Made by a program: the position numbers and the translations under genes
In this document: one piece after another, positions 1-64,000 of the stretch
Layout: every line of letters begins with the position of its first letter
Numbering within the stretch: position 1 is the first letter of the stretch
Origin: Candidatus Cloacimonadales bacterium
Lineage (GTDB): Bacteria; Cloacimonadota; Cloacimonadia; Cloacimonadales; JAFGVF01
DNA length: 64,000 bases
NCBI GenBank assembly: GCA_963663475.2
Contig: CAXXJV010000001.1
Span: 2,496,001 to 2,560,000 of the forward strand
Direction of reading: 5' to 3'
The notes under the pieces: generated by a model
Database searches by the model: none
Told to the model about the DNA's origin: nothing
Seen by the model: the letters and a program-made list of their open reading frames with translations, nothing else

Positions 1-1176
1 ATCATCAAGAACATTTTCTATTGGTAATGCAGTAAAAATTTGATTAGCTAAAGAACTTCCTGTAAGATGAAGATCTCCTTCCATAAATTCTACAAATTCA
101 GGTAAGATTACTTGTGAAAGATTATCCATGCCAATTTCTGCTTGCCATTCTGCTAAATCAGTATATTCCACAGCTACCAGTCTTCCAAAGAAACCTTCTT
201 GACTAGCTGCATAGTAGATATTATTATCTAATTGAACTTGTGGTTGTTGGAAGCTATACCAAAGAGCATACTGTTCCTCACCTAATCTGTTATTAACAAA
301 TATATTATTCTTAACTATAACATCTCCAGCACCACCAGAAATATTGATACCATAACCAGAGTCACTAGAACTTCCAGCTAGATAAACACTATTATAATAG
401 CATTCAATGCTTCTGTCAGCACGACCAACTATTCTTATACCATAAACTTTATCATTATTATCATAGGGTAATGAAATCATATTATTAGCACAGATGCCTG
501 TAACTTGATTAAAATCAATACCATATATTGTTGAAGTTGCTTCTTTTATTCCATATATTTTATTCTTTAATACTTCAGCATTCTCTGCACCAGAATTATA
601 GGCAATTTGAATACCATAAACAGAAGATTCAGATGTAAAGAAGTCTTCACTATAAAAGAGTTCATTATTAGTTATACTTGTGTTTGTTGTTGCACTTGAT
701 GTTTTTACCCCATACTTATTAAAGTCCTGAATAATACAGTTCTTAATAGTAATATGGTCACTTGAATCAAGATAGAAACCACTTAAATACTTATCATCAT
801 TAACTAGATTTGGATCTTGGATATGAATACCATCTACTGTTATATAAGCAGCTTGAGAAAAATTGAAGACATGATTATCAATTGTTTCATTGTAAATTAT
901 TGGGTTAGCGCCTTCTCCACTTTTTTGAATCACAATTGGTGCAGCTTGTGTTGCAACAATAGTGATAGCTGGAAGGTCTTCTGTAAAGCTTTGTCCTGCA
1001 GTTACATTAATTATCAGTCCATCAGTTGGTAGTTCTGTCAAACCGTTAGCATAGTTGATAGCTTCAGTAATTGTTAAATAGTCGCCATTACCACTAGTAT
1101 CAACTGTTTTTACTTCTTGACCAAAAGCCAGTGTAAGTAAAGACAAGATAAATAATACAATAGTCACTCTTTTCAT
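1..1176 (-). CDS. Secreted right-handed parallel beta-helix repeat protein (partial; runs off the window start)
   Basis: Not in the ORF track. ATG at 1176 with AAGGAG RBS, 2 nt after the TrmB stop; frame open to base 1: MKRVTIVLFILSLLTLAFGQEVKTVDTSGNGDYLTITEAINYA... Signal peptide, pectin-lyase-like 'GDYxTIxEAI' cap, and repeated 'N-N-x-I/YGI' beta-helix rungs. Confidence 0.75.
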   Translation of the reverse strand, partial: MKRVTIVLFILSLLTLAFGQEVKTVDTSGNGDYLTITEAINYANGLTELPTDGLIINVTAGQSFTEDLPAITIVATQAAPIVIQKSGEGANPIIYNETIDNHVFNFSQAAYITVDGIHIQDPNLVNDDKYLSGFYLDSSDHITIKNCIIQDFNKYGVKTSSATTNTSITNNELFYSEDFFTSESSVYGIQIAYNSGAENAEVLKNKIYGIKEATSTIYGIDFNQVTGICANNMISLPYDNNDKVYGIRIVGRADRSIECYYNSVYLAGSSSDSGYGINISGGAGDVIVKNNIFVNNRLGEEQYALWYSFQQPQVQLDNNIYYAASQEGFFGRLVAVEYTDLAEWQAEIGMDNLSQVILPEFVEFMEGDLHLTGSSLANQIFTALPIENVLDD

Positions 1177-1178
1177 TT

Positions 1179-2006
1179 TTATTCTCCTTTAATTGTTTTC
1201 AAATATGTTTTAAGAGGAATACCCTCATCAAAATAACTGTGAAATGTTTTTACATACATCTTCGCTAATTGTGGATTATCAACAAACATTGAAGTATGGG
1301 TTGTCAGTAGAGCATCTTTGTTAGTTATGCTCAAAATAACTTTTTTCCTATCTAGAACAACTAATTTTGTATGTACTTCATCAACAACTCTTACCTCTGC
1401 CCCATTTTCTTCCCATAATTCTAAGAAATGCACAAATTCTGGATTTTTCATATCAGCCTTTTCAGTAACAAATTTGTATTTGAGACCTGGATAATAGGCA
1501 ACCTTACCCCGTTTTTGAACAGCCGAGAAATCAATGACATAAGGAGCTTTATTCATAGTAAGAATTTCCTCTTTAACATCTTTACCATATTCATTGATCT
1601 TTTCTAATATTTCATTATTACCGACAATTACTTCAATATGCTTGGAAGGATCATCATTACCTTCTTGTGAAAGTTCGTAAATTGGTTCAAGCTCTTCAGA
1701 CAAAAGATTGATACTCTTTACCTTTTTCTCATACTCTTCTTTGTTTTTTTCTAATAAATTGTTAAAAGCAAAACGAGGATTAATTGCATTAAATCTTTTA
1801 ATTTTATCATCATCAGATTTTTTACAAAATCCTTTATCATGCAATAAATTAATAACTTCATAAACTCTAGTTCGAGGAACATTTGCTAGATTAGCTAGCT
1901 CTGTAGCAGCTAAATCTGGCTTTTGAAGCAAAACATGATAGACGCTTGCTTCGTATTTTGTTAATCCAATATTGATTAATCTTTCAATGATATCAGGCAT
2001 TTTCAC
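1179..2006 (-). CDS. TrmB family transcriptional regulator
   Basis: N-terminal 'LINIGLTKYEASVYHVLL...ATELANLANVPRTRVYEVINLLHDKGF' wHTH; C-terminal PLD-like effector domain 'HTKLVVLDRK'. Confidence 0.85.
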   Translation of the reverse strand: MKMPDIIERLINIGLTKYEASVYHVLLQKPDLAATELANLANVPRTRVYEVINLLHDKGFCKKSDDDKIKRFNAINPRFAFNNLLEKNKEEYEKKVKSINLLSEELEPIYELSQEGNDDPSKHIEVIVGNNEILEKINEYGKDVKEEILTMNKAPYVIDFSAVQKRGKVAYYPGLKYKFVTEKADMKNPEFVHFLELWEENGAEVRVVDEVHTKLVVLDRKKVILSITNKDALLTTHTSMFVDNPQLAKMYVKTFHSYFDEGIPLKTYLKTIKGE

Positions 2007-2051
2007 TCCCTTTTATATCTTATGGACAAATAATATAAAGCAAAAATAATT

Positions 2052-2084
2052 AGTCAATATATTTTTGTAACTTTTTAGTTACAA
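2052..2084 (-). promoter_or_regulatory. Putative -35 (TTGACT) with adjacent perfect palindrome TTGTAACT-N4-AGTTACAA
   Basis: AGTCAA at 2052-2057 on +; 8-4-8 inverted repeat at 2065-2084, upstream of the TrmB gene. Confidence 0.5.
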
Positions 2085-2152
2085 CAACAATAAATCCACT
2101 TTCTAAGCCTGTTAAGCTTGTCTTTTTTTTTAATCTTGCTCTGGGAAACAAA

Positions 2153-4984
2153 TATCCCTTTCAGGGATTTTTGATGAATCAATATAGTAATGAAATATTC
2201 TCATTTTCCTATATTATTCCCACCAGACTCGAACTTGAGCCTTTCATAATATTCTAGACAAGTAAAAAGCCTCGCTGTTCAGCGAGGCTTTAACTTGATT
2301 ACTATCGTTTATTTCATTAAAATCATTTTCTTAGTTGAGCTAAATTTGCCATTTCTCATTTTATAGAAATAAAGGCCAGAAGCTACAGCTTTATTATTAT
2401 CATCTCTACCATTCCAAACAACACTATGGTTACCAGCATTTCTATAGTCATTAAGGAGAGTTTTTACCTTCTGTCCTTTAACATTATAGATATCAATTGA
2501 GACATTACCAGCTTCTTTAGTAGTAAAGGCAATTGAAGTTTCTGGATTAAATGGGTTTGGATAATTTTGAGCTAATGAATTTATTTGTGGAATGTCTTCG
2601 ACATGTTCATTATCAACACCGTCAGGAGTAGAGTCTATTCTGAAGTTATCAACCATAAAGATAAAGGCATCATTACTTATACATTCAATTGCAAATCTTG
2701 CAGTTGTACCAGCAAGTTCACTAACATTGAAGTTGTAAAGAGTCCATTCAGTTGGTGCTTCTAAATAATCAATACCTTGGTGAAGTGAATATTGGAAATC
2801 ACTAACTTCACTACCACCAAGAGACATCTTAACTCTGAATTTTTCTAAACCAAACTCATCAGTATAAGACTTTGCATAGAAGGAAACAACTGATGTTGTT
2901 CCGACTGTGAATCTATGTGTAATTATCCAGTCATCATTCTGTCCTTCTGTAGAAGCAAATGATGTTAAGAATTTATCTCCACTTTGAGGAATCATATCTT
3001 CGATAGGTGGAATAGTTGCTGAAGGATTAAAGACCATATAAGACATTGCTGAACCAGCATTACCGTAATCAACATTACTGATAGTATAAGTAGTTCCACC
3101 ATCTATATCATATTGAATCCAACCAGGTAAGTTAAGGGTAAAGTCTTCATGATCATCAAAATCATCTCCCCATAATGGTTCACCGATATTATAGTAGATA
3201 ATAATAGCAGTATTTGATGGTAGAGAGAAACCTTCAGGATCTTCATACATACCAACAACATGATAGTGGTATTCTGTACCTACAACCACATTAGCATCAT
3301 GGTAAAGATTAGTTCCTATTGGGATCATTTCTTCAGTAATAACTTGACCATCTCTATAAATATGATAACCTGTTAGGTATCTTTCATAAGGAGGTTCAAC
3401 CCAGGTTAATGCAACATAACCAGATTGATTAGAAGCTTCTAAGTTTAGAGGTGAATTGAAATCATAGTTATAATTAGCATCAACATAGAGATTATACAAT
3501 CCTGTATCTTCTCTAGTTAATCTTTCATTTTCTCCATTCTCATTCTTTCTTGTGTGAGGAGGTGTTACACCTTGAGGGTAAACATTAGATTTGGCTACTC
3601 TAAGGAAGTAGTTACCACTTTGAGGTAGAACAAATTCAATACTTGAGCCATTATCAAGATAAACAGCTGGGTCAATTTCACTAGCATCGTTAGCTGGACC
3701 ATAAAGCCACATAGAAGGATTTACATCTGAGCCACCAGCATCTTCTACTGAGCAAAGTAGAGTATCACTAATACCCATTGCAGGGATTAGATACCAATCA
3801 ATATCACCAATAGGCATAATAGCATAAGTATCACCATCAACAGGAAGAGTTAGTGTTGTAGCATCTTCTGGAACATCATTATTATCATCAGCATAAGCGT
3901 AACCAGAAATAACAACTTCATGAGTAACTCTAGTTGCATCATCAACTATTTGGATGGTAGCAGACTTCGTTCCTTCTGAGTTAGGAGTGAAAGCTACACC
4001 AATAGTAGCAATATCATTGAAAGGTAATACTAAAGGATAAGTATTATTATCTGTTGTTATTGTAAATTGATCTGCATCATCTCCACCTAAAGTTGGAGCA
4101 TTAGCAATTGTTACATCTTGGAGACCAATAGATCTCATGGTAATAGTCTTTTCAACTGAAGTCCCATCTACAGGAGTCATATCAAATAGACTATTAGTAG
4201 GATAAACTGTTAAATCTGGAGCATCAGGAATAGCACCAAACTCAAGTTGAATATTTGCATATGAATTACGTTGGTAGTTAGCTGTAGGTGGTTCAGCAGG
4301 ATCTGGTACAGTAGAATCACTATAATAAACAAGAGATCTTGTTAAATCACTAGCTGTACAATAGAATTCATCATTAGAGTCGTGATACTGAGGAACAGTA
4401 TGGAAAACGCCTACAACTAAGTTTTGACTATTATCATAGATAAATGGAATATCTAATTCAAATTCCACCCAACCATCTTCTTGTGGAACTGTAATACTAC
4501 CATTATAAACTTCCATTAGAGATTCAAAGCTAATCCAGGAATCTCCATCAGCGAAATCAACTTCTGAGGTTAAGCCCATGTAGATTTTCATATCATCTGG
4601 ACCCCAAGCTGAGTTACCATTATAATGCCAAGAGATCTTTTCAATACGTTGATCAGCAATACCAATCTCACCTGCGTAATAAATACTTTGTGACCAAGTA
4701 TGTCTATACCATGGTTCAAAAGGTATGCTTTGACCTGTTAGTTCACCATTACCAATGATAGCAATATTATCAGGTAAAGCAGGAAGGATAAAGGCACTTG
4801 TAGCAATTTCTATGGAAGGTATAGCAGTATCATTAGATAGAATGTTAAAGCTTCCACTATAGGCACCTTCTGCTATTGGAGTAAGATTTACTTCAACAAT
4901 TTGAGTTTCATTAGGAGCAATTGTTAATTCATTAGGTATAAATGTTAATGCATCTCCGTCTTGAGAGAAGTCGATTTCTAAAGG
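2153..4984. repeat. ~2.8 kb near-identical direct repeat, copy 1 (matches 7716-10547)
   Basis: Line-by-line match at constant offset 5563, covering the 3' half of the paralog, its terminator and ~155 bp downstream of the stop. Confidence 0.9.
2264..2291 (-). terminator. Intrinsic terminator after paralog 1
   Basis: AAAGCCTCGCT-GTTC-AGCGAGGCTTT hairpin; A-run on + gives a U-tract on -. Confidence 0.85.
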
Positions 4985-7321
4985 TAAAGTACCAATATTT
5001 TGAATATTAAGTAATGCTAGACCAGTTCTATTAAGATAAACATCTCCAAAGTTAAGTGCTTCTTGAGCTACTTGTATCATAGGACCAGAAGGAATTGATT
5101 CTATGACAAAATTATCAATATAAACTGAAAGGTATGTATCACCTGAACCGACATATTTCATAGCAATAAACTGATCATCTGCTGGAGCAATATCAAGTCC
5201 CTGTTGATAATATTGGTAATCCGATGAGCAAGAGATTGTATCAAGGGCTGTAAATTCAATATCACCAGAGTTACTATTAGTAGTTCCAAGGATAAGTTCT
5301 TCACCAACATCACCTGAATAGATCATAAAACGTACTCTTCTTGTATTAAGTTCACTTACAGGAGGTGTAATAGCAATAATTTCTGCTGCTGCATCCCCTG
5401 AGTTATATAATCTGAGAGCATTATCTCCTTCGTATGGATATATAGTAGTAACTCCAGCTCCTGCATAATCTGAAGTGCTTGAAACTACACTAGTCCAATC
5501 TTGTGGTAATTCAAGGGATTCTAGTTCTTCAAATCCCTCAAAATGTGGGAATTCTATAATCATATCATCATAACCTATTCCATTTAGTGGAATATATGTG
5601 TTACCATTAGTTGCATCATTTATAACAATATTATCTTCCAAATTTCCAACAGATTGTGGGTTAAAAGCAACAGAAAATTGGGCAATATTATCAGTAAGCT
5701 CTAAAGGGTATGTATTAGAATCATTTAGAAGAAAATCAATATCTGTATCTAAAGAAACACTATTAATTACTAGAGTACCAAGTCCAGTATTTCTCATAGT
5801 AAAAATCACAGAGTTAGTAACACTATTAATAATAGTTTCTTCCCAACTGAATTGATTTGGTGTTATCATTAATTGTGGTTCTGTAGGAACGTCACCAATA
5901 GTAAGAAGAACATTAGCAATGATATTTTGGACAGTGCCAGTAGGCGGTGTAACAAAATCATGATCGTTCCCATCATCATAGTGATATATACTCTTATTAC
6001 CAGTCACAAGTGAACCATAAAATTCATCACTATATGAAGTATATCCATCACTATTAGCTTCAAAAGCAATGACTAGATTATCACTATTGTTATAGTTAAA
6101 AGGCATAGTAAGAGGGATTGTTACCCAGCCTTCTTCAGCTGGAACAGAGAAAGGACCATCATAAGCTAGAACAAGATCATCAACAGATATCCAAGAATCG
6201 CCATCGATAAATTCATCAACTTGAGTATGGCCTAAGTAGATTTGAATATTATTTTCTGTCCAAGCCCCATTACCATTGTAGTAATATGAAATTTCTTCAA
6301 TTCTTTGATTATCAACATTTATCCATTCTTGATCATAAATTGTTTGACTTAGGGTATAGCCATAATAAGGTTCCATTGGGAGATGGGTATCAGTTTGGTC
6401 ACCTGAACCAATAATAATAGCATTTTCATCTCCACTAGAGCCAAAAAACCAGATAGGTGATGGTGTAAGATAATCATTTAAATTATTACCTGCTACAACC
6501 CTCCAATAATATGTTGATAATGAATTTAGTTCATCTATTTGAATTGATTCTTGTGTATACTCTTCAGTTATTAGTGCAGATTGAACCATTTCATTTACAT
6601 CACTTAAATTATCACTAAAATATACATTCACCCAATCTGTTAATTCACCAATTTCCCATGTTAGTTCAACTGGTGCATCTATATTAAAACTACCGTTTGC
6701 AGGAGTAACTAAAACAGGAATTTCAGGCTCATTTTCATCTGTAAAATGAAATCTTGTATTAGGATAAAGTGAAGAGATAATACCATCTGCCACAGGGAAA
6801 AAACTATCAGCATAATTATAGCAGGCTCTTGCAGGATCAGCAGAGCTAGCAGTAAATAATGGTTCGTCACTTTGATAAGAACCATCATTATTAAAGACTA
6901 ATATTTCTAAATTATCTGTACCATTATAAGAAAATGTTACATCTAAAGGAAGATCATACCAACCAGTCCCATGATAAGTTAAAGTTCCACTATAAACTAG
7001 AACATAGTCCTCATCAGTTTCAGGATCAACATAATTTGTAGCAGAAAAACTGTCTTCTGTAGTATGTTTAATATAGAAAGCTTGATTTTGCATTTCATAG
7101 TTAACAGGTGAGTTATTTAAATGATAACTTATAGTGTGAATATCCATTTCATTTTCTAAGTCTTCAGCCAAATAAATTGTTCTAGACCAACCATTGTCAT
7201 AAAACCCGTAGGCAGGGATAAAACTTGTTGTTTCACTTCCATTACCGACTTCAATAAAGACAGCATTTAAGGATGCTATCAATAACATTAATACAGTGAA
7301 AAATAATATTTTCTTTTTCAT
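2309..7321 (-). CDS. Large modular secreted/surface protein, paralog 1 (Ig/choice-of-anchor D-like modules, FN3, cleaved-adhesin/choice-of-anchor J-like domain, FlgD/T9SS-type CTD)
   Basis: Signal peptide; 'RNTGLGTLVINSV' Ig modules; 'GWIQYDIDGG...NDDWIIT...VSFYAKSY' cleaved-adhesin motifs; 'NYPNPFNPETSIAF' CTD. Start moved from the track's GTG 7327 to ATG 7321, which has GGAG 5 nt upstream. Confidence 0.85.
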   Translation of the reverse strand: MKKKILFFTVLMLLIASLNAVFIEVGNGSETTSFIPAYGFYDNGWSRTIYLAEDLENEMDIHTISYHLNNSPVNYEMQNQAFYIKHTTEDSFSATNYVDPETDEDYVLVYSGTLTYHGTGWYDLPLDVTFSYNGTDNLEILVFNNDGSYQSDEPLFTASSADPARACYNYADSFFPVADGIISSLYPNTRFHFTDENEPEIPVLVTPANGSFNIDAPVELTWEIGELTDWVNVYFSDNLSDVNEMVQSALITEEYTQESIQIDELNSLSTYYWRVVAGNNLNDYLTPSPIWFFGSSGDENAIIIGSGDQTDTHLPMEPYYGYTLSQTIYDQEWINVDNQRIEEISYYYNGNGAWTENNIQIYLGHTQVDEFIDGDSWISVDDLVLAYDGPFSVPAEEGWVTIPLTMPFNYNNSDNLVIAFEANSDGYTSYSDEFYGSLVTGNKSIYHYDDGNDHDFVTPPTGTVQNIIANVLLTIGDVPTEPQLMITPNQFSWEETIINSVTNSVIFTMRNTGLGTLVINSVSLDTDIDFLLNDSNTYPLELTDNIAQFSVAFNPQSVGNLEDNIVINDATNGNTYIPLNGIGYDDMIIEFPHFEGFEELESLELPQDWTSVVSSTSDYAGAGVTTIYPYEGDNALRLYNSGDAAAEIIAITPPVSELNTRRVRFMIYSGDVGEELILGTTNSNSGDIEFTALDTISCSSDYQYYQQGLDIAPADDQFIAMKYVGSGDTYLSVYIDNFVIESIPSGPMIQVAQEALNFGDVYLNRTGLALLNIQNIGTLPLEIDFSQDGDALTFIPNELTIAPNETQIVEVNLTPIAEGAYSGSFNILSNDTAIPSIEIATSAFILPALPDNIAIIGNGELTGQSIPFEPWYRHTWSQSIYYAGEIGIADQRIEKISWHYNGNSAWGPDDMKIYMGLTSEVDFADGDSWISFESLMEVYNGSITVPQEDGWVEFELDIPFIYDNSQNLVVGVFHTVPQYHDSNDEFYCTASDLTRSLVYYSDSTVPDPAEPPTANYQRNSYANIQLEFGAIPDAPDLTVYPTNSLFDMTPVDGTSVEKTITMRSIGLQDVTIANAPTLGGDDADQFTITTDNNTYPLVLPFNDIATIGVAFTPNSEGTKSATIQIVDDATRVTHEVVISGYAYADDNNDVPEDATTLTLPVDGDTYAIMPIGDIDWYLIPAMGISDTLLCSVEDAGGSDVNPSMWLYGPANDASEIDPAVYLDNGSSIEFVLPQSGNYFLRVAKSNVYPQGVTPPHTRKNENGENERLTREDTGLYNLYVDANYNYDFNSPLNLEASNQSGYVALTWVEPPYERYLTGYHIYRDGQVITEEMIPIGTNLYHDANVVVGTEYHYHVVGMYEDPEGFSLPSNTAIIIYYNIGEPLWGDDFDDHEDFTLNLPGWIQYDIDGGTTYTISNVDYGNAGSAMSYMVFNPSATIPPIEDMIPQSGDKFLTSFASTEGQNDDWIITHRFTVGTTSVVSFYAKSYTDEFGLEKFRVKMSLGGSEVSDFQYSLHQGIDYLEAPTEWTLYNFNVSELAGTTARFAIECISNDAFIFMVDNFRIDSTPDGVDNEHVEDIPQINSLAQNYPNPFNPETSIAFTTKEAGNVSIDIYNVKGQKVKTLLNDYRNAGNHSVVWNGRDDNNKAVASGLYFYKMRNGKFSSTKKMILMK

Positions 7322-7630
7322 AGTCACTCCTCTATAATTATAATTTGTGCTTTTTCCCTAAGATTATTATCTTATAAACTCTATCTTAAGTTTATATATA
7401 GTTCAATTTTCCATTTATCAGTAAATCTAGTCAATATTATTTTTGTTAATTTTGAGTTTACAAATCTAAAATTTAATAAATATCTACTAAACTATGATTA
7501 TTTGTTTTTATTAATAACAATATTTGTATTTTTAAAAACACACTCTGCATTTATTTATTATCCCGAATAGTGCTATTCTCAAAGATCTATTGCATTATTT
7601 GGGATAATACATTATTTATCATTTTATTAA

Positions 7631-7731
7631 ACCCTTACAGGGTAATATCTTTGGGCTAGCCATCATTACCTAGGCTTGCGATACTTTCAGCATCTTACCC
7701 TGGGCTAAATTATTTTATCCCTTTCAGGGAT
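7631..7731. repeat. Degenerate REP-like palindromic element (CCCTTWCAGGG ... CCCTGGGCT ... CCCTTTCAGGG)
   Basis: ACCCTTACAGGGT 7631-7643, CCCTGGGCTA 7698-7707, ATCCCTTTCAGGGAT 7717-7731; related motifs at ~2138-2168 and 34205-34216. Confidence 0.5.
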
Positions 7732-10547
7732 TTTTGATGAATCAATATAGTAATGAAATATTCTCATTTCCCTATATTATTCCCACTAGACTCGGACTTG
7801 AGCCTTTCATAATATCCTAGACAAGTAAAAAGCCTCGCTGTTCAGCGAGGCTTTAACTTGATTACTATCGTTTATTTCATTAAGATCATTTTCTTAGTTG
7901 AGCTAAATTTGCCATTTCTCATTTTGTAGAAATAAAGGCCAGAAGCTACAGCTTTATTATTATTATCTCTACCATTCCAAACAACACTATGGTTACCAGC
8001 ATTTCTATAGTCATTAAGGAGAGTTTTTACCTTCTGTCCTTTAACATTATAGATATCAATTGAGACATTACCAGCTTCTTTAGTGGTAAAGGCAATTGAG
8101 GTTTCTGGATTAAATGGGTTTGGATAATTTTGAGCTAATGAATTTATTTGTGGAATATCTTCGACATGTTCATTATCAACACCGTCAGGAGTAGAGTCTA
8201 TTCTGAAGTTATCAACCATAAAGATAAAGGCATCATTACTTATACATTCAATTGCAAATCTTACAGTTGTACCAGTAAGTTCACTAACATTGAAGTTGTA
8301 AAGAGTCCATTCAGTTGGTGCTTCTAAATAATCAATACCTTGGTGAAGTGAATATTGGAAATCACTAACTTCACTACCACCAAGAGACATCTTAACTCTG
8401 AATTTTTCTAACCCAAACTCATCAGTATAAGACTTTGCATAGAAGGAAACAACTGATGTTGTTCCTACTGTGAATCTAGGTGTGATTATCCAGTCATCAT
8501 TCTGTCCTTCTGTAGAAGCAAATGATGTTAAGAACTTATCTCCACTTTGAGGAATCATATCTTCGATAGGTGGAGTAGTTGCTGAAGGATTAAAGACCAT
8601 ATAAGACATTGCTGAACCAGCATTATCATAATCAACATTACTAATAGTATAAGTATTTCCACCATCTATATCATATTGAATCCAACCAGGTAAGTTAAGG
8701 GTAAAGTCTTCATGATCATCAAAATCATCTCCCCATAATGGTTCACCAATATTATAGTAGATAATAATAGCAGTATTTGATGGTAGAGAGAAACCTTCAG
8801 GATCTTCATACATACCAACAACATGATAGTGGTATTCTGTACCTACAACCACATTAGCATCATGGTAAAGATTAGTTCCTATTGGGATCATTTCTTCAGT
8901 AATAACTTCACCATCTCTATAAATATGATAACCTGTAAGGTATCTTTCATAAGGAGGTTCAACCCAGGTTAATGCAACATAACCAGATTGATTAGAAGCT
9001 TCTAAGTTTAGAGGTGAATTGAAATCATAGTTATAATTAGCATCAACATAGAGATTATACAATCCTGTATCTTCTCTAGTTAATCTTTCATTTTCTCCAT
9101 TCTCATTCTTTCTTGTGTGAGGAGGTGTTGCACCTTGAGGGTTAACATTAGATTTGGCTACTCTAAGGAAGTAGTTACCACTTTGAGGTAGAACAAATTC
9201 AATATTTGAGCCATTATCAAGATAAACAGCTGGGTCAATTTCACTAGCATCGTTAGCTGGACCATAAAGCCACATAGAAGGATTTACATCTGAGCCACCA
9301 GCATCTTCTACTGAGCAAAGTAGAGTATCACTAATACCCATTGCAGGAATCTTATACCAATCAATATCACCAATAGGCATAATAGCATAAGTATCACCAT
9401 CAACAGGAAGAGTTAGTGTTGTAGCATCTTCTGGAACATCATTATTATCATCAGCATAAGCGTAACCAGAAATAACAACTTCATGAGTAACCCTAGTCGC
9501 ATCATCAACTATTTGGATGGTAGCAGACTTTGTTCCTTCTGAGTTAGGAGTGAAAGCTACACCAATAGTTGCGATGTCATTGAAAGGTAATACTAAAGGA
9601 TAAGTATTATTATCTGTTGTTATTGTAAATTGATCTGCATCATCTCCACCTAAAGTTGGGGCATTAGCAATTGTAACATCTTGGAGACCAATAGATCTCA
9701 TAGTGATAGTCTTTTCAACTGAATTACCATCTACAGGAGTCATCTCAAATAGACTATTAGTTGGATAAACTGTTAAATCTGGAGCATCAGGAATAGCACC
9801 AAACTCAAGTTGAATATTTGCATATGAATTACGTTGGTAGTTAGCTGTAGGTGGTGCAGCAGGATCTGGTACAGTAGAATCACTATAATAAACAAGAGAT
9901 CTTGTTAAATCACTAGCTGTACAATAGAATTCATCACCAGAGGCATGATACTGAGGAACAGTATGGAAAACGCCTACAACTAAGTTTTGACTATTATCAT
10001 AGATAAATGGAATATCTAATTCAAATTCCACCCAACCATCTTCTTGTGGAACTGTAATACTACCATTATAAACTTCCATTAGAGATTCAAAGCTAATCCA
10101 GGAATCTCCATCAGCGAAATCAACTTCTGAGGTTAAGCCCATGTAGATTTTCATATCATCTGGACCCCAAGCTGAGTTGCCATTATAATGCCAAGAGATC
10201 TTTTCAATACGTTGATCAGCAATACCAATCTCACCTGAGTAATAAATACTTTGTGACCAAGTATGTCTGTACCATGGTTCAAAAGGTATGCTTTGACCTG
10301 TTAGTTCACCATTACCAATGATAGCAATATTATCAGGTAAAGCAGGAAGGATAAAGGCACTTGTAGCAATTTCTATGGAAGGTATAGCAGTATCATTAGA
10401 TAGAATGTTAAAGCTTCCACTATAGGCACCTTCTGCTATTGGAGTAAGATTTACTTCAACAATTTGAGTTTCATTAGGAGCAATTGTTAATTCATTAGGT
10501 ATAAATATTAATTCATCTCCGTCTTGAGAGAAGTCAATTTCTAAAGG
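7716..10547. repeat. ~2.8 kb near-identical direct repeat, copy 2
   Basis: Matches 2153-4984 with only scattered substitutions. Confidence 0.9.
7827..7854 (-). terminator. Intrinsic terminator after paralog 2
   Basis: Same hairpin as 2264-2291. Confidence 0.85.
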
Positions 10548-13500
10548 AGCTATACCCCAGTTTTGAATATTTAATTGAGCAACACCTGTTCTGTTTAAAT
10601 AAACATCTCCGAAGTTAAGAGTATCTTGAGTAACAACAATAGCTGGACCAGTAGGAATTGATTCTATAAAGAAGTTATCAATATATACTGAAAGATAAGT
10701 TGTACCTAATCCTAGATATTCTAATGCGATAAACTGGTCATCTTCAGGAGCAGTAGAGAAACCGTGTTGGAATTGTTGATATTCAGTAGTTAAGTAGACT
10801 GTATCACGAGCTGTGAAGTTAATATCTCCACTATTATTTGAAGCAGTACCAATGATTATTCCAGCACCAGCTGTAGAAGATTTAGCCATAAATCTTATTC
10901 TTCTTGCAGTTAAGTTATTTATAGGAGGAGTAATAGCAGTAATTTGAGCTTCAGTATCAGAAGAATTATAAAATCTAAAACTTCTTTCTCCTTCAAAAGC
11001 AGAAGTATTAACTGCTGCGTTAGCATAATCTGTTGTACTATTAACGACAGTTGACCAGTCTAAAGGAAGAGCACCAGTATCATAGCCTTCAAATCCTTCA
11101 AAATGAGGAAAATCTGATATCATAGCATCATAACCATTTCCTGCTAAAGGAATAATAGTTTCAGATCCTTGATCATCGGTAATTGTAAGATTTGCTGTAA
11201 AATCTCCTTCAGTTAATGGATGGAAGTTCACACCAATAACTACAGGAGCATTTGTTATGTTTAGAGGGTATTCATTATTATCAACAAGAATGAAATCAGT
11301 AGTTTGATCAAGCACTACACTATTAATAGTTAAAGTGCCTAAACCAATATTACGTATGGTAATTTCAACTAGAGAAGAAGTGTTTAAGATAGTCGCAGGA
11401 TAAGTCCACTCGAGAGGTGTTATCAGTGCAACAGGTCCTGTAGGCATTTCTTCTATTGAAAGGTCATCAATATAAACATAGTCATAGGTATTTAAGAAAG
11501 CATCAGCTTTAAAAACGATAAATTGGTTATTATCATTTTCAACATTAAGGTTAACAAAGAATTCTTGATATTCTGTAGTTAAAGTTAATGTTTCAACTAA
11601 TTCAAAGTTATCAATATTAGAGTTACTATCGCATACACCAACTTTAAGTTGAGTATTTTCATCAGATGATTTAGCATAGACTCTTATTCTTTTTGTAGTA
11701 AGTCCAGAAACTGGAGGAGTAAAAGCAATTAAATCAGCTTCCAAATCACCTGAATTATAGAATCTAAATGAATTATCTCCTGTATTTGGATTTGATGTTA
11801 TAACCCCAACCGAAGCATAACTAGATGTTGAGTTTAATATAGAATTCCAATCTTGAGGTAAGGTATTTGCTTCAAGACCTTCGAATCCTTCAAGGTGAGG
11901 GAAATCATAGATCATAGCATCATAACCACTACCACTTAAAGGAATTATAGTATCACCATTTTCTGCATCATTGATAGTAAGGTTAGCAGTAAAATCTCCC
12001 ACAGTTAAAGGATGGAAGGTAACTGTAAACTGTGCTGTATCATCTGTAAGATTTAAAGGATAAGAATTATCATCAACCATGATAAAGTCAGTAGTTTGAT
12101 CTATTGAAATACTATTAACAGTAAGTGTACCTAGGCCAGTATTTCTCATTGTGAAAGTAACAGTATTTGCAGAAGAATTTATAATAGTATCATCCCAACT
12201 ATATTCTTCAGGTGTTACCATAAGTTGAGGTGTGGTTGGGATATCGCCAACAGTTAAGAGAATGTTAGGTATATATGGGTGAGCAGTACCACTTTGCGGA
12301 GTAATAAAATCACTATTTGTACTATCAGAATAATAATAAATACTCTTTGTTCCATTAGTGGCTGTACATAAGAACTCATCGTTTGAAGAAGAGTAACCTT
12401 GAGTATTTGATTCAAAACCAATGACTAAATTATCTTCATTATTATAGTTAAAAGGAACAGATAATGGTATAGTTACCCATCCTTCTTCAGCTGGAACTGT
12501 TAAAGGTCCATCATAACATAAAACAAAAGTATCGAGAGGTAACCAAGAGTCACCATCAGTAAAAGTATCTAAATCTGTGTGCCCAAGGTAAAGTTGAACA
12601 TTGTCTTCAGTCCAAGCAGAATTACCATTATAATAGTATGAAACTTGTTCAATTCTTTGATTGTCAATATTTAACCATTCTTGATCATAGATTGATTGTG
12701 AAATAGTATAACCATAGAAGGGTTCCATTGGTAGATGTTGATTAGTCTCAGCTCCGTTACCAATAACTATTGATCCTTCTTCAGCAGCTGTTGAGAAAGA
12801 CCATATAGGAGTATAAACAAGATACTCAGAGATATTGTTACCAGAAACTATTTTCCAATAATAGTTGGTTAAAGGCTCTAGATTATCTAGGGTATAAGTT
12901 TCTTGAGTGTACTCATCAGCAACAAGGGCATTTGCGTCCATATCAGCAACTTCACTAAATTCAGAGCTAAAATAAACTTTAACCCAATCAGTATCTTCTC
13001 CGTTTGTCCATGCAAGTTCAACAGGTGGAGTAAGATTCATTGAGCCATTTTCAGGTGCAGTTAAAGTAGCCATTCCAGGTTCATTTTCAGCAGTGAAATG
13101 AAAACGAGTATTTGGAAATACTGATGAAAGAGTTCCTGCTGTTGTAGGGAAAGTTCCATCTGCATATTTATAAACAGCTTGTTGAGGTGTAGCTGTAGTT
13201 GCTAAGAAATTTGGGTAACCAGTTGTGTAAGAACCGTCGTTATTCAATACTAAGATTTCTAAGTTATCGGTTCCATTATATTCGAAAGAGCTGTCTAAAG
13301 TAATATCAAACCATCCCCCACCATTATAAGTTAAGTCTCCATTGAAGACTAATTCATAAGAGTCATCTGTTGTTGGATCAACATATTCTGTCGATAAGAT
13401 TGATGAATCAGTAGTGTGTTTAATATAGAATGATTGGTTTAGCATATTGTAGTTGCTAGGTGAGTTTCCGACATGATAAGATATGGTGTTAATCTCCATT

Positions 13501-13673
13501 TCGTTAATTAAATCTGTTTGGAGATAAATTGTTCTCGACCAACCGTAATCGTAATATCCATAAGCTGGGATATAGTTGGTAGTTTCACTTCCAGTTCCTA
13601 CTTCTACATAAATAGCATTTGCTGCTAAAGCGAGAAGCATTAAAATAGCCACGAAAAATAATTTCTTTCGCAT
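7872..13673 (-). CDS. Large modular secreted/surface protein, paralog 2 (one extra Ig + adhesin-like module)
   Basis: Same architecture as paralog 1 plus ~263 extra aa; ATG 13673 with AAGGAG RBS (track start GTG 13679). Confidence 0.85.
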   Translation of the reverse strand: MRKKLFFVAILMLLALAANAIYVEVGTGSETTNYIPAYGYYDYGWSRTIYLQTDLINEMEINTISYHVGNSPSNYNMLNQSFYIKHTTDSSILSTEYVDPTTDDSYELVFNGDLTYNGGGWFDITLDSSFEYNGTDNLEILVLNNDGSYTTGYPNFLATTATPQQAVYKYADGTFPTTAGTLSSVFPNTRFHFTAENEPGMATLTAPENGSMNLTPPVELAWTNGEDTDWVKVYFSSEFSEVADMDANALVADEYTQETYTLDNLEPLTNYYWKIVSGNNISEYLVYTPIWSFSTAAEEGSIVIGNGAETNQHLPMEPFYGYTISQSIYDQEWLNIDNQRIEQVSYYYNGNSAWTEDNVQLYLGHTDLDTFTDGDSWLPLDTFVLCYDGPLTVPAEEGWVTIPLSVPFNYNNEDNLVIGFESNTQGYSSSNDEFLCTATNGTKSIYYYSDSTNSDFITPQSGTAHPYIPNILLTVGDIPTTPQLMVTPEEYSWDDTIINSSANTVTFTMRNTGLGTLTVNSISIDQTTDFIMVDDNSYPLNLTDDTAQFTVTFHPLTVGDFTANLTINDAENGDTIIPLSGSGYDAMIYDFPHLEGFEGLEANTLPQDWNSILNSTSSYASVGVITSNPNTGDNSFRFYNSGDLEADLIAFTPPVSGLTTKRIRVYAKSSDENTQLKVGVCDSNSNIDNFELVETLTLTTEYQEFFVNLNVENDNNQFIVFKADAFLNTYDYVYIDDLSIEEMPTGPVALITPLEWTYPATILNTSSLVEITIRNIGLGTLTINSVVLDQTTDFILVDNNEYPLNITNAPVVIGVNFHPLTEGDFTANLTITDDQGSETIIPLAGNGYDAMISDFPHFEGFEGYDTGALPLDWSTVVNSTTDYANAAVNTSAFEGERSFRFYNSSDTEAQITAITPPINNLTARRIRFMAKSSTAGAGIIIGTASNNSGDINFTARDTVYLTTEYQQFQHGFSTAPEDDQFIALEYLGLGTTYLSVYIDNFFIESIPTGPAIVVTQDTLNFGDVYLNRTGVAQLNIQNWGIAPLEIDFSQDGDELIFIPNELTIAPNETQIVEVNLTPIAEGAYSGSFNILSNDTAIPSIEIATSAFILPALPDNIAIIGNGELTGQSIPFEPWYRHTWSQSIYYSGEIGIADQRIEKISWHYNGNSAWGPDDMKIYMGLTSEVDFADGDSWISFESLMEVYNGSITVPQEDGWVEFELDIPFIYDNSQNLVVGVFHTVPQYHASGDEFYCTASDLTRSLVYYSDSTVPDPAAPPTANYQRNSYANIQLEFGAIPDAPDLTVYPTNSLFEMTPVDGNSVEKTITMRSIGLQDVTIANAPTLGGDDADQFTITTDNNTYPLVLPFNDIATIGVAFTPNSEGTKSATIQIVDDATRVTHEVVISGYAYADDNNDVPEDATTLTLPVDGDTYAIMPIGDIDWYKIPAMGISDTLLCSVEDAGGSDVNPSMWLYGPANDASEIDPAVYLDNGSNIEFVLPQSGNYFLRVAKSNVNPQGATPPHTRKNENGENERLTREDTGLYNLYVDANYNYDFNSPLNLEASNQSGYVALTWVEPPYERYLTGYHIYRDGEVITEEMIPIGTNLYHDANVVVGTEYHYHVVGMYEDPEGFSLPSNTAIIIYYNIGEPLWGDDFDDHEDFTLNLPGWIQYDIDGGNTYTISNVDYDNAGSAMSYMVFNPSATTPPIEDMIPQSGDKFLTSFASTEGQNDDWIITPRFTVGTTSVVSFYAKSYTDEFGLEKFRVKMSLGGSEVSDFQYSLHQGIDYLEAPTEWTLYNFNVSELTGTTVRFAIECISNDAFIFMVDNFRIDSTPDGVDNEHVEDIPQINSLAQNYPNPFNPETSIAFTTKEAGNVSIDIYNVKGQKVKTLLNDYRNAGNHSVVWNGRDNNNKAVASGLYFYKMRNGKFSSTKKMILMK

Positions 13674-13921
13674 AGTCACTCCTTTTTCTTTTTCCTTAAT
13701 TTTGAGTTGTGCTTTTTATTTCATTTTAAGAATTCGAATTTATTAGTGCTTAGTTAATTTCTACGATAGAATTTTCACATTAACTCTAGTAGTTTAGAAG
13801 AAAATATAGGCTAAAGTATGAAAGAGATCATTGAACTTCTAAACTACTATAATGTCTATATACGAAATATCGATTTAATTAAAAATTTGGCAAGAACTTT
13901 TTTAACTTTTTTTCCATAATG

Positions 13922-13945
13922 AAAAGGCCCTGAAAATCAGGGCCT
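13922..13945 (-). terminator. Intrinsic terminator after paralog 3
   Basis: AGGCCCTGA-AAA-TCAGGGCCT hairpin with A-run on +. Confidence 0.8.
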
Positions 13946-13975
13946 ATATTTTTATTTCTTACTTGTTAGGTAAGC

Positions 13976-16900
13976 TTATTTCATTAAGATCATTTTCTTA
14001 GTTGAGCTAAATTTGCCATTTCTCATTTTGTAGAAATAAAGGCCAGAAGCTACAGCTTTATTATTATCATCTCTACCATTCCAAACAACACTATGGTTAC
14101 CAGCATTTCTATAGTCATTAAGGAGAGTTTTTACCTTCTGTCCTTTAACATTATAGATATCAATTGAGACATTACCAGCTTCTTTAGTAGTAAAGGCAAT
14201 TGAAGTTTCTGGATTAAATGGGTTTGGATAGTTTTGAGCTAATGAATTTATTTGTGGAATATCTTCTACATGTTCATTATCAACACCGTCAGGAGTAGAG
14301 TCTATTCTGAAGTTATCAACCATAAAGATAAAGGCATCATTACTTATACATTCAATAGCAAATCTTACAGTTGTACCAGTAAGTTCACTAACATTGAAGT
14401 TGTAAAGAGTCCATTCAGTTGGTGCTTCTAAATAATCAATACCTTGGTGAAGTGAGTATTGGAAATCACTAGCTTCACTACCACCAAGAGACATCTTAAC
14501 TCTGAATTTTTCTAACCCAAACTCATCAGTATAAGACTTTGCATAGAAGGAAACAACTGATGTTGTTCCTACTGTGAATCTAGGTGTGATTATCCAGTCA
14601 TCATTCTGTCCTTCTGTAGAAGCAAATGATGTTAAGAATTTATCTCCACTTTGAGGAATCATATCTTCAATAGGTGGAGTAGTTGCTGAAGGATTAAAGA
14701 CCATATAAGACATTGCTGAACCAGCATTATCATAATCAACATTACTAATAGTATAAGTATTTCCACCATCTATATCATGCTGAATCCAACCAGGTAAGTT
14801 AAGGGTAAAGTCTTCATGATCATCAAAATCATCTCCCCATAATGGTTCACCAATATTATAGTAGATAATAATAGCAGTATTTGATGGTAGGGAGAAACCT
14901 TCAGGATCTTCATACATACCAACAACATGATAGTGGTATTCTGTACCTACAACCACATTAGCATCATGGTAGAGATTAGTTCCAATTGGGATCATTTCTT
15001 CAGTAATAACTTCACCATCTCTATAAATATGATAACCTGTTAGGTATCTTTCATAAGGAGGTTCAACCCAGGTTAATGCAACATAACCAGATTGATTAGA
15101 AGCTTCTAAGTTTAGAGGTGAATTGAAATCATAGTTATAATTAGCATCAACATAGAGATTATACAATCCTGTATCTTCTCTAGTTAATCTTTCATTTTCT
15201 CCATTCTCATTCTTTCTTGTGTGTGGAGGTGTTGCACCTTGAGGGTAAACATTAGATTTGGCTACTCTAAGGTAGTAGTTACCACTTTGAGGTAGAACAA
15301 ATTCAATATTTGAGCCATTATCAAGATAAACAGCTGGGTCAATTTCACTAGCATCGTTAGCTGGACCATAAAGCCACATAGAAGGATTTACATCTGAGCC
15401 ACCAGCATCTTCTACTGAGCAAAGTAGAGTATCACTAATACCCATTGCAGGGATTAGATACCAATCAATATCACCAATAGGCATAATAGCATAAGTATCA
15501 CCATCAACAGGAAGAGTTAATGTAACAGCATCTTCCGGAACATCATTATTATCATCAGCATAAGCGTAACCAGAAATAACAACTTCATGAGTAACTCTAG
15601 TTGCATCATCAACTATTTGGATGGTAGCAGACTTCGTTCCTTCTGAGTTAGGAGTGAAAGCTACACCAATAGTAGCAATATTATTGAAAGGTAATACTAA
15701 AGGATAAGTATTATTATCTGTTGTTATTGTAAATTGATCTGCATCATCTCCACCTAAAGTTGGAGCATTAGCAATTGTTACATCTTGGAGACCAATAGAT
15801 CTCATAGTAATAGTCTTTTCAACTGAATTACCATCTACAGGAGTCATCTCAAATAGACTATTAGTAGGATAAACTGTTAAATCTGGAGCATCAGGAATAT
15901 CACCAAATTCAAGTTTTATATTAGCAAAGGCATCTCTAATATAATTTGCACTTGGTGGTGCGACAGGATCAGGATTTGTGGAATCGCTATAATAAATAAT
16001 ACCTCGAGTGGAGTTAGAAGGGGTACAATAGAAGTCATTATCACTTGAATGATAACCAGGGGTATCTTCTTCAACAGCAACTACAAGGTTTTGGGTATTA
16101 TCATAGACGAATGGAATATCTAATTCAAATTCAATCCAACCATCTTCTGCTGGGGCATTTAGAGTACCAGTATAAACTTGCATAAACTCACCAATATCAA
16201 TCCAGTCTTCATTATTAGCAAATTCATTCATATCTGTATGAGCCATGTATATTTTGAAATCATCTGGACCAAAAGCCCCAGTTCCATTATAATGCCAGGA
16301 AATTTTTTCAATACGAGAATCAGTAATTCCTATCTCATTAGCATAATAGATTACTTGCGAATAGGTATAGCCATAATATGGTTCAATTGGCATATTCAAA
16401 TTCGTAGCAGTACCTGTACCAATAACAGCGATATTATCAGGTAATGCCGGTAATATAAAAGCATCTGTATATATAGTTATTGATTCATTATTAGTATCAT
16501 TAGAAGTAACAGTAAATGAACCAGAATAATCTCCTTCAGCAATTGGGTTTAAACTAACATCTATGATTTCACTAGTTTCAGGTTCGATTGTAAGAGTTGT
16601 TGGATTGAAAGTAAGTTCAGTACCTGTAGAAGAAAGTTGGATTTCTAAATCACTTACACCCCAGTTTTCTACAGTGAGGTTACTTACGCCTGTCCTGTTC
16701 AAATAAACATCTCCGAAGTGAAGAGTGTCTTGGATAACTACTATAGCAGGACCAGTAGGAATATATTCAATAAAGAAATTATCTATATATTGGGTAACAT
16801 AAGTACCACCTGTTCCTAAATATTTAAGAACAATAAAACTAGCATTTTCATCAACACCAGCAAAATTTTGTACATACTGTTGCCAATCTGAACTAAAGGT

Positions 16901-18988
16901 AATAGTATCAATTGCAGTGAAATTTAACTCACCAACATTGTTATGAGCTACACCAACAACAATCTGTCCACCATCAGTAGATGATTTCCCCATAAAACGA
17001 ATACGTTTTGTAGTAAGGTCGTCTATAGGTGGAGTAATAGCATAGAGGTCAGGGTTTGTAGCATCAGCATTGTATAATCTTAACGTAGATGGACTTTCAT
17101 AACCACCGTAAGTATTTACTCCAACAGCAGAATATGTTGCAGCGTTTTCTATTACTGAAGCCCAATCTTGAGGAAGTTGTCCAATTTCGACATCTTCAAA
17201 ACCTTCAAAATGAGGGAAATCATAAATCATAGCATCATAGCCAGAACCAGTAAGTGGTATCACTGTATCACCGTTTTCTGCATCATTAATAGTAATGTTA
17301 GCAGTAAAATCTCCCACACTTTGTGGATTAAAAGCAACAGAAAAATGTCCAACATTATCTGTAATTTCTAAAGGGTAAGTATTATCATCTGTAAAGATGA
17401 AATCACTTGTTTGGTCAATAGTTACGCTATTAATTGTTAAAGTTCCTAAACCAGTATTTCTCATTGAGAAAGTTGTAGCATTTGTGACAGTATTTATTAT
17501 TGTATCATCCCAGTTATATTCTTCAGGGGTTATCATCAACTGAGGAGTAGTTGGTATATCACCCATTGTAAGAAGAATGTTTGCTATAAATGCTTGAGTA
17601 GTTCCAGTTGGAGGGGAAATAAAACCATAATTAGTTACATCATTATAGTGGTAAATACTTTTATTTCCATTCGTTGAAGTAGCATGAAACTCGTCGCTTG
17701 ATGAAGTATAACCTTGTGTATTAGCTTCAAAAGCAATAACTAAATTGTCATTATTGTTATAATTAAAAGGTATGGTTAAAGCTAGTGTAACCCATCCCTC
17801 TTCAGCTGGAACTGATAAAGGGCCATCATAACACAAGACAAAATCATTAATATCAAGCCAAGAATCACCATCCGCAAAGGCGTCTATTTGAGTATGACCT
17901 AAATATAATTGCACATTATCTTCTGTCCAAGCGCTATTACCATTATAATAGAAAGATACTTGTTCTATTCTTTGGTCTTCAATATTTAACCATTCTTGAT
18001 CATAGATCATTTGTGTAAGTGAATAACCATAAAAAGGTTCCATAGGCAGGTGTGTATTTGCCTCTGTTCCGTTACCAATAACAATTGATCCCTCTTCTGC
18101 ACTTGTAGCAAATGACCAGATTGGAGAAGGTGTAGTGAATTCAATCAAGTTATTTCCTGCTTCAATTCTCCAATAATAAGTTGTTAAGGGATTTAGATCA
18201 TCAGTAGTTATTGTTTGCTGGGTATATTCTTCTGAGATTAGGGCTGCTTCTGTCATATCACTAACATCAGTATATACATCACTTAAATAAACGTTAACCC
18301 AATCAGTATTAACTCCATTTGTCCAAGTTAGTTCAACAGGAGATGATTGATTGAAAGAACCATTAGCAGGACTTGCTAATGTTGGGAGTCCTGGTTCATT
18401 TTCTGAAAGGTAATGGAATCTAGTATTTGGGAATACAGGAGATAACTGACCGTCTGCAGCAGGAAATGTTCCATCAGAATAACTAAAACAAGCCATTTCA
18501 GGTGAAGCTGAAGTAGCTGTAAAAATTGGTTGTGAAGATGCATAAGATCCATCATTATTAATAACTAAAACTTCTAAGTTATCACTACCATTGTAAGTAA
18601 AAGTTTGATCAAAAATTATATCAAACCAGCCTGTTCCATTATAAGTTAAAGTACCACTGAAAACTTCAGTATATGTTTCATCAGTAGTAGGATCAATATA
18701 TGTTGGATTTACGAAGTTTTCCTCGGTAGTATTTTTTAAATAGAAAGTCTGGTTAAGCATCTCATAGTTGCTAGGTGTGTTGTTTACATGATAAGAAAGT
18801 TTGTTAATTTCCATCTCATTCTCTAAATCTGCGGCAGGATAAATAGTCCGTGACCAACCGTAATCATACCAGCCATATGCTGGGATATAACTAGAGGTCT
18901 CATTTCCATCACCAACCTGTACAAAGACTGCATTTAAGGACATTATCAAGGTTAATAATGTTAAAACAACAATCATTTTCTTTTGCAT
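13976..18988 (-). CDS. Large modular secreted/surface protein, paralog 3
   Basis: Same length and architecture as paralog 1; last ~1.9 kb (13976-15899) near-identical to paralogs 1 and 2; ATG 18988 with AAGGAG RBS. Confidence 0.85.
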   Translation of the reverse strand: MQKKMIVVLTLLTLIMSLNAVFVQVGDGNETSSYIPAYGWYDYGWSRTIYPAADLENEMEINKLSYHVNNTPSNYEMLNQTFYLKNTTEENFVNPTYIDPTTDETYTEVFSGTLTYNGTGWFDIIFDQTFTYNGSDNLEVLVINNDGSYASSQPIFTATSASPEMACFSYSDGTFPAADGQLSPVFPNTRFHYLSENEPGLPTLASPANGSFNQSSPVELTWTNGVNTDWVNVYLSDVYTDVSDMTEAALISEEYTQQTITTDDLNPLTTYYWRIEAGNNLIEFTTPSPIWSFATSAEEGSIVIGNGTEANTHLPMEPFYGYSLTQMIYDQEWLNIEDQRIEQVSFYYNGNSAWTEDNVQLYLGHTQIDAFADGDSWLDINDFVLCYDGPLSVPAEEGWVTLALTIPFNYNNNDNLVIAFEANTQGYTSSSDEFHATSTNGNKSIYHYNDVTNYGFISPPTGTTQAFIANILLTMGDIPTTPQLMITPEEYNWDDTIINTVTNATTFSMRNTGLGTLTINSVTIDQTSDFIFTDDNTYPLEITDNVGHFSVAFNPQSVGDFTANITINDAENGDTVIPLTGSGYDAMIYDFPHFEGFEDVEIGQLPQDWASVIENAATYSAVGVNTYGGYESPSTLRLYNADATNPDLYAITPPIDDLTTKRIRFMGKSSTDGGQIVVGVAHNNVGELNFTAIDTITFSSDWQQYVQNFAGVDENASFIVLKYLGTGGTYVTQYIDNFFIEYIPTGPAIVVIQDTLHFGDVYLNRTGVSNLTVENWGVSDLEIQLSSTGTELTFNPTTLTIEPETSEIIDVSLNPIAEGDYSGSFTVTSNDTNNESITIYTDAFILPALPDNIAVIGTGTATNLNMPIEPYYGYTYSQVIYYANEIGITDSRIEKISWHYNGTGAFGPDDFKIYMAHTDMNEFANNEDWIDIGEFMQVYTGTLNAPAEDGWIEFELDIPFVYDNTQNLVVAVEEDTPGYHSSDNDFYCTPSNSTRGIIYYSDSTNPDPVAPPSANYIRDAFANIKLEFGDIPDAPDLTVYPTNSLFEMTPVDGNSVEKTITMRSIGLQDVTIANAPTLGGDDADQFTITTDNNTYPLVLPFNNIATIGVAFTPNSEGTKSATIQIVDDATRVTHEVVISGYAYADDNNDVPEDAVTLTLPVDGDTYAIMPIGDIDWYLIPAMGISDTLLCSVEDAGGSDVNPSMWLYGPANDASEIDPAVYLDNGSNIEFVLPQSGNYYLRVAKSNVYPQGATPPHTRKNENGENERLTREDTGLYNLYVDANYNYDFNSPLNLEASNQSGYVALTWVEPPYERYLTGYHIYRDGEVITEEMIPIGTNLYHDANVVVGTEYHYHVVGMYEDPEGFSLPSNTAIIIYYNIGEPLWGDDFDDHEDFTLNLPGWIQHDIDGGNTYTISNVDYDNAGSAMSYMVFNPSATTPPIEDMIPQSGDKFLTSFASTEGQNDDWIITPRFTVGTTSVVSFYAKSYTDEFGLEKFRVKMSLGGSEASDFQYSLHQGIDYLEAPTEWTLYNFNVSELTGTTVRFAIECISNDAFIFMVDNFRIDSTPDGVDNEHVEDIPQINSLAQNYPNPFNPETSIAFTTKEAGNVSIDIYNVKGQKVKTLLNDYRNAGNHSVVWNGRDDNNKAVASGLYFYKMRNGKFSSTKKMILMK

Positions 18989-19607
18989 AGTCACTCCTTA
19001 ATCGTGTTTAATAAATTCCTTAATTTTGGATTGTGCTCAATATACTTGATAACAAGTATCTATTTGCTATGGTGGTAGCAAATTCTTTTAATACAAATCA
19101 AAGAAAGCATATTATTTTTTTCTTGGCAAGTATTATTTTTAATTTTTCTTAATATTTTAACTTTTTGCGATAATTAAATCTATCTTAACAGTGTTAATAT
19201 CTTTTCCACTATTAATTTTTTATATTGTTAACTTAATATTTCTTAGTAGTGAAATTCTTGATTATTAGTTTCAGTTTATTAATTCCTACTTTTACCAATT
19301 AAGCCACCAATAGATGTTTTTTGCTTGGATAAATTTTTATTAATTGTATCAAATTTTCAACAGTTCATTTACTCCCCCCGCCTAACGGCAAGCCTCTCAT
19401 ACCCCTCTAATGAGCAGAAAGGGGAATTAGATTCTCACACCAAGGCACGAAGAAGATAAGGAAGAATATTTTTAACAAAAATTATTTGGGATTTAACGAC
19501 TTACTTTTGCAAAAGAAAAAGGAGTTAATCACAAAGGAATACTGCATTAGGGATATAAAGTTGGGGTAAGAATATGTTAGTTGAAGTATAAAGAATAAGT
19601 TTTTGTG

Positions 19608-19684
19608 TGGTAGCGAGAGGAGGATTTGAACCTCCGGCCTTCGGGTTATGAGCCCGACGAGCTACCAAACTGCTCCATCTCGCG
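19608..19684 (-). tRNA. tRNA-fMet (CAT), initiator
   Basis: CGCGAGATGGAGCAGTTTGGTAGCTCGTCGGGCT-CAT-AACCCGA...TTCAAATCC...ACCA; C1 mismatch and GGG/CCC anticodon stem. Confidence 0.95.
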
Positions 19685-19695
19685 ACAATAAAAAA

Positions 19696-19772
19696 TGGGG
19701 TGGCTGATGGGGCTCGAACCCACGACGCCAGGAACCACAATCCTGTGCTCTACCAACTGAACTACAGCCACC
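19696..19772 (-). tRNA. tRNA-His (GTG)
   Basis: GGTGGCTGTAGTTCAGTTGGTAGAGCACAGGATT-GTG-GTTCCTG...GGTTCGAG...CCCCA. Confidence 0.95.
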
Positions 19773-19812
19773 ATATTTAAGGTAAAATGTGTGTTTTATA
19801 ATTTTAAAAGAA

Positions 19813-19889
<77 letters not shown>

Positions 19890-19898
19890 ACATTAAAA

Positions 19899-19975
19899 TG
19901 GTAGCGGCACAGGGACTCGAACCCCGGACACTCGGATTATGATTCCGATGCTCTAACCAACTGAGCTATGCCGCC
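19899..19975 (-). tRNA. tRNA with CAT anticodon (probably elongator Met; Ile2 not excluded)
   Basis: GGCGGCATAGCTCAGTTGGTTAGAGCATCGGAAT-CAT-AATCCGA...GGTTCGAG...ACCA. Confidence 0.9.
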
Positions 19976-19982
19976 ATTTTTA

Positions 19983-20059
19983 TGGTAGCGAGAGGAGGAT
20001 TTGAACCTCCGGCCTTCGGGTTATGAGCCCGACGAGCTACCAAACTGCTCCATCTCGCG
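19983..20059 (-). tRNA. tRNA-fMet (CAT), second identical copy
   Basis: Identical to 19608-19684. Confidence 0.95.
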
Positions 20060-20172
20060 TCAAGTTTTATCAATTTATAAAATAGTGTTTTTCTGTCAAG
20101 TAAAATTTTCATTTATTTGATTTTCACTTATCAATCAGGAAAGATTGATTAACACTAACACACTATATAGAA

Positions 20173-20249
20173 TGGCACGCCCAAGAGGAGTCGAACCCCT
20201 AACCTTCTGATCCGTAGTCAGACACTCTATCCAATTGAGCTATGGGCGC
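20173..20249 (-). tRNA. tRNA-Arg (ACG)
   Basis: GCGCCCATAGCTCAATTGGATAGAGTGTCTGACT-ACG-GATCAGA...GGTTCGACTCC...GCCA. Confidence 0.95.
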
Positions 20250-20706
20250 ACATCGTTTTTGCATAAAAAAACTAGGGGGTTTTATGTCAAGCATATTTTT
20301 TAACTTTTTTTAGTGATACTTAGCTATCATATTGATTAATTGAAGGTTAATAAGTCTTTTTATTTTTTATATTCTCCTTATAGGCTAGCATCTTATTCTT
20401 CTTTAATTGTTAGTCTCCCTGAAAAAATGGGATTTTTACAGGAAAAAGTATAAAAGTATAAAGTGACACCCAAGTTTTCCATCTGCAAAAACGATCCATA
20501 TATCTCATAAAATCCCACACATTAAACTCTTACACCTATTTTCAATCGTTTTTTCAAAATTTCCAATTTAACTGCTTTCACAGGAAACTTTATCGTTTGA
20601 TTTATACTTTTAAAGTAGTTTTGTGGTTGTAAAGAACACCATTAATAACCTTAAACATCTAATAAATAAAGAATTAGTCTATTTTGTAGTTTTAAGGCAA
20701 TTGAAA

Positions 20707-20839
20707 AAAATCGTTTTTACGCTTTTTTCTCACTGCAAAAACGATTCGGTTTCTCACATTTGATAAAAAAGCGTAAAAACGATTTTGAAGAAGTGACAGA
20801 GTTTTTTCATTATTGATAAAAAACCGTAAAAACGATTTT
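20707..20839. repeat. Array of AAAAACGAT-core sites: 22-bp perfect inverted repeat plus 27-bp direct repeat
   Basis: 20707-20728 AAAATCGTTTTTACGCTTTTTT is the exact reverse complement of 20765-20786; 20760-20786 and 20813-20839 differ at one base. Confidence 0.85.
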
Positions 20840-20864
20840 AACTTTATTAACAATATAGCGTTAA

Positions 20865-22733
20865 TTATTTTTGAAAAGTAACGTCCAAACTCGCTCCGTA
20901 TAAATTCTTTTCGATTATTCTGTATCGACATTTAGATTCTATAGTTTTGCTTAGAACAGTTTTCAGTTCTTTCTTAGCTGTAGAAACTCTTTTATTCTTG
21001 CTCTTGCAGCTTTTAGTTTCTAGCAATCTAATTTTTAACGAATCATTTTTTAGTTCTATGATTATTGAATCAATATCTGTTATGCAAGATTCACTTGGTT
21101 TCTTTCTGAAGTCATAAATATTTATTCTCGAGTTATATATCAGAGCAAATCCTTCAAAGTTTCTTAGTGTATTCTTTAAATGATTAACTTCATGTTTCCT
21201 GCCTTTGTCTGAGATACCTTCTTGGTGCCTGTCCAAGTCTTCCTTAATCAATTCAAAATTATCATGAGGTGTTTTGATATAAAATTTTTGGTGATCTATT
21301 TCTTGTACTTCACTCAATCTATAATCATCTTTAAATATGAATTTCAGTATTGCCCAAAATAGATTTTCATAAGATGGTATTAGATCTTTATCTAAAACTT
21401 TGAATAAAATATACTTATGGGCATTTGTATCTGTTTTAAAGATATTATTTAACTTTTCACTTGGTATGCCATTTTGTTTTGCTCTTTGTTTGAGCTCATT
21501 AAACATAACATTATGAATCATTTTTGGGTTAGATACTTGCAATTCACTTTCTTTTAATAACATATTACATATATTAAAATTGATAGTAACAAAACTTGAA
21601 GAAGTAAACTTTTCTGTAAAAAAAATATCTGCTGATCTAGCATTTGTAATCGGATTGTGATCTAAATACGTTTCTATGCCAACGCAGTGCTTTCTTAATA
21701 TTGATATTCTTCTAACTTCATCATAAAAATTAATTCTTGATCTGTGGACTGGTAATTTGAATCTAACATAAGGAATATAAGATTTTATTTCTTTAGTAAC
21801 TAATCCTGTTTGAATAGCATCTCTGATAATTTCTTTATATTGTGATGCTTGTTTCTTCTTAACATCAATAATTTTCAATGACTCAATTTCATAAGATTTT
21901 TGTAGTGCACAAACTTCTGGATCATGATAAATTGAATCATATAGTTCATTTACAAAAGGATTTAAACTACTATTAATATTCAATTTAACAACTCTATCGG
22001 AATTATTTAAAGAGTTAATGAATGAAAAAATATCAGCATTAAATGGTATATGCGAATAGTGTGCATCTATTGAGATAATTGATAATTTTCGTATAATTCC
22101 ATAAACATCCGTTAATTGTTGAAGTTTATGAATATTTAACTTGCAAGAGTTAGAACTTAGCAACATTTTAAACAAAAACCTAATACTTTGCTTCATTTCT
22201 GTACTCAAAGAAGAGTTTCTATCTAGTCTATGCAAAGAAATTAAAAAATGAAACTTTGAAACATCGAAATTATTAATTATGACATTGGCAATTTCTTCAA
22301 GCTCATTATCTAAATTACATAAGAAAATTGATTTAAATCCTTTTAACTTTTTTGCAAACTTTAACAATGATCGTTCATCTGCATATGTATTCTTAGTGTG
22401 CCCAAAATTTGACAGCATAAACCAACTTTTAAGAATACTGTTACCTGTATATTCTTGACCGTTAACTTTGATACTTCCTAGGGAAAAACTCGAGCCTTTA
22501 TGAATATTATCAAATAAATCAACCATAGCACACTGTAACATCAGATATTCATACCTGCTATGGGATGCTCCATCAAATGTTTTTTCAATCAACCCCAAAT
22601 GCTTAATTCTTTTCTGTCTATCAAACTCTTTTTCAGTTTCATACAATGAATAAACACTTCGAGCAATATCATAAAATTTTATAGAGACTAGTCCAAAACT
22701 AGGGATAGCTACCTTATGAATAATTGAGGACAA
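20865..22733 (-). CDS. Degenerate HD/dNTPase-like domain fused to a C-terminal PD-(D/E)XK-like nuclease domain
   Basis: 'EFDRQKRIKHLG...GASHSRYEY', 'LSNFGH', 'LYDSIYHDP' align with SAMHD1/YdhJ-type motifs; C-terminal 'TDIDSIII...LLETK...AKKEL'. TTG start with AAGGAG RBS. Confidence 0.65.
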   Translation of the reverse strand: MSSIIHKVAIPSFGLVSIKFYDIARSVYSLYETEKEFDRQKRIKHLGLIEKTFDGASHSRYEYLMLQCAMVDLFDNIHKGSSFSLGSIKVNGQEYTGNSILKSWFMLSNFGHTKNTYADERSLLKFAKKLKGFKSIFLCNLDNELEEIANVIINNFDVSKFHFLISLHRLDRNSSLSTEMKQSIRFLFKMLLSSNSCKLNIHKLQQLTDVYGIIRKLSIISIDAHYSHIPFNADIFSFINSLNNSDRVVKLNINSSLNPFVNELYDSIYHDPEVCALQKSYEIESLKIIDVKKKQASQYKEIIRDAIQTGLVTKEIKSYIPYVRFKLPVHRSRINFYDEVRRISILRKHCVGIETYLDHNPITNARSADIFFTEKFTSSSFVTINFNICNMLLKESELQVSNPKMIHNVMFNELKQRAKQNGIPSEKLNNIFKTDTNAHKYILFKVLDKDLIPSYENLFWAILKFIFKDDYRLSEVQEIDHQKFYIKTPHDNFELIKEDLDRHQEGISDKGRKHEVNHLKNTLRNFEGFALIYNSRINIYDFRKKPSESCITDIDSIIIELKNDSLKIRLLETKSCKSKNKRVSTAKKELKTVLSKTIESKCRYRIIEKNLYGASLDVTFQK

Positions 22734-22745
22734 ACATTTCTCCTT

Positions 22746-23472
22746 TTAAATAACCCTAAACAGAAAGACCATCTCACCTAAGATCCTGAAGGTCTCAAGT
22801 TCAAAGTCTTCTATTATTATTACATCAAAATCTGGATTAAGTGGTTTAAGTATAACCCTCTTCTTCTCTTTATCAAATTGTAGTTTTTTTAAAGTAGCAC
22901 CTTCAGGTGTATGACAAGCACATACTTTACCATTCAAACTTGGTATATCTATGTTCTCTCTTATAACAACAACATCTCCATGAGCAATTATTGGGAACAT
23001 ACTGTTTCCATTAACCTTGAGAGCTATATACTTGTTCTCTTGATCTGACAAATAAGCTTTTGGTATCTCTATATACTTTGATGGAGCATCATCATAACCA
23101 TTCATTGGAGTACCTGCAGCAATCTCTCCATATATAGGTAGAGTTATAACCCTTGAATCGAAAGGGTTGAGTTTATGTTTATATACTGAGTTATTTCCTG
23201 TCATCTCTTCTATATTCTTTTTATGACCATCTCCATAGAGATTTCCATCAGAATCTAAAACAAACATTCCACCTTTACCAGTTAATAACCAATTTAAGTT
23301 TAAACCATAGCGTTCGTTGATACGAGCCATGGCTGTTGCTGGAGGTTTACTTGTTTTTTCTGTTCAACCAATCTGATAGATTACCTGATGTGACCTCAAT
23401 AGTATTCGTAAACTCGGAACGCTTTATATCAAGAGCATTTACGAACATTAACAGCCTATCTTTTATATCCAT
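22746..23472 (-). pseudogene. Phage cI/LexA-like XRE-HTH + S24 peptidase repressor split by a 1-nt frameshift
   Basis: ATG 23472 (GGAG RBS) gives MDIKDRLLMFVNALDIKRSEFTNTIEVTSGNLSDWLNRKNK*. Removing one A from the A6 run (T 23354-23359 on +) joins it to the 194-aa ORF with 'NLNWLLTGKG', 'IAAG' cleavage site, 'GNSMFP' Ser and 'TLKK' Lys. Confidence 0.8.
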
Positions 23473-23512
23473 TTAATCTCCTATCTTTTATATCCATTTA
23501 ATCTCCTATCTT
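23455..23512. repeat. 25-bp tandem duplication covering the repressor RBS and start codon
   Basis: CCTATCTTTTATATCCATTTAATCT at 23455-23479 and 23480-23504, plus a partial third copy. Confidence 0.9.
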
Positions 23513-23526
23513 ATATATCATTCCAT

Positions 23527-23638
23527 TTCGCATTGTTGCACACTGATGCGTTGGACTGAAACTTTTCCTTGACTACTTTCGCATATTTTGCTTTATAGAT
23601 TTAGTAATCATTATTTGCAACATTGCGAACAATGTCAA
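23527..23638. promoter_or_regulatory. Immunity-switch region: three operator-like TTCGCA-N-TTGC sites and opposing promoters
   Basis: TTCGCATTGTTGCA 23527-23540; TTCGCATATTTTGC 23578-23591; inverted TGCAACATTGCGAA 23616-23629; TTGACT (+) 23569; TTGACA-17-AATAAT (-) 23638-23610. Confidence 0.6.
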
Positions 23639-23658
23639 TAAAAATTTAGGAGGTTCGA

Positions 23659-23901
23659 ATGAGATCACCATATCATCCTGCTGTAATAAGATCAGCTATG
23701 ACGCTTAAAAGACTCACAACAAAGGCATTAGCCGAACGCTTATTCATCTCCAGAAGATCATTAGATTATTTTATTAATGAAGGAATACATATAAGAAAAG
23801 CAGAAGATGTCTTAGAAATTCTTCAACCTGAGCTTGATGAGATAAGTGAAATTTATCGCAAACACACTAACATAGAAGTCGAGAGTTGCGAAAAGAGGTA
23901 A
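23659..23901 (+). CDS. Small Cro/Ner-like HTH protein
   Basis: AGGAGG RBS; 'IRSAMTLKRLTTKALAERLFISRRSLDYFI' HTH; divergent from the repressor. Confidence 0.7.
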   Translation: MRSPYHPAVIRSAMTLKRLTTKALAERLFISRRSLDYFINEGIHIRKAEDVLEILQPELDEISEIYRKHTNIEVESCEKR

Positions 23902-23962
23902 TGATGGAATACAAAGAACTAACAGTTAACAACAAGAGTTTAACTAGGAAAATATCCAGTTA

Positions 23963-24223
23963 ATGAGTTATGTAGGATTAAAAAATTTAAATACAATCCT
24001 GATGGTCGCAGTTGATATAATATACTCTGCTATAAAATATTTAGATGAGCTATTATACTTATACCCAGAATTTGGAAATTTGAAAGAACAGACATATAAA
24101 TATGTATATTATAAGCTTAGCAGAGTCATAAAACATATATTCAGCAATACAAAACTTAACAAGATTTTACCCTGCAAAGGTGAATATCATGACAAGTTAC
24201 AGCTGAAGATCAATTTTTCTTAA
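23963..24223 (+). CDS. Hypothetical protein (doubtful or remnant)
   Basis: 86-aa ORF linked by TAATG overlap to a 20-aa ORF (23901-23963), itself TAATG-linked to the Cro-like gene. No recognisable motif. Confidence 0.3.
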   Translation: MSYVGLKNLNTILMVAVDIIYSAIKYLDELLYLYPEFGNLKEQTYKYVYYKLSRVIKHIFSNTKLNKILPCKGEYHDKLQLKINFS

Positions 24224-24387
24224 AAAAAATGGGGGTATGCCAAAAATTACTAAAAATTACTTGACATTACTAGAACATACGGCTTAAATATCTTTAGCAT
24301 ATTTACTAGGATTTTGTTTACAGAAATTTAACAGAAGATGAGATTTTGCCAAGTGGTAAGTTTTTAACTTAAAAATAAGGAGTATCT

Positions 24388-26004
24388 ATGAGAAAATTTG
24401 TACTATTAATTCTATTGTTGCTGACCGCAATTCTACAACTATACGCAGACAACGAACTAGAACCTTGGATTACCCTTAGTGGAGAGTGGGCTCCATCCTG
24501 GTTTGGGAAACACATGGCAGTATTAGACTTTAATGCAGATGGTATAGATGACTTAATCGTTTATCATATTGGAGAATATGGTGTTTATCATGGAGCTTTA
24601 AATATCTACTTTGGTGGAAGTAATTTCGGTAATGAACCTGATATGGTAATAGAAGGAGATCATGTTGGTCATTTAAGAGAAGGTGTCTTCTACTGCGGAG
24701 ATGTTAATGGTGATGGCTATGATGATTTTATAAGTCATGCTTTTGTTCATAGTGATGGTGTTGGAGACCCGAATGATTACGCCTTTCGCTACTACTTTGG
24801 TGGACCCAATCCTGATATTGAAGTTGATCAAGAATTTTCATATAGTGATAATGATCAAGATTGGTATGGGATAAGAACCTGTTTAGGAGATGTTAATAAT
24901 GATGGTTATGATGATATTGGGCTTAAAAGATTTGAGGGTAATGGTTATCCTTTAAAGATATTACTTGGTAATACGCTTGAACTTGTGGAAATTATTCCTG
25001 CTGAAGAGTCAACTCTTTTTTTCCCTAATATTGAACCTATGGGAGATATCAACAATGATGGTATAGCTGATTTCTCAGTTGGTTATGGATATGAAGCACA
25101 TGGTACGGAACATCAACATACAAGAATATTCTATGGAGGAGAAGATTTTACAACTAGTTTTATTGACTACAAACACTATGTTAATTCCGAATACATGTTT
25201 AAAGGGGCAAAGACTATTGGTGATTTTAATGGGGATGGATTAAATGATTTTCTTTTTCCAGTACCAAATAATGCGTCAAACGACTATTATGCCTTAGCCA
25301 TACGAGCTGACGAGATACTAGAGTCAGATGAACTTCATGTAGAACAATTTTATTATGACCAACCTTTACTAGACGCTTCTAGACCTATGTCCTACACTAT
25401 AGGTTACGGAGACTTTAATGGTGATGGTTTTAGTGATTTTGTTGGTTCTAATATGGAATATGCTATAGATGATGGAGCTGCCGGAATCTGGTTTGGCAGG
25501 GCAACCCCAAACGGAGATTGTGATATTAGATTAAATAGTCCAACTGTAGTTCATCAATTTGGCTACAAAGTTAAAGTTGGAGATTTTAATGGTGATGGAT
25601 TGGATGATATTGCTATCTCTTCTCCTCACCGAGCAGGTTCTTTAGAAGATGGATTTAATGGAGAAGTTTATATTTATAAAGGATCAGTTGATTTAGCTGA
25701 TACGGCTGTAGCTAATAGTGACCAAGAAGTTGAAGAAAATCATGGTATAAGATTAAATATCTACCCGAATCCTTCTAAATCTAGTATGGATATTAAGTAC
25801 ACTATTAAAGGTTCCTTAAGTAGAGATATTTCGGGTACACAGCTAATTATCTACAACATTAAAGGTCAAAAAATTTATTCAACAAGTATTAATAGTAAAG
25901 ATAACACAATTAGCATACCTCAAGTCCCATCAGGATGTTACATTGCTGAAATTAAAGAAAACAATAAAGTCTTGGCTTCTAGTAAGTTTAATTTAATAAA
26001 ATAA
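24388..26004 (+). CDS. Secreted FG-GAP/VCBS (integrin-like beta-propeller) repeat protein with T9SS-type CTD
   Basis: Signal peptide; seven 'GD(F/V/I)NxDGxxD'-type repeats; 'IYPNPS...IYNIKGQ...SGCY' C-terminus; AAGGAG RBS; TTGACA-17-TTAAAT at 24261-24289. Confidence 0.85.
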   Translation: MRKFVLLILLLLTAILQLYADNELEPWITLSGEWAPSWFGKHMAVLDFNADGIDDLIVYHIGEYGVYHGALNIYFGGSNFGNEPDMVIEGDHVGHLREGVFYCGDVNGDGYDDFISHAFVHSDGVGDPNDYAFRYYFGGPNPDIEVDQEFSYSDNDQDWYGIRTCLGDVNNDGYDDIGLKRFEGNGYPLKILLGNTLELVEIIPAEESTLFFPNIEPMGDINNDGIADFSVGYGYEAHGTEHQHTRIFYGGEDFTTSFIDYKHYVNSEYMFKGAKTIGDFNGDGLNDFLFPVPNNASNDYYALAIRADEILESDELHVEQFYYDQPLLDASRPMSYTIGYGDFNGDGFSDFVGSNMEYAIDDGAAGIWFGRATPNGDCDIRLNSPTVVHQFGYKVKVGDFNGDGLDDIAISSPHRAGSLEDGFNGEVYIYKGSVDLADTAVANSDQEVEENHGIRLNIYPNPSKSSMDIKYTIKGSLSRDISGTQLIIYNIKGQKIYSTSINSKDNTISIPQVPSGCYIAEIKENNKVLASSKFNLIK

Positions 26005-26014
26005 GGAGTAAAAA

Positions 26015-29000
26015 ATGAAAAGGTTATTTGTAACAGTATCACTTGCAATATTTGTTTTAAGTTGTTGGTCATCAATTAGAGATGATTTCCTTATTGGTAA
26101 TTATGGCTACATTCATCCAGCTTATGGAGAAACTTCATATACTAGATTGTTCACTTTAATGCAAGAAGCCAACTATAATTCATCAATTTGTTCGCCGGTA
26201 AAACTTACCCAGTATCCATGGGGAGATTTGAGTACAATGTTAAGTAAAATGGAGCAATGCGATTTAACTCCAATTCTTTATGATAATTATACTAATTATT
26301 CCAATGGTGTGATAAATGAAATAAGCCCAAGAAATCTTTCCATGGGTATATATGCAAAATTCGAAGCTGAGTTTGATAGTAGAGAAGATAACAATATTCC
26401 TGAAAGTGATAGGCATATAGAAGAGAATAATGACATTTACCATTATCATTTTGATATTGATAGAATTGGGGCTATAAATCAAGCATTCGGAAGAAGATTC
26501 CTGTTTTGTTCACCTACTACAATGACAGAAGATGTTATTGTTGATAATTTAAGGCATAGGTGGAAAAATCACAAAAATGGTGTTGATGGAGATTTTATTG
26601 ATAATGCTGATTATTTACCTTACAAGGAAGCATTTGAATTCTCTAATGGTAGTGATGAATTAAATTATATCCAGTACAATAAGTTATATATGACAGTTTG
26701 TTATAAGGTTAGTTCAGACACCTCTTCTGCTTTAAAATTTGGTCTAAAGTTACTTAACATTGATGCCAACGATAATGAAGAGTGGTATTTTAAAGAGATT
26801 AGAAATACCATGAATAATGATTATGGAAACGTGTTGACCTATACAGCACAGGAACTTAATGACCCTGCAATAACATATGTAGACACATTGGAATTTTCAG
26901 ATTTTAGGAAGATAACTTTCGAGTTAGAATTGTCTAGTTTGTTGGATGGAGAAATTAATAGTCGAGACAATGATGATAGTAGATCATATCTATATAACTT
27001 TCATAGCAGAAAAAGATTAAATGGCATAACCCCATACATATACTGGGAAGGTAATCATGATGTTAGAATCGATTATATTGAGTTTGAAGATGACGTACAT
27101 AAACAAATTGTGGATGGCGTGGCACTTGATGCTTTAGAAAATAGATTAAATAAATACTCCTCAGTACATAATCACTATACTGTAGATGAGCCCAAGTTTA
27201 CTCACTTTGATTCTCATAAATTGATAGATGAAAGACTTAATAATTATAACATAATCACAACTAATTGGCCAATAAATTTTAAAGAGAAAAAACCAAATAA
27301 TACTAGATATTTTCATCCAGGGCAATTTGTAGAACAAGCCCAACCTGATGATTTAATGATAGATTTTTATCCACTAAAACCTGACGCTAATTGGAATAAT
27401 ATTGATGATGATAATTTTGTTCAATTCCTAATAGATTGGTGGGCTTGTGCAAACTATAGAAGAGCAAAACATAAAGCTGAAGATAGACCATTTTATGTTG
27501 TGCCTTGTACTGCTGGTAAATGGGATAATCGTTTTAATATATGGGTAGGATATCAATATCCGACGATCAACATGATTAAATGTCTGCAATATTTACCTCT
27601 CTGTTATGGGGTTGATGGAATAATAGATTTTCCATTTTATAAAGATACTACATTTAATGATAATGACCCTGAAGATAATGGTCATCGCTGGTATGCCCTA
27701 GTTAATGATGATGATAATGATTCCATTCATCCTAATGGACGGCATATTACACCACAATACTATGCAATAAAAGAAGCCAATGAAAAAGTATATAGATATG
27801 GAAATATTCTTAAAGATTTAACATGGCTAGATGCTACTACTATTAAAGCAAATGGTATTCAAGCTCTAGATTCTGAAATCTATATTATTGGTCAAAATCA
27901 GGAAGAAGGTGAAGATAAACCCCTTAATAATAGTATCTATAAATACTTCCCAACTGGAGGAATAAAAACTTCTAGTATTGGGAATAATAATGATAGAGAC
28001 ACCTATAATGGCTACATTCACATCGGATTGTTTGAAGACGAATATGGTCATCAGAAGTATATGCTTGTGAATAGGCGTACTGATTTTGTTGAAGATAGTA
28101 GTGGCTTAATGAATACTTTAAACCCTGATATATTAACTTCAAGATATGAAGATCAAGTATCATTTTTCCAAGCTTCTCCTCAATGTGTAAATTTTGATTT
28201 AGATTATGCAACTGAGGATTTTAATAATTCATTCGGTTCTCATGTTGCCCTATATGATCCTTATTCAAAAGAAATTTATCGACCTAACTCAGAAAATGTA
28301 ATAAGTGTTGAACTTAAACCTGGAGAGGGTAAAATGTTAGAATTTGTAAATTATCTATCTGGGGATATAACGATTTCACCTTTGCCATATTTAGATGGAC
28401 ATTATGTGATAGGTGACACGTTAAATATTGATGATAATGTTAGTCTATCATTTTCTCCTGAGTCAAGAGTATGTATAAAAGATAGTACAATAATTAATAT
28501 CTGCAAAAATGCAAAGCTATCATTAAGTGGAAGTGTAGAAATAAATAGTACCATAAATGCTGATTCTTTAGCAACACTTGAATTACTTAATACTTATAAA
28601 TGTTTATTAGGAGATGGAGTTAAGTTAAATGCCAATAACGGAACAATTATAATTGAAAACTCTTCACTAGAAGCTATAACAGATAAATGGGGCGGTCTAT
28701 ATTCTGATAATTTAGCAAATTTAAATAGTTGTATTATAATTAAAAATAGTGAGTTAAAACAATTTAGTAATCTTAGTATGCACAATGGATTTCTGACTAT
28801 TCTTGATGATAGTAATCTGTATTTTACTCAAAGGTATACTGTTCTTAAAAATGTTACAACTAACATCCATAATTCAATATTAAACTTTGAACACAATGGA
28901 TTTCGTTATTTTAACTCAAATTTGGAAGGAAACATATATATAACTAACACACAATTTAATGGTTCTTCAAATCTGAAAGCCATTGAACTTTCAGGTTCTG

Positions 29001-30652
29001 TTTTAGGTCTTGTAGTTTTAGATGGTGTAACCTTTAACAACTTTAATAAAGGAATAAATATTGTGAGTTTTAATAATTCACCCTCATATTTTGAAAATAT
29101 AGTGATTGCTGATTGTGAATTTAACAATTGCGATAGTGGAATATTGCTCACCGATTCACCTTCTTTTGGACAAATCAATATAAACACAACTGCATTTAAC
29201 AATATTGATGATGAAGGAATTGGAGTATATATATTCAATACTAATACAAGCGTCAATATAGATAGCTGTTCATTTTCTGGTAATGGTACAGGAATATCTA
29301 CTACTGGTATATCTCCATTTATTTCTAATTCCATATTTTCTAATTTAACAGTAGGTGTTAAAGAAGAATTAACAATTTCAAATACTGTAGCTAAGATAAA
29401 AGATTGTACTTTTAGGTATTGTGATACTGGATTTGAAGGTAGAGAATCCACAACAAGATTGGAAGAGAATACTTTTCAAGAAAATATAACAGGTATCAAA
29501 TCTCTAACAAATTCAGTTTTAGATATTTCTTATAATGCTTATAATATTTTTGATAATTCGATTAGAAATTTATATTTTCCAACAGATGAACCCAATGACT
29601 ATTTAATAAAGTGTTTAAAAGGGCATAACGATTTCTACCATAGATTTTCTCCACCAAATACACTAGCAAATGATTTTGATTTTACTGTACCTATTATGAA
29701 TAGGATTGGTATAGATGCAAGTTATAATTGGTTCTCAACTTCTACAGTGAGAGTTGCACCAGCATCAATGTCTAATTATGTTTCGGTTAATGAATTCGAT
29801 CCTGTCTCAAATTCTTTTTACCCACCTTCTATAACACCCGATAGATTTTATGAAGCCCTATGTGAAGAAAATAGTGGTTATAACTTAGAAGCATATCTAA
29901 TATATAAATTAATTTTAGATGAAGCTATACCAACTGAGAGTAGTCTCTGGGCTAGTTGTGTTGATGGTATTTATAGAAACTCTTATATTATTGGTATTGA
30001 TATTTTAGAAGTTGATAGCTATATGGAAGATAAAGTAGAACAATTTTCATCTATTGATAACTCCTTATCAGAAATGATTGACAACTATATAATGAGAGTT
30101 CATTTACTTTACAAGAATTACAATGAGGTTATAACTATTCTCGAGAATAGAATTAATTGTCCAACTTCTGAAATTGACTCTCTTAGTGCTGTACTTGATT
30201 TAGAGATAGTACTAAAATTGGCTAACGCTTCGCAAGGTAAATCTGAGGTTAATACAACTTTTGCTCAATATAAATATAAGACATTTGAGAAGTTCGAAGA
30301 AGAACATGCAAAGCATTGGGACATATATAATGATATGACAAAAGATGATGAATCAGATTATAATGTTCTTCCTCCTAACAAGCTTAATCTATCTAACTAC
30401 CCAAATCCTTTTAATCCTGAAACGACTATCATGTTTGGTTTACCTGAAGATAGTGACATAGAGATAAAGATATACAATCTAAAAGGACAAGTTGTTAAAA
30501 AACTTGTAAAAGATCACTTTAAAGCAGGCTATCATGCTGTTGTTTGGAATGGTAAGAATGATAGTAATCAAAAAGTTGCTTCTGGTGTTTATCTAACAAG
30601 AATAACTTCTAAAGAGAAAACTAAAACTAAAAAGATAATGCTTATGAAATAG
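26015..30652 (+). CDS. Large secreted multidomain protein: putative GH-A-like TIM barrel, beta-helix repeats, helical region, FlgD/T9SS-type CTD
   Basis: 'HYTVDEP', 'LMIDFYP', 'LCYGVDGIIDFPFY' motifs; 'DCEFNNCDSGI/SCSFSGNGTGI' rungs; 'NYPNPFNPETTIMF...KKIMLMK'. Confidence 0.7.
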   Translation: MKRLFVTVSLAIFVLSCWSSIRDDFLIGNYGYIHPAYGETSYTRLFTLMQEANYNSSICSPVKLTQYPWGDLSTMLSKMEQCDLTPILYDNYTNYSNGVINEISPRNLSMGIYAKFEAEFDSREDNNIPESDRHIEENNDIYHYHFDIDRIGAINQAFGRRFLFCSPTTMTEDVIVDNLRHRWKNHKNGVDGDFIDNADYLPYKEAFEFSNGSDELNYIQYNKLYMTVCYKVSSDTSSALKFGLKLLNIDANDNEEWYFKEIRNTMNNDYGNVLTYTAQELNDPAITYVDTLEFSDFRKITFELELSSLLDGEINSRDNDDSRSYLYNFHSRKRLNGITPYIYWEGNHDVRIDYIEFEDDVHKQIVDGVALDALENRLNKYSSVHNHYTVDEPKFTHFDSHKLIDERLNNYNIITTNWPINFKEKKPNNTRYFHPGQFVEQAQPDDLMIDFYPLKPDANWNNIDDDNFVQFLIDWWACANYRRAKHKAEDRPFYVVPCTAGKWDNRFNIWVGYQYPTINMIKCLQYLPLCYGVDGIIDFPFYKDTTFNDNDPEDNGHRWYALVNDDDNDSIHPNGRHITPQYYAIKEANEKVYRYGNILKDLTWLDATTIKANGIQALDSEIYIIGQNQEEGEDKPLNNSIYKYFPTGGIKTSSIGNNNDRDTYNGYIHIGLFEDEYGHQKYMLVNRRTDFVEDSSGLMNTLNPDILTSRYEDQVSFFQASPQCVNFDLDYATEDFNNSFGSHVALYDPYSKEIYRPNSENVISVELKPGEGKMLEFVNYLSGDITISPLPYLDGHYVIGDTLNIDDNVSLSFSPESRVCIKDSTIINICKNAKLSLSGSVEINSTINADSLATLELLNTYKCLLGDGVKLNANNGTIIIENSSLEAITDKWGGLYSDNLANLNSCIIIKNSELKQFSNLSMHNGFLTILDDSNLYFTQRYTVLKNVTTNIHNSILNFEHNGFRYFNSNLEGNIYITNTQFNGSSNLKAIELSGSVLGLVVLDGVTFNNFNKGINIVSFNNSPSYFENIVIADCEFNNCDSGILLTDSPSFGQININTTAFNNIDDEGIGVYIFNTNTSVNIDSCSFSGNGTGISTTGISPFISNSIFSNLTVGVKEELTISNTVAKIKDCTFRYCDTGFEGRESTTRLEENTFQENITGIKSLTNSVLDISYNAYNIFDNSIRNLYFPTDEPNDYLIKCLKGHNDFYHRFSPPNTLANDFDFTVPIMNRIGIDASYNWFSTSTVRVAPASMSNYVSVNEFDPVSNSFYPPSITPDRFYEALCEENSGYNLEAYLIYKLILDEAIPTESSLWASCVDGIYRNSYIIGIDILEVDSYMEDKVEQFSSIDNSLSEMIDNYIMRVHLLYKNYNEVITILENRINCPTSEIDSLSAVLDLEIVLKLANASQGKSEVNTTFAQYKYKTFEKFEEEHAKHWDIYNDMTKDDESDYNVLPPNKLNLSNYPNPFNPETTIMFGLPEDSDIEIKIYNLKGQVVKKLVKDHFKAGYHAVVWNGKNDSNQKVASGVYLTRITSKEKTKTKKIMLMK

Positions 30653-30728
30653 TATCATATGATACCATGAACTATAGAATCCTGTTATAAGGGGTTTTAT
30701 AAGGCATGATTAATATGATAAATAAATT

Positions 30729-30754
30729 AAAGGCACGGCGCTAGTCGTGCCTTT
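30729..30754 (+). terminator. Intrinsic terminator
   Basis: AAAGGCACG-gcgctagt-CGTGCCTTT. Confidence 0.75.
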
Positions 30755-30839
30755 CTATAATTAAAACACTCTTGAGTTGATTATCCCTAGCTCGTTGATT
30801 TTTATATTTAATTAACTCAAAGTTCAGCTTAAGTGAAGA

Positions 30840-31622
30840 ATGACCATAATCTATATAGTTAAGATATTTCAGTCCGTTGATATCATAGATACGCAGATAA
30901 AATCAGCTCATGATTCTATTGCTAATCACACAGGTTTAGGCAATAACAAACACACAGCATCTCAAGTTAAGACAACTGATGGTTCTGATGTTGAAACTAA
31001 ACTAGCAACACTATTTTCAAGTAAAGCAGATAATGGTCACACTCATGATTATGCTAATTCAAGTCATGCCCATAGCACTGATAATATTAAGAATAATGAA
31101 GGCACATCACTAACCTCAATCTTAAGTCAAAATGATTCAAGGCTAGCTAGCGTAGAAAATACTCTCAAGTTCTTAGATCCTGATTTAAGCAGTGTTACTG
31201 TATCTGCTTTCATTACTAATCAAACAAGTGGTATTAGAATTATGTGTAGCGTTATGCCATTGATTAACATACACAACTGGAATATAAGAATAATAAAGGC
31301 TGGTAGAACCTTAGCTGAAGTAACTAGTGCTAGTTCTTTTTTCTTTATAGCAGAAGACTCTTTAGATGGTATTATTGATGGTGATACAGTAGATATCATA
31401 GTTACAGCTTTTTCAGGTCAGAGTAGTCAAACTACAACCTATTCTCACAAATATGAGCACATAAGTTCTAATGTTGAAGAACGACTAATAAGTATTGAAC
31501 ACCAGTTAACTATTGGTAATATTATCTTTAAAAATGGAAGCTACGCTGTCGCTACAAGGAAAAAACCTATGTCAATGTATAGTAGAGTAGAAGCTTACCT
31601 AGTTTCTTTTCCTCATTTATAA
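30840..31622 (+). pseudogene. Phage tail-fibre-like fragment
   Basis: 'NHTGLGNNKHTASQV', 'KADNGHTHDYANSSHAH' HxH tail-fibre repeats; no clear RBS; both termini look like read-through. Confidence 0.55.
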
Positions 31623-31809
31623 ATTTTAATAATTAATATAGTAGTAATGCATAGACTTTTTTGAATAAGATAATCAATATTAGCATTAATGGACTCTTGA
31701 AAATCTATTAAGTCAAAGTGATTTTATATTATCATTATGATTAATTTTCTTGCAAAATCAAATTTTGTATTTATTATAAAAGTATCATGAATATTAAATA
31801 GGAGAAAAT

Positions 31810-33180
31810 ATGAAAACAATAGTTGTAGGAATCAATCATGCAGGAACATCTGCTATAAGAACACTTATGGCCCAAAATAAAGATATGGAAATAATTGCTT
31901 ATGATAGAAATGATAACATTTCATTTTTAGGTTGTGGTATAGCCCTAACAGTCAGTGGTGTTGTAAAAGACCCAAATTCTCTCTTTTACTGCAATCCTGA
32001 AAAACTGATGGATAAAGGTGCTTCTATTAACATGAATCATGAAGTTATAGCCATAAATCCACAAGCTAAGAAAGTACAAGTAAAGAATTTAGCGACTGGG
32101 CACATTTTTGAAGAAACTTATGATAATTTAATCTATGCAGCAGGTTCTTGGCCAATAGACATTCCTGGAATTCCTGAAGAAAATGCCAATTTAGAAAATA
32201 TTGAAGTATGCAAATTATTCCAGCATGCTCAAGAATTAATTAGAAAGGCAGATGATCCTAATATCAAGCAGGTCACAATTGTTGGTTCAGGCTATATAGG
32301 TGTTGAGTTAGCTGAAGCCTATCACATCAAGGGTAAGAAAGTTACTTTGATAGATTTCGAGGATAGAATTTTACCAAGTTATTTTGATGAAGAGTTTACT
32401 AGCCAGGTTGAAGCTGATCTTAGAAAAGATGGCTTAACTTTAGCCTTGGGAGAAAAAGTTGTAGATTTTGTTGGTGAAAATGGAAAGGTAAAAAAAGTAA
32501 TAACTAATAAAGGTGAATATGAAGCTGATTTAGTAATTAAATGTATTGGTTTTAAACCTAACACTGACCTCCTTCCAAGTGCAGAAAAAACTTCTGGTGG
32601 AGCTTTAATAGTTGATAAGCATATGAGAACATCTCTTCCTAACATTTGGGCAATAGGCGATTCCGTAGCAATGTATCATGCAGCTTATGAACGCAATATG
32701 CAAGTAGCTTTAGCAACAAATGCAGTAAAATCAGGTATAGTTGCAGCATCAAATATTAATGGTAATGAAGCTGTGAAAGTTGATTCTATTGTTGGGACCA
32801 ATGCTATTCATGTTTTTGGCCACAAAATGGCATCAACAGGTATAAGCGAAGAAGCAGCTAAAAGACAGGGAATTCCTGTTGCTGTTAATTATGTTGAAGA
32901 GAATGATAGACCTGAATGGATGGAAGAATATACTACTACAAAATTCAAAATTGTGTATGAAAAAGATACACTGAGACTCTTAGGTGCCCAAGTTGCTTCT
33001 TCACACGGTGAAAGTCATACTGAAACTATTTACTATTTAGCTTTAGCTATTCAAAAAAATTTAACTTTACTTGATTTAGCATTTACAGATGTCTATTTCT
33101 TACCACACTTTAACAAGCCATTTAACTTTGTCCTTGCAGCAGTTATGGAAGCTTTAGGTTTGGACTACTATAAAGAATAA
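31810..33180 (+). CDS. nox: H2O-forming NADH oxidase (FAD-dependent pyridine nucleotide-disulfide oxidoreductase)
   Basis: 'GINHAG' FAD motif, 'SFLGCG' redox Cys, 'GSGYIG' NADH motif, 'FLPHFNKP' C-terminus. Confidence 0.88.
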   Translation: MKTIVVGINHAGTSAIRTLMAQNKDMEIIAYDRNDNISFLGCGIALTVSGVVKDPNSLFYCNPEKLMDKGASINMNHEVIAINPQAKKVQVKNLATGHIFEETYDNLIYAAGSWPIDIPGIPEENANLENIEVCKLFQHAQELIRKADDPNIKQVTIVGSGYIGVELAEAYHIKGKKVTLIDFEDRILPSYFDEEFTSQVEADLRKDGLTLALGEKVVDFVGENGKVKKVITNKGEYEADLVIKCIGFKPNTDLLPSAEKTSGGALIVDKHMRTSLPNIWAIGDSVAMYHAAYERNMQVALATNAVKSGIVAASNINGNEAVKVDSIVGTNAIHVFGHKMASTGISEEAAKRQGIPVAVNYVEENDRPEWMEEYTTTKFKIVYEKDTLRLLGAQVASSHGESHTETIYYLALAIQKNLTLLDLAFTDVYFLPHFNKPFNFVLAAVMEALGLDYYKE

Positions 33181-33216
33181 ACTTGATACCATATAATGTA
33201 ACAGACCTTTATTGAA

Positions 33217-33245
33217 GAGGGGCGGATAAATAAAATCCGCCTCTA
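33217..33245. terminator. Probable terminator between convergent nox and VOC genes
   Basis: GGCGGAT...ATCCGCC hairpin. Confidence 0.55.
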
Positions 33246-33297
33246 TAGGTTGATTAAGATTTTTACACCCACATGAGCTAGCATAATTTAAAACACC

Positions 33298-33666
33298 TTA
33301 CTTCAACTTCTCTGTTAAGGCAATCCTGTTTCCTTCAGAATCCTTAAACTCAGCTACAAAACCATATTGGCCAACAGAAGTTTTTGGATAAAGTTCTTCC
33401 CCACCATTACTGACAACCTTTTCCATGAGAGAATCAATATCTTCTGTATTAAAATAAATAAAAATGCCTGTTAGACTTGGTTTATATACTTGTCCTTGAA
33501 CTAAAGCTCCTGTAATACCGTCTTTATTTTTATCAAAGGGGAAGAAAGCCATATCTAGCTCATCAACTTTATCTCTTATAAATTCATAATCAAAAACAAT
33601 ACTGTAGAAAGAAACTGCTCTTTCTAAATCTAAAACTGGTATTTCAAAATAGCCAACTGGGTTCAT
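33298..33666 (-). CDS. VOC/glyoxalase family protein
   Basis: 'VGYFEIPVLDLERAVSFYSIVF...FKDSEGNRIAL'. Confidence 0.9.
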   Translation of the reverse strand: MNPVGYFEIPVLDLERAVSFYSIVFDYEFIRDKVDELDMAFFPFDKNKDGITGALVQGQVYKPSLTGIFIYFNTEDIDSLMEKVVSNGGEELYPKTSVGQYGFVAEFKDSEGNRIALTEKLK

Positions 33667-34050
33667 ACTTCTTATCCTTCTTGAATTTTTCTAACAATAA
33701 TACTAGCTACTTTATTTGTAAAGATTTATTTACTTTCTAGCTAAGACTTTTCTTATGAGACTGTTCAACCACCAATAATAAAAACAGAAGGGTTGAAATT
33801 ATTTATCACATTTCCTACTCTACCTTGGAGAGAGCCCTATTTAACCCAGATAGTGTAGTAGAGCTTTAGTAAAGAGTGCAGATTATTCTAGCAAAATAGC
33901 TTACAGAATTTTGACGCATATATTTTATATATTCGGAGAAATTATGGAAGTTACTTTTGCAGAAGAATATAGTGCTGTTCACAAAGGTCTACTGCATTAT
34001 TGGGTTTAATTTCTCAAAAATTAATGAGAAAAAACTATATTCTCCTCTAT

Positions 34051-34131
34051 TCATCCTTAATCCTTCCTTTACAGTCTTTCGATGAAACTGGGACTTTCAT
34101 CGAAAGACTGTAAAGGAAGGATTAGGGATGA
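34051..34131. repeat. Long palindrome: 37-bp arms (36/37 match), 7-nt loop
   Basis: TCATCCTTAATCCTTCCTTTACAGTCTTTCGATGAAA-ctgggac-TTTCATCGAAAGACTGTAAAGGAAGGATTAGGGATGA. Confidence 0.95.
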
Positions 34132-34422
34132 TAAGGGTATTAATAAGACCGATCTTCCTCAAACCTAGGTAAGGTACATCGGGTGAGAAAAAATAATAAT
34201 TTCGTCCTTACAGGGTTAAGATAAAGCTTTGGCGAATATATACAGGGTCTAAAGAAGCCTGCCTATTAAATGACATCACTTAGGGATATCAGAGGTCTTA
34301 TTCTGCTTAAGCCAGGTAGAATTTAACCCTCTTATTGTCTTCTAATAAAGTTAATTCAAATTTTCCTTGCCAAATATTCGTGATAATTTTATCTAAACAC
34401 AAATTAATATTTGGAGAAATAA

Positions 34423-35136
34423 ATGATAGCCTTAGGTGTTAATATTGATCATATTGCTACAATCCGACAAGCCAGAAGAGGTATTGAACCAGACCCAGTT
34501 CATGGAGCTTATATTGCTGAACTTAATGGAGCAGACCAAATTACTGTTCATCTAAGAGAGGATAGACGTCATATCCAGTTTAGGGATGTACAAATATTAC
34601 GGGAAAGTGTTCAAACTAAATTAAACTTAGAGATGGCACCTATAGCAGAAATGGTAACTATAGCAAAGCAAATTAAGCCAGACACAGTTACTTTAGTTCC
34701 TGAAAAGAGAGAGGAAATTACAACTGAGGGAGGCTTATTAATAACTAATGAAGTTAAAGAAGTTATTGGTCAGCTTAAAGAAGCTAACATTGAGGTCAGT
34801 CTTTTTATTGAAGCAGATCTTGATATGATTAAGTTAGCTGGAAAATATGGTGCTGATGCTGTTGAACTTCATACTGGTAAATATGCTGAGAAATTCCAAG
34901 AAGACAATTATGAAGAAGAGCTTAAAAGGCTACTAAAAGGTGCGAAAGCTATTAAATCAGCTGGTATGAGAGTAGTTGCAGGTCATGGATTAAACTATAA
35001 AAACATTTATCCCTTATTAGAATTAGACATTTTTACTGAATATAATATTGGTCATTCAATTATTTCTAGATCTGTATTTACAGGTTTAGCTGAAGCAGTT
35101 AATCAAATGAAAAGAATAATAAATAATAAATATTAA
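34423..35136 (+). CDS. pdxJ: Pyridoxine 5'-phosphate synthase
   Basis: 'LGVNIDHIATIRQAR', 'ITVHLREDRRHI', 'AGHGLNY', 'NIGHSII'. Confidence 0.97.
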   Translation: MIALGVNIDHIATIRQARRGIEPDPVHGAYIAELNGADQITVHLREDRRHIQFRDVQILRESVQTKLNLEMAPIAEMVTIAKQIKPDTVTLVPEKREEITTEGGLLITNEVKEVIGQLKEANIEVSLFIEADLDMIKLAGKYGADAVELHTGKYAEKFQEDNYEEELKRLLKGAKAIKSAGMRVVAGHGLNYKNIYPLLELDIFTEYNIGHSIISRSVFTGLAEAVNQMKRIINNKY

Positions 35137-35154
35137 AAGAATGGAGGAAGTAAA

Positions 35155-36342
35155 ATGTTCAAACAGATGAAAACAGATTTACAGAATTTATTTGTTGAGT
35201 TGAAAGAACAAGGTTTATACAAAGAAGAGAGAATCATAGCATCTCCTCAAGGTGGATCTATCAAATTAGCAGATGGCCAAGAAGTTTTGAACTTTTGTGC
35301 TAACAATTATTTAGGTTTAGCTAATCATCCTGAAGTAGTTACTGCATCACAAGAAATCATGAACCAAAGAGGCTATGGCTTATCTTCAGTCAGATTTATC
35401 TGTGGTACTCAAGATATCCATAAGCAACTAGAAGCTAAAGTTTCTGAATTTTTAGGAACTGAAGATACTATTCTATATGTTGCAGCTTTTGATGCTAATG
35501 GTGGTATTTTTGAACCCCTTCTTGATGAGTCATGTGCAATCATCTCAGATGAACTAAACCACGCCTCAATTATTGATGGAGTTAGACTTTGTAAAGCTAA
35601 AAGATATAGATATAAACATTCTAATATGGAAGAGTTAGAAGCAAGATTGATTGAAGCCCAAGATGCTAAATATAGATTAATCTGTACTGACGGTGTCTTC
35701 TCAATGGATGGTGATATTGCTAAATTAAAAGAGATCTGTGACTTAGCAGATAAATATGATTCTTTAGTAATGGTTGATGACTCACATGCTACAGGTTATA
35801 TTGGTAAAGGTGGCAGAGGAACTCACTATGCTTGTGGTGTAGAAGGTAGAGTTGATATCATTACAACAACTTTTGGTAAAGCCTTAGGCGGTGCTAATGG
35901 TGGTTGTACTTCAGGTAGAAAAGAAATTATTGATTTGTTAAGACAAAGATCACGTCCTTATCTTTTCTCAAACACTGTAAGTCCATCAGTTGTTGGTGGA
36001 ACCCTTAAAGTTCTTGAACTACTTGAAAAAGACCCTTCTATTATTCAAAAAACATGGGATAATGCGAATTATTTCAGGAACAAAATGATTGAAGCTGGTT
36101 TTGATATTGTTAAAGGTGATACTGCTATTGTTCCTGTCATGCTTTATGATGCACCTAAAGCAGTAGAAATGGCTAACAGACTTTTAGCTAAAGGTATCTA
36201 TGTAATTGGATTTGTTTATCCTGTAGTTCCTAAAGGCAAAGCAAGAATTAGAGTACAATTATCTGCAGCTCATACTCAAGAAATGCTAGATAAAGCTATC
36301 AATGCCTTTATCGAAATTGGCAAAGAAATGGAAATTATTTAA
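35155..36342 (+). CDS. kbl: Glycine C-acetyltransferase (2-amino-3-ketobutyrate CoA ligase)
   Basis: '[10 protein letters not shown]', '[12 protein letters not shown]', '[12 protein letters not shown]', '[11 protein letters not shown]'. Confidence 0.95.
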
Positions 36343-36401
36343 AATATAGATTATCTACGCTGAGATTCTAGTGAATTTCAGCGTATTTTCTTAGGGAGAT
36401 T

Positions 36402-37223
36402 ATGTTATATATTGTACCAACACCTATTGGCAACCTAGAAGATATCACACTTAGAGCAATTCGAATATTAAAAGAAGTTGACCTCATAGCCTGTGAAGAT
36501 ACTCGTACTTCTAAAAAACTATTACAACATTTTGAGATAAAAACACCAACTATCAGCTACCATAAGTTTAACGAAAAACAAAGATCACAAGAATTGATTT
36601 CTAAACTTATCCAAGGTAAAAATATAGCAATTATTTCTGATGCTGGTAGCCCTGGTATCTCAGACCCTTCTTCCTATATCATTAAAGATGCAATAGAAAA
36701 TAATGTTGATATCGATGTCTTACCTGGACCTACTGCAGCTATTCCTGCCCTTGTTATCTCTGGACTAAGCACTGATTCTTTTGCTTTCTATGGCTTTTTA
36801 CCAGATAAACAAAAAGATAAAACTATCCTGTTCTCTAAGATAAGAGAGATCTCTAGCAGTCTATTATTCTATGTCTCGCCCCATAGTTTAGAAAGATCTT
36901 TACACGACTTTCATGATAATTTAGGTGATAGAAATATTGCAATTGTTAGAGAAATTAGTAAATTATATCAGACTGTTTACAGGGGTAAGCTTAGTTATTT
37001 TATTAATAACTTCTCTGAAATCACTCTTAAGGGTGAATTTGTTCTGGTGATTGAGGGATATAAAGAAAGGGACATGTCAGATACTGAAATACTAGTTGAA
37101 GCAAAAAAACTTCTTGCAGAAGGTTATTCTTTAAGTAAAATAGCCAAAGAAATAAGTAAAGAATGGGCTGTAAAAAAGAATCAAGTTTATCAACTTCTTT
37201 TAGATAATAATTTTGATAAATAA
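36402..37223 (+). CDS. rsmI: 16S rRNA (cytidine1402-2'-O)-methyltransferase
   Basis: 'LYIVPTPIGNLEDITLRA', 'CEDTRTS', 'SDAGSPGISDP', 'KGEFVLVI'. Confidence 0.95.
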   Translation: MLYIVPTPIGNLEDITLRAIRILKEVDLIACEDTRTSKKLLQHFEIKTPTISYHKFNEKQRSQELISKLIQGKNIAIISDAGSPGISDPSSYIIKDAIENNVDIDVLPGPTAAIPALVISGLSTDSFAFYGFLPDKQKDKTILFSKIREISSSLLFYVSPHSLERSLHDFHDNLGDRNIAIVREISKLYQTVYRGKLSYFINNFSEITLKGEFVLVIEGYKERDMSDTEILVEAKKLLAEGYSLSKIAKEISKEWAVKKNQVYQLLLDNNFDK

Positions 37224-37320
37224 AGACCACTTAAAGTAAATAATTTCATTCCTGAGGAGTCATACCTTCAGTGATAAAATTCACGTAAGAGTATGCTCCA
37301 GAGGATTTGCTTATTGTCTT

Positions 37321-38520
37321 TTATTGTAATTTTTTAATCTCGCCAGCCTTTTTAAGTCCATATTTAGCAGAAGCTGGACCAGCTAACATGATTAAAAATG
37401 TTGTGCCAACCATAATACTAACAAGCTGTTGTGCCTCAGCTTTATAGTTAGCATTTATTAGATAATGGGCTGTAGCCAAGGTAAGTCCAATGGCCACACC
37501 TGCTTGTGATAAAAGAGTGAAACCTAAATACTTAGTAGTTAACTTTGGTGCTTTGGAGATTTTGCAACCTAAGAAAGCTCCGCTCCACTTACCAAATGTT
37601 CTGGTAAGAATATAAATTACAATCATAACCCAATTGGCATATATCATATGAAAGTCAAGTTTTGTACCAATTAGAACAAAGAATATAACGTAGATGGGAG
37701 GTGACCAGATACTAAGAGAAGTGTTTAACTTTCTTGAGAGTAAACTGCTTCTATTAACAAGAACTATACCCACACACATATTTAAAAGGATTGGAGATAT
37801 TTCTAAACCAATTGCTATTGAACAATTTAAAAAAAGCATTCCTAAAGCAAAAAGCAACATAATAATGTTATCATGAATTTTCTTAACTATCCAGACAATG
37901 AAGAAGCCAGATGCAATACCAATTGAGATAGCTAAAATAAGTTCAATTCCAGCTTTTAAGAGAGCTTGAGAAACTGTTATTTCATGAGAACCAAGCAGAA
38001 TAATTGCAATTGGAATGGCTACAGAATAGATCAATAGGGCATAAATATCATCTAATCCCATAACAGCATAAAGAGTTTTTGTTAAATTTCCTGAAGCTTT
38101 ATATTGATTAATCACATCAGTTGTACCTGCAGGTGCAGTTGCACTTGCTAAAGCTCCATAAATGATTCCCAGGGATATATTTTGAGTTACTAGATAAACT
38201 ATTGCACCTACAACTAAAAATGTCATAGTAGCCTCAAATATCACAATAATTATTATCCCAGAGCCAAGTTTTTTAAGATCTTTTAGTTTTAGCTCAGTTC
38301 CAATTCCTAAACCTAAAAGAGAAAGAGTTATTGAATTTATTAAATCAAATGTGTCATATTCAACATCAATTCCAAAAAGATAAATAGCTTGTCCTATTAC
38401 TGCACCAGCAAGGATATATCCTAAAACCATGGGTGCATGGAATAAAGATACTCCTTTAGCCATAAGAATGGACATTAATATTGAAACACCTAAAAAACCT
38501 AAAAATAAATACTGTTCCAT
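37321..38520 (-). CDS. Cation:proton antiporter (CPA2/Kef-like), copy B
   Basis: Polytopic membrane protein; 'ASATAPAGT', 'GLDD', 'SQAGVAIGL'. Confidence 0.88.
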   Translation of the reverse strand: MEQYLFLGFLGVSILMSILMAKGVSLFHAPMVLGYILAGAVIGQAIYLFGIDVEYDTFDLINSITLSLLGLGIGTELKLKDLKKLGSGIIIIVIFEATMTFLVVGAIVYLVTQNISLGIIYGALASATAPAGTTDVINQYKASGNLTKTLYAVMGLDDIYALLIYSVAIPIAIILLGSHEITVSQALLKAGIELILAISIGIASGFFIVWIVKKIHDNIIMLLFALGMLFLNCSIAIGLEISPILLNMCVGIVLVNRSSLLSRKLNTSLSIWSPPIYVIFFVLIGTKLDFHMIYANWVMIVIYILTRTFGKWSGAFLGCKISKAPKLTTKYLGFTLLSQAGVAIGLTLATAHYLINANYKAEAQQLVSIMVGTTFLIMLAGPASAKYGLKKAGEIKKLQ

Positions 38521-38526
38521 AGTTTT

Positions 38527-38844
38527 TTACCCGTAAATCTTATGAGAGTTGATTAAAATAATCTTACCTAACTCTTCTCCAATAATGTCAATACCTGCAT
38601 GTTTTAATTCTTCAATAATAAACTCTACCTGTTCTTCATCTGCAAAACCCATAATTACTTTACCGTAGTCTCTTTGTGTTCCATAAGTATCTCTAAAAGA
38701 TGCAAAAAGAGGATTATCAAATATTAATTTATGTCCAGTAGCTTCACCAGAAAGAACTATGGTGTCTTCCACTCCTGCTTCAGCAATTGCCATCAAAACA
38801 TCAGATATATACTTTTCATAGAAAAGTTGAAATATCATGTACAT
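38527..38844 (-). CDS. PII-like small protein
   Basis: 105 aa; 'DVLMAIAEAGVEDTIVLSGEATG...PLFASFR...GKVIM...GKIILI' ferredoxin/PII-like pattern. Confidence 0.55.
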   Translation of the reverse strand: MYMIFQLFYEKYISDVLMAIAEAGVEDTIVLSGEATGHKLIFDNPLFASFRDTYGTQRDYGKVIMGFADEEQVEFIIEELKHAGIDIIGEELGKIILINSHKIYG

Positions 38845-38876
38845 ATCTACTCCTATATAGTCATTGTTATTTGTTG

Positions 38877-40112
38877 TTAATGTTGTTTAGCTTCACCTGA
38901 TTTTATCAGTCCATACTTCACAAAGTTTGGAGCTATAAGCATAATTAAGAAAGTTGTAATTGTCATAACAGAAGTAATTAACTTTGCTTCTTGTTCATAT
39001 CCCGCAGACATCAAATACTTACTAGCAGCAATTGATAAACCAATAGCAACACCAGCTTGTGAAAGTAGAGTAAAGCCTAAGTATTTTCTTATTTTCAGAG
39101 GAGCCTTAGCTACTACAGCACCTAAATAAGCTCCATTATATTTTCCAAACATGGTTGAAGCAATATAGATTACTATTAATAACCAGAATTTTTGGATAAG
39201 CATGATGTCAAGTCTGGTTCCTATTAAAACAAAGAACCAAACATATATTGGAGGAGACCATTCTGTGAGTGCCATGTTTAGCTTTCTAGCGATTAATTTA
39301 CTTCTATTTACAACTACAATACCAGCAAACATATTTATCAAAATTGGTGATAAATTCATTTGTTCCGCAATAGCACACATTAATAAAATACTACCTAAGG
39401 CTAGATAAGTTAACATAAATTTCTCATGTACTTTTTTACCAAAATAGGCAAGTCCATAACCTATTGCTGAGCCAATACCTATAGAAAGAATAACTTCTAT
39501 TACTGAATGAATCAAGGCTTGTCCAATACTAAGTTCATTTGAGCCAAGTAGCATAATCGCGATTGGTAGGGTAATTGTAAAAATTAAAAGGGCAAATATA
39601 TCATCTAACCCAAGTACTGCATATAAGGTGGTAACTAGGTTCCCAGAGGCTCGATATTGTTTAATGACATCTACTGTACCAGCTGGAGCAGTAGCAGAAG
39701 CAAAAGAACCAAATAAGAGACCTAAAGGAATAGAAATCTTCCACCCCATACTGAAATGCAGTAAGAATGAAATAACTAAACTTACTACTATAAAGGTAAG
39801 AGTAGCTTCGAAGAGAGTTATCCAGAAGACTGTTTTGCCTACTTTCTTTAGTTCCTTATACTCAAGTTCAGTACCAATACCAAATCCAATTAAAGAGAGG
39901 GTGATAATATTTACTATCTCATAATCATCAACTCGGAATTGCCAAGGATTGCTAACTGGGATAGATAAATCTAATACTATTCCGACAATAGCCCCAGTAA
40001 TGATATAGCCTAAAAGTAAGGGAGCTTTGAGTAATGATACTCCCCGGCTAGTTAGTATTGAAAGTAGTAATGATACTGCTAGAAAGAAAAAGATTAATGC
40101 AATTTCAGACAT
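38877..40112 (-). CDS. Cation:proton antiporter (CPA2/Kef-like), copy A
   Basis: Paralog of 37321-38520 with the same motifs. Confidence 0.88.
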   Translation of the reverse strand: MSEIALIFFFLAVSLLLSILTSRGVSLLKAPLLLGYIITGAIVGIVLDLSIPVSNPWQFRVDDYEIVNIITLSLIGFGIGTELEYKELKKVGKTVFWITLFEATLTFIVVSLVISFLLHFSMGWKISIPLGLLFGSFASATAPAGTVDVIKQYRASGNLVTTLYAVLGLDDIFALLIFTITLPIAIMLLGSNELSIGQALIHSVIEVILSIGIGSAIGYGLAYFGKKVHEKFMLTYLALGSILLMCAIAEQMNLSPILINMFAGIVVVNRSKLIARKLNMALTEWSPPIYVWFFVLIGTRLDIMLIQKFWLLIVIYIASTMFGKYNGAYLGAVVAKAPLKIRKYLGFTLLSQAGVAIGLSIAASKYLMSAGYEQEAKLITSVMTITTFLIMLIAPNFVKYGLIKSGEAKQH

Positions 40113-40120
40113 GATATCAG

Positions 40121-40588
40121 CTATTTAGTAGAAGTAATAATGGAATAAATTTCGTATTTATCCTTAGCTTTTAAAAGCTCTTTTTGAACATGATTATCTT
40201 TTAATCTAAGAACTAATCTTGATAAAAGTCTGATATATTCCTTATCTTGCTTATCTGATGCACCAATCATAAAAATTAGTTTTACAGGTTTATCATCTAG
40301 AGATTCGTATTCGATACCATTTTTCAATCTACCAATTGCAATAACAAAATCATCGCATTCAGGTATTTTAGCATGAGGAATGGCAATACCAAGTCCAATA
40401 CCAGTACTCATTAAGGATTCTCTTTTGAAAATTGCTTTCTTAAATGCAGTTATGTTAGTAATGTTTTGTGAGCTTGAAATCAAATCAATCATCTCATTCA
40501 AGGCATCAGTTTTGTTGTCAGCCTGCAAGTCTTTAATTCTTGTTTCATCAATAAAATCACTTATTTGTAGTATTCTCATATCAACCAC
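40121..40588 (-). CDS. PTS EIIA (fructose/Ntr-type) domain protein
   Basis: 'RESLMSTGIGLGIAIPHA' phospho-His motif; 'YESLDDKPVKLIF'. Confidence 0.92.
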   Translation of the reverse strand: MVDMRILQISDFIDETRIKDLQADNKTDALNEMIDLISSSQNITNITAFKKAIFKRESLMSTGIGLGIAIPHAKIPECDDFVIAIGRLKNGIEYESLDDKPVKLIFMIGASDKQDKEYIRLLSRLVLRLKDNHVQKELLKAKDKYEIYSIITSTK

Positions 40589-40699
40589 CTTTTAAAAAAC
40601 TTGTGGCTATATAATTATTCTTGATAATTTTGTCAATAACTAAGATTTTTTTATTAATTTTCAGGAAATAATTAAGTTTGATTTCCTGATTATTCTCCC

Positions 40700-41053
40700 T
40701 TAAACATAATCGTAGAACAGGCTTTTGATAGCCCTGTATAATTTATTAATATCAAAATCATACATCATCAGGAGAATTGTGAAAATTACTAAAGCAACAA
40801 AAAGAATAACCCAGAGAAAATTAGCATAAAGCATATGAATGCTAGCCCAAAAATGAACTTTAGGTACAGAGACAGAATTACTATTATTCTTATCTATCTT
40901 ATCGTAAATTACCTGAGATTCCGTTCCCCACATAATCTCATTTTCAGGATCTTCATCATCGATATAAGGTATATACCCCATCTTGTTATACCTATCCAGT
41001 AAATTCTTAGGTATTGTTGCAATTTCATTATCAGTAAGCATTCTTTTAGCCAT
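40700..41053 (-). CDS. Hypothetical single-pass membrane protein
   Basis: AAGGAG RBS; one hydrophobic C-terminal segment; directly follows the XRE-S24 gene. Confidence 0.7.
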   Translation of the reverse strand: MAKRMLTDNEIATIPKNLLDRYNKMGYIPYIDDEDPENEIMWGTESQVIYDKIDKNNSNSVSVPKVHFWASIHMLYANFLWVILFVALVIFTILLMMYDFDINKLYRAIKSLFYDYV

Positions 41054-41064
41054 ATAAGCTCCTT

Positions 41065-41775
41065 CTATTCAAACTTCCTATAGAGAAATGTCATGACACC
41101 TATTAGAGCACAATCAGCGTGATCTTGAGGTTCAATGACAATAGTTTCAAAACCTTCGTTCAATGGTATTAATAATAACTGATGGGTATTCTTGTCAAGC
41201 TTCATTTTCTTTAATGTTACTTCCCCATCTAATCTTACAGCACAAATCTTACCATTACTTCTTTCCCAGTCATTTGATTTCTCAATAAGAATAACATCCC
41301 CATTCTTTATCACAGGCTCCATGGAAGAGCCATTAACTTTGAGACAGAGGTAGTTTTCAGCTTTGCCATGAATCTGGTCTCTAGAGAATTTAACATCTCC
41401 AAAGTCATCATGTTTTGATTCTATAGGCATACCAGCAGAAATTTCACCTGAGATGGGAATTGTAATCATTGAATCATCAAAGAATTTCATTTTAGCTTCA
41501 ATAACTTTATGAATATGATTATCAAGGACCTTTTCAAGTTGATCTATTTCTTTAACCTTAGAACCTTCAATAACCATATTACCTTTGCCAGTAATTAACC
41601 AGTGAAGATTTATTCCGTATAGGTTACAGAGCTTATTCATAGTATCAATAGAGGGTTTGATTTTACCTGATTCCATTTGAGATAGAGCAGAAGCTTTAAG
41701 ATTTAGTCTGTCTGCCAGCTCAATTTGCTTGATATTACGAGTTTTTCTGATTTCTTTAATTCTTGAACCTATCAT
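41065..41775 (-). CDS. XRE-HTH + S24 peptidase (LexA/cI-like) transcriptional regulator, intact
   Basis: HTH 'IKQIELADRLNLKASALSQMESG', 'INLHWLITGKG', 'ISAG', 'GSSMEP', 'TLKK'. Confidence 0.9.
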   Translation of the reverse strand: MIGSRIKEIRKTRNIKQIELADRLNLKASALSQMESGKIKPSIDTMNKLCNLYGINLHWLITGKGNMVIEGSKVKEIDQLEKVLDNHIHKVIEAKMKFFDDSMITIPISGEISAGMPIESKHDDFGDVKFSRDQIHGKAENYLCLKVNGSSMEPVIKNGDVILIEKSNDWERSNGKICAVRLDGEVTLKKMKLDKNTHQLLLIPLNEGFETIVIEPQDHADCALIGVMTFLYRKFE

Positions 41776-41952
41776 TTAGTAGTCTCCTCTTTATTAATAA
41801 GACTAGATTAAGTAATGGTTAATAATTTGTCAAGGTTTAATTTTCACTTATAACTATAAGCAGTCTTATTGCCTTAGGATAGAAGATGAGGGAGCAGAAA
41901 AGATAAATAGTTTAAATAAATCTATTAGCGATCTTTTTTTGCAAAAAGAATC

Positions 41953-41989
41953 AAAAAATCAGAGAAGTTGACTTTGTCAACCCTCTGAT
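41953..41989 (-). terminator. Intrinsic terminator
   Basis: ATCAGAG..GTTGAC-TTT-GTCAAC..CTCTGAT hairpin with A-run on +. Confidence 0.65.
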
Positions 41990-42001
41990 ATTTGGTTAAA
42001 T

Positions 42002-42883
42002 TTATAATTTAGATCTTTTTATCAAGTATTTGAGCAAGTTATCTTCAAGAGCTGTCTGACTAGTAAAAGAGACATACTCAATCTTTGAGTGTAAGCATTG
42101 TTCTTTTATGTAGTTAAAGAAGTCAGAATAGGCAGCTTGATACTTATCTTTAATCTGCCAGGGAAAAACTCTGATTTCAGACTTAGATTCAGAATCTACA
42201 AAGATAGTTTCTTTGGAATAGTTAAAATCTTCTTCTTGTTGATCAACAATATGAAAGACGATAACATCATGTTTTAAATATCTAAAATGTTTAAGGCCTT
42301 TAACAAGGTCTTCAGCAGAATCTAAAAGGTCTGAAATGATAATTATTAGTGATCTCTTTTTTATTTTCTCAGCAATCTGATGTAAGATTTTGATGCTGTT
42401 AGTCTTGCTATCGCTTTCAAGTTCAAAGAGTTTCTTATAAATACCAGCAATGAATGCTTGATTAGTTTTTGGAGGTTGCCAGTAAGAGATTTCATCATTG
42501 TAGGTTACTAGCCCTACGGCATCGTTTTGCTTATTAATGAGGTAGGTCAAAGCAGCAGCTAAGTGCTTTGCATATTCTAGTTTTTCTACTTTGTGAGAAG
42601 TGAAGCTCATAGATTTACTATGATCAAGCAATATATAAGCATTCACATTAGTCTCATCTTCAAATCTTCTTACATAATACCTATCAGTTTTGGCATATTG
42701 CTTCCAATCAATATCCTTGATTTGATCACCAGGAATATATTGTCTATAATCTGCAAACTCTACACTATAACCATGATAGGGAGACTTATGCAGTCCTACC
42801 ATAAAGCCTTCAACAATCTCTTGTACATTGAGATGAAAGGCATCAAGTGTATTTACAACTTTTTCAGTTATAAGTTTATTCAT
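42002..42883 (-). CDS. DUF58 (MoxR-associated vWA-like) protein
   Basis: 'GLHKSPYHGYSVEFADYRQYIPGDQIKDIDWK', 'LLDHSKSM', 'IISDL'. Confidence 0.9.
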   Translation of the reverse strand: MNKLITEKVVNTLDAFHLNVQEIVEGFMVGLHKSPYHGYSVEFADYRQYIPGDQIKDIDWKQYAKTDRYYVRRFEDETNVNAYILLDHSKSMSFTSHKVEKLEYAKHLAAALTYLINKQNDAVGLVTYNDEISYWQPPKTNQAFIAGIYKKLFELESDSKTNSIKILHQIAEKIKKRSLIIIISDLLDSAEDLVKGLKHFRYLKHDVIVFHIVDQQEEDFNYSKETIFVDSESKSEIRVFPWQIKDKYQAAYSDFFNYIKEQCLHSKIEYVSFTSQTALEDNLLKYLIKRSKL

Positions 42884-43089
42884 TAATCCTTTTTCTTATA
42901 AAATAGGGCTAAGGGAACTAAAATAAGGTAGCCGATAGATAAGATTATAGGAGATAAAGTTTTATCGCCTAAATCATCACCAGCATATTTCATAATAATA
43001 TAGCCTGCGATTATGACAATTATTGCTATAGTTAACAAGATATAGTTAGTCTTGTTTAGGTTTAATTTGTTTATATTCTTTTTTTTCAT
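42883..43089 (-). CDS. Small two-TM protein (DUF3098-like)
   Basis: 'KTNYILLTIAIIVIIAGYIIM...TLSPIILSIGY'. Confidence 0.7.
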   Translation of the reverse strand: MKKKNINKLNLNKTNYILLTIAIIVIIAGYIIMKYAGDDLGDKTLSPIILSIGYLILVPLALFYKKKD

Positions 43090-43097
43090 ATTACCTC

Positions 43098-43865
43098 TTA
43101 AAATCTAGTTGTATAAATAATTTGGAATGCTCTATCAAAAGTTATCTTTTCTCCACCATGGAAATTAGGAGCATTTTCAAGTAGATCGTATATAGTGAAT
43201 TTAAACTGTAAGTCTGGGATAATAAACCAGCCCGCAGATAGATTAAGATAGCCTTTTCCATCTCCATAATGTTCAAAATCATTTGTTGATTTTTCATTAT
43301 CATTAAAGGCAAAATTGTATTCTAAAAGGAAGTTTAGATCCTGGCCTATACTTTGTCCTAGAGTAAGAAAGCTATTTATATCCTTATCACCATCATCATT
43401 TTCTGTTGATTTATTGATGCCAAAGATTATTTTAGATCCCTTAAGAATGAGGTCATTTTTACCAATTGCTGCATAAAAGCCAGGAGATTTATGTTCATAG
43501 CGATTTTGACCTTCAACCCATTTACCGTGTCCCTCAGAATCGAATCCAACACTTAAAGCTGGAATATTTACAGTTTCTTTTAAGAGTTGAAACTTTGCCT
43601 TGAAGTCTATATGATCATACCAATCTGGTTCATTATTACCAACGAAGTTTTCTGCTCCGTAAGAGAAGCCTATTGATAATCTATCAAAAAGTCCAATATT
43701 AGAAGCTAATCTCATTGAACTATCGCCATAGAATTTGCTAGCAAAACTGTACTCTCCCCTATTTAAAACATTTGGACTAGGTGTAGTAATTGAGTTAAAT
43801 TCATCAACACCTAGCAAGATACATGTTATAGAGATTAATAAAACTATCAAGAATATTTTTTTCAT
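43098..43865 (-). CDS. Secreted/outer-membrane beta-barrel protein (YjbH-domain-like)
   Basis: Signal peptide, 'ITTPSPNVL', 'PALSVGF', C-terminal Phe. Confidence 0.55.
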   Translation of the reverse strand: MKKIFLIVLLISITCILLGVDEFNSITTPSPNVLNRGEYSFASKFYGDSSMRLASNIGLFDRLSIGFSYGAENFVGNNEPDWYDHIDFKAKFQLLKETVNIPALSVGFDSEGHGKWVEGQNRYEHKSPGFYAAIGKNDLILKGSKIIFGINKSTENDDGDKDINSFLTLGQSIGQDLNFLLEYNFAFNDNEKSTNDFEHYGDGKGYLNLSAGWFIIPDLQFKFTIYDLLENAPNFHGGEKITFDRAFQIIYTTRF

Positions 43866-44935
43866 TTAGACTCCTTTATTTTAAATGATTTTGCGATACC
43901 TTCAAGTTCTGTTATAAAGGGAACTTTAGTTCCTGCAGGGTAATAGACTGCGGTATCAATGAAGTAAGCAGAGCTTGTACTTTCATCATAAAAAGTATAA
44001 CTTTTGAAAGTCCCCCCCATATTTGTATTATCATTTTCCCAAGCACCTTCTAGAATAAAACCATTATAGCTTACTTTATCCCAAGTTGTGAAGGTTTTTG
44101 GTAAAATTCTTGTCCTCATCCAATCAATTCTATCTCCATCGAGAATATCTTTCCCGATTTTACTGCGACTAGCCTTTACCCATTCTTGATTAAAATCATC
44201 CATCTCAATTTTTTCACTAAAGACAGTGATAAATTTATCAGGTAGGATAGTATTTTTCTTCTTATATCTATAGATAAATGAGATTAAATTATCCTCTTTA
44301 TCTTCTTTATAGACTTGGAAGGTTGAAGGTAATGTTATGCTAAAGTTATAATTACTAAACTGATAATCTAAACTTCCCCTATAGTAAACTCTCCTAGTCA
44401 TTCTGGCTAAAAATCTTTGTTCATAATCAAGATAAAGGTTAGCAATTCGAGAAAGAATAATTCTATCTAATCCTTGACTATCAGAGGCTAAGATAAAAGT
44501 TACTAATTGATCATCAGACCATTCATTTTGGTAGGTAAGAATAGTTGGACTTCCAGCCATGACTTGGTCAAGTTTAGCTTGGGGGACTTTACTTTCAATA
44601 AAAGCTGTGAAATTACTAGGAATTGAAAGATTACAGATAAAAATAATATTTTTTGCTTTTTCTAGTTCTTCGAAGTCTTCAAAATTCTTCCAGATTAAGA
44701 AGAAGGTTCTCTCTTTTTGAGCTCCTTCAAAAGGGTAACCAAATTGGTCTTTCATTATTTTTGCAGTATTTTCTTGTAAAGTTTCATTAGTGAAAAGATA
44801 TACATCTTGATGGTTACCATAAGATACAGGCTTGCTGTTATCTGTAAAATTACTAACTGGCATATAGTCTTGGTCTGATTTATGACAAGACAATAATACA
44901 GGGATAATTAGTAGGATAAAGAGTAAGTTTTTCAT
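43862..44935 (-). CDS. Lipoprotein (DUF4837-like)
   Basis: Lipobox 'LLSC'; 'GAWEN...MGGTFKSY...YYPAGTK...ELEGIAKSF'. Confidence 0.7.
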   Translation of the reverse strand: MKNLLFILLIIPVLLSCHKSDQDYMPVSNFTDNSKPVSYGNHQDVYLFTNETLQENTAKIMKDQFGYPFEGAQKERTFFLIWKNFEDFEELEKAKNIIFICNLSIPSNFTAFIESKVPQAKLDQVMAGSPTILTYQNEWSDDQLVTFILASDSQGLDRIILSRIANLYLDYEQRFLARMTRRVYYRGSLDYQFSNYNFSITLPSTFQVYKEDKEDNLISFIYRYKKKNTILPDKFITVFSEKIEMDDFNQEWVKASRSKIGKDILDGDRIDWMRTRILPKTFTTWDKVSYNGFILEGAWENDNTNMGGTFKSYTFYDESTSSAYFIDTAVYYPAGTKVPFITELEGIAKSFKIKESK

Positions 44936-45471
44936 TAAAACAACTCCTTAATATTCTTAAGGTATGAAGAACCTGACAGTATAGTAACTAGAGCTACAAG
45001 CCAAAAGTAGATATTCAAGTATAAGGAGTAATCAGAAAGATTAATACTCAAACCTAGCAAGAAGAGAGAAAGTGTTAATCCCACCATTTGAGTAACTGTT
45101 TTTATCTTTCCCCAGTAGTTAGCAGCTAGGTAGATTTTCTTTTTCTTATAGATATCCCTTAGAAGGGTGATTAAGATTTCTCGACCAGTAATTATGATGA
45201 ATATCCACATAGATAGGTAGCCATGCTTACCGAAGGTTAAGAGAGCAAGAGCTGAAAGCACTAATAGTTTATCAGCCAAAGGATCCATGATTTTACCAAA
45301 GTTAGAAATAACTTCATATTTTCTAGCCAAATAGCCATCAAAATAATCGGTAATTGAAGCTATCATGAAAAGGGAAAAGGCAGTCATTAAGTGATTCTGC
45401 ACAAAATAGTAAATAAAGAAGGGAATCATCACAACCCTTAGCATAGTTAGTATATTCGGTATATGTTTCAT
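44935..45471 (-). CDS. pgsA: CDP-diacylglycerol--glycerol-3-phosphate 3-phosphatidyltransferase
   Basis: 'IPNILTMLR', 'TDYFDGYLAR...FGKIMDPLADK', 'GKIKTVTQM'. Confidence 0.95.
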   Translation of the reverse strand: MKHIPNILTMLRVVMIPFFIYYFVQNHLMTAFSLFMIASITDYFDGYLARKYEVISNFGKIMDPLADKLLVLSALALLTFGKHGYLSMWIFIIITGREILITLLRDIYKKKKIYLAANYWGKIKTVTQMVGLTLSLFLLGLSINLSDYSLYLNIYFWLVALVTILSGSSYLKNIKELF

Positions 45472-45472
45472 T

Positions 45473-46429
45473 TTATAGACTAGTCCTCTCTTTTTTAAGA
45501 ATAAATATTGCTAGGTTAGTAGCTATTAAAATAATAATAAAAAACACGTTTCTAGTGTCAATATTAATATTTAATATCTCTTGAAAATCAATAATAAAAG
45601 TTGTAAGTAAGCAAACAAGACTCAACATTAAAGTTAGAGATTTTTTCCACCAAAGATTTCTAAAGTATTGCTTTGGAGAAATATGTCCTTTGAGTAAGAA
45701 GTTAATCTTCTCCTGATTAATCATTTTGAGATAGAAATCAAAAACTTGGATAAAAATAGTAGCCAATAGGAGGGTAATAATTAAGATAATAGCTTGTAGA
45801 TAATTTTGATAAGTAGACTCTTTTATGTATTTGTCTCTTTGATTAATAATATTGGAATAATCTTGCATAATTTCAGAGAACTTAGCTTTATCATAATAAT
45901 AGTGTTTAATATTGGATTTTACTGAAGGCACTACATTACTATTAAGGTAGGAGTAACCATTTTCTTGGAGATAGTCTTCAATAGCGATAATTTGATCCAT
46001 AGCTTGCAGGTCAGCTAGGAAGGAAATAAGAAGCTCGTTAGGAAGATAAAGTTTCATTTTATTGAGAAGTGACTTATTAGATTTATTCAGGTTGGAAGAG
46101 TTCATAAAATCTTTTAATTTACTATCAAAGAGGAGGGTATCGATAAATGATGCCTGAGGCTGAATAGTAATACTCTGGAAGTCCTCTTCTGTGAATTTCG
46201 CCATTATATCATTACGAACTTGCTTTAGTTCATTACTTCTAGTACTGTAGATAGAGAATTTTAAATCAGATAAATCATTTATTATCTTATTTTCAGCTTG
46301 AGCAAGTATAGACTGTGCTTGCTTACCTGTAGCTTTACTGATAACCTGTAAATAGTTTTGATATCCCCAAGAAATAGTCATGATTAATATCAAAATAAGA
46401 ATATTTAGGCTTATAAATCTCTTTTTCAT
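45473..46429 (-). CDS. Hypothetical membrane protein (1+3 TM with large extracytoplasmic loop; FtsX/MacB-like topology)
   Basis: N-terminal TM, ~180-aa loop, three C-terminal TMs; overlaps the ABC-like gene. Confidence 0.5.
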   Translation of the reverse strand: MKKRFISLNILILILIMTISWGYQNYLQVISKATGKQAQSILAQAENKIINDLSDLKFSIYSTRSNELKQVRNDIMAKFTEEDFQSITIQPQASFIDTLLFDSKLKDFMNSSNLNKSNKSLLNKMKLYLPNELLISFLADLQAMDQIIAIEDYLQENGYSYLNSNVVPSVKSNIKHYYYDKAKFSEIMQDYSNIINQRDKYIKESTYQNYLQAIILIITLLLATIFIQVFDFYLKMINQEKINFLLKGHISPKQYFRNLWWKKSLTLMLSLVCLLTTFIIDFQEILNINIDTRNVFFIIILIATNLAIFILKKERTSL

Positions 46430-47019
46430 AACTTCACTACCCCATCTTCATCAATTACAAAAGTAAAATCCATTTCAGGTATCTTCAAACTTGAAGTCAA
46501 TAAAATACATCCTCCCTCTGATTTATACTTACTCAGAATTTTACCAACTAGAGACAATTCTTTTAGATTAAAACACTTGTCAAAATCATCAATAATTAAT
46601 AAACATGGGTTCATACCACAGGCTATTGCTAGCTCTAGGAACTTCTTTTTACTGTAAGTTAGTTCCTGAACCAGCCTTTCAAGATCATTTTCTAAGTCTG
46701 CAATAATAACATATTCACTGATGCTATCAAATCTGTACTTAGAAGCAAATCTTAAATTATCATTCACACTCTTATCTGCTAGCAGATTTACTTCCCTTGA
46801 TAATAAATAGGAATCTATTCTATGTTTATTAATATTCTGAAAATCTATAATCCCTCTATAACTAGAATATAAACCGTGAACAGTTCTAACAAATAGTGAT
46901 TTTCCAGTTCCTTCCTGACCCACAAGAGCATTTATAGTAGATTCAGGAAGCATCATTTCAGGGACTCTTATGACAATTCTTTTATTTCTAATAACTTCTA
47001 AATCATTTATCTGTAGCAT
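46426..47019 (-). CDS. ABC-type ATPase-like protein, degenerate
   Basis: Walker A 'GQEGTGKS'; signature 'LTYSKK'; Walker B 'LLIIDD'; H-loop 'LTSS'. Confidence 0.7.
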   Translation of the reverse strand: MLQINDLEVIRNKRIVIRVPEMMLPESTINALVGQEGTGKSLFVRTVHGLYSSYRGIIDFQNINKHRIDSYLLSREVNLLADKSVNDNLRFASKYRFDSISEYVIIADLENDLERLVQELTYSKKKFLELAIACGMNPCLLIIDDFDKCFNLKELSLVGKILSKYKSEGGCILLTSSLKIPEMDFTFVIDEDGVVKL

Positions 47020-47644
47020 GTTTTAATCCAATTATTATTATCTTGTTTTCATTTATCTTTTCAATCATTTCTAATCTATTTTTAACTATTTGAGCTAGTA
47101 AGTCATCTTCCCTATTCTTAGCATAAAGCAAATAAGCTTGTCCTGCTTCTGCCAGATTCCTTTTAACACAAGTAAAAACATCTGACATCCTACAAGCAAG
47201 TTCAAATTTAGCAAGATTCCTTCTATGACTAGGACTCAGTCTCCCCTGACCTAATTTCAAATAAGGAGGATTAGCTAAGATTAAATCATACTTACCATTT
47301 GCCTGATAATCCTTTATATCACCTGTAATTACCTTAATATCTAAACCTAAGCTCTGACAATTATATTGAGCTATTTGGGCTTGTTCATGGTCTATCTCAA
47401 GTCCAGAAATCTCCCAGTTAGGAAAACTTTTCTTTAGCATTATAGCATTAATCCCTGTTCCCAGACCTAGCTCTAAGACCTTCTTTACTTCCTTAGAGGA
47501 CTGACTAAATCTTTGAACTAAGAAATAATTGAAGAGCTCATTATCTGTTGAAACTCTTTGGCCATCTTTATGCTGATAGATTTTAGATCCATCAGGTAAA
47601 GTAACTAATGTACACGCTTGTTTCAACGAGGAGTCAAGAATCAT
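47003..47644 (-). CDS. SAM-dependent methyltransferase, tRNA1(Val) A37 N6-methylase-like
   Basis: 'VLELGLGTG', 'ILANPPY', 'RNLAKFE'. Confidence 0.8.
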   Translation of the reverse strand: MILDSSLKQACTLVTLPDGSKIYQHKDGQRVSTDNELFNYFLVQRFSQSSKEVKKVLELGLGTGINAIMLKKSFPNWEISGLEIDHEQAQIAQYNCQSLGLDIKVITGDIKDYQANGKYDLILANPPYLKLGQGRLSPSHRRNLAKFELACRMSDVFTCVKRNLAEAGQAYLLYAKNREDDLLAQIVKNRLEMIEKINENKIIIIGLKHATDK

Positions 47645-47647
47645 TAC

Positions 47648-48556
47648 TTAAGATAATTTTAGCATTGCATCAATACTTTTCTTAGCAGCTATCCTCAGAT
47701 CTTTAGGTAAATCTATTTCAAATTCTTCATTTTGCAAACTGGCTAAGACATCCTCTAAGTGAATCTTTTTCATATTTACACAAACTGCTTTGTTAGCTAG
47801 AGCTATTATACTCTTTCCAGGATTATCCCTTTTAATCTGCTCATATAAGCCTACTTCAGTTCCGATAATTAAATTATCATGATCTTTAGCATAATCAGCC
47901 ATTCCCTTTGTTGAAGCTACAAGATCAGCATACTTTATGATCTCAGTAGGACATTCAGGATGAACCAATAACTTATGTTTAGGATATTCTTTTTTTACAT
48001 CAATTACATCTTGCTTAGACATTTTGATATGATGAACTGGACAGTAACCATCCCAGACAATTATATGTCGGCCTGTTTGATGGGCAGCATAAGTACCCAA
48101 ATTTTGGTCTGGAACAAAAAGAATCTTTTGATCTTTAGGGAAAGTTTCGATTATTTTAACTGCATTAGAAGATGTACAACAGATATCACTTTCAGCCTTA
48201 ACCTCTGCAGTAGAATTTACATAGCACATAACTATCGCATTTGGATGGTTGTTTTTGAACTGAATTAACTGGTCCCTAGTAATCATTTCTGCCATAGGGC
48301 AGCCAGCATCTTGTACAGGCAGTAAAACCTTGGTCTTAGGTGAAAGAATTTTAGCTGTTTCAGCCATGAATCTTACCCCACAAAAAAGGATTATATCCGC
48401 CTTAACCTTACTTGCTTCAATTGATAATTGTAGAGAATCTCCAACAAAATCTGCAATATCTTGTACGTCTAATGTTACATAATTATGAGCTAAAATTACA
48501 ACATTTTTCTCTTTCTTTAATCTATTTATTTCCTGAATTATGTCTTTGGTCTCCAT
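47648..48556 (-). CDS. nadA: Quinolinate synthase
   Basis: 'ILAHNY', 'FCGVRFMAETAKIL', 'GCPMA', 'YVNSTAEVKA', 'GYCPVH', 'HPEC'. Confidence 0.97.
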   Translation of the reverse strand: METKDIIQEINRLKKEKNVVILAHNYVTLDVQDIADFVGDSLQLSIEASKVKADIILFCGVRFMAETAKILSPKTKVLLPVQDAGCPMAEMITRDQLIQFKNNHPNAIVMCYVNSTAEVKAESDICCTSSNAVKIIETFPKDQKILFVPDQNLGTYAAHQTGRHIIVWDGYCPVHHIKMSKQDVIDVKKEYPKHKLLVHPECPTEIIKYADLVASTKGMADYAKDHDNLIIGTEVGLYEQIKRDNPGKSIIALANKAVCVNMKKIHLEDVLASLQNEEFEIDLPKDLRIAAKKSIDAMLKLS

Positions 48557-48762
48557 CTTTTCCTCTATATTATTTATTTTTTTTATTTTCCTATCTGAAT
48601 TAGTTTTTGCTAGTCTTTTTCATGACTAGCAAGTTAAGCTCTAGCAAACTTTTAATCTTTATCCATGCTCGCAGGGAGTAATTTCTAAAAATTGCTAGTA
48701 TGTTGAGAACTTCTAAGTAAAGGAAAAACTATTTAGCTTTTCTTTTCAAATCCTTTGAGTTT

Positions 48763-49197
48763 TTAGAGCTTAGTATGACCAAAGCCACCCTGACCTCTAA
48801 CTGTCTCCGATAAGTCCTCTACAATTTCCCATTGAGGTTCCTCATATTTACTTATCACCATTTGAGCAATCCTCATACCATCAGTAACGGTAAAATGTTC
48901 ATTCCCAAAATTATAGAGAATAACCTTCACTTCTCCCCTATAATCAGGATCAATGGTACCAGGTGAGTTTAAAACACCTATCTGATGTTTTAAGGCTAGT
49001 CCTGAACGGGGTCTAACTTGAACTTCATAACCTGATTCTATAGCTATGGCTAGTCCTGTTGGTATAAGCACCAAACTATTAGGGTCCACAATTATATTTT
49101 TATCTAAACAAGCACAAATATCATATCCTGCTGCATGTTCAGAATACCTTTTAGGCATTATTGCCTTAGCATTCAATTTCTTTATTTCTATTCTCAT
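48763..49197 (-). CDS. dut: dUTP diphosphatase
   Basis: 'AGYD', 'RPRSGLA', 'GTIDPDYRGE', 'RIAQ', 'RGQGGFGHT'. Confidence 0.97.
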   Translation of the reverse strand: MRIEIKKLNAKAIMPKRYSEHAAGYDICACLDKNIIVDPNSLVLIPTGLAIAIESGYEVQVRPRSGLALKHQIGVLNSPGTIDPDYRGEVKVILYNFGNEHFTVTDGMRIAQMVISKYEEPQWEIVEDLSETVRGQGGFGHTKL

Positions 49198-50093
49198 TAG
49201 AATTTTCTTGTAAGTATGAAATCAGTTAAAAGTTCTAGTTTCTCAGCTTTTTCTCCATAGTGGGAAAGTATTTTCTTTGCAGAAGAAATTAATTTTTCTG
49301 CCATTTCATGTGATTTATCTAAACCATAAACAGCTGGGAAAGTAGCTTTTTGAACCTCTGCATCCTTACCAATAGTCTTTCCTAAGAGAGCAGAAGACCC
49401 CTCAACATCTAAGATATCATCGACCACCTGGAAGGCTAATCCTATTTTAGATGCATATTTATCTAATCTTTCGATATCATCTTGAGGTGCATTAGCAGCT
49501 AAACATCCAAATCTTACAGCTAAGTTTAGAAGTTTAGCAGTCTTGTTCTCATGAATGTACTCAAGAGTTTTCTTAGTTACTTTTTTTGATTCATAAGCAA
49601 TATCATTCATCTGACCTGAGATAATACCATCAGAACCTGCAGTAGATGCTAATTCTTTAATATACATCATTTTTTCTTCATCAGTAAAGGGTGAATCTGC
49701 AATCAAGTCAAAGGCAGACACCAAGAGAGCATCACCTGCTAAAAGGGCAATATCAGAGCCATAAACTACATGACAAGACTTTTTCCCTCTCCGCATATCA
49801 TCGTTATCAATCTCAGGAAGATCGTCATGTATAAGAGTATAAGTGTGTAATAATTCTATAGCGCCAGCAAGATACTTAACTTTAGAAAAATCATTATCAA
49901 AAAGAGAGTATATGGAAAGTGTTAAGTAGGGTCTAATCCTCTTACCACCAGCAAACAAGGTATGCCTGATCGCCTTATGAATCTGTTTAGGATATTCATC
50001 TTTTCTAGGTAAAAACCTATCTAAAATAATATTAACTATCTCTCTCTTTTCTCTAATATCTCTTTTAATCATCATTGATTTTTGATTAGACAT
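49197..50093 (-). CDS. ispA: Geranyltranstransferase / farnesyl diphosphate synthase
   Basis: 'GGKRIRP', 'LIHDDLPEIDNDDMRRG', 'FQVVDDILD'; follows xseB. Confidence 0.92.
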   Translation of the reverse strand: MSNQKSMMIKRDIREKREIVNIILDRFLPRKDEYPKQIHKAIRHTLFAGGKRIRPYLTLSIYSLFDNDFSKVKYLAGAIELLHTYTLIHDDLPEIDNDDMRRGKKSCHVVYGSDIALLAGDALLVSAFDLIADSPFTDEEKMMYIKELASTAGSDGIISGQMNDIAYESKKVTKKTLEYIHENKTAKLLNLAVRFGCLAANAPQDDIERLDKYASKIGLAFQVVDDILDVEGSSALLGKTIGKDAEVQKATFPAVYGLDKSHEMAEKLISSAKKILSHYGEKAEKLELLTDFILTRKF

Positions 50094-50097
50094 CTAA

Positions 50098-50310
50098 TTA
50101 CTTCTCCTGATTCTTTCGGTTAATAACTTCAATTTTTTCTTCAAACTTATTTAATTGCTTTTCGCAAAAATCTAATAAATACTTGCCTCTTTCATAGAGT
50201 TCCATCATCATTTCAAGGGAAATCTCAGCCTCTTCCAGCTTTGCCACAACTTTATTAAGTTCTTTGATAGCTGATTCATAGTTCTTTGGTTCTAGTGCTT
50301 TTCCTTCCAT
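50098..50310 (-). CDS. xseB: Exodeoxyribonuclease VII small subunit
   Basis: 'YESAIKELNKVVAKLE...SLE...YERG...C...L'. Confidence 0.9.
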   Translation of the reverse strand: MEGKALEPKNYESAIKELNKVVAKLEEAEISLEMMMELYERGKYLLDFCEKQLNKFEEKIEVINRKNQEK

Positions 50311-50319
50311 TAGTCTTCC

Positions 50320-51246
50320 TTAAGTGAACATTGCATTCACAAATTCCTTTGCATCAAAATCTTGTAAATCTTCAATCCCTTCTCCAACACCTATTAGTTT
50401 TACAGGAATATTTAATACTTTTTTAATATTCAAGACAATGCCTCCCTTGGCTGTTCCATCTAGTTTAGTTAATACTAAGCCAGTAAGTGGTACTATACCA
50501 TTGAATGTTTTTGCCTGATTAATTGCATTTTGACCTGTTGTAGAATCTAAGACTAAGAATACTTCATGGGGGCCATCAGGTGCTACTTTCTTGATGGTTC
50601 GATAGATTTTTTCTAACTCTTTCATTAAGTTAGCCCTATTATGCTGTCTGCCAGCCGTATCTATCATAACAACATCTTTATTTTTGGCTATAGCAGACCT
50701 TATTCCATCAAATACTACTGCTGAAGGATCTGCACCTTGATCTTGTTTAACAATATCAACATCTGCTCGTTCAGACCAAATAGTTAACTGTTCTACAGCG
50801 GCAGCTCGGAAGGTATCTCCTGCAATCATTAAAACTGATTTTTTTTCATCATTAAACCGCTTGGCTAATTTACCAATAGTAGTTGTCTTACCCACACCAT
50901 TAACGCCAATAAACAAGATTATGTATGGCTTTTTATCTGTCATTTCAAAAACTTGACCTTCTTCCTCATAATCAGCCATTAGCTCTTGAGTCATTATATT
51001 TTTTATAATTTCTTGAACTTGTTCTGTTTCTTTAATTTTATTTATTCTAATTTCATCTCTTAACTTATCAATAATTTTAGTGGTCATCTCAACTCCAGTA
51101 TCACCCTGAAGTAAGATTTCTTCCAACTGCTCTAAAAGTTCTTCATCTACTACGCCTCTAAGCTTGACAGCTTCGGCTATTTTACCTATGAAATTATTTT
51201 TAGTAGTAGCTAATTTATCTTTTAGCTTTTTTACAAATTTAAACAT
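50320..51246 (-). CDS. ftsY: SRP receptor FtsY
   Basis: 'GVNGVGKTTTIGKLA', 'DTFRAAA', 'DTAGR', 'TKLDGTAKGG'. Confidence 0.97.
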   Translation of the reverse strand: MFKFVKKLKDKLATTKNNFIGKIAEAVKLRGVVDEELLEQLEEILLQGDTGVEMTTKIIDKLRDEIRINKIKETEQVQEIIKNIMTQELMADYEEEGQVFEMTDKKPYIILFIGVNGVGKTTTIGKLAKRFNDEKKSVLMIAGDTFRAAAVEQLTIWSERADVDIVKQDQGADPSAVVFDGIRSAIAKNKDVVMIDTAGRQHNRANLMKELEKIYRTIKKVAPDGPHEVFLVLDSTTGQNAINQAKTFNGIVPLTGLVLTKLDGTAKGGIVLNIKKVLNIPVKLIGVGEGIEDLQDFDAKEFVNAMFT

Positions 51247-51499
51247 TATTCTGCTCCTAAAGTAAATAACTATTATGTTATGTCATTATAAGTGATCTTA
51301 GTTAAAAGTCAATAGAAAATATTATTTTGTTGAATTATACCTCTAATTGTTATTTTTACTGATTATCATAATATTTAAGTTTTAAAAAAAAGCCCCGAAT
51401 TAACGAGACTTTAATGTCATTGCGATAAATCCGCAGAAACTAAAACAAAAAGGGAAGAAATACCTCCATTTTTAACTTTTCATTGAAACCAAGTATGTC

Positions 51500-53236
51500 C
51501 TATTTTAAAAGTATCCCTTTGCCAGTACTAACTTCATTATTGTTTCTAATCCTAAACAAATATAAGCCTGAAGCTACACTTCTATTGTGATTATCCACCC
51601 CATGCCAGGTAAAGTTATGAGTGCCTGCTGATTGCTTAGCTAAGTCTTTTGTATAGACTTTTTGCCCTTTAATGTTATAAATTTCGACATATACATTACT
51701 GCTTTTCTTAAGAGTATAAGCTATTGTAGTTGTGGGATTAAAAGGATTAGGATATAGAGAGTTTATCCTAATATCAGAAACAGCGTTGACGTCTATATTT
51801 TCTTCTAAATCGTCATTATCAGTTGCAATAATATTATAAGTTAGAAAAGGATAACCATCATTAATTTCAGGGTTAATATCCCAGACATCCCAATCTGCAA
51901 CATCACCATAAGGATCACCCACAAAATCCCATGGAAGATAATCATAAACTTGAGTATAAGTTGCGACATCTTTCATTTGAGCAGTAGTCATACCATCAGC
52001 ATGAATCAAAACTTCAGGATTTATCTCTGCCACTTCATAATCTACATAATTATCATATCCTACCCAGAATTCTCCCCCAAAAGGAATTGTAAAACCTGCA
52101 TCCCTATCTGAACCTATAATTCGGTTAGCTGTATATGATCTATTAATACCTCCATTAAGTTGAACATAAAAATCACCGGCAAAAAGATTAATCATTGGAT
52201 TATTGTTCTCCTGGGCATAGATATCAACCATAGTGTAGCTATTAGAAATAAAACAAAACAGTGCAGAACCTATAAACCCCCCAGTACAATCTGAGCCGGT
52301 TATAAACCCTTTTGCACTACAACCGGCTATTTCAGGGAATTGAGGATCTGGATTATCAGCATCGGCACCTCTCATGTTCCCTACAAATCCACCAACATAC
52401 TCTAGCGTTTCATTATTTAATGATTCTATCTCTGTATAGGAGTGACAATCTACAATATCATAACCATTACTTCCTACAAAGCCTCCAATATAAGAACCTC
52501 CATTTAGCACAATATATGATTCACTTTGGCAAAGAAAAATCTCTCCATCGTTACTACCTATGAATCCTCCAACTATCTCTAAAACATAATGTTCGCTGTA
52601 AAGTTCTAAGGTGCTACTGCAATTTTGAATCCTTGAACCTGAAGAAGAACCAACAAATCCACCTATATCTCCAGGAGATTGAGAAATATCTGCTATGTTT
52701 ATCACAACTTCGGAAGAAGAATATTCTATCAATGAACTATTTACAAATGTAGCAATGCCTCCACTTTTTTCATAACATAAAATACTTCCTGATACAGTAA
52801 CATTGTATACAGAACTTTCTGAAGTTATTCCTATAGCCAATAAGCCTACAATAGAACCAGTATAATTAAAATCTCTTAAAGTTAAATTTTTAACTAGACC
52901 ACCAGTTATCTGTCGGAAGAAACTAGCATTACCATCAACTCCACGATTAAGGTAATGATTGAGAATTTCATAGCTTCCCCCATCATACTGTCCAGAAAAC
53001 CAAATATCATTCCATTCAGCTACTTCATTTACATTAGCAGACTCAGAAGCATCAATATCAGCTGTTTGAAGAAAATAGCTATCCCAAACCTCTTCAGTCT
53101 CAGATAACCAAAGTAAATGAGCAAATTCGCTTATTAAATACGGGTCATCTTCTGTCCCTAAACCAGGAGCTTGTAGCCCCTGACCACATAACATAACACT
53201 ACAAACACATAGCACAGTCACAAATAATAACTTCAT
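51500..53236 (-). CDS. Secreted GLUG-motif beta-helix protein with FlgD/T9SS-type CTD
   Basis: 'GLGTEDDPYLI', 'QTADID', repeated '(I/V)GGF(V/I)G', 'INDGYPFL', 'YPNPFNPTTTI'. Confidence 0.85.
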   Translation of the reverse strand: MKLLFVTVLCVCSVMLCGQGLQAPGLGTEDDPYLISEFAHLLWLSETEEVWDSYFLQTADIDASESANVNEVAEWNDIWFSGQYDGGSYEILNHYLNRGVDGNASFFRQITGGLVKNLTLRDFNYTGSIVGLLAIGITSESSVYNVTVSGSILCYEKSGGIATFVNSSLIEYSSSEVVINIADISQSPGDIGGFVGSSSGSRIQNCSSTLELYSEHYVLEIVGGFIGSNDGEIFLCQSESYIVLNGGSYIGGFVGSNGYDIVDCHSYTEIESLNNETLEYVGGFVGNMRGADADNPDPQFPEIAGCSAKGFITGSDCTGGFIGSALFCFISNSYTMVDIYAQENNNPMINLFAGDFYVQLNGGINRSYTANRIIGSDRDAGFTIPFGGEFWVGYDNYVDYEVAEINPEVLIHADGMTTAQMKDVATYTQVYDYLPWDFVGDPYGDVADWDVWDINPEINDGYPFLTYNIIATDNDDLEENIDVNAVSDIRINSLYPNPFNPTTTIAYTLKKSSNVYVEIYNIKGQKVYTKDLAKQSAGTHNFTWHGVDNHNRSVASGLYLFRIRNNNEVSTGKGILLK

Positions 53237-53340
53237 TTTTACTCCCTTTTCTATATTATACTCAATATCTTTAAGTTTAAGATCAATACAGAGAGAGACA
53301 TCCTCCCTCTGTATTATATTATATTAATCTACATTTTCTG

Positions 53341-53677
53341 TCAACTATTCATAAGAATCATTTTATTAACAACATTATCATTATCAGAAGAGACTTTATA
53401 CAAATAAATGCCTGAAGATACTTTTTTGTTGTTTTCATTGGTACCATTCCAAACAACTGAATGAATTCCTGGACTTAACTTATTATTCACAAGTGTCTTA
53501 ACACGCTGTCCTTTGATGTTGTAAATCTGTAACTTCACAACCGACTCATCTGCTATATCAAAGCTAATTGTTGTTTCTGGGTTAAATGGATTAGGGTATT
53601 TTGATGAAGTTTCAGAGTTAGAGGGACAACATTATCTGTTTCAGAATCCTCCATACCAAATATTTGATAGATGTCAC
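53341..53677 (-). pseudogene. Orphan FlgD/T9SS-type CTD fragment with frameshift
   Basis: ...DNVVPLTLKLHQ / 1-nt loss near 53599-53602 / YPNPFNPETTISFDIADESVVKLQIYNIKGQ...NKMILMNS; no signal peptide or passenger domains. Confidence 0.75.
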
Positions 53678-53848
53678 TCCTTTTTTAATTTTAATTTCTC
53701 ATTTTATTAGTCAAGTATAAATAACTAATAACTTCAATAATCCTTTTCATTTCACACAAGGTTTGTTTATTTATTTTTTACTACATAAGTCACCTCCTCA
53801 TTGTAGGCAATAATTTTTTCATTTTCTTCCTTTTTGTTTAAACACTTT

Positions 53849-54040
53849 TTAATGCTTTTCGATTACTACAGTTTCTCCATTAACTTCAAGAGTAACAACT
53901 TCATCATCATCTGATAGAATAATATAATCTGTTCCTTGAACCTCTTCCCAAGTTACAACTCTTAAGCCTTGATATAGTTCTTGACTTATTAAGGGACAAC
54001 ATAATAATAACATAATAATAATTAAAAGTTTGAACTTCAT
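53849..54040 (-). CDS. Small exported protein
   Basis: GAGG RBS, signal peptide 'MKFKLLIIIMLLLCCPLIS'. Confidence 0.6.
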   Translation of the reverse strand: MKFKLLIIIMLLLCCPLISQELYQGLRVVTWEEVQGTDYIILSDDDEVVTLEVNGETVVIEKH

Positions 54041-54118
54041 TTTTACCTCTCTCTATATATATAGACTATAAAAGAGATTAAAAATGTGCTAGTTTTTCAT
54101 AAACCCCTATTATACTGA

Positions 54119-55087
54119 ATGCTACAGAGGAACAGCGAAATGAATAAAGTTATTAGTAAGGCCTTTGAAAGATCTAAATTTATTGCCTTAAAATATGTCA
54201 AAGATATAGATATTGCTGAAGAAGTTGCTCAATTATCGACTATTCAGTTATATTTAAACTTTGATAAAATTGATAAAACAAAGATAAACAGCTGGTTATT
54301 TGCTGTTACTCGCAATCTTTGTTTGGACATTTTAAAAAAACAAAATGAGACTATAGAGATTTTAGTAGATCCTTTGAATTTAAGTAAAGCCATAGCTTAT
54401 ACACAAATTGGGATAAATGAAGAGCTTGACATAGATATTTATGCTTTTATTTCTCAAGCAGATAAAAAGTTATTAAAGAAATACTACAATCAAAATGTGC
54501 CTATCTTTAAATTAGCTCAAGATTTCAAGATTAAGGAAAGTAAGCTTAAGCAAAAAATACATTCATTAGAAAATGAGATTAAACTGTTTCATTTGATCAC
54601 TAGTGATGTTATCTATTTTAAACCTATCACAAATACCAAATTGGCTAAAAAGATAGATAATTTAATTAAAGCTCTAGTAAAAGCTCTCCAAAACAATAAT
54701 TTAGCTTCTATGAGAAGATATTGCAAAGGGGCTATCATTCATGATTCAATCAAGAAGATTAAGATTAAATCTTATGAAGCATGTAAAATAAAAGTAATTG
54801 AAGATAATAATTATGAAATGGTTGTAGGCTATTTAGATTTTGAAAATCGAATAAGAGTTTTTTTTATTAATTTCTCAATCACTAAGTCTGGAAATATTCA
54901 GGTCTTGGAAATGCCTATTTTACCTAAAAGGGTTTTAGTGATTGATAAAAAACATGTTGCCCATCAGAACCCAACTAAAGAACTCACAAATAGGAAAGGT
55001 GTGTATAATAACAAACTTGGCACAATTGATGAGATGAAAGATAAAGGGATTGCTAAAGTAATTCAAACGGAAGATGACTTTAGCTAA
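54119..55087 (+). CDS. ECF-type sigma-70 factor-like protein with long C-terminal extension
   Basis: Region 2 'DIDIAEEVAQ...SWLFAVTRNLCLDILKK'; region-4-like HTH 'IFKLAQDFKIKESKLKQKI'; start may be ATG 54140. Confidence 0.7.
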   Translation: MLQRNSEMNKVISKAFERSKFIALKYVKDIDIAEEVAQLSTIQLYLNFDKIDKTKINSWLFAVTRNLCLDILKKQNETIEILVDPLNLSKAIAYTQIGINEELDIDIYAFISQADKKLLKKYYNQNVPIFKLAQDFKIKESKLKQKIHSLENEIKLFHLITSDVIYFKPITNTKLAKKIDNLIKALVKALQNNNLASMRRYCKGAIIHDSIKKIKIKSYEACKIKVIEDNNYEMVVGYLDFENRIRVFFINFSITKSGNIQVLEMPILPKRVLVIDKKHVAHQNPTKELTNRKGVYNNKLGTIDEMKDKGIAKVIQTEDDFS

Positions 55088-55215
55088 ACCATAAGCAACT
55101 GAACACAACAAATGTTTCCCTACCACTAAAACTATTCTATTAAATCAAGATTTTCATTGACGAATTTGCCTTGAAAGATTTAATATGCAAAAAAATCATT
55201 AATATAGGAGTCAAG

Positions 55216-55869
55216 ATGGCTAAAGTTATTACTTCTAAACAGGCTGCAGAGATGATTAGACCCAATGATAGACTTATGATTGGTGGATTTCTTGCAGTTG
55301 GAGCCCCAGAAACAATAATTGATGAATTAGTGAAAAGCAATGTAAAAAACTTACACGCAATCGTTATTGCATCTGATTATGAAAATAGAGGAATCGGTAA
55401 ATTGGTTGCAAACAAACAAATTAAATCAGCTCAAGTTTCCCATTTAGGAACAAATAGAGAAATACAAGCACAAATGAATGCTGGACTTATCGACATTGAA
55501 TTAGTTCCCCAAGGAACACTTATGGAGAGAGTAAGAGCTGCTGGTGCTGGTTTAGGTGGCATTCTAACTCAAACAGGTTTAGGCACTTTAGCTCAAGAAG
55601 GAAAACCTGTTATCGAATCTGACGGTAAACTCTATATTTTAGAAAAACCAATCCATGCTGATTTTGCTCTGATTAGAGCTCATAAGGCAGACAAATTAGG
55701 AAACTTAGTTTATAATAAAACTGCTCGTAACTCTAATCCTAATATGGCTATGGCTGGCAAAATCACAATTGCTGAAGTTGATGAAATTGTTGAAGTTGGC
55801 CAAATTGACCCAGAAGCTGTTGTTACTCCAGGTGTGTTTGTTGATTACATAGTAAAAAGGGAGGCATAA
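55216..55869 (+). CDS. atoD: Acyl-CoA:3-oxoacid/acetoacetate CoA-transferase subunit A
   Basis: 'MIGGFL', 'PQGTLMERVRAAGAGLGG', 'DKLGNL...RNSNP'; ATG 55216 with AGGAG RBS (track start TTG 55171). Confidence 0.88.
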   Translation: MAKVITSKQAAEMIRPNDRLMIGGFLAVGAPETIIDELVKSNVKNLHAIVIASDYENRGIGKLVANKQIKSAQVSHLGTNREIQAQMNAGLIDIELVPQGTLMERVRAAGAGLGGILTQTGLGTLAQEGKPVIESDGKLYILEKPIHADFALIRAHKADKLGNLVYNKTARNSNPNMAMAGKITIAEVDEIVEVGQIDPEAVVTPGVFVDYIVKREA

Positions 55870-56540
55870 TGGATAGAAATGATAAAAACTACAAAAGAGC
55901 TCTTATAGCAAAAAGAATTGCTCAAGAGCTTCATGATGGAGACTTTGTTAACTTAGGTATTGGACTTCCCACACTAGTAGCTAATTATATCCCCGAAGGA
56001 ATTACTGTTCATTTCCAAAGTGAAAATGGCATCATGGGTGTTGGTTCAGCACCAAGTCCTGAAAATCAAGACCAAGATTTAATCAATGCGGGTGGTGGAC
56101 ATATCACAGCTCTTCCTGGTGCTTCTTATTTTGATTCTGCTACTTCTTTTGCTATTATTAGAGGTGGACATCTTAATATGACCGTTCTGGGAGCTTTACA
56201 AGTAGATGGTAAGGGTAACCTAGCAAACTGGATGATACCTGGTAAAATGGTTCCTGGTATGGGTGGAGCAATGGATCTAGTTACTGGTGCTAAAAATGTT
56301 GTAGTAGCTATGGAACATTGTGATAAACATGGTAATTCTAAGATTCTTAAGGAATGCACCTTACCACTGACAGCTAAGGGAAAAGTAACTCTTATTGTTA
56401 CAGATATGGCTTTAATTAGAATCACTGACAAGGGTGCTATACTTGAAGAAATAGCTGCGGGATTAACTGTTGAAGAAGTACTTAATCATACCCAAGCAGA
56501 ATTAATTGTAGCTGATAATATTAAAGAATTTGATGTTTAA
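55869..56540 (+). CDS. atoA: CoA-transferase subunit B
   Basis: 'VNLGIGLPT', 'QSENG' catalytic Glu, 'GMGGAMDLV'. Confidence 0.88.
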   Translation: MDRNDKNYKRALIAKRIAQELHDGDFVNLGIGLPTLVANYIPEGITVHFQSENGIMGVGSAPSPENQDQDLINAGGGHITALPGASYFDSATSFAIIRGGHLNMTVLGALQVDGKGNLANWMIPGKMVPGMGGAMDLVTGAKNVVVAMEHCDKHGNSKILKECTLPLTAKGKVTLIVTDMALIRITDKGAILEEIAAGLTVEEVLNHTQAELIVADNIKEFDV

Positions 56541-56571
56541 AAAAACTAAGTTTTTGTTAAACTAAATATTC

Positions 56572-56597
56572 AAGGCTGGGATTTCTCAGCCTTTTTT
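56572..56597 (+). terminator. Intrinsic terminator
   Basis: AAGGCTGGGA-TT-TCTCAGCCTT followed by a T-run. Confidence 0.8.
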
Positions 56598-56673
56598 GAT
56601 GTTATTTTATATTTTTCAATTGACTTGATTTAACTAATAATTAATTTTGTAAAAAAATTCTAAGGAGTCGCTT

Positions 56674-56994
56674 ATGTTCCCAGGTGGAAATATGAAACAG
56701 CTTATGAAAAAAGCTCAAAAAATGCAAAAAGATCTCTTGAAAGCTCAAGAAGAGATGGAAAATAAAATATTCTCAGCTTCCTCAGGTGGCGGTATGGTTA
56801 AAATTGACATGAATGGTAAATTTGAAGTAAAGTCTATCAAAATTGATCCTGAAGTCATCGATCCTGATGATGTTGAAATGTTAGAAGACTTAATTTTAGC
56901 AGCTCTTAAAGATGGTTTTGAACAAGTCTCTAAAAACAATGAATCTTCCATGTCTGATGTTACAGGTGGAATGAAGATACCAGGCTTATTCTAA
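56674..56994 (+). CDS. ybaB: YbaB/EbfC nucleoid-associated protein
   Basis: 'KKAQKMQ', 'SSGGGMV', 'DVEMLEDLILAA'; precedes recR. Confidence 0.93.
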   Translation: MFPGGNMKQLMKKAQKMQKDLLKAQEEMENKIFSASSGGGMVKIDMNGKFEVKSIKIDPEVIDPDDVEMLEDLILAALKDGFEQVSKNNESSMSDVTGGMKIPGLF

Positions 56995-57002
56995 ACTAAG
57001 TA

Positions 57003-57596
57003 ATGATAAAAGCCATTGAAGACTTAAAGGATTCTTTAAAGACTTTGCCGGGCATTGGAGAAAAGACTGCTCAACGCCTGGCATTGCATATTTTATCTCA
57101 AGATAAGCTATATTCAAGCCAGCTAGGTGAATCTATCCTACAAGCAGTTGCTAAAATTGAAAATTGTAAAATATGCAATATGCTTACAGATGATAATCCT
57201 TGTAGATTTTGTAGTGATATAAATCGCAATGATAAAAGCCTTTGTATTGTAGAACATACTGCTGATGTTTTTATGTTAGAATCTACTGGAGAGTTTTATG
57301 GTAAGTACTTTGTTTTAGGCAACTTACTATCTCCTATTGATGGAATAGGTCCTGATGATATTCATATTGACCAAGTCTTATCAAGAATAAAAGATTATGA
57401 TGTTGAAGAAGTAATCATAGCATTAAGTCCATCTGTTGAAGGCGAAACAACAATAGCTTATATCGCAGATAGACTAGAGGATTGGTCTGGTAAAATAAGT
57501 AGATTATCTACAGGCATTCCTTTCGGTGGAGACCTTGAGTATTCTAATAAGATTACTATTGCTAATGCTTTAAAGCATAGATTTAACATGAAATAG
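57003..57596 (+). CDS. recR: Recombination mediator RecR
   Basis: 'LPGIGEKTAQRLA', C4 zinc finger, 'LSPIDGIGP', 'EGETT'. Confidence 0.96.
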   Translation: MIKAIEDLKDSLKTLPGIGEKTAQRLALHILSQDKLYSSQLGESILQAVAKIENCKICNMLTDDNPCRFCSDINRNDKSLCIVEHTADVFMLESTGEFYGKYFVLGNLLSPIDGIGPDDIHIDQVLSRIKDYDVEEVIIALSPSVEGETTIAYIADRLEDWSGKISRLSTGIPFGGDLEYSNKITIANALKHRFNMK

Positions 57597-57604
57597 TAGG
57601 GCCC

Positions 57605-58249
57605 ATGTTTACAGGAATAATAGAAGAAATTGGAAAAATTTCCAGTATTAGCAATCATGGGGGCAAGAAATATTTTACCATTGAAGCTAGTAAAATAAAT
57701 AGTGACTTGAAAATTGGTGATTCAGTTGCTTGTAATGGGATTTGTTTAACTTTAATAAGTTTTACAGATAAAGCAATAACTATTGAAGCCATGAATGAGA
57801 CAATTGCTAAAACAAGTGCTAAATATTGGTCGCTTGGTAATTCTATCAATTTAGAAAGAGCCTTAAGGTTCAATAGTAGACTAGATGGGCATATCGTGCA
57901 AGGTCATGTTGATACTATCTCGCAAGTTCTTACTGTTAAAAAGCAAAATAATACACGCTATATTGAAGTAGTTCTAGACCAGCAATATGCTGATCTTGTC
58001 GTAGCTCAAGGTTCAATTGCAATCAATGGGGTAAGTTTAACTATTGCTAAACTTAATAATAAAAGTCTGCAAGTAGCTCTAATATCTTTAACTGAAGATT
58101 TAACTAACTTATCACTTGTTAAAGTTGGCGATTATGTTAATCTTGAGTTCGATATTATAGGTAAATATATTCTTAGAAGCCAAGAGTTAAAGAAACAATC
58201 ATCAGCTTCACAAATAACAAAAGCATGGTTATATGAACAAGGTTTTTAA
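57605..58249 (+). CDS. ribE: Riboflavin synthase (alpha chain)
   Basis: 'MFTGIIEE', 'GDSVACNGICLT', 'GHIVQGHVD', 'VNLEFDIIGKY'. Confidence 0.95.
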   Translation: MFTGIIEEIGKISSISNHGGKKYFTIEASKINSDLKIGDSVACNGICLTLISFTDKAITIEAMNETIAKTSAKYWSLGNSINLERALRFNSRLDGHIVQGHVDTISQVLTVKKQNNTRYIEVVLDQQYADLVVAQGSIAINGVSLTIAKLNNKSLQVALISLTEDLTNLSLVKVGDYVNLEFDIIGKYILRSQELKKQSSASQITKAWLYEQGF

Positions 58250-59516
58250 GTTTTCTCTCTTACTAATTATCCTTTTGGTTGCTTGTGGCAAAGCCAAAAG
58301 TCCTACTGGTGGTCCTCAAGACAAAGAAGCATTAAAAATTATCTCTATATTTCCAGATAATTATGCTTCTATAAGTGATAAAAAGATTGAAATAACCTTC
58401 AACAAAGAAGTAGATAAAAGATCAGCCCAAAATGCATTTAGATTTTATCCTCCCCTAGAATCCTTTGATATTATAAGTGATGATAGAGAAATAAGCCTAG
58501 TAATCAATGAGGAACTGCTAAAGAATAGAAACTACTATTTAACAATATCTAATCTCCTAAAAGATACTCGTAACAACAGCTTAGATTCTAATACGACTTA
58601 TACCTTTAGTAATGGTAAGTTGCAAGACTCTAGACTTTTTGGTCAAGTTATCTATGCTAAAGATGAAGATAAAGCTGAAGATAAAAAGCTGATTTTGCTT
58701 GATCAAGATTCTGTAACAGTCTTTATCAAGACTTTTTCAGGTCATAACTATGATATTGATGGTTTAGAATATAGGCCTTATATTCTAAGATCTTTTATAG
58801 ATAAAAATAACAATGGAAGATATGATATTGAAAAAGAGCCTTATTTTGAAAAGTATATAGATTCTCTTAAAACCAGTAAAAGTGATATTGTCTTAGCTTA
58901 TGTGGACACCTCAAGAGTCCTAACCCAGAGGGCAAGCGCTCTTAATAATCAACTTGTTGAAGTAAGCCTTTCTGAAGATTTAGCAAGTTGGGATTCTTTA
59001 AGTATTATTAACCCAGCAGATTCTTCATCTTTATCTTTCAGTCATGCCTTTTCTCAAGAAGACAAGTTCTTTATTATTACAAGCCTACAAGATACCTTAG
59101 ACTATCGTCTAGCAATCTTCAATTTGCTTGATAATAATAATAACCTAACTCCTGTATCAAGAATTAATTTCAAAGGATCAAGTCATATTGACACCCTTAA
59201 TTTTAAAATTCTTGATTCATTTCCCGCCAACGGTTCTACTGTTAACGAAAGCTTTCCAGAAATTTATGTAAAATTTGATAAGATTGTTATGGGACAAGAT
59301 ATCAAAGCTAGTTTAAAAGAGAATGAAACTAATAAACTTATTGATTTTGATATAATAGAAAGTAAGACTTTTTCTGCTAAATTCAAGCCCCAAAATAAAC
59401 TAAAGAGTTTCAATAGCTATACTTTTACTATTTCCAGTGAAAGTAAAGACTTTTTAGGAAACAATTTAGACCAAGATTTTCAAATCAACTTTATGGTTAC
59501 AGGAAATAACCAATAA
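58233..59516 (+). CDS. Ig-like (Big_5-type) domain lipoprotein
   Basis: Lipobox 'LVAC', 'SPTGGPQDK', 'FIDKNNNGRYD'. Confidence 0.78.
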   Translation: MNKVFKFSLLLIILLVACGKAKSPTGGPQDKEALKIISIFPDNYASISDKKIEITFNKEVDKRSAQNAFRFYPPLESFDIISDDREISLVINEELLKNRNYYLTISNLLKDTRNNSLDSNTTYTFSNGKLQDSRLFGQVIYAKDEDKAEDKKLILLDQDSVTVFIKTFSGHNYDIDGLEYRPYILRSFIDKNNNGRYDIEKEPYFEKYIDSLKTSKSDIVLAYVDTSRVLTQRASALNNQLVEVSLSEDLASWDSLSIINPADSSSLSFSHAFSQEDKFFIITSLQDTLDYRLAIFNLLDNNNNLTPVSRINFKGSSHIDTLNFKILDSFPANGSTVNESFPEIYVKFDKIVMGQDIKASLKENETNKLIDFDIIESKTFSAKFKPQNKLKSFNSYTFTISSESKDFLGNNLDQDFQINFMVTGNNQ

Positions 59517-59517
59517 C

Positions 59518-59922
59518 TTAGATTGAGATTATTACTTCTCTTTGTCTTGGACCATCAAACTCACAGAAATATATTCCCTGCCAAGTACCTAAAAGAAGTT
59601 CATTAGCCTCATAAGGAATGTTAATCGATGTTCCCACTATACTTGAGAGAAAATGAGCATAAGAGTTGCCTTCTTGGTGCAGATACTCTCTTAAGTTTGG
59701 AGAAATTCTTTTAAAGGCAAACTTTAGATCATAGACAACATCTGGATCTGCAGCTTCATTAATTGTAACACCAGCAGTAGTGTGCGGGATGTAGATGTTT
59801 ACTAGTCCATTGTGTTGAGGTGATTCTTCAACTAATGCTTGCACAATCTTAGTGATTTCAATCATATCAATCTTAGCATTTGTATTTACTTTAATCCTTT
59901 TAATTAGCATAATTTCCTCCAA
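59518..59922 (-). CDS. yjbQ: YjbQ (UPF0047) family protein
   Basis: 'PHTTAGVTINEAADPDV', 'LLGTWQGIYFCEFDGPR'. Confidence 0.92.
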   Translation of the reverse strand: MEEIMLIKRIKVNTNAKIDMIEITKIVQALVEESPQHNGLVNIYIPHTTAGVTINEAADPDVVYDLKFAFKRISPNLREYLHQEGNSYAHFLSSIVGTSINIPYEANELLLGTWQGIYFCEFDGPRQREVIISI

Positions 59923-60019
59923 CTTTTACTAATAATCCCTAATAAAACAGTAGATCTTGCAATAAATTTCTACCACACTATCTATTATAATTTAACTAAT
60001 TAAACTAATTTTCAAAGAT

Positions 60020-62470
60020 TTATTTTGTTTTAGCTACATAATAACCATACTCAGGAATTTGATTATCTTGTATTTTCTCAAATAAGCTGATTGGATATTG
60101 ACTTATAAAGGAGCTTATCTCAATTTGTAAGTTACTTCTATTGATAATTATTATTATTTCCTTGGTATCTTGCAGACTCCATCGTTTGTAGATAAGTAAG
60201 TGTTCATCTTCAATAAACTCTATATATCCATCCCAAAGAAGAGGATTGTCTTTTCTAACTTTAATAATATTCTTATAAAAATCTAATAAATCAAGTCTTT
60301 CTTCATCTGTCTCGTAATCCCATGGGAAAGGTCTCCTATTATCAGGGTCTTTTTCTCCAGCTAAAAAGACTTCATCACCATAATAAATGTGAGGAATTCC
60401 GATAAAAGTAAATTGGAAGACGATAGCTAGTTTTAACCTAGCAAGCTTATCTTTGGCTAAACTTCTTAATCTGAGAGTATCATGACTAGCCAAGAGGTTC
60501 ATTTGGCTTTTGATACTTTGCCAAGGAAGATTAAGCAGACCACTAGAGATTCTCTCAATAAAAGTACTTAGGGATGTTGACTTGTTAAAGAAATAAGCAA
60601 GTAGAGGATCTTTGAAGAAGTGATAATTCATAATTCCATCAAAATATTCACCTTGTAGCCATTCTTGTGGATCATTCCAAACTTCTCCTACCAGGTAAGC
60701 ATTTGCTTTGACTCCTTTTACCATATCTCTAAAGACTTGCCAGAACCAAAATGGTACTTCTTCTGGAACATCTAATCTAAAACCATCTATATCATATTCA
60801 GTAAGCCAGATTTTCATTGATACTAGCAAATAATTAACCAAATCATGATTAAGGTCAGCTACTTCAATATCTTTAACCATATTTTCAGCTTTTGGTCCTC
60901 GAGATAGATCATAGTTAAATTCAGGCAAATCTTTTACCCCCCACCAGCATTGATAATAATCTTCAGCAATAAAGTTTTCATCTAGTTTCTTAGGAAGAGG
61001 CCATTTATACCAATCAAACCACTTCCAATATTTAGATTTATCTCCTTTTTCTCGACAATCTTTAAAAGCAAAAAAGTCATATCCACAATGATTTAAGGCT
61101 ATATCTATAATTACTTTTATCTCATTCTGGTGTAAAATGTCTACAAGTTCTTTAAAGGCAGGGTTACCACCTAGATGGGGATCTATTTGCCTAAAATCTA
61201 TACTATCATATCGATGGGGAGATTTAGCTGTAAAGATAGGATTGAGATAGATTAATGAGATTCCTAATTCTTTAAGATATGATATTCTTGATTGGATTCC
61301 TTTCAAATCACCTCCGTAGAAGGCAAACCAATCAGGATTAGCTTGAGCTGAGTAAGGGCTCTCTTTTAGTATTTTGATATCATTCCAATCAGCTAAATGA
61401 TAGTATTCTTCATTTTTATTAAGACTTCTAACTTGAGGTTTTTGATTTTTTCCTTGATAATAAGTTTCTTGAAAATGGGGATTAAGACTAGAATCTCCGT
61501 TAGCAAAACGATCAGGCATAATTTGGTAGATTATTTTTGAATGTAGGCTTGAATCTATTTGGATAATCCTAAGAGAATAGGGTCTAAACCAGGATCTTAC
61601 TCTTTTATTATTGCTGAGTTTATCCTGGTTTGCATATAGGATAAGGTCTTTACTTTTAAGTATTAAAGAAAATTTATATATCTTATATATGTCCTGTATT
61701 TTAATTATTGTGTGGAAAGTAACTTGCTGATTAGTGCTAGCAAGGCAGACAAGTTTATGTGATTCATCATTTAGTTGTAAGCTTATTTCAAGTTGAGGAA
61801 AATTAGGTACTAGGATCTTAAATTCAAAAGAATCAGCATAGTATCTATATATTCTGATAATTTTGTCTTTTAGGAAAATATCATTGGAATCATAGGAATC
61901 AATCAAGACTGGATTAATAGAGATATGATCAGTCACCGAGGTTTTAATAACTGAATTAGGGGAAATATTATCATGTGATTCTTTAATAGTCTGGGAGTTT
62001 GCTTCTTTCTCGTTATACCAGCGATCTCCTTTAGCTAGATACTTATACTGATACTGGCCTTTAGGAAGAAACAGGTTGCTTTTGAAAAAACCTTTATCCA
62101 AATGTAATTGATTAGCATTAGGTAACCAGTTATTAAAATCCCCAACAATTGATATTTCCTCATAGTTCTTTGAATTCTTTAGTTTAATAGGTATTATATA
62201 AAGTAAATCATCATCAGAGGGAATATTAAGCAGAGAAAATGTTTCCCTTCCTTGGCTTACTGTATTAGCTTTGGGATCTAGAATTATTTGATTATCTTTA
62301 AGGAAGTAATATTTATATTTACCTGGTTTGAGTTGGATTTCCAGCTTATAAATACCTGAATCTTCTTGCATTTTAAGTGAGTTTTTCTTCCAATTATTAA
62401 AGTCACCCACTAAGTAAATATCAAACTTGCCTGCTATGGGTGGTTGATAAGAAAAGAGTATTTTTTTCAT
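60020..62470 (-). CDS. GH13 alpha-amylase/neopullulanase-like enzyme with two N-terminal AMPK/CBM48-like modules
   Basis: Two 'VGDFNNW' modules; 'YQIMPDRFANGD', 'YGGDLKGI', 'DGFRLDV', 'GEVW', 'SHD', 'YYGDE', 'DPDNRRPFPW'. Confidence 0.92.
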   Translation of the reverse strand: MKKILFSYQPPIAGKFDIYLVGDFNNWKKNSLKMQEDSGIYKLEIQLKPGKYKYYFLKDNQIILDPKANTVSQGRETFSLLNIPSDDDLLYIIPIKLKNSKNYEEISIVGDFNNWLPNANQLHLDKGFFKSNLFLPKGQYQYKYLAKGDRWYNEKEANSQTIKESHDNISPNSVIKTSVTDHISINPVLIDSYDSNDIFLKDKIIRIYRYYADSFEFKILVPNFPQLEISLQLNDESHKLVCLASTNQQVTFHTIIKIQDIYKIYKFSLILKSKDLILYANQDKLSNNKRVRSWFRPYSLRIIQIDSSLHSKIIYQIMPDRFANGDSSLNPHFQETYYQGKNQKPQVRSLNKNEEYYHLADWNDIKILKESPYSAQANPDWFAFYGGDLKGIQSRISYLKELGISLIYLNPIFTAKSPHRYDSIDFRQIDPHLGGNPAFKELVDILHQNEIKVIIDIALNHCGYDFFAFKDCREKGDKSKYWKWFDWYKWPLPKKLDENFIAEDYYQCWWGVKDLPEFNYDLSRGPKAENMVKDIEVADLNHDLVNYLLVSMKIWLTEYDIDGFRLDVPEEVPFWFWQVFRDMVKGVKANAYLVGEVWNDPQEWLQGEYFDGIMNYHFFKDPLLAYFFNKSTSLSTFIERISSGLLNLPWQSIKSQMNLLASHDTLRLRSLAKDKLARLKLAIVFQFTFIGIPHIYYGDEVFLAGEKDPDNRRPFPWDYETDEERLDLLDFYKNIIKVRKDNPLLWDGYIEFIEDEHLLIYKRWSLQDTKEIIIIINRSNLQIEISSFISQYPISLFEKIQDNQIPEYGYYVAKTK

Positions 62471-62475
62471 ATGCT

Positions 62476-64000
62476 TTAGAAGTTTATTGTGTGGAACAAC
62501 ATAATTTCGTGCGAGTTATCTCCAGAAGGTCTATATTTGTATGTATAAGACATCTTAGTATTGAAGTTAATATTTGTTCTAATCTGAAAGTCTTGATCAT
62601 AAATAATTTTAGTTCTCCTATTTAAGTCAGTAATCTCTTGGAAAAAACCTTCATAGTTAAAGTATAATCTCTTGTAGATAGGTCTTCCAAAGTTAATTGT
62701 AAGATTATTGAGTAGTATTGAACTTGAGAATTGGGCTAGTTCCGAATCTGAAACTTCTTGAGTTTGCCCTTGATTTAGACCAGCATTTTGATCGTTAATA
62801 ACATAATTATTAACCATATTCTTAACAAAACCTGGTCTAATATTGAAATAATCAAGTAAGAGTCTTCTTCTAAAGAAAGTTTCAACAGGTCTTAAGAAAC
62901 TATTAACAAAGGTATTATCAACATTTGAACCTAGCATAAGAATTGTTTCATTTTGTAAGGCATTTTGATCTTCTTGCTGAGAATCATAGGAGCTATCTGA
63001 AATTCTTAATCTATTTATAGCTTGTGCTTGAGTTTTATCATCTGGATTATCGCTTGCTAGGGTTAAGACTAAGTCATTAATACCTAGTTGATTACTCTGT
63101 CCATTAGAAACTTTTAAGGTAACAGTAGAACCATCTTGCACTCGTTTAACAAATGTTCCATTAATGGAAAAATCAATTTCATTAATGAGAATCTCCACTA
63201 AATCAACGTCAAAATCAGTGTCTAAGAAAGTGACTGTTCCTTCTTCAGCAAGAAATCTTGCATCAGGTACAGACCACTCATTATTCTTATAAGTAAGGTA
63301 TAAGTAGCTATTAGGTGTAACAGAAATATCAGTAGGATAAGTGACATACTTCAAGTTCTCTCCCACTTGTAATCTAGCATTTAACTCAAATGGTAGGGGA
63401 TTAGATTCTTTATCTTCTTCTTGAGTTTTCTTTTCTTTTCTACTAAAAGTACTTTGGGAAGCTGATGTAATAATAGATAATAAGTTTTCAGTATTAGGAG
63501 GGTAGATAATAGAAGCATTAGAGACATTAACCTCCACATCAATCTTCATGTCATCAAAAGGACCTTTTATGGTAGCAAAGTTATCTGATAGTCCAGCTAT
63601 CTTAACCAGAGCAGCCTCATTTTTAGGCATATATTGTGGTATATGAGCAAGGATACCTTTCTGAGATGTGGATATGCTAAATTGTCCTAAGATTAGATTT
63701 CCTATAAAAAAATTATCATTATCTTCAGAGATTTTATTAGCTATTGTCAGAAAACCATCACCCAGCTGTAATTTAAATCTATCGAGGTCAAGTTGATTAT
63801 CTTTAAATTGAGCAGTGATATCAATATCTTCTATAGTCTGGGGTTGATTAACAAGTTTTAAAAAGCTGTCTTCAGTGTTAATATAGCCTTCATAGACTTG
63901 AAAACCTTCTTCATCAACACCAACAATGAGTTCGCTTGTTAAATCAAATGTTCCAGCTTCTAAAAGATCAGGAGTAAACTTTTGGAGAATGTTAAAAACA
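62476..64000 (-). CDS. TamB/AsmA-like large beta-rich envelope protein, C-terminal part (partial)
   Basis: Frame of the 384-aa track ORF stays open to the window end; beta-strand-rich with a terminal Phe. Family assignment is inference. Confidence 0.55.
   Translation of the reverse strand, partial: VFNILQKFTPDLLEAGTFDLTSELIVGVDEEGFQVYEGYINTEDSFLKLVNQPQTIEDIDITAQFKDNQLDLDRFKLQLGDGFLTIANKISEDNDNFFIGNLILGQFSISTSQKGILAHIPQYMPKNEAALVKIAGLSDNFATIKGPFDDMKIDVEVNVSNASIIYPPNTENLLSIITSASQSTFSRKEKKTQEEDKESNPLPFELNARLQVGENLKYVTYPTDISVTPNSYLYLTYKNNEWSVPDARFLAEEGTVTFLDTDFDVDLVEILINEIDFSINGTFVKRVQDGSTVTLKVSNGQSNQLGINDLVLTLASDNPDDKTQAQAINRLRISDSSYDSQQEDQNALQNETILMLGSNVDNTFVNSFLRPVETFFRRRLLLDYFNIRPGFVKNMVNNYVINDQNAGLNQGQTQEVSDSELAQFSSSILLNNLTINFGRPIYKRLYFNYEGFFQEITDLNRRTKIIYDQDFQIRTNINFNTKMSYTYKYRPSGDNSHEIMLFHTINF

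Follow-up and report, generated by a model that had tools for sequence, protein, structure and literature searches.

A SAMHD1-like protein family with a remodelled metal site and a conserved C-terminal E-D-ExK domain: a possible deoxynucleotide-gated nuclease

A 622-codon gene behind a split repressor gene

The window analyzed here is a 64,000-nt stretch of a contig from a Candidatus Cloacimonadales bacterium, and all features described below lie on its minus strand. At positions 20865..22733 (stop included), an unbroken, TTG-initiated open reading frame of 622 codons plus stop encodes a SAMHD1-like pseudo-dNTPase module joined to a domain with an E-D-ExK pattern. When the same stretch (27.9% G+C) was shuffled (n = 1000), the longest open run averaged 73.6 ± 15.6 codons and reached 151 at most. 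The frame is intact, as the original prediction had claimed. Its own ribosome-binding site, AAGGAG (22740..22745), was read directly 6 nt before the TTG start. Direct reading likewise upheld the predicted 12-nt distance from the repressor stop: the TAA of the upstream ORF ends at 22746, and the 622-aa gene starts at 22733.

The upstream ORF (22746..23330; 194 aa) encodes a cI/LexA-like S24 peptidase (Pfam Peptidase_S24, 4.8e-21; phrog_4, 5e-28) whose HTH is reduced to its final third (Phage_CI_repr positions 43–65 of 65), with relatives in 8 of 50,697 phage records at 25–35% identity. The N-terminal portion of this HTH is encoded in another frame, in a 41-aa ORF (23347..23472; phrog_2328, E 0.003), and a frame offset of one base, located at an A6 run (23354–23359), separates the two pieces of the cI-like gene. 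The gene had originally been placed downstream of a prophage repressor, among broken phage genes. The adjoining, split cI-like gene agrees with that description; the prophage does not, as no phage gene besides the repressor was recognized among the 35 larger window ORFs scanned, and a prophage is thus not shown. Upstream of the repressor, TTGACA-17-AATAAT (23610..23638) is a weak promoter candidate, such sites being no more frequent than in shuffled sequence, and no terminator-like site was found on the minus strand between it and the 622-aa gene.

The rexAB genes of phage lambda are prophage morons co-transcribed with the repressor. The window gene resembles them in that it follows the cI-like S24 ORF in the same orientation after 12 nt and that nothing terminator-like separates the two. 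It differs in that the repressor is frame-split, that the window holds no recognizable prophage, and that an S24/cI neighbor was found at none of the 13 other loci (0/11 in genomes, 0/2 on plasmids). With the family also absent from all 50,697 phage records searched, the rexAB-like framing of the original prediction does not generalize.

A cluster of six tRNA genes (19608..20249) borders an islet of roughly 4 kb that contains the gene. Between the cluster and 24.4 kb, we found no convincing att-like direct repeats flanking the islet. The G+C content around the 622-aa gene is 0.26–0.28 vs. 0.33–0.37 in the left flank; on the right side, at 26–30 kb, it is 0.27–0.32 and does not contrast, which counts against the mobile-island reading preferred below.

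A SAMHD1-type fold with a remodelled pocket

An AlphaFold (AF2) model of the 622-aa protein (pLDDT 86.7, pTM 0.83) was combined with Foldseek and profile matches to assign residues 1–470 (21324..22733) a dNTPase fold of the SAMHD1 type in which the metal site is degenerate. Of the best 500 rows from Foldseek against the PDB, at least 191 had E ≤ 1e-3, led by 9mr6_A (E 4.3e-7, prob 1.00). All rows listed are described as SAMHD1 except 9a40_E, and the SAMHD1 chains align over 437–504 columns with TM 0.36–0.59 (normalized on the target). A profile of the 129-member family matches 9mr6 (2.1e-6), 2hek (7.8e-6), 2o6i (2.3e-5), and 2q14 (8.4e-4), and an 80-member sub-profile reproduces the SAMHD1-type dNTPase matches. 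The single 622-aa sequence had no match in the PDB with phmmer, and Pfam HD went undetected in it and in 24 + 80 further members. Judged by predicted fold and by profile, the N-terminal module is a true SAMHD1-family homologue, sharing its fold and the order of its N-terminal motifs with human and fungal SAMHD1 and with the bacterial EF1143 (2o6i), 2q14, and 2hek. Structure prediction therefore bears out the HD-like fold originally proposed for this part of the protein. The proposed extent of about 280 aa was wrong, the Foldseek alignments indicating about 470 residues.

The dNTPase motif order read from the sequence was recovered in profile alignments, which set EFDRQKRIKHLG opposite (F/V)QRLR.IKQLG, HSRYEY opposite H.RFEH, and LSNFGH opposite LLHDIGH. 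Within EFDRQKRIKHLG (residues 36–47; 22593..22628), the residues aligned to Q149 and L150 of SAMHD1 are H45 and L46; in the alignment to 7ujn_A, profile positions 35–62 equal residues 139–166. HSRYEY (residues 58–63; 22545..22562) contains R60, the counterpart of R164, and Y63, which replaces the metal ligand H167. In LSNFGHTKNTYADER (residues 107–121; 22371..22415), S108 and N109 replace the HD ligands, H112 corresponds to H210, E120 is kept, and Y117 falls opposite the catalytic His of 'PFSH' in the 2q14 alignments. Farther along the protein are RKLSIISID (residues 215–223; 22065..22091) and Y269 (21927..21929), the latter present in 127/129 members and aligned with the Tyr that 2hek and 2q14 have in their 'VY.HK' motif.

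The part of PMC7311409 available to us gives the Fe ligands of SAMHD1 as H167, H206, D207, and D311, and describes contact residues that grip the deoxyribose and phosphates, with R164 and H210 holding the phosphates of the free dNTP. Column counts across the 129 full-length family members show how these positions have fared. No member has H at position 63 (Y in 127, gaps in the remaining two), and none has HD at 108–109, where the His is replaced by S, L, G, or T and the Asp by N (N109 in 114). Where 2q14 has the catalytic His of 'GHGPFSH', the family has F in 65, Y in 31, I in 24, L in 8, and H in 1, and the acidic partner E120 of the His-Asp/Glu dyad is retained in 116. Among the contact positions, the counterpart of R164 is R in 123 and K in 4, H112 is present in 118, position 45 is H in 97 and Q in 30 (together 127), and L46 is found in 127.

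By alignment, the family has lost the catalytic His together with three of the four canonical iron ligands. Because the replacements hold across 129 members and the contacts stay conserved, the pocket has been remodelled family-wide rather than having decayed in one copy. The H>Y and HD>SN substitutions singled out by the original prediction are thus a family trait, and no homologue retains H63 or HD108–109 (absent from 129/129), an outcome in favor of that prediction; the basic nucleotide-contact residues that it described as kept are R60 and H112, to which H/Q45 and L46 can be added. The place of the fourth ligand, D311 in SAMHD1, may be taken by either R215 (128/129), in line with the D>R replacement of the original prediction, or D223 (129/129), both on one helix (residues 201–226). 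Alignments to solved structures did not extend over these residues: a sub-profile of residues 185–300 gave chance-level rows only in the PDB, and hhalign of the 129-row profile with E. coli Dgt gave Prob 0.14 over 29 columns. Near-invariant residues of the family's own are Y63, N109, T116, R215, and D223. Only 17 of the 622 positions are conserved at ≥90%: 12 in the pocket motifs, one outside them (G14), and the four of the C-terminal E-D-E-K tetrad.

A metal might still be bound by the conserved Y/N/H/D residues, a point against the sensor reading preferred below; other metallophosphatases do have ligand sets made up of Tyr, Asn, His, and Asp. One alternative is a remodelled but active phosphohydrolase, with H58, Y63, N109, H112, E120, and D223 as a new catalytic or metal center, the HD-like module hydrolyzing a nucleotide or cleaving nucleic acid, and the C-terminal domain an accessory. 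The replaced positions are non-random (Y63 127/129, N109 114/129, D223 129/129) and so point to a site with a function, not to neutral decay. We nevertheless regard this alternative as very unlikely, given that three canonical ligands are missing from every member and that His occupies the catalytic position in a single one. A SAMHD1 mutant containing D207N (H206R/D207N) is also inactive with an empty metal site, according to the available part of PMC7311409, and the equally strict conservation of E-D-E-K argues for a catalytic tail.

A second alternative concerns what the pocket holds. The Foldseek list includes SAMHD1–oligonucleotide complexes (8d9j, 8d94, 6u6x, 6u6y, 6u6z, and 8tdw), and the fold therefore has a known nucleic-acid-binding mode. 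The SAMHD1-like module might then bind nucleic acid, not free nucleotides, and direct a C-terminal restriction-type nuclease to single-stranded, modified, or end structures, or to a flipped-out or terminal deoxynucleotide, in the manner of type IV reader domains. Retention of the deoxyribose-contacting positions would suit such a role. On the other hand, the conserved R60 and H112 are the very positions that hold free-dNTP phosphates in SAMHD1 (PMC7311409, available part), and Pfam searches revealed no DNA-binding domain; we consider nucleic-acid targeting unlikely, with further evidence on it from the gene neighborhoods below.

The C-terminal E-D-ExK domain

Compared with SAMHD1-type dNTPases, in which H167, H206, D207, and the catalytic His are intact, the family has these residues replaced, the counterparts of Q149, L150, R164, and H210 conserved, and a domain of roughly 150 aa appended. 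This alpha/beta domain (residues 471–622; 20868..21323), a putative PD-(D/E)xK nuclease, was modelled separately with AF2 (pLDDT 85.8). Its most conserved positions are E515 (21189..21191; 127/129), D555 of D553-I-D555 (21069..21077; 127/129, with residue 553 D in 60 and E in 60), and E572 and K574 of E572-T-K574 (21012..21020; 126/129 each); the tetrad is complete in 123/129 members. The D-x-D...E-T-K pattern noted earlier is thus confirmed.

According to DSSP, the order in the model is helix 510–522, strands, a hairpin (550–561/565–573), helix 579–597, and a strand. E515 sits on the helix preceding the hairpin, D555 and E572 lie on its opposite strands, equidistant from the turn, and K574 follows two residues on. 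An acid on a helix together with D and ExK on a hairpin is the arrangement of PD-(D/E)xK sites, whose core runs alpha-beta-beta-beta-alpha-beta with D and ExK on adjacent strands; the modelled elements may correspond to this core. Language-model features of residues 490–622 most resemble those of NERD (0.88), Mrr_cat (0.83), and Card1_endonuc (0.82), all below the tool's lead threshold of 0.9 and used here as leads only, and the ten best named look-alike clusters all belong to the NERD/Mrr/Card1 nuclease clan. With NERD/Mrr-type PD-(D/E)xK enzymes the domain has in common E...D...ExK on a helix-hairpin-helix-strand core, as well as these sub-threshold feature scores (0.83–0.88), but neither HMM nor Foldseek matches.

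A PD-(D/E)XK fold of the tail, as originally predicted, was not borne out by structural comparison: Foldseek of the domain model gave no match at E ≤ 1e-3 in either PDB (best 5.7e-2) or BFVD (best 8.3e-2). Pfam nuclease families were absent from 24 + 80 full-length members; for 11 isolated domains searched at E ≤ 10, the one related match was HSDR_N, in 1/11 (E 0.087). The profile of residues 470–622 had no relevant match in the PDB, and hhalign of the tail with an Mrr fragment at locus L002 gave no match. Influenza PA chains, which carry a PD-(D/E)xK endonuclease, appear in both Foldseek lists and were dismissed as nuclease evidence (prob 0.06–0.15).

These results leave room for a domain that is not a nuclease, namely a regulatory or oligomerization alpha/beta domain whose E, D, E, and K bind a ligand or partner, making the protein a pure sensor or scaffold. 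Such a reading fits the failure of structural and profile searches to link the domain to any nuclease family, and the best Foldseek rows, though non-significant, are anti-sigma-factor and kinase ATP-binding domains. It is at odds with a tetrad whose identity, spacing, and placement on helix and beta-hairpin fit a PD-(D/E)xK site, with look-alikes drawn entirely from one nuclease clan, and with the lack of a conserved partner gene on which a scaffold could act (see below). We judge it improbable.

The domain was also sought outside its usual setting. Among 79 candidate free-standing proteins of 30–341 aa, none matched residues 470–622 at E ≤ 1, and among 1168 candidate larger fusions (1090–3110 aa), a weak search found none with residues 1–300 at E ≤ 0.01. 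A 152-aa CDS on Priestia plasmid pBMG4 was considered as a free-standing nuclease domain and rejected as a 5′-truncated remnant, a 174-aa open frame starting within the region of the family's residue ~455.

Distribution, gene neighborhoods, and possible role

The family comprises at least 402 clusters at 50% identity and is unnamed, its members being labelled 'hypothetical protein' in every named source. The 622-aa protein has no match in Pfam, NCBIfam, PADLOC, or PHROGs, and Pfam revealed nothing consistent in 24 and 80 further members. PADLOC-DB v2.0 yielded no family at E ≤ 1, so within that resource the protein belongs to no named defence family, as had been predicted. Members are spread patchily over Bacillota, Bacteroidota, and Pseudomonadota: a pattern scan of 185,579 species genomes recovered at least 11 loci, a lower bound, and only 2 of 72,556 plasmid records carry the gene. 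An 11-row tree mostly follows phyla and so does not demonstrate cross-phylum transfer; like the rarity on plasmids and the absence from phage records, this weighs against the reading preferred below. In the literature searched, we found no account of an inactive SAMHD1-like domain joined to a nuclease, and 10.1101/2025.09.30.679545 makes no mention of SAMHD1, HD domain, dGTPase, NERD, or dNTPase.

The gene stands alone. All-against-all BLAST of neighboring ORFs identified no conserved partner gene, and the only neighbors common to several loci are recombinases, SDRs, and AraC-type regulators. Of 12 full or near-full loci, five (L001, L002, L008, L010, and L012) have a tyrosine recombinase in the vicinity; none was found within the ~8-kb flanks of L003–L007 and L009. 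Surroundings of a housekeeping kind include groEL at L006, tig/clpP at L007, and a class II aaRS at L011. PADLOC matched 2 of 58 chromosomal neighbors, both weakly, which counts against a role in defence.

The two plasmid loci look different. On Peribacillus plasmid pA the gene adjoins PDC-M01A/B (6e-185 and 8e-95), and the truncated copy on Priestia pBMG4 lies beside PbeA, PbeC, and a NucC-like nuclease; 6 of 9 plasmid neighbors have PADLOC matches, and both plasmid loci adjoin defence genes. The expected association with defence islands is thus mixed, apparent on the plasmids and weak on the chromosomes. The truncated copy's position next to Pbe phosphorothioation-type genes would also suit a nuclease targeted to nucleic acid, as would a stand-alone gene, the state of many type IV enzymes.

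The family might serve something other than defence: a toxin or addiction module, a maintenance or recombination nuclease of integrative elements, or a nuclease for host DNA repair under the control of the dNTP pool. The recombinases at five loci and the scarcity of known defence genes near chromosomal copies favor this, and the window gene's place behind an S24 (RecA-cleavable type) repressor hints at a DNA-damage tie. Against it, there is no conserved antitoxin or recombinase-subfamily partner, six loci have no recombinase in their flanks, both plasmid loci are defence neighborhoods, and the distribution, at least 11 loci in 185,579 species genomes, is patchier and sparser than a repair function would suggest. 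On balance a non-defence role seems rather improbable.

Several immune systems offer parallels. The CBASS and type III CRISPR effectors Cap4, NucC, and Card1/Can2 are ligand-gated PD-(D/E)xK nucleases activated by ligand-driven oligomerization. The same logic is proposed here, a nucleotide-binding sensor coupled to a restriction-type nuclease, and Card1_endonuc is among the sub-threshold look-alikes. Here, however, the proposed sensor has a dead dNTPase fold in place of SAVED or CARF; the family has no linked gene for a cyclase or another source of a signal, and there is no PADLOC or Pfam match to those nuclease families. Type IV enzymes of the GmrSD/BrxU type combine nucleotide-binding DUF262 with a nuclease in a single stand-alone polypeptide. 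The family likewise joins an NTP-binding-type module to a putative nuclease in one stand-alone chain; the folds are unrelated (DUF262/ParB-like and HNH in GmrSD/BrxU), and the family has no PADLOC match.

In the available parts of PMC12265719 and PMC13519002, the dNTPase family is described as serving antiviral immunity under nucleotide control at allosteric sites. One such dNTPase-fold defence protein, CloA of Clover, senses a phage-induced rise in dTTP through allosteric sites (PMC12265719, available part). The dNTPase fusions in the accessible portion of PMC13519002 are to SAM, NLR, TIR, CARD, death, and SIR2 domains, and include neither a nuclease nor an inactive form.

Our preferred explanation, to which we give a little less than an even chance, is a deoxynucleotide-gated nuclease of mobile islands, probably acting as a defence effector. 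The fold, the homology, the loss of catalytic residues, the pattern of conservation, the stand-alone state of the gene, and its recombinase or plasmid surroundings are shown by the analysis; ligand binding, nuclease activity, the coupling of the two, and the role in defence are inferred. The remodelled pocket would bind a deoxynucleotide-like ligand without hydrolyzing it; candidates are a dNTP that rises on infection or a phage-specific nucleotide. Binding, perhaps through SAMHD1-style oligomerization, would turn on the C-terminal nuclease, which would cut phage and/or host DNA and so lead to restriction or abortive infection. The gene would move alone on small mobile islands.

A broader proposal, more doubtful, is that the family represents an undescribed class of single-protein immune sensors, in which a SAMHD1-type dNTPase has become a non-hydrolyzing deoxynucleotide receptor that licenses an attached restriction-type nuclease. 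In this receptor the iron ligands would have given way to other residues and an Arg or Asp pair would have been added, with the contacts to deoxyribose and phosphates kept; it would sense the dNTP pool or a phage-made nucleotide.

From bacteria to humans, proteins with the dNTPase fold are established as antiviral effectors and, to our knowledge, always act as nucleotide-depleting enzymes. In this family the metal site is dismantled, yet the substrate-gripping positions and the E-D-ExK module are under the protein's strongest constraint. Even without a role in defence, describing it fills an annotation gap, as none of Pfam, NCBIfam, PADLOC, and PHROGs includes a model of it. Should the pocket prove to be a receptor, the family would be a clean natural case of enzyme-to-sensor conversion in immunity, and one ancient fold would serve immunity in opposite ways, by destroying dNTPs (SAMHD1, bacterial dGTPases, Clover) or by listening to them. 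It would then provide a direct handle on how cells read disturbance of the nucleotide pool during infection, as well as a new scaffold for ligand-gated nucleases.

The 622-aa gene and its surroundings

The predicted open frame at 20865..22733 exists, on the minus strand; it starts with TTG and runs for 622 codons before its stop. Its length is far above chance, since the longest open run in 1000 shuffles (27.9% G+C DNA) averaged 73.6 ± 15.6 codons, with a maximum of 151 vs. 622 observed. The TTG agrees with homologue N-termini in the family alignment; the ATG found at 22737-22735 belongs to another frame. Two further details of the original prediction are seen in the sequence: an AAGGAG 6 nt upstream of the start, and a cI-like ORF (22746..23330, minus strand) that stops 12 nt upstream.

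The cI-like ORF has an S24 peptidase domain (4.8e-21) and only the last third of its HTH, the first part of which is encoded in a different frame by a 41-aa ORF (23347..23472, minus strand). The two frames part at six consecutive A residues (23354-23359), where either a real frameshift or a homopolymer error could be the cause. Three tandem 25-nt repeats (23448-23522; the later copies 88% and 76% identical to copy one) each include a GGAG that resembles an RBS, an ATG and the opening codons of the HTH ORF, so that the repressor gene has its 5′ end in triplicate. A good -35/-10 match lies upstream of the cI-like ORF (23638-23610), and nothing resembling a terminator separates it from the 622-aa gene, but matches of this kind are no more frequent than in shuffles. 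An 80-aa plus-strand ORF (23659-23901) without a Pfam HTH or PHROG match points away from the cI-like gene, placed as a cro gene would be.

The 622-aa gene is part of an islet of ~4 kb, bordered by a six-tRNA gene cluster (19608-20249) and a gene for a T9SS-sorted FG-GAP protein (from 24388). Islet G+C (0.26-0.28) is below that of the left flank, with similar values at 26-30 kb, and no gene for phage structure, replication or integration is among the 35 larger ORFs of the window. Thus, the islet could at best be what is left of an immunity region. Of the proposed prophage-repressor setting, the adjacent cI-like ORF is seen, and no prophage is recognisable among these ORFs.

Several other features of the window were recorded. 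Two tRNA-Met(CAT) genes in the cluster (19608-19684 and 19983-20059) are 97% identical over 87 nt, with a third, different tRNA-Met between them. Just downstream of the 622-aa gene's stop, a 26-nt element (TGATAAAAAAGCGTAAAAACGATTTT; 20707-20839) is found twice in direct and once in inverted orientation (92-96% complementary); its AAAACGAT core, also present at 20252-20559, recurs several times in the interval that separates the tRNA-Arg gene from the stop codon, and the element matches no Rfam family. A second, intact HTH_XRE plus Peptidase_S24 repressor (41068-41775, minus strand, 236 aa) may be a host LexA-like regulator. Three tandem giant paralogous genes on the minus strand (2309-7327, 7872-13679 and 13976-18994) encode 1672, 1935 and 1672 aa; in the first two, the two scanned, Ig-like repeats come with a C-terminal sorting domain of the T9SS. 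Other Por_Secre_tail proteins are encoded at 24388-26004 and 51500-53236.

A SAMHD1-type module with an altered pocket

A word-indexed search (8000 candidates scored) gave 23 relatives besides the window protein (617-639 aa, 30-36% identity, 92-100% coverage), and exhaustive HMMER searching of 1.84 billion cluster representatives gave 402 members at E ≤ 1e-3, of which 225 reach ≤ 1e-10 and 51 reach ≤ 1e-30. All source names seen were "hypothetical protein." The window protein had no meaningful match in Pfam, PADLOC v2.0, NCBIfam, PHROGs or a phmmer search of the PDB, nor did 24 plus 80 other members in Pfam; as regards the novelty originally proposed, no named defence family of PADLOC v2.0 matches. 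Column counts below use 129 of 167 proteins, those of 540-700 aa, leaving out 38 of 102-529 aa that are mostly fragments.

The AlphaFold2 model of the 622-aa protein (24-row alignment; pLDDT 86.7, pTM 0.83) gave 191 Foldseek matches in the PDB at E ≤ 1e-3 among the best 500, led by 9mr6_A (E 4.3e-7, prob 1.00); those listed are SAMHD1 by description, all except 9a40_E. SAMHD1 alignments span 437-504 columns with high rmsd (8-14 Å) and query-normalised TM of 0.29-0.40, so the domain arrangement differs. Independently, a 129-row profile matched 9mr6 (2.1e-6), 2hek (7.8e-6), 2o6i (the bacterial dNTPase EF1143; 2.3e-5) and 2q14 (8.4e-4), with human and mouse SAMHD1 at about 0.005-0.025, and an 80-row sub-profile returned the same SAMHD1-type matches. 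Despite its differing arrangement, the modelled N-terminal module (about residues 1-470) is clearly related to SAMHD1, as had been predicted.

According to the available text of PMC7311409, SAMHD1 binds iron through H167, H206, D207 and D311, contacts the alpha-phosphate through R164, H210 and H215, binds the 3′-OH through Q149 and residue 319, and excludes ribose through L150 and Y374; an H206R/D207N mutant is inactive, its metal site empty. Profile positions 35-62 align with residues 139-166 of 7ujn_A (626-residue chain), and therefore H45 corresponds to Q149, L46 to L150, R60 to R164 and Y63 to H167. The 2q14 alignment sets family LL(S)N(I)GH opposite LLHDIGH, and GH..(T)(F/Y) opposite GHGPFSH.

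At the first His ligand position (63), 127 of 129 members have Tyr and the other two a gap. No member has the HD pair at 108-109, where position 108 is S in 67, L in 23, G in 13, T in 10 and others in the rest, and position 109 is N (114), S (8), A (3), G (2) or H (2). The catalytic-His position holds F (65), Y (31), I (24), L (8) or H (1). Residues retained are R60 (123/129, with K in 4 more), H112 (118), H or Q at position 45 (127), L46 (127) and Y269 (127), the last aligned with the "VY.HK" Tyr of 2hek and 2q14. R215 (128/129) and D223 (129/129) share a helix in the model (201-226); no profile or hhalign alignment to solved structures covers this stretch, and R215 is a plausible candidate for the D>R replacement of the fourth ligand. 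Setting that ligand aside, the alignments indicate a family that has lost its ligand and catalytic positions and retained those that grip the substrate. The H>Y and HD>SN losses and the kept nucleotide contacts noted originally are accordingly family-wide, with no homologue retaining H/HD among the 129 full-length members. A remodelled pocket in a still active hydrolase is an improbable reading; a module that targets nucleic acid is somewhat less so, though still unlikely.

The conserved C-terminal tetrad

Conservation reaches 90% or more at only 17 of 622 positions. The N-terminal module has 13 of these, 12 within pocket motifs, and the C-terminal module (about residues 471-622) has the other four, namely E515 (127/129), D555 (127), E572 (126) and K574 (126), which occur all together in 123 members. 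In both the full-length and isolated-domain models (pLDDT 85.8 for the latter), E515 belongs to a helix, the two strands of one hairpin carry D555 and E572 at equal distance from the turn, and K574 lies two residues past E572, followed by a long helix and strand. The predicted placement resembles the PD-(D/E)xK layout.

The isolated domain had no Foldseek match at E ≤ 1e-3 in the PDB or BFVD, and profile searches and Pfam gave no nuclease match; its language-model look-alikes were NERD (0.88), Mrr_cat (0.83) and Card1_endonuc (0.82), all under the tool's 0.9 threshold. The nuclease signature is thus strong and the fold assignment weak: of the PD-(D/E)XK tail first proposed, the D...ExK residues stood and the fold found no match. 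Given the strong signature, the similar layout and the negative searches, we consider the domain only probably a PD-(D/E)xK nuclease; that the tail is no nuclease at all seems unlikely.

Genomic distribution and proposed role

Of 28 stretches that came out of a pattern scan of 185,579 species genomes, 11 are relatives, and these belong to three phyla: Pseudomonadota (Glaciecola, Arenicella, Methylophilaceae), Bacteroidota (Nonlabens, Pontibacter, Cytophagales, Flavobacterium, Crocinitomicaceae) and Bacillota (Neobacillus, Peribacillus, Paenibacillus). Their 11-row tree mostly tracks phyla, except that, within its phylum, Flavobacterium groups with Pontibacter and not Nonlabens; the window copy is a long branch without placement. 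Neighbours were scanned over the nearest 110 of 170 called ORFs, with loci L001 and L011 cut by contig ends. None of the 11 loci has an S24 or cI-type neighbour, and the predicted coupling to a repressor does not extend to them. Tyrosine recombinases are near the gene at four loci (L001, L002, L008 and L010), with extra paralogues at L002 and L010; housekeeping genes flank three copies (L006, L007, L011). Apart from recombinases, no neighbour family recurs in an all-against-all comparison, and PADLOC matches among chromosomal neighbours number 2/58, both marginal.

At the Neobacillus locus (L002), three adjacent tyrosine-recombinase-like ORFs (92-3169) lie upstream of the family gene, with a fourth integrase at 3885-5042, and a truncated Mrr-type nuclease ORF directly adjoins the family gene.

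By tblastn, the family occurs on 2 of 72,556 plasmids and in none of 50,697 phages. On Peribacillus pA the gene adjoins a PDC-M01A/B pair (6e-185, 8e-95), with a mad1-like HTH protein and a recombinase also beside it. Priestia megaterium pBMG4 (L013 5989-6513) has a 5′-truncated remnant, whose open frame of 174 aa carries the annotation of a 152-aa hypothetical protein, directly after a DUF6602/NucC-like nuclease gene and near PbeA and PbeC. Mobile or defence contexts are a minority of family loci. A non-defence function, in an island or in repair, is a reading that we consider unlikely.

The family is a stand-alone gene that combines a conserved non-canonical pocket in a dNTPase fold with a conserved acidic/Lys tetrad in an appended domain. 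We propose that the pocket would bind a deoxynucleotide-like ligand without turnover, that binding would license the putative C-terminal nuclease, possibly by SAMHD1-style oligomerisation, and that the outcome would be restriction or abortive infection. Clover, a dNTPase-fold defence protein that reads phage-induced dTTP, is a precedent for such nucleotide sensing, as far as the available text of PMC12265719 describes it. The fusions named in the accessible part of a dGTPase survey (PMC13519002) are SAM, NLR, TIR, CARD, death and SIR2, whereas here the appended domain is E-D-ExK; in the portions of the literature searched, no inactive SAMHD1-like domain with a fused nuclease is described. With its putative function, the family would be grouped with the dNTPase-fold immunity proteins and the sensor-nuclease effectors.
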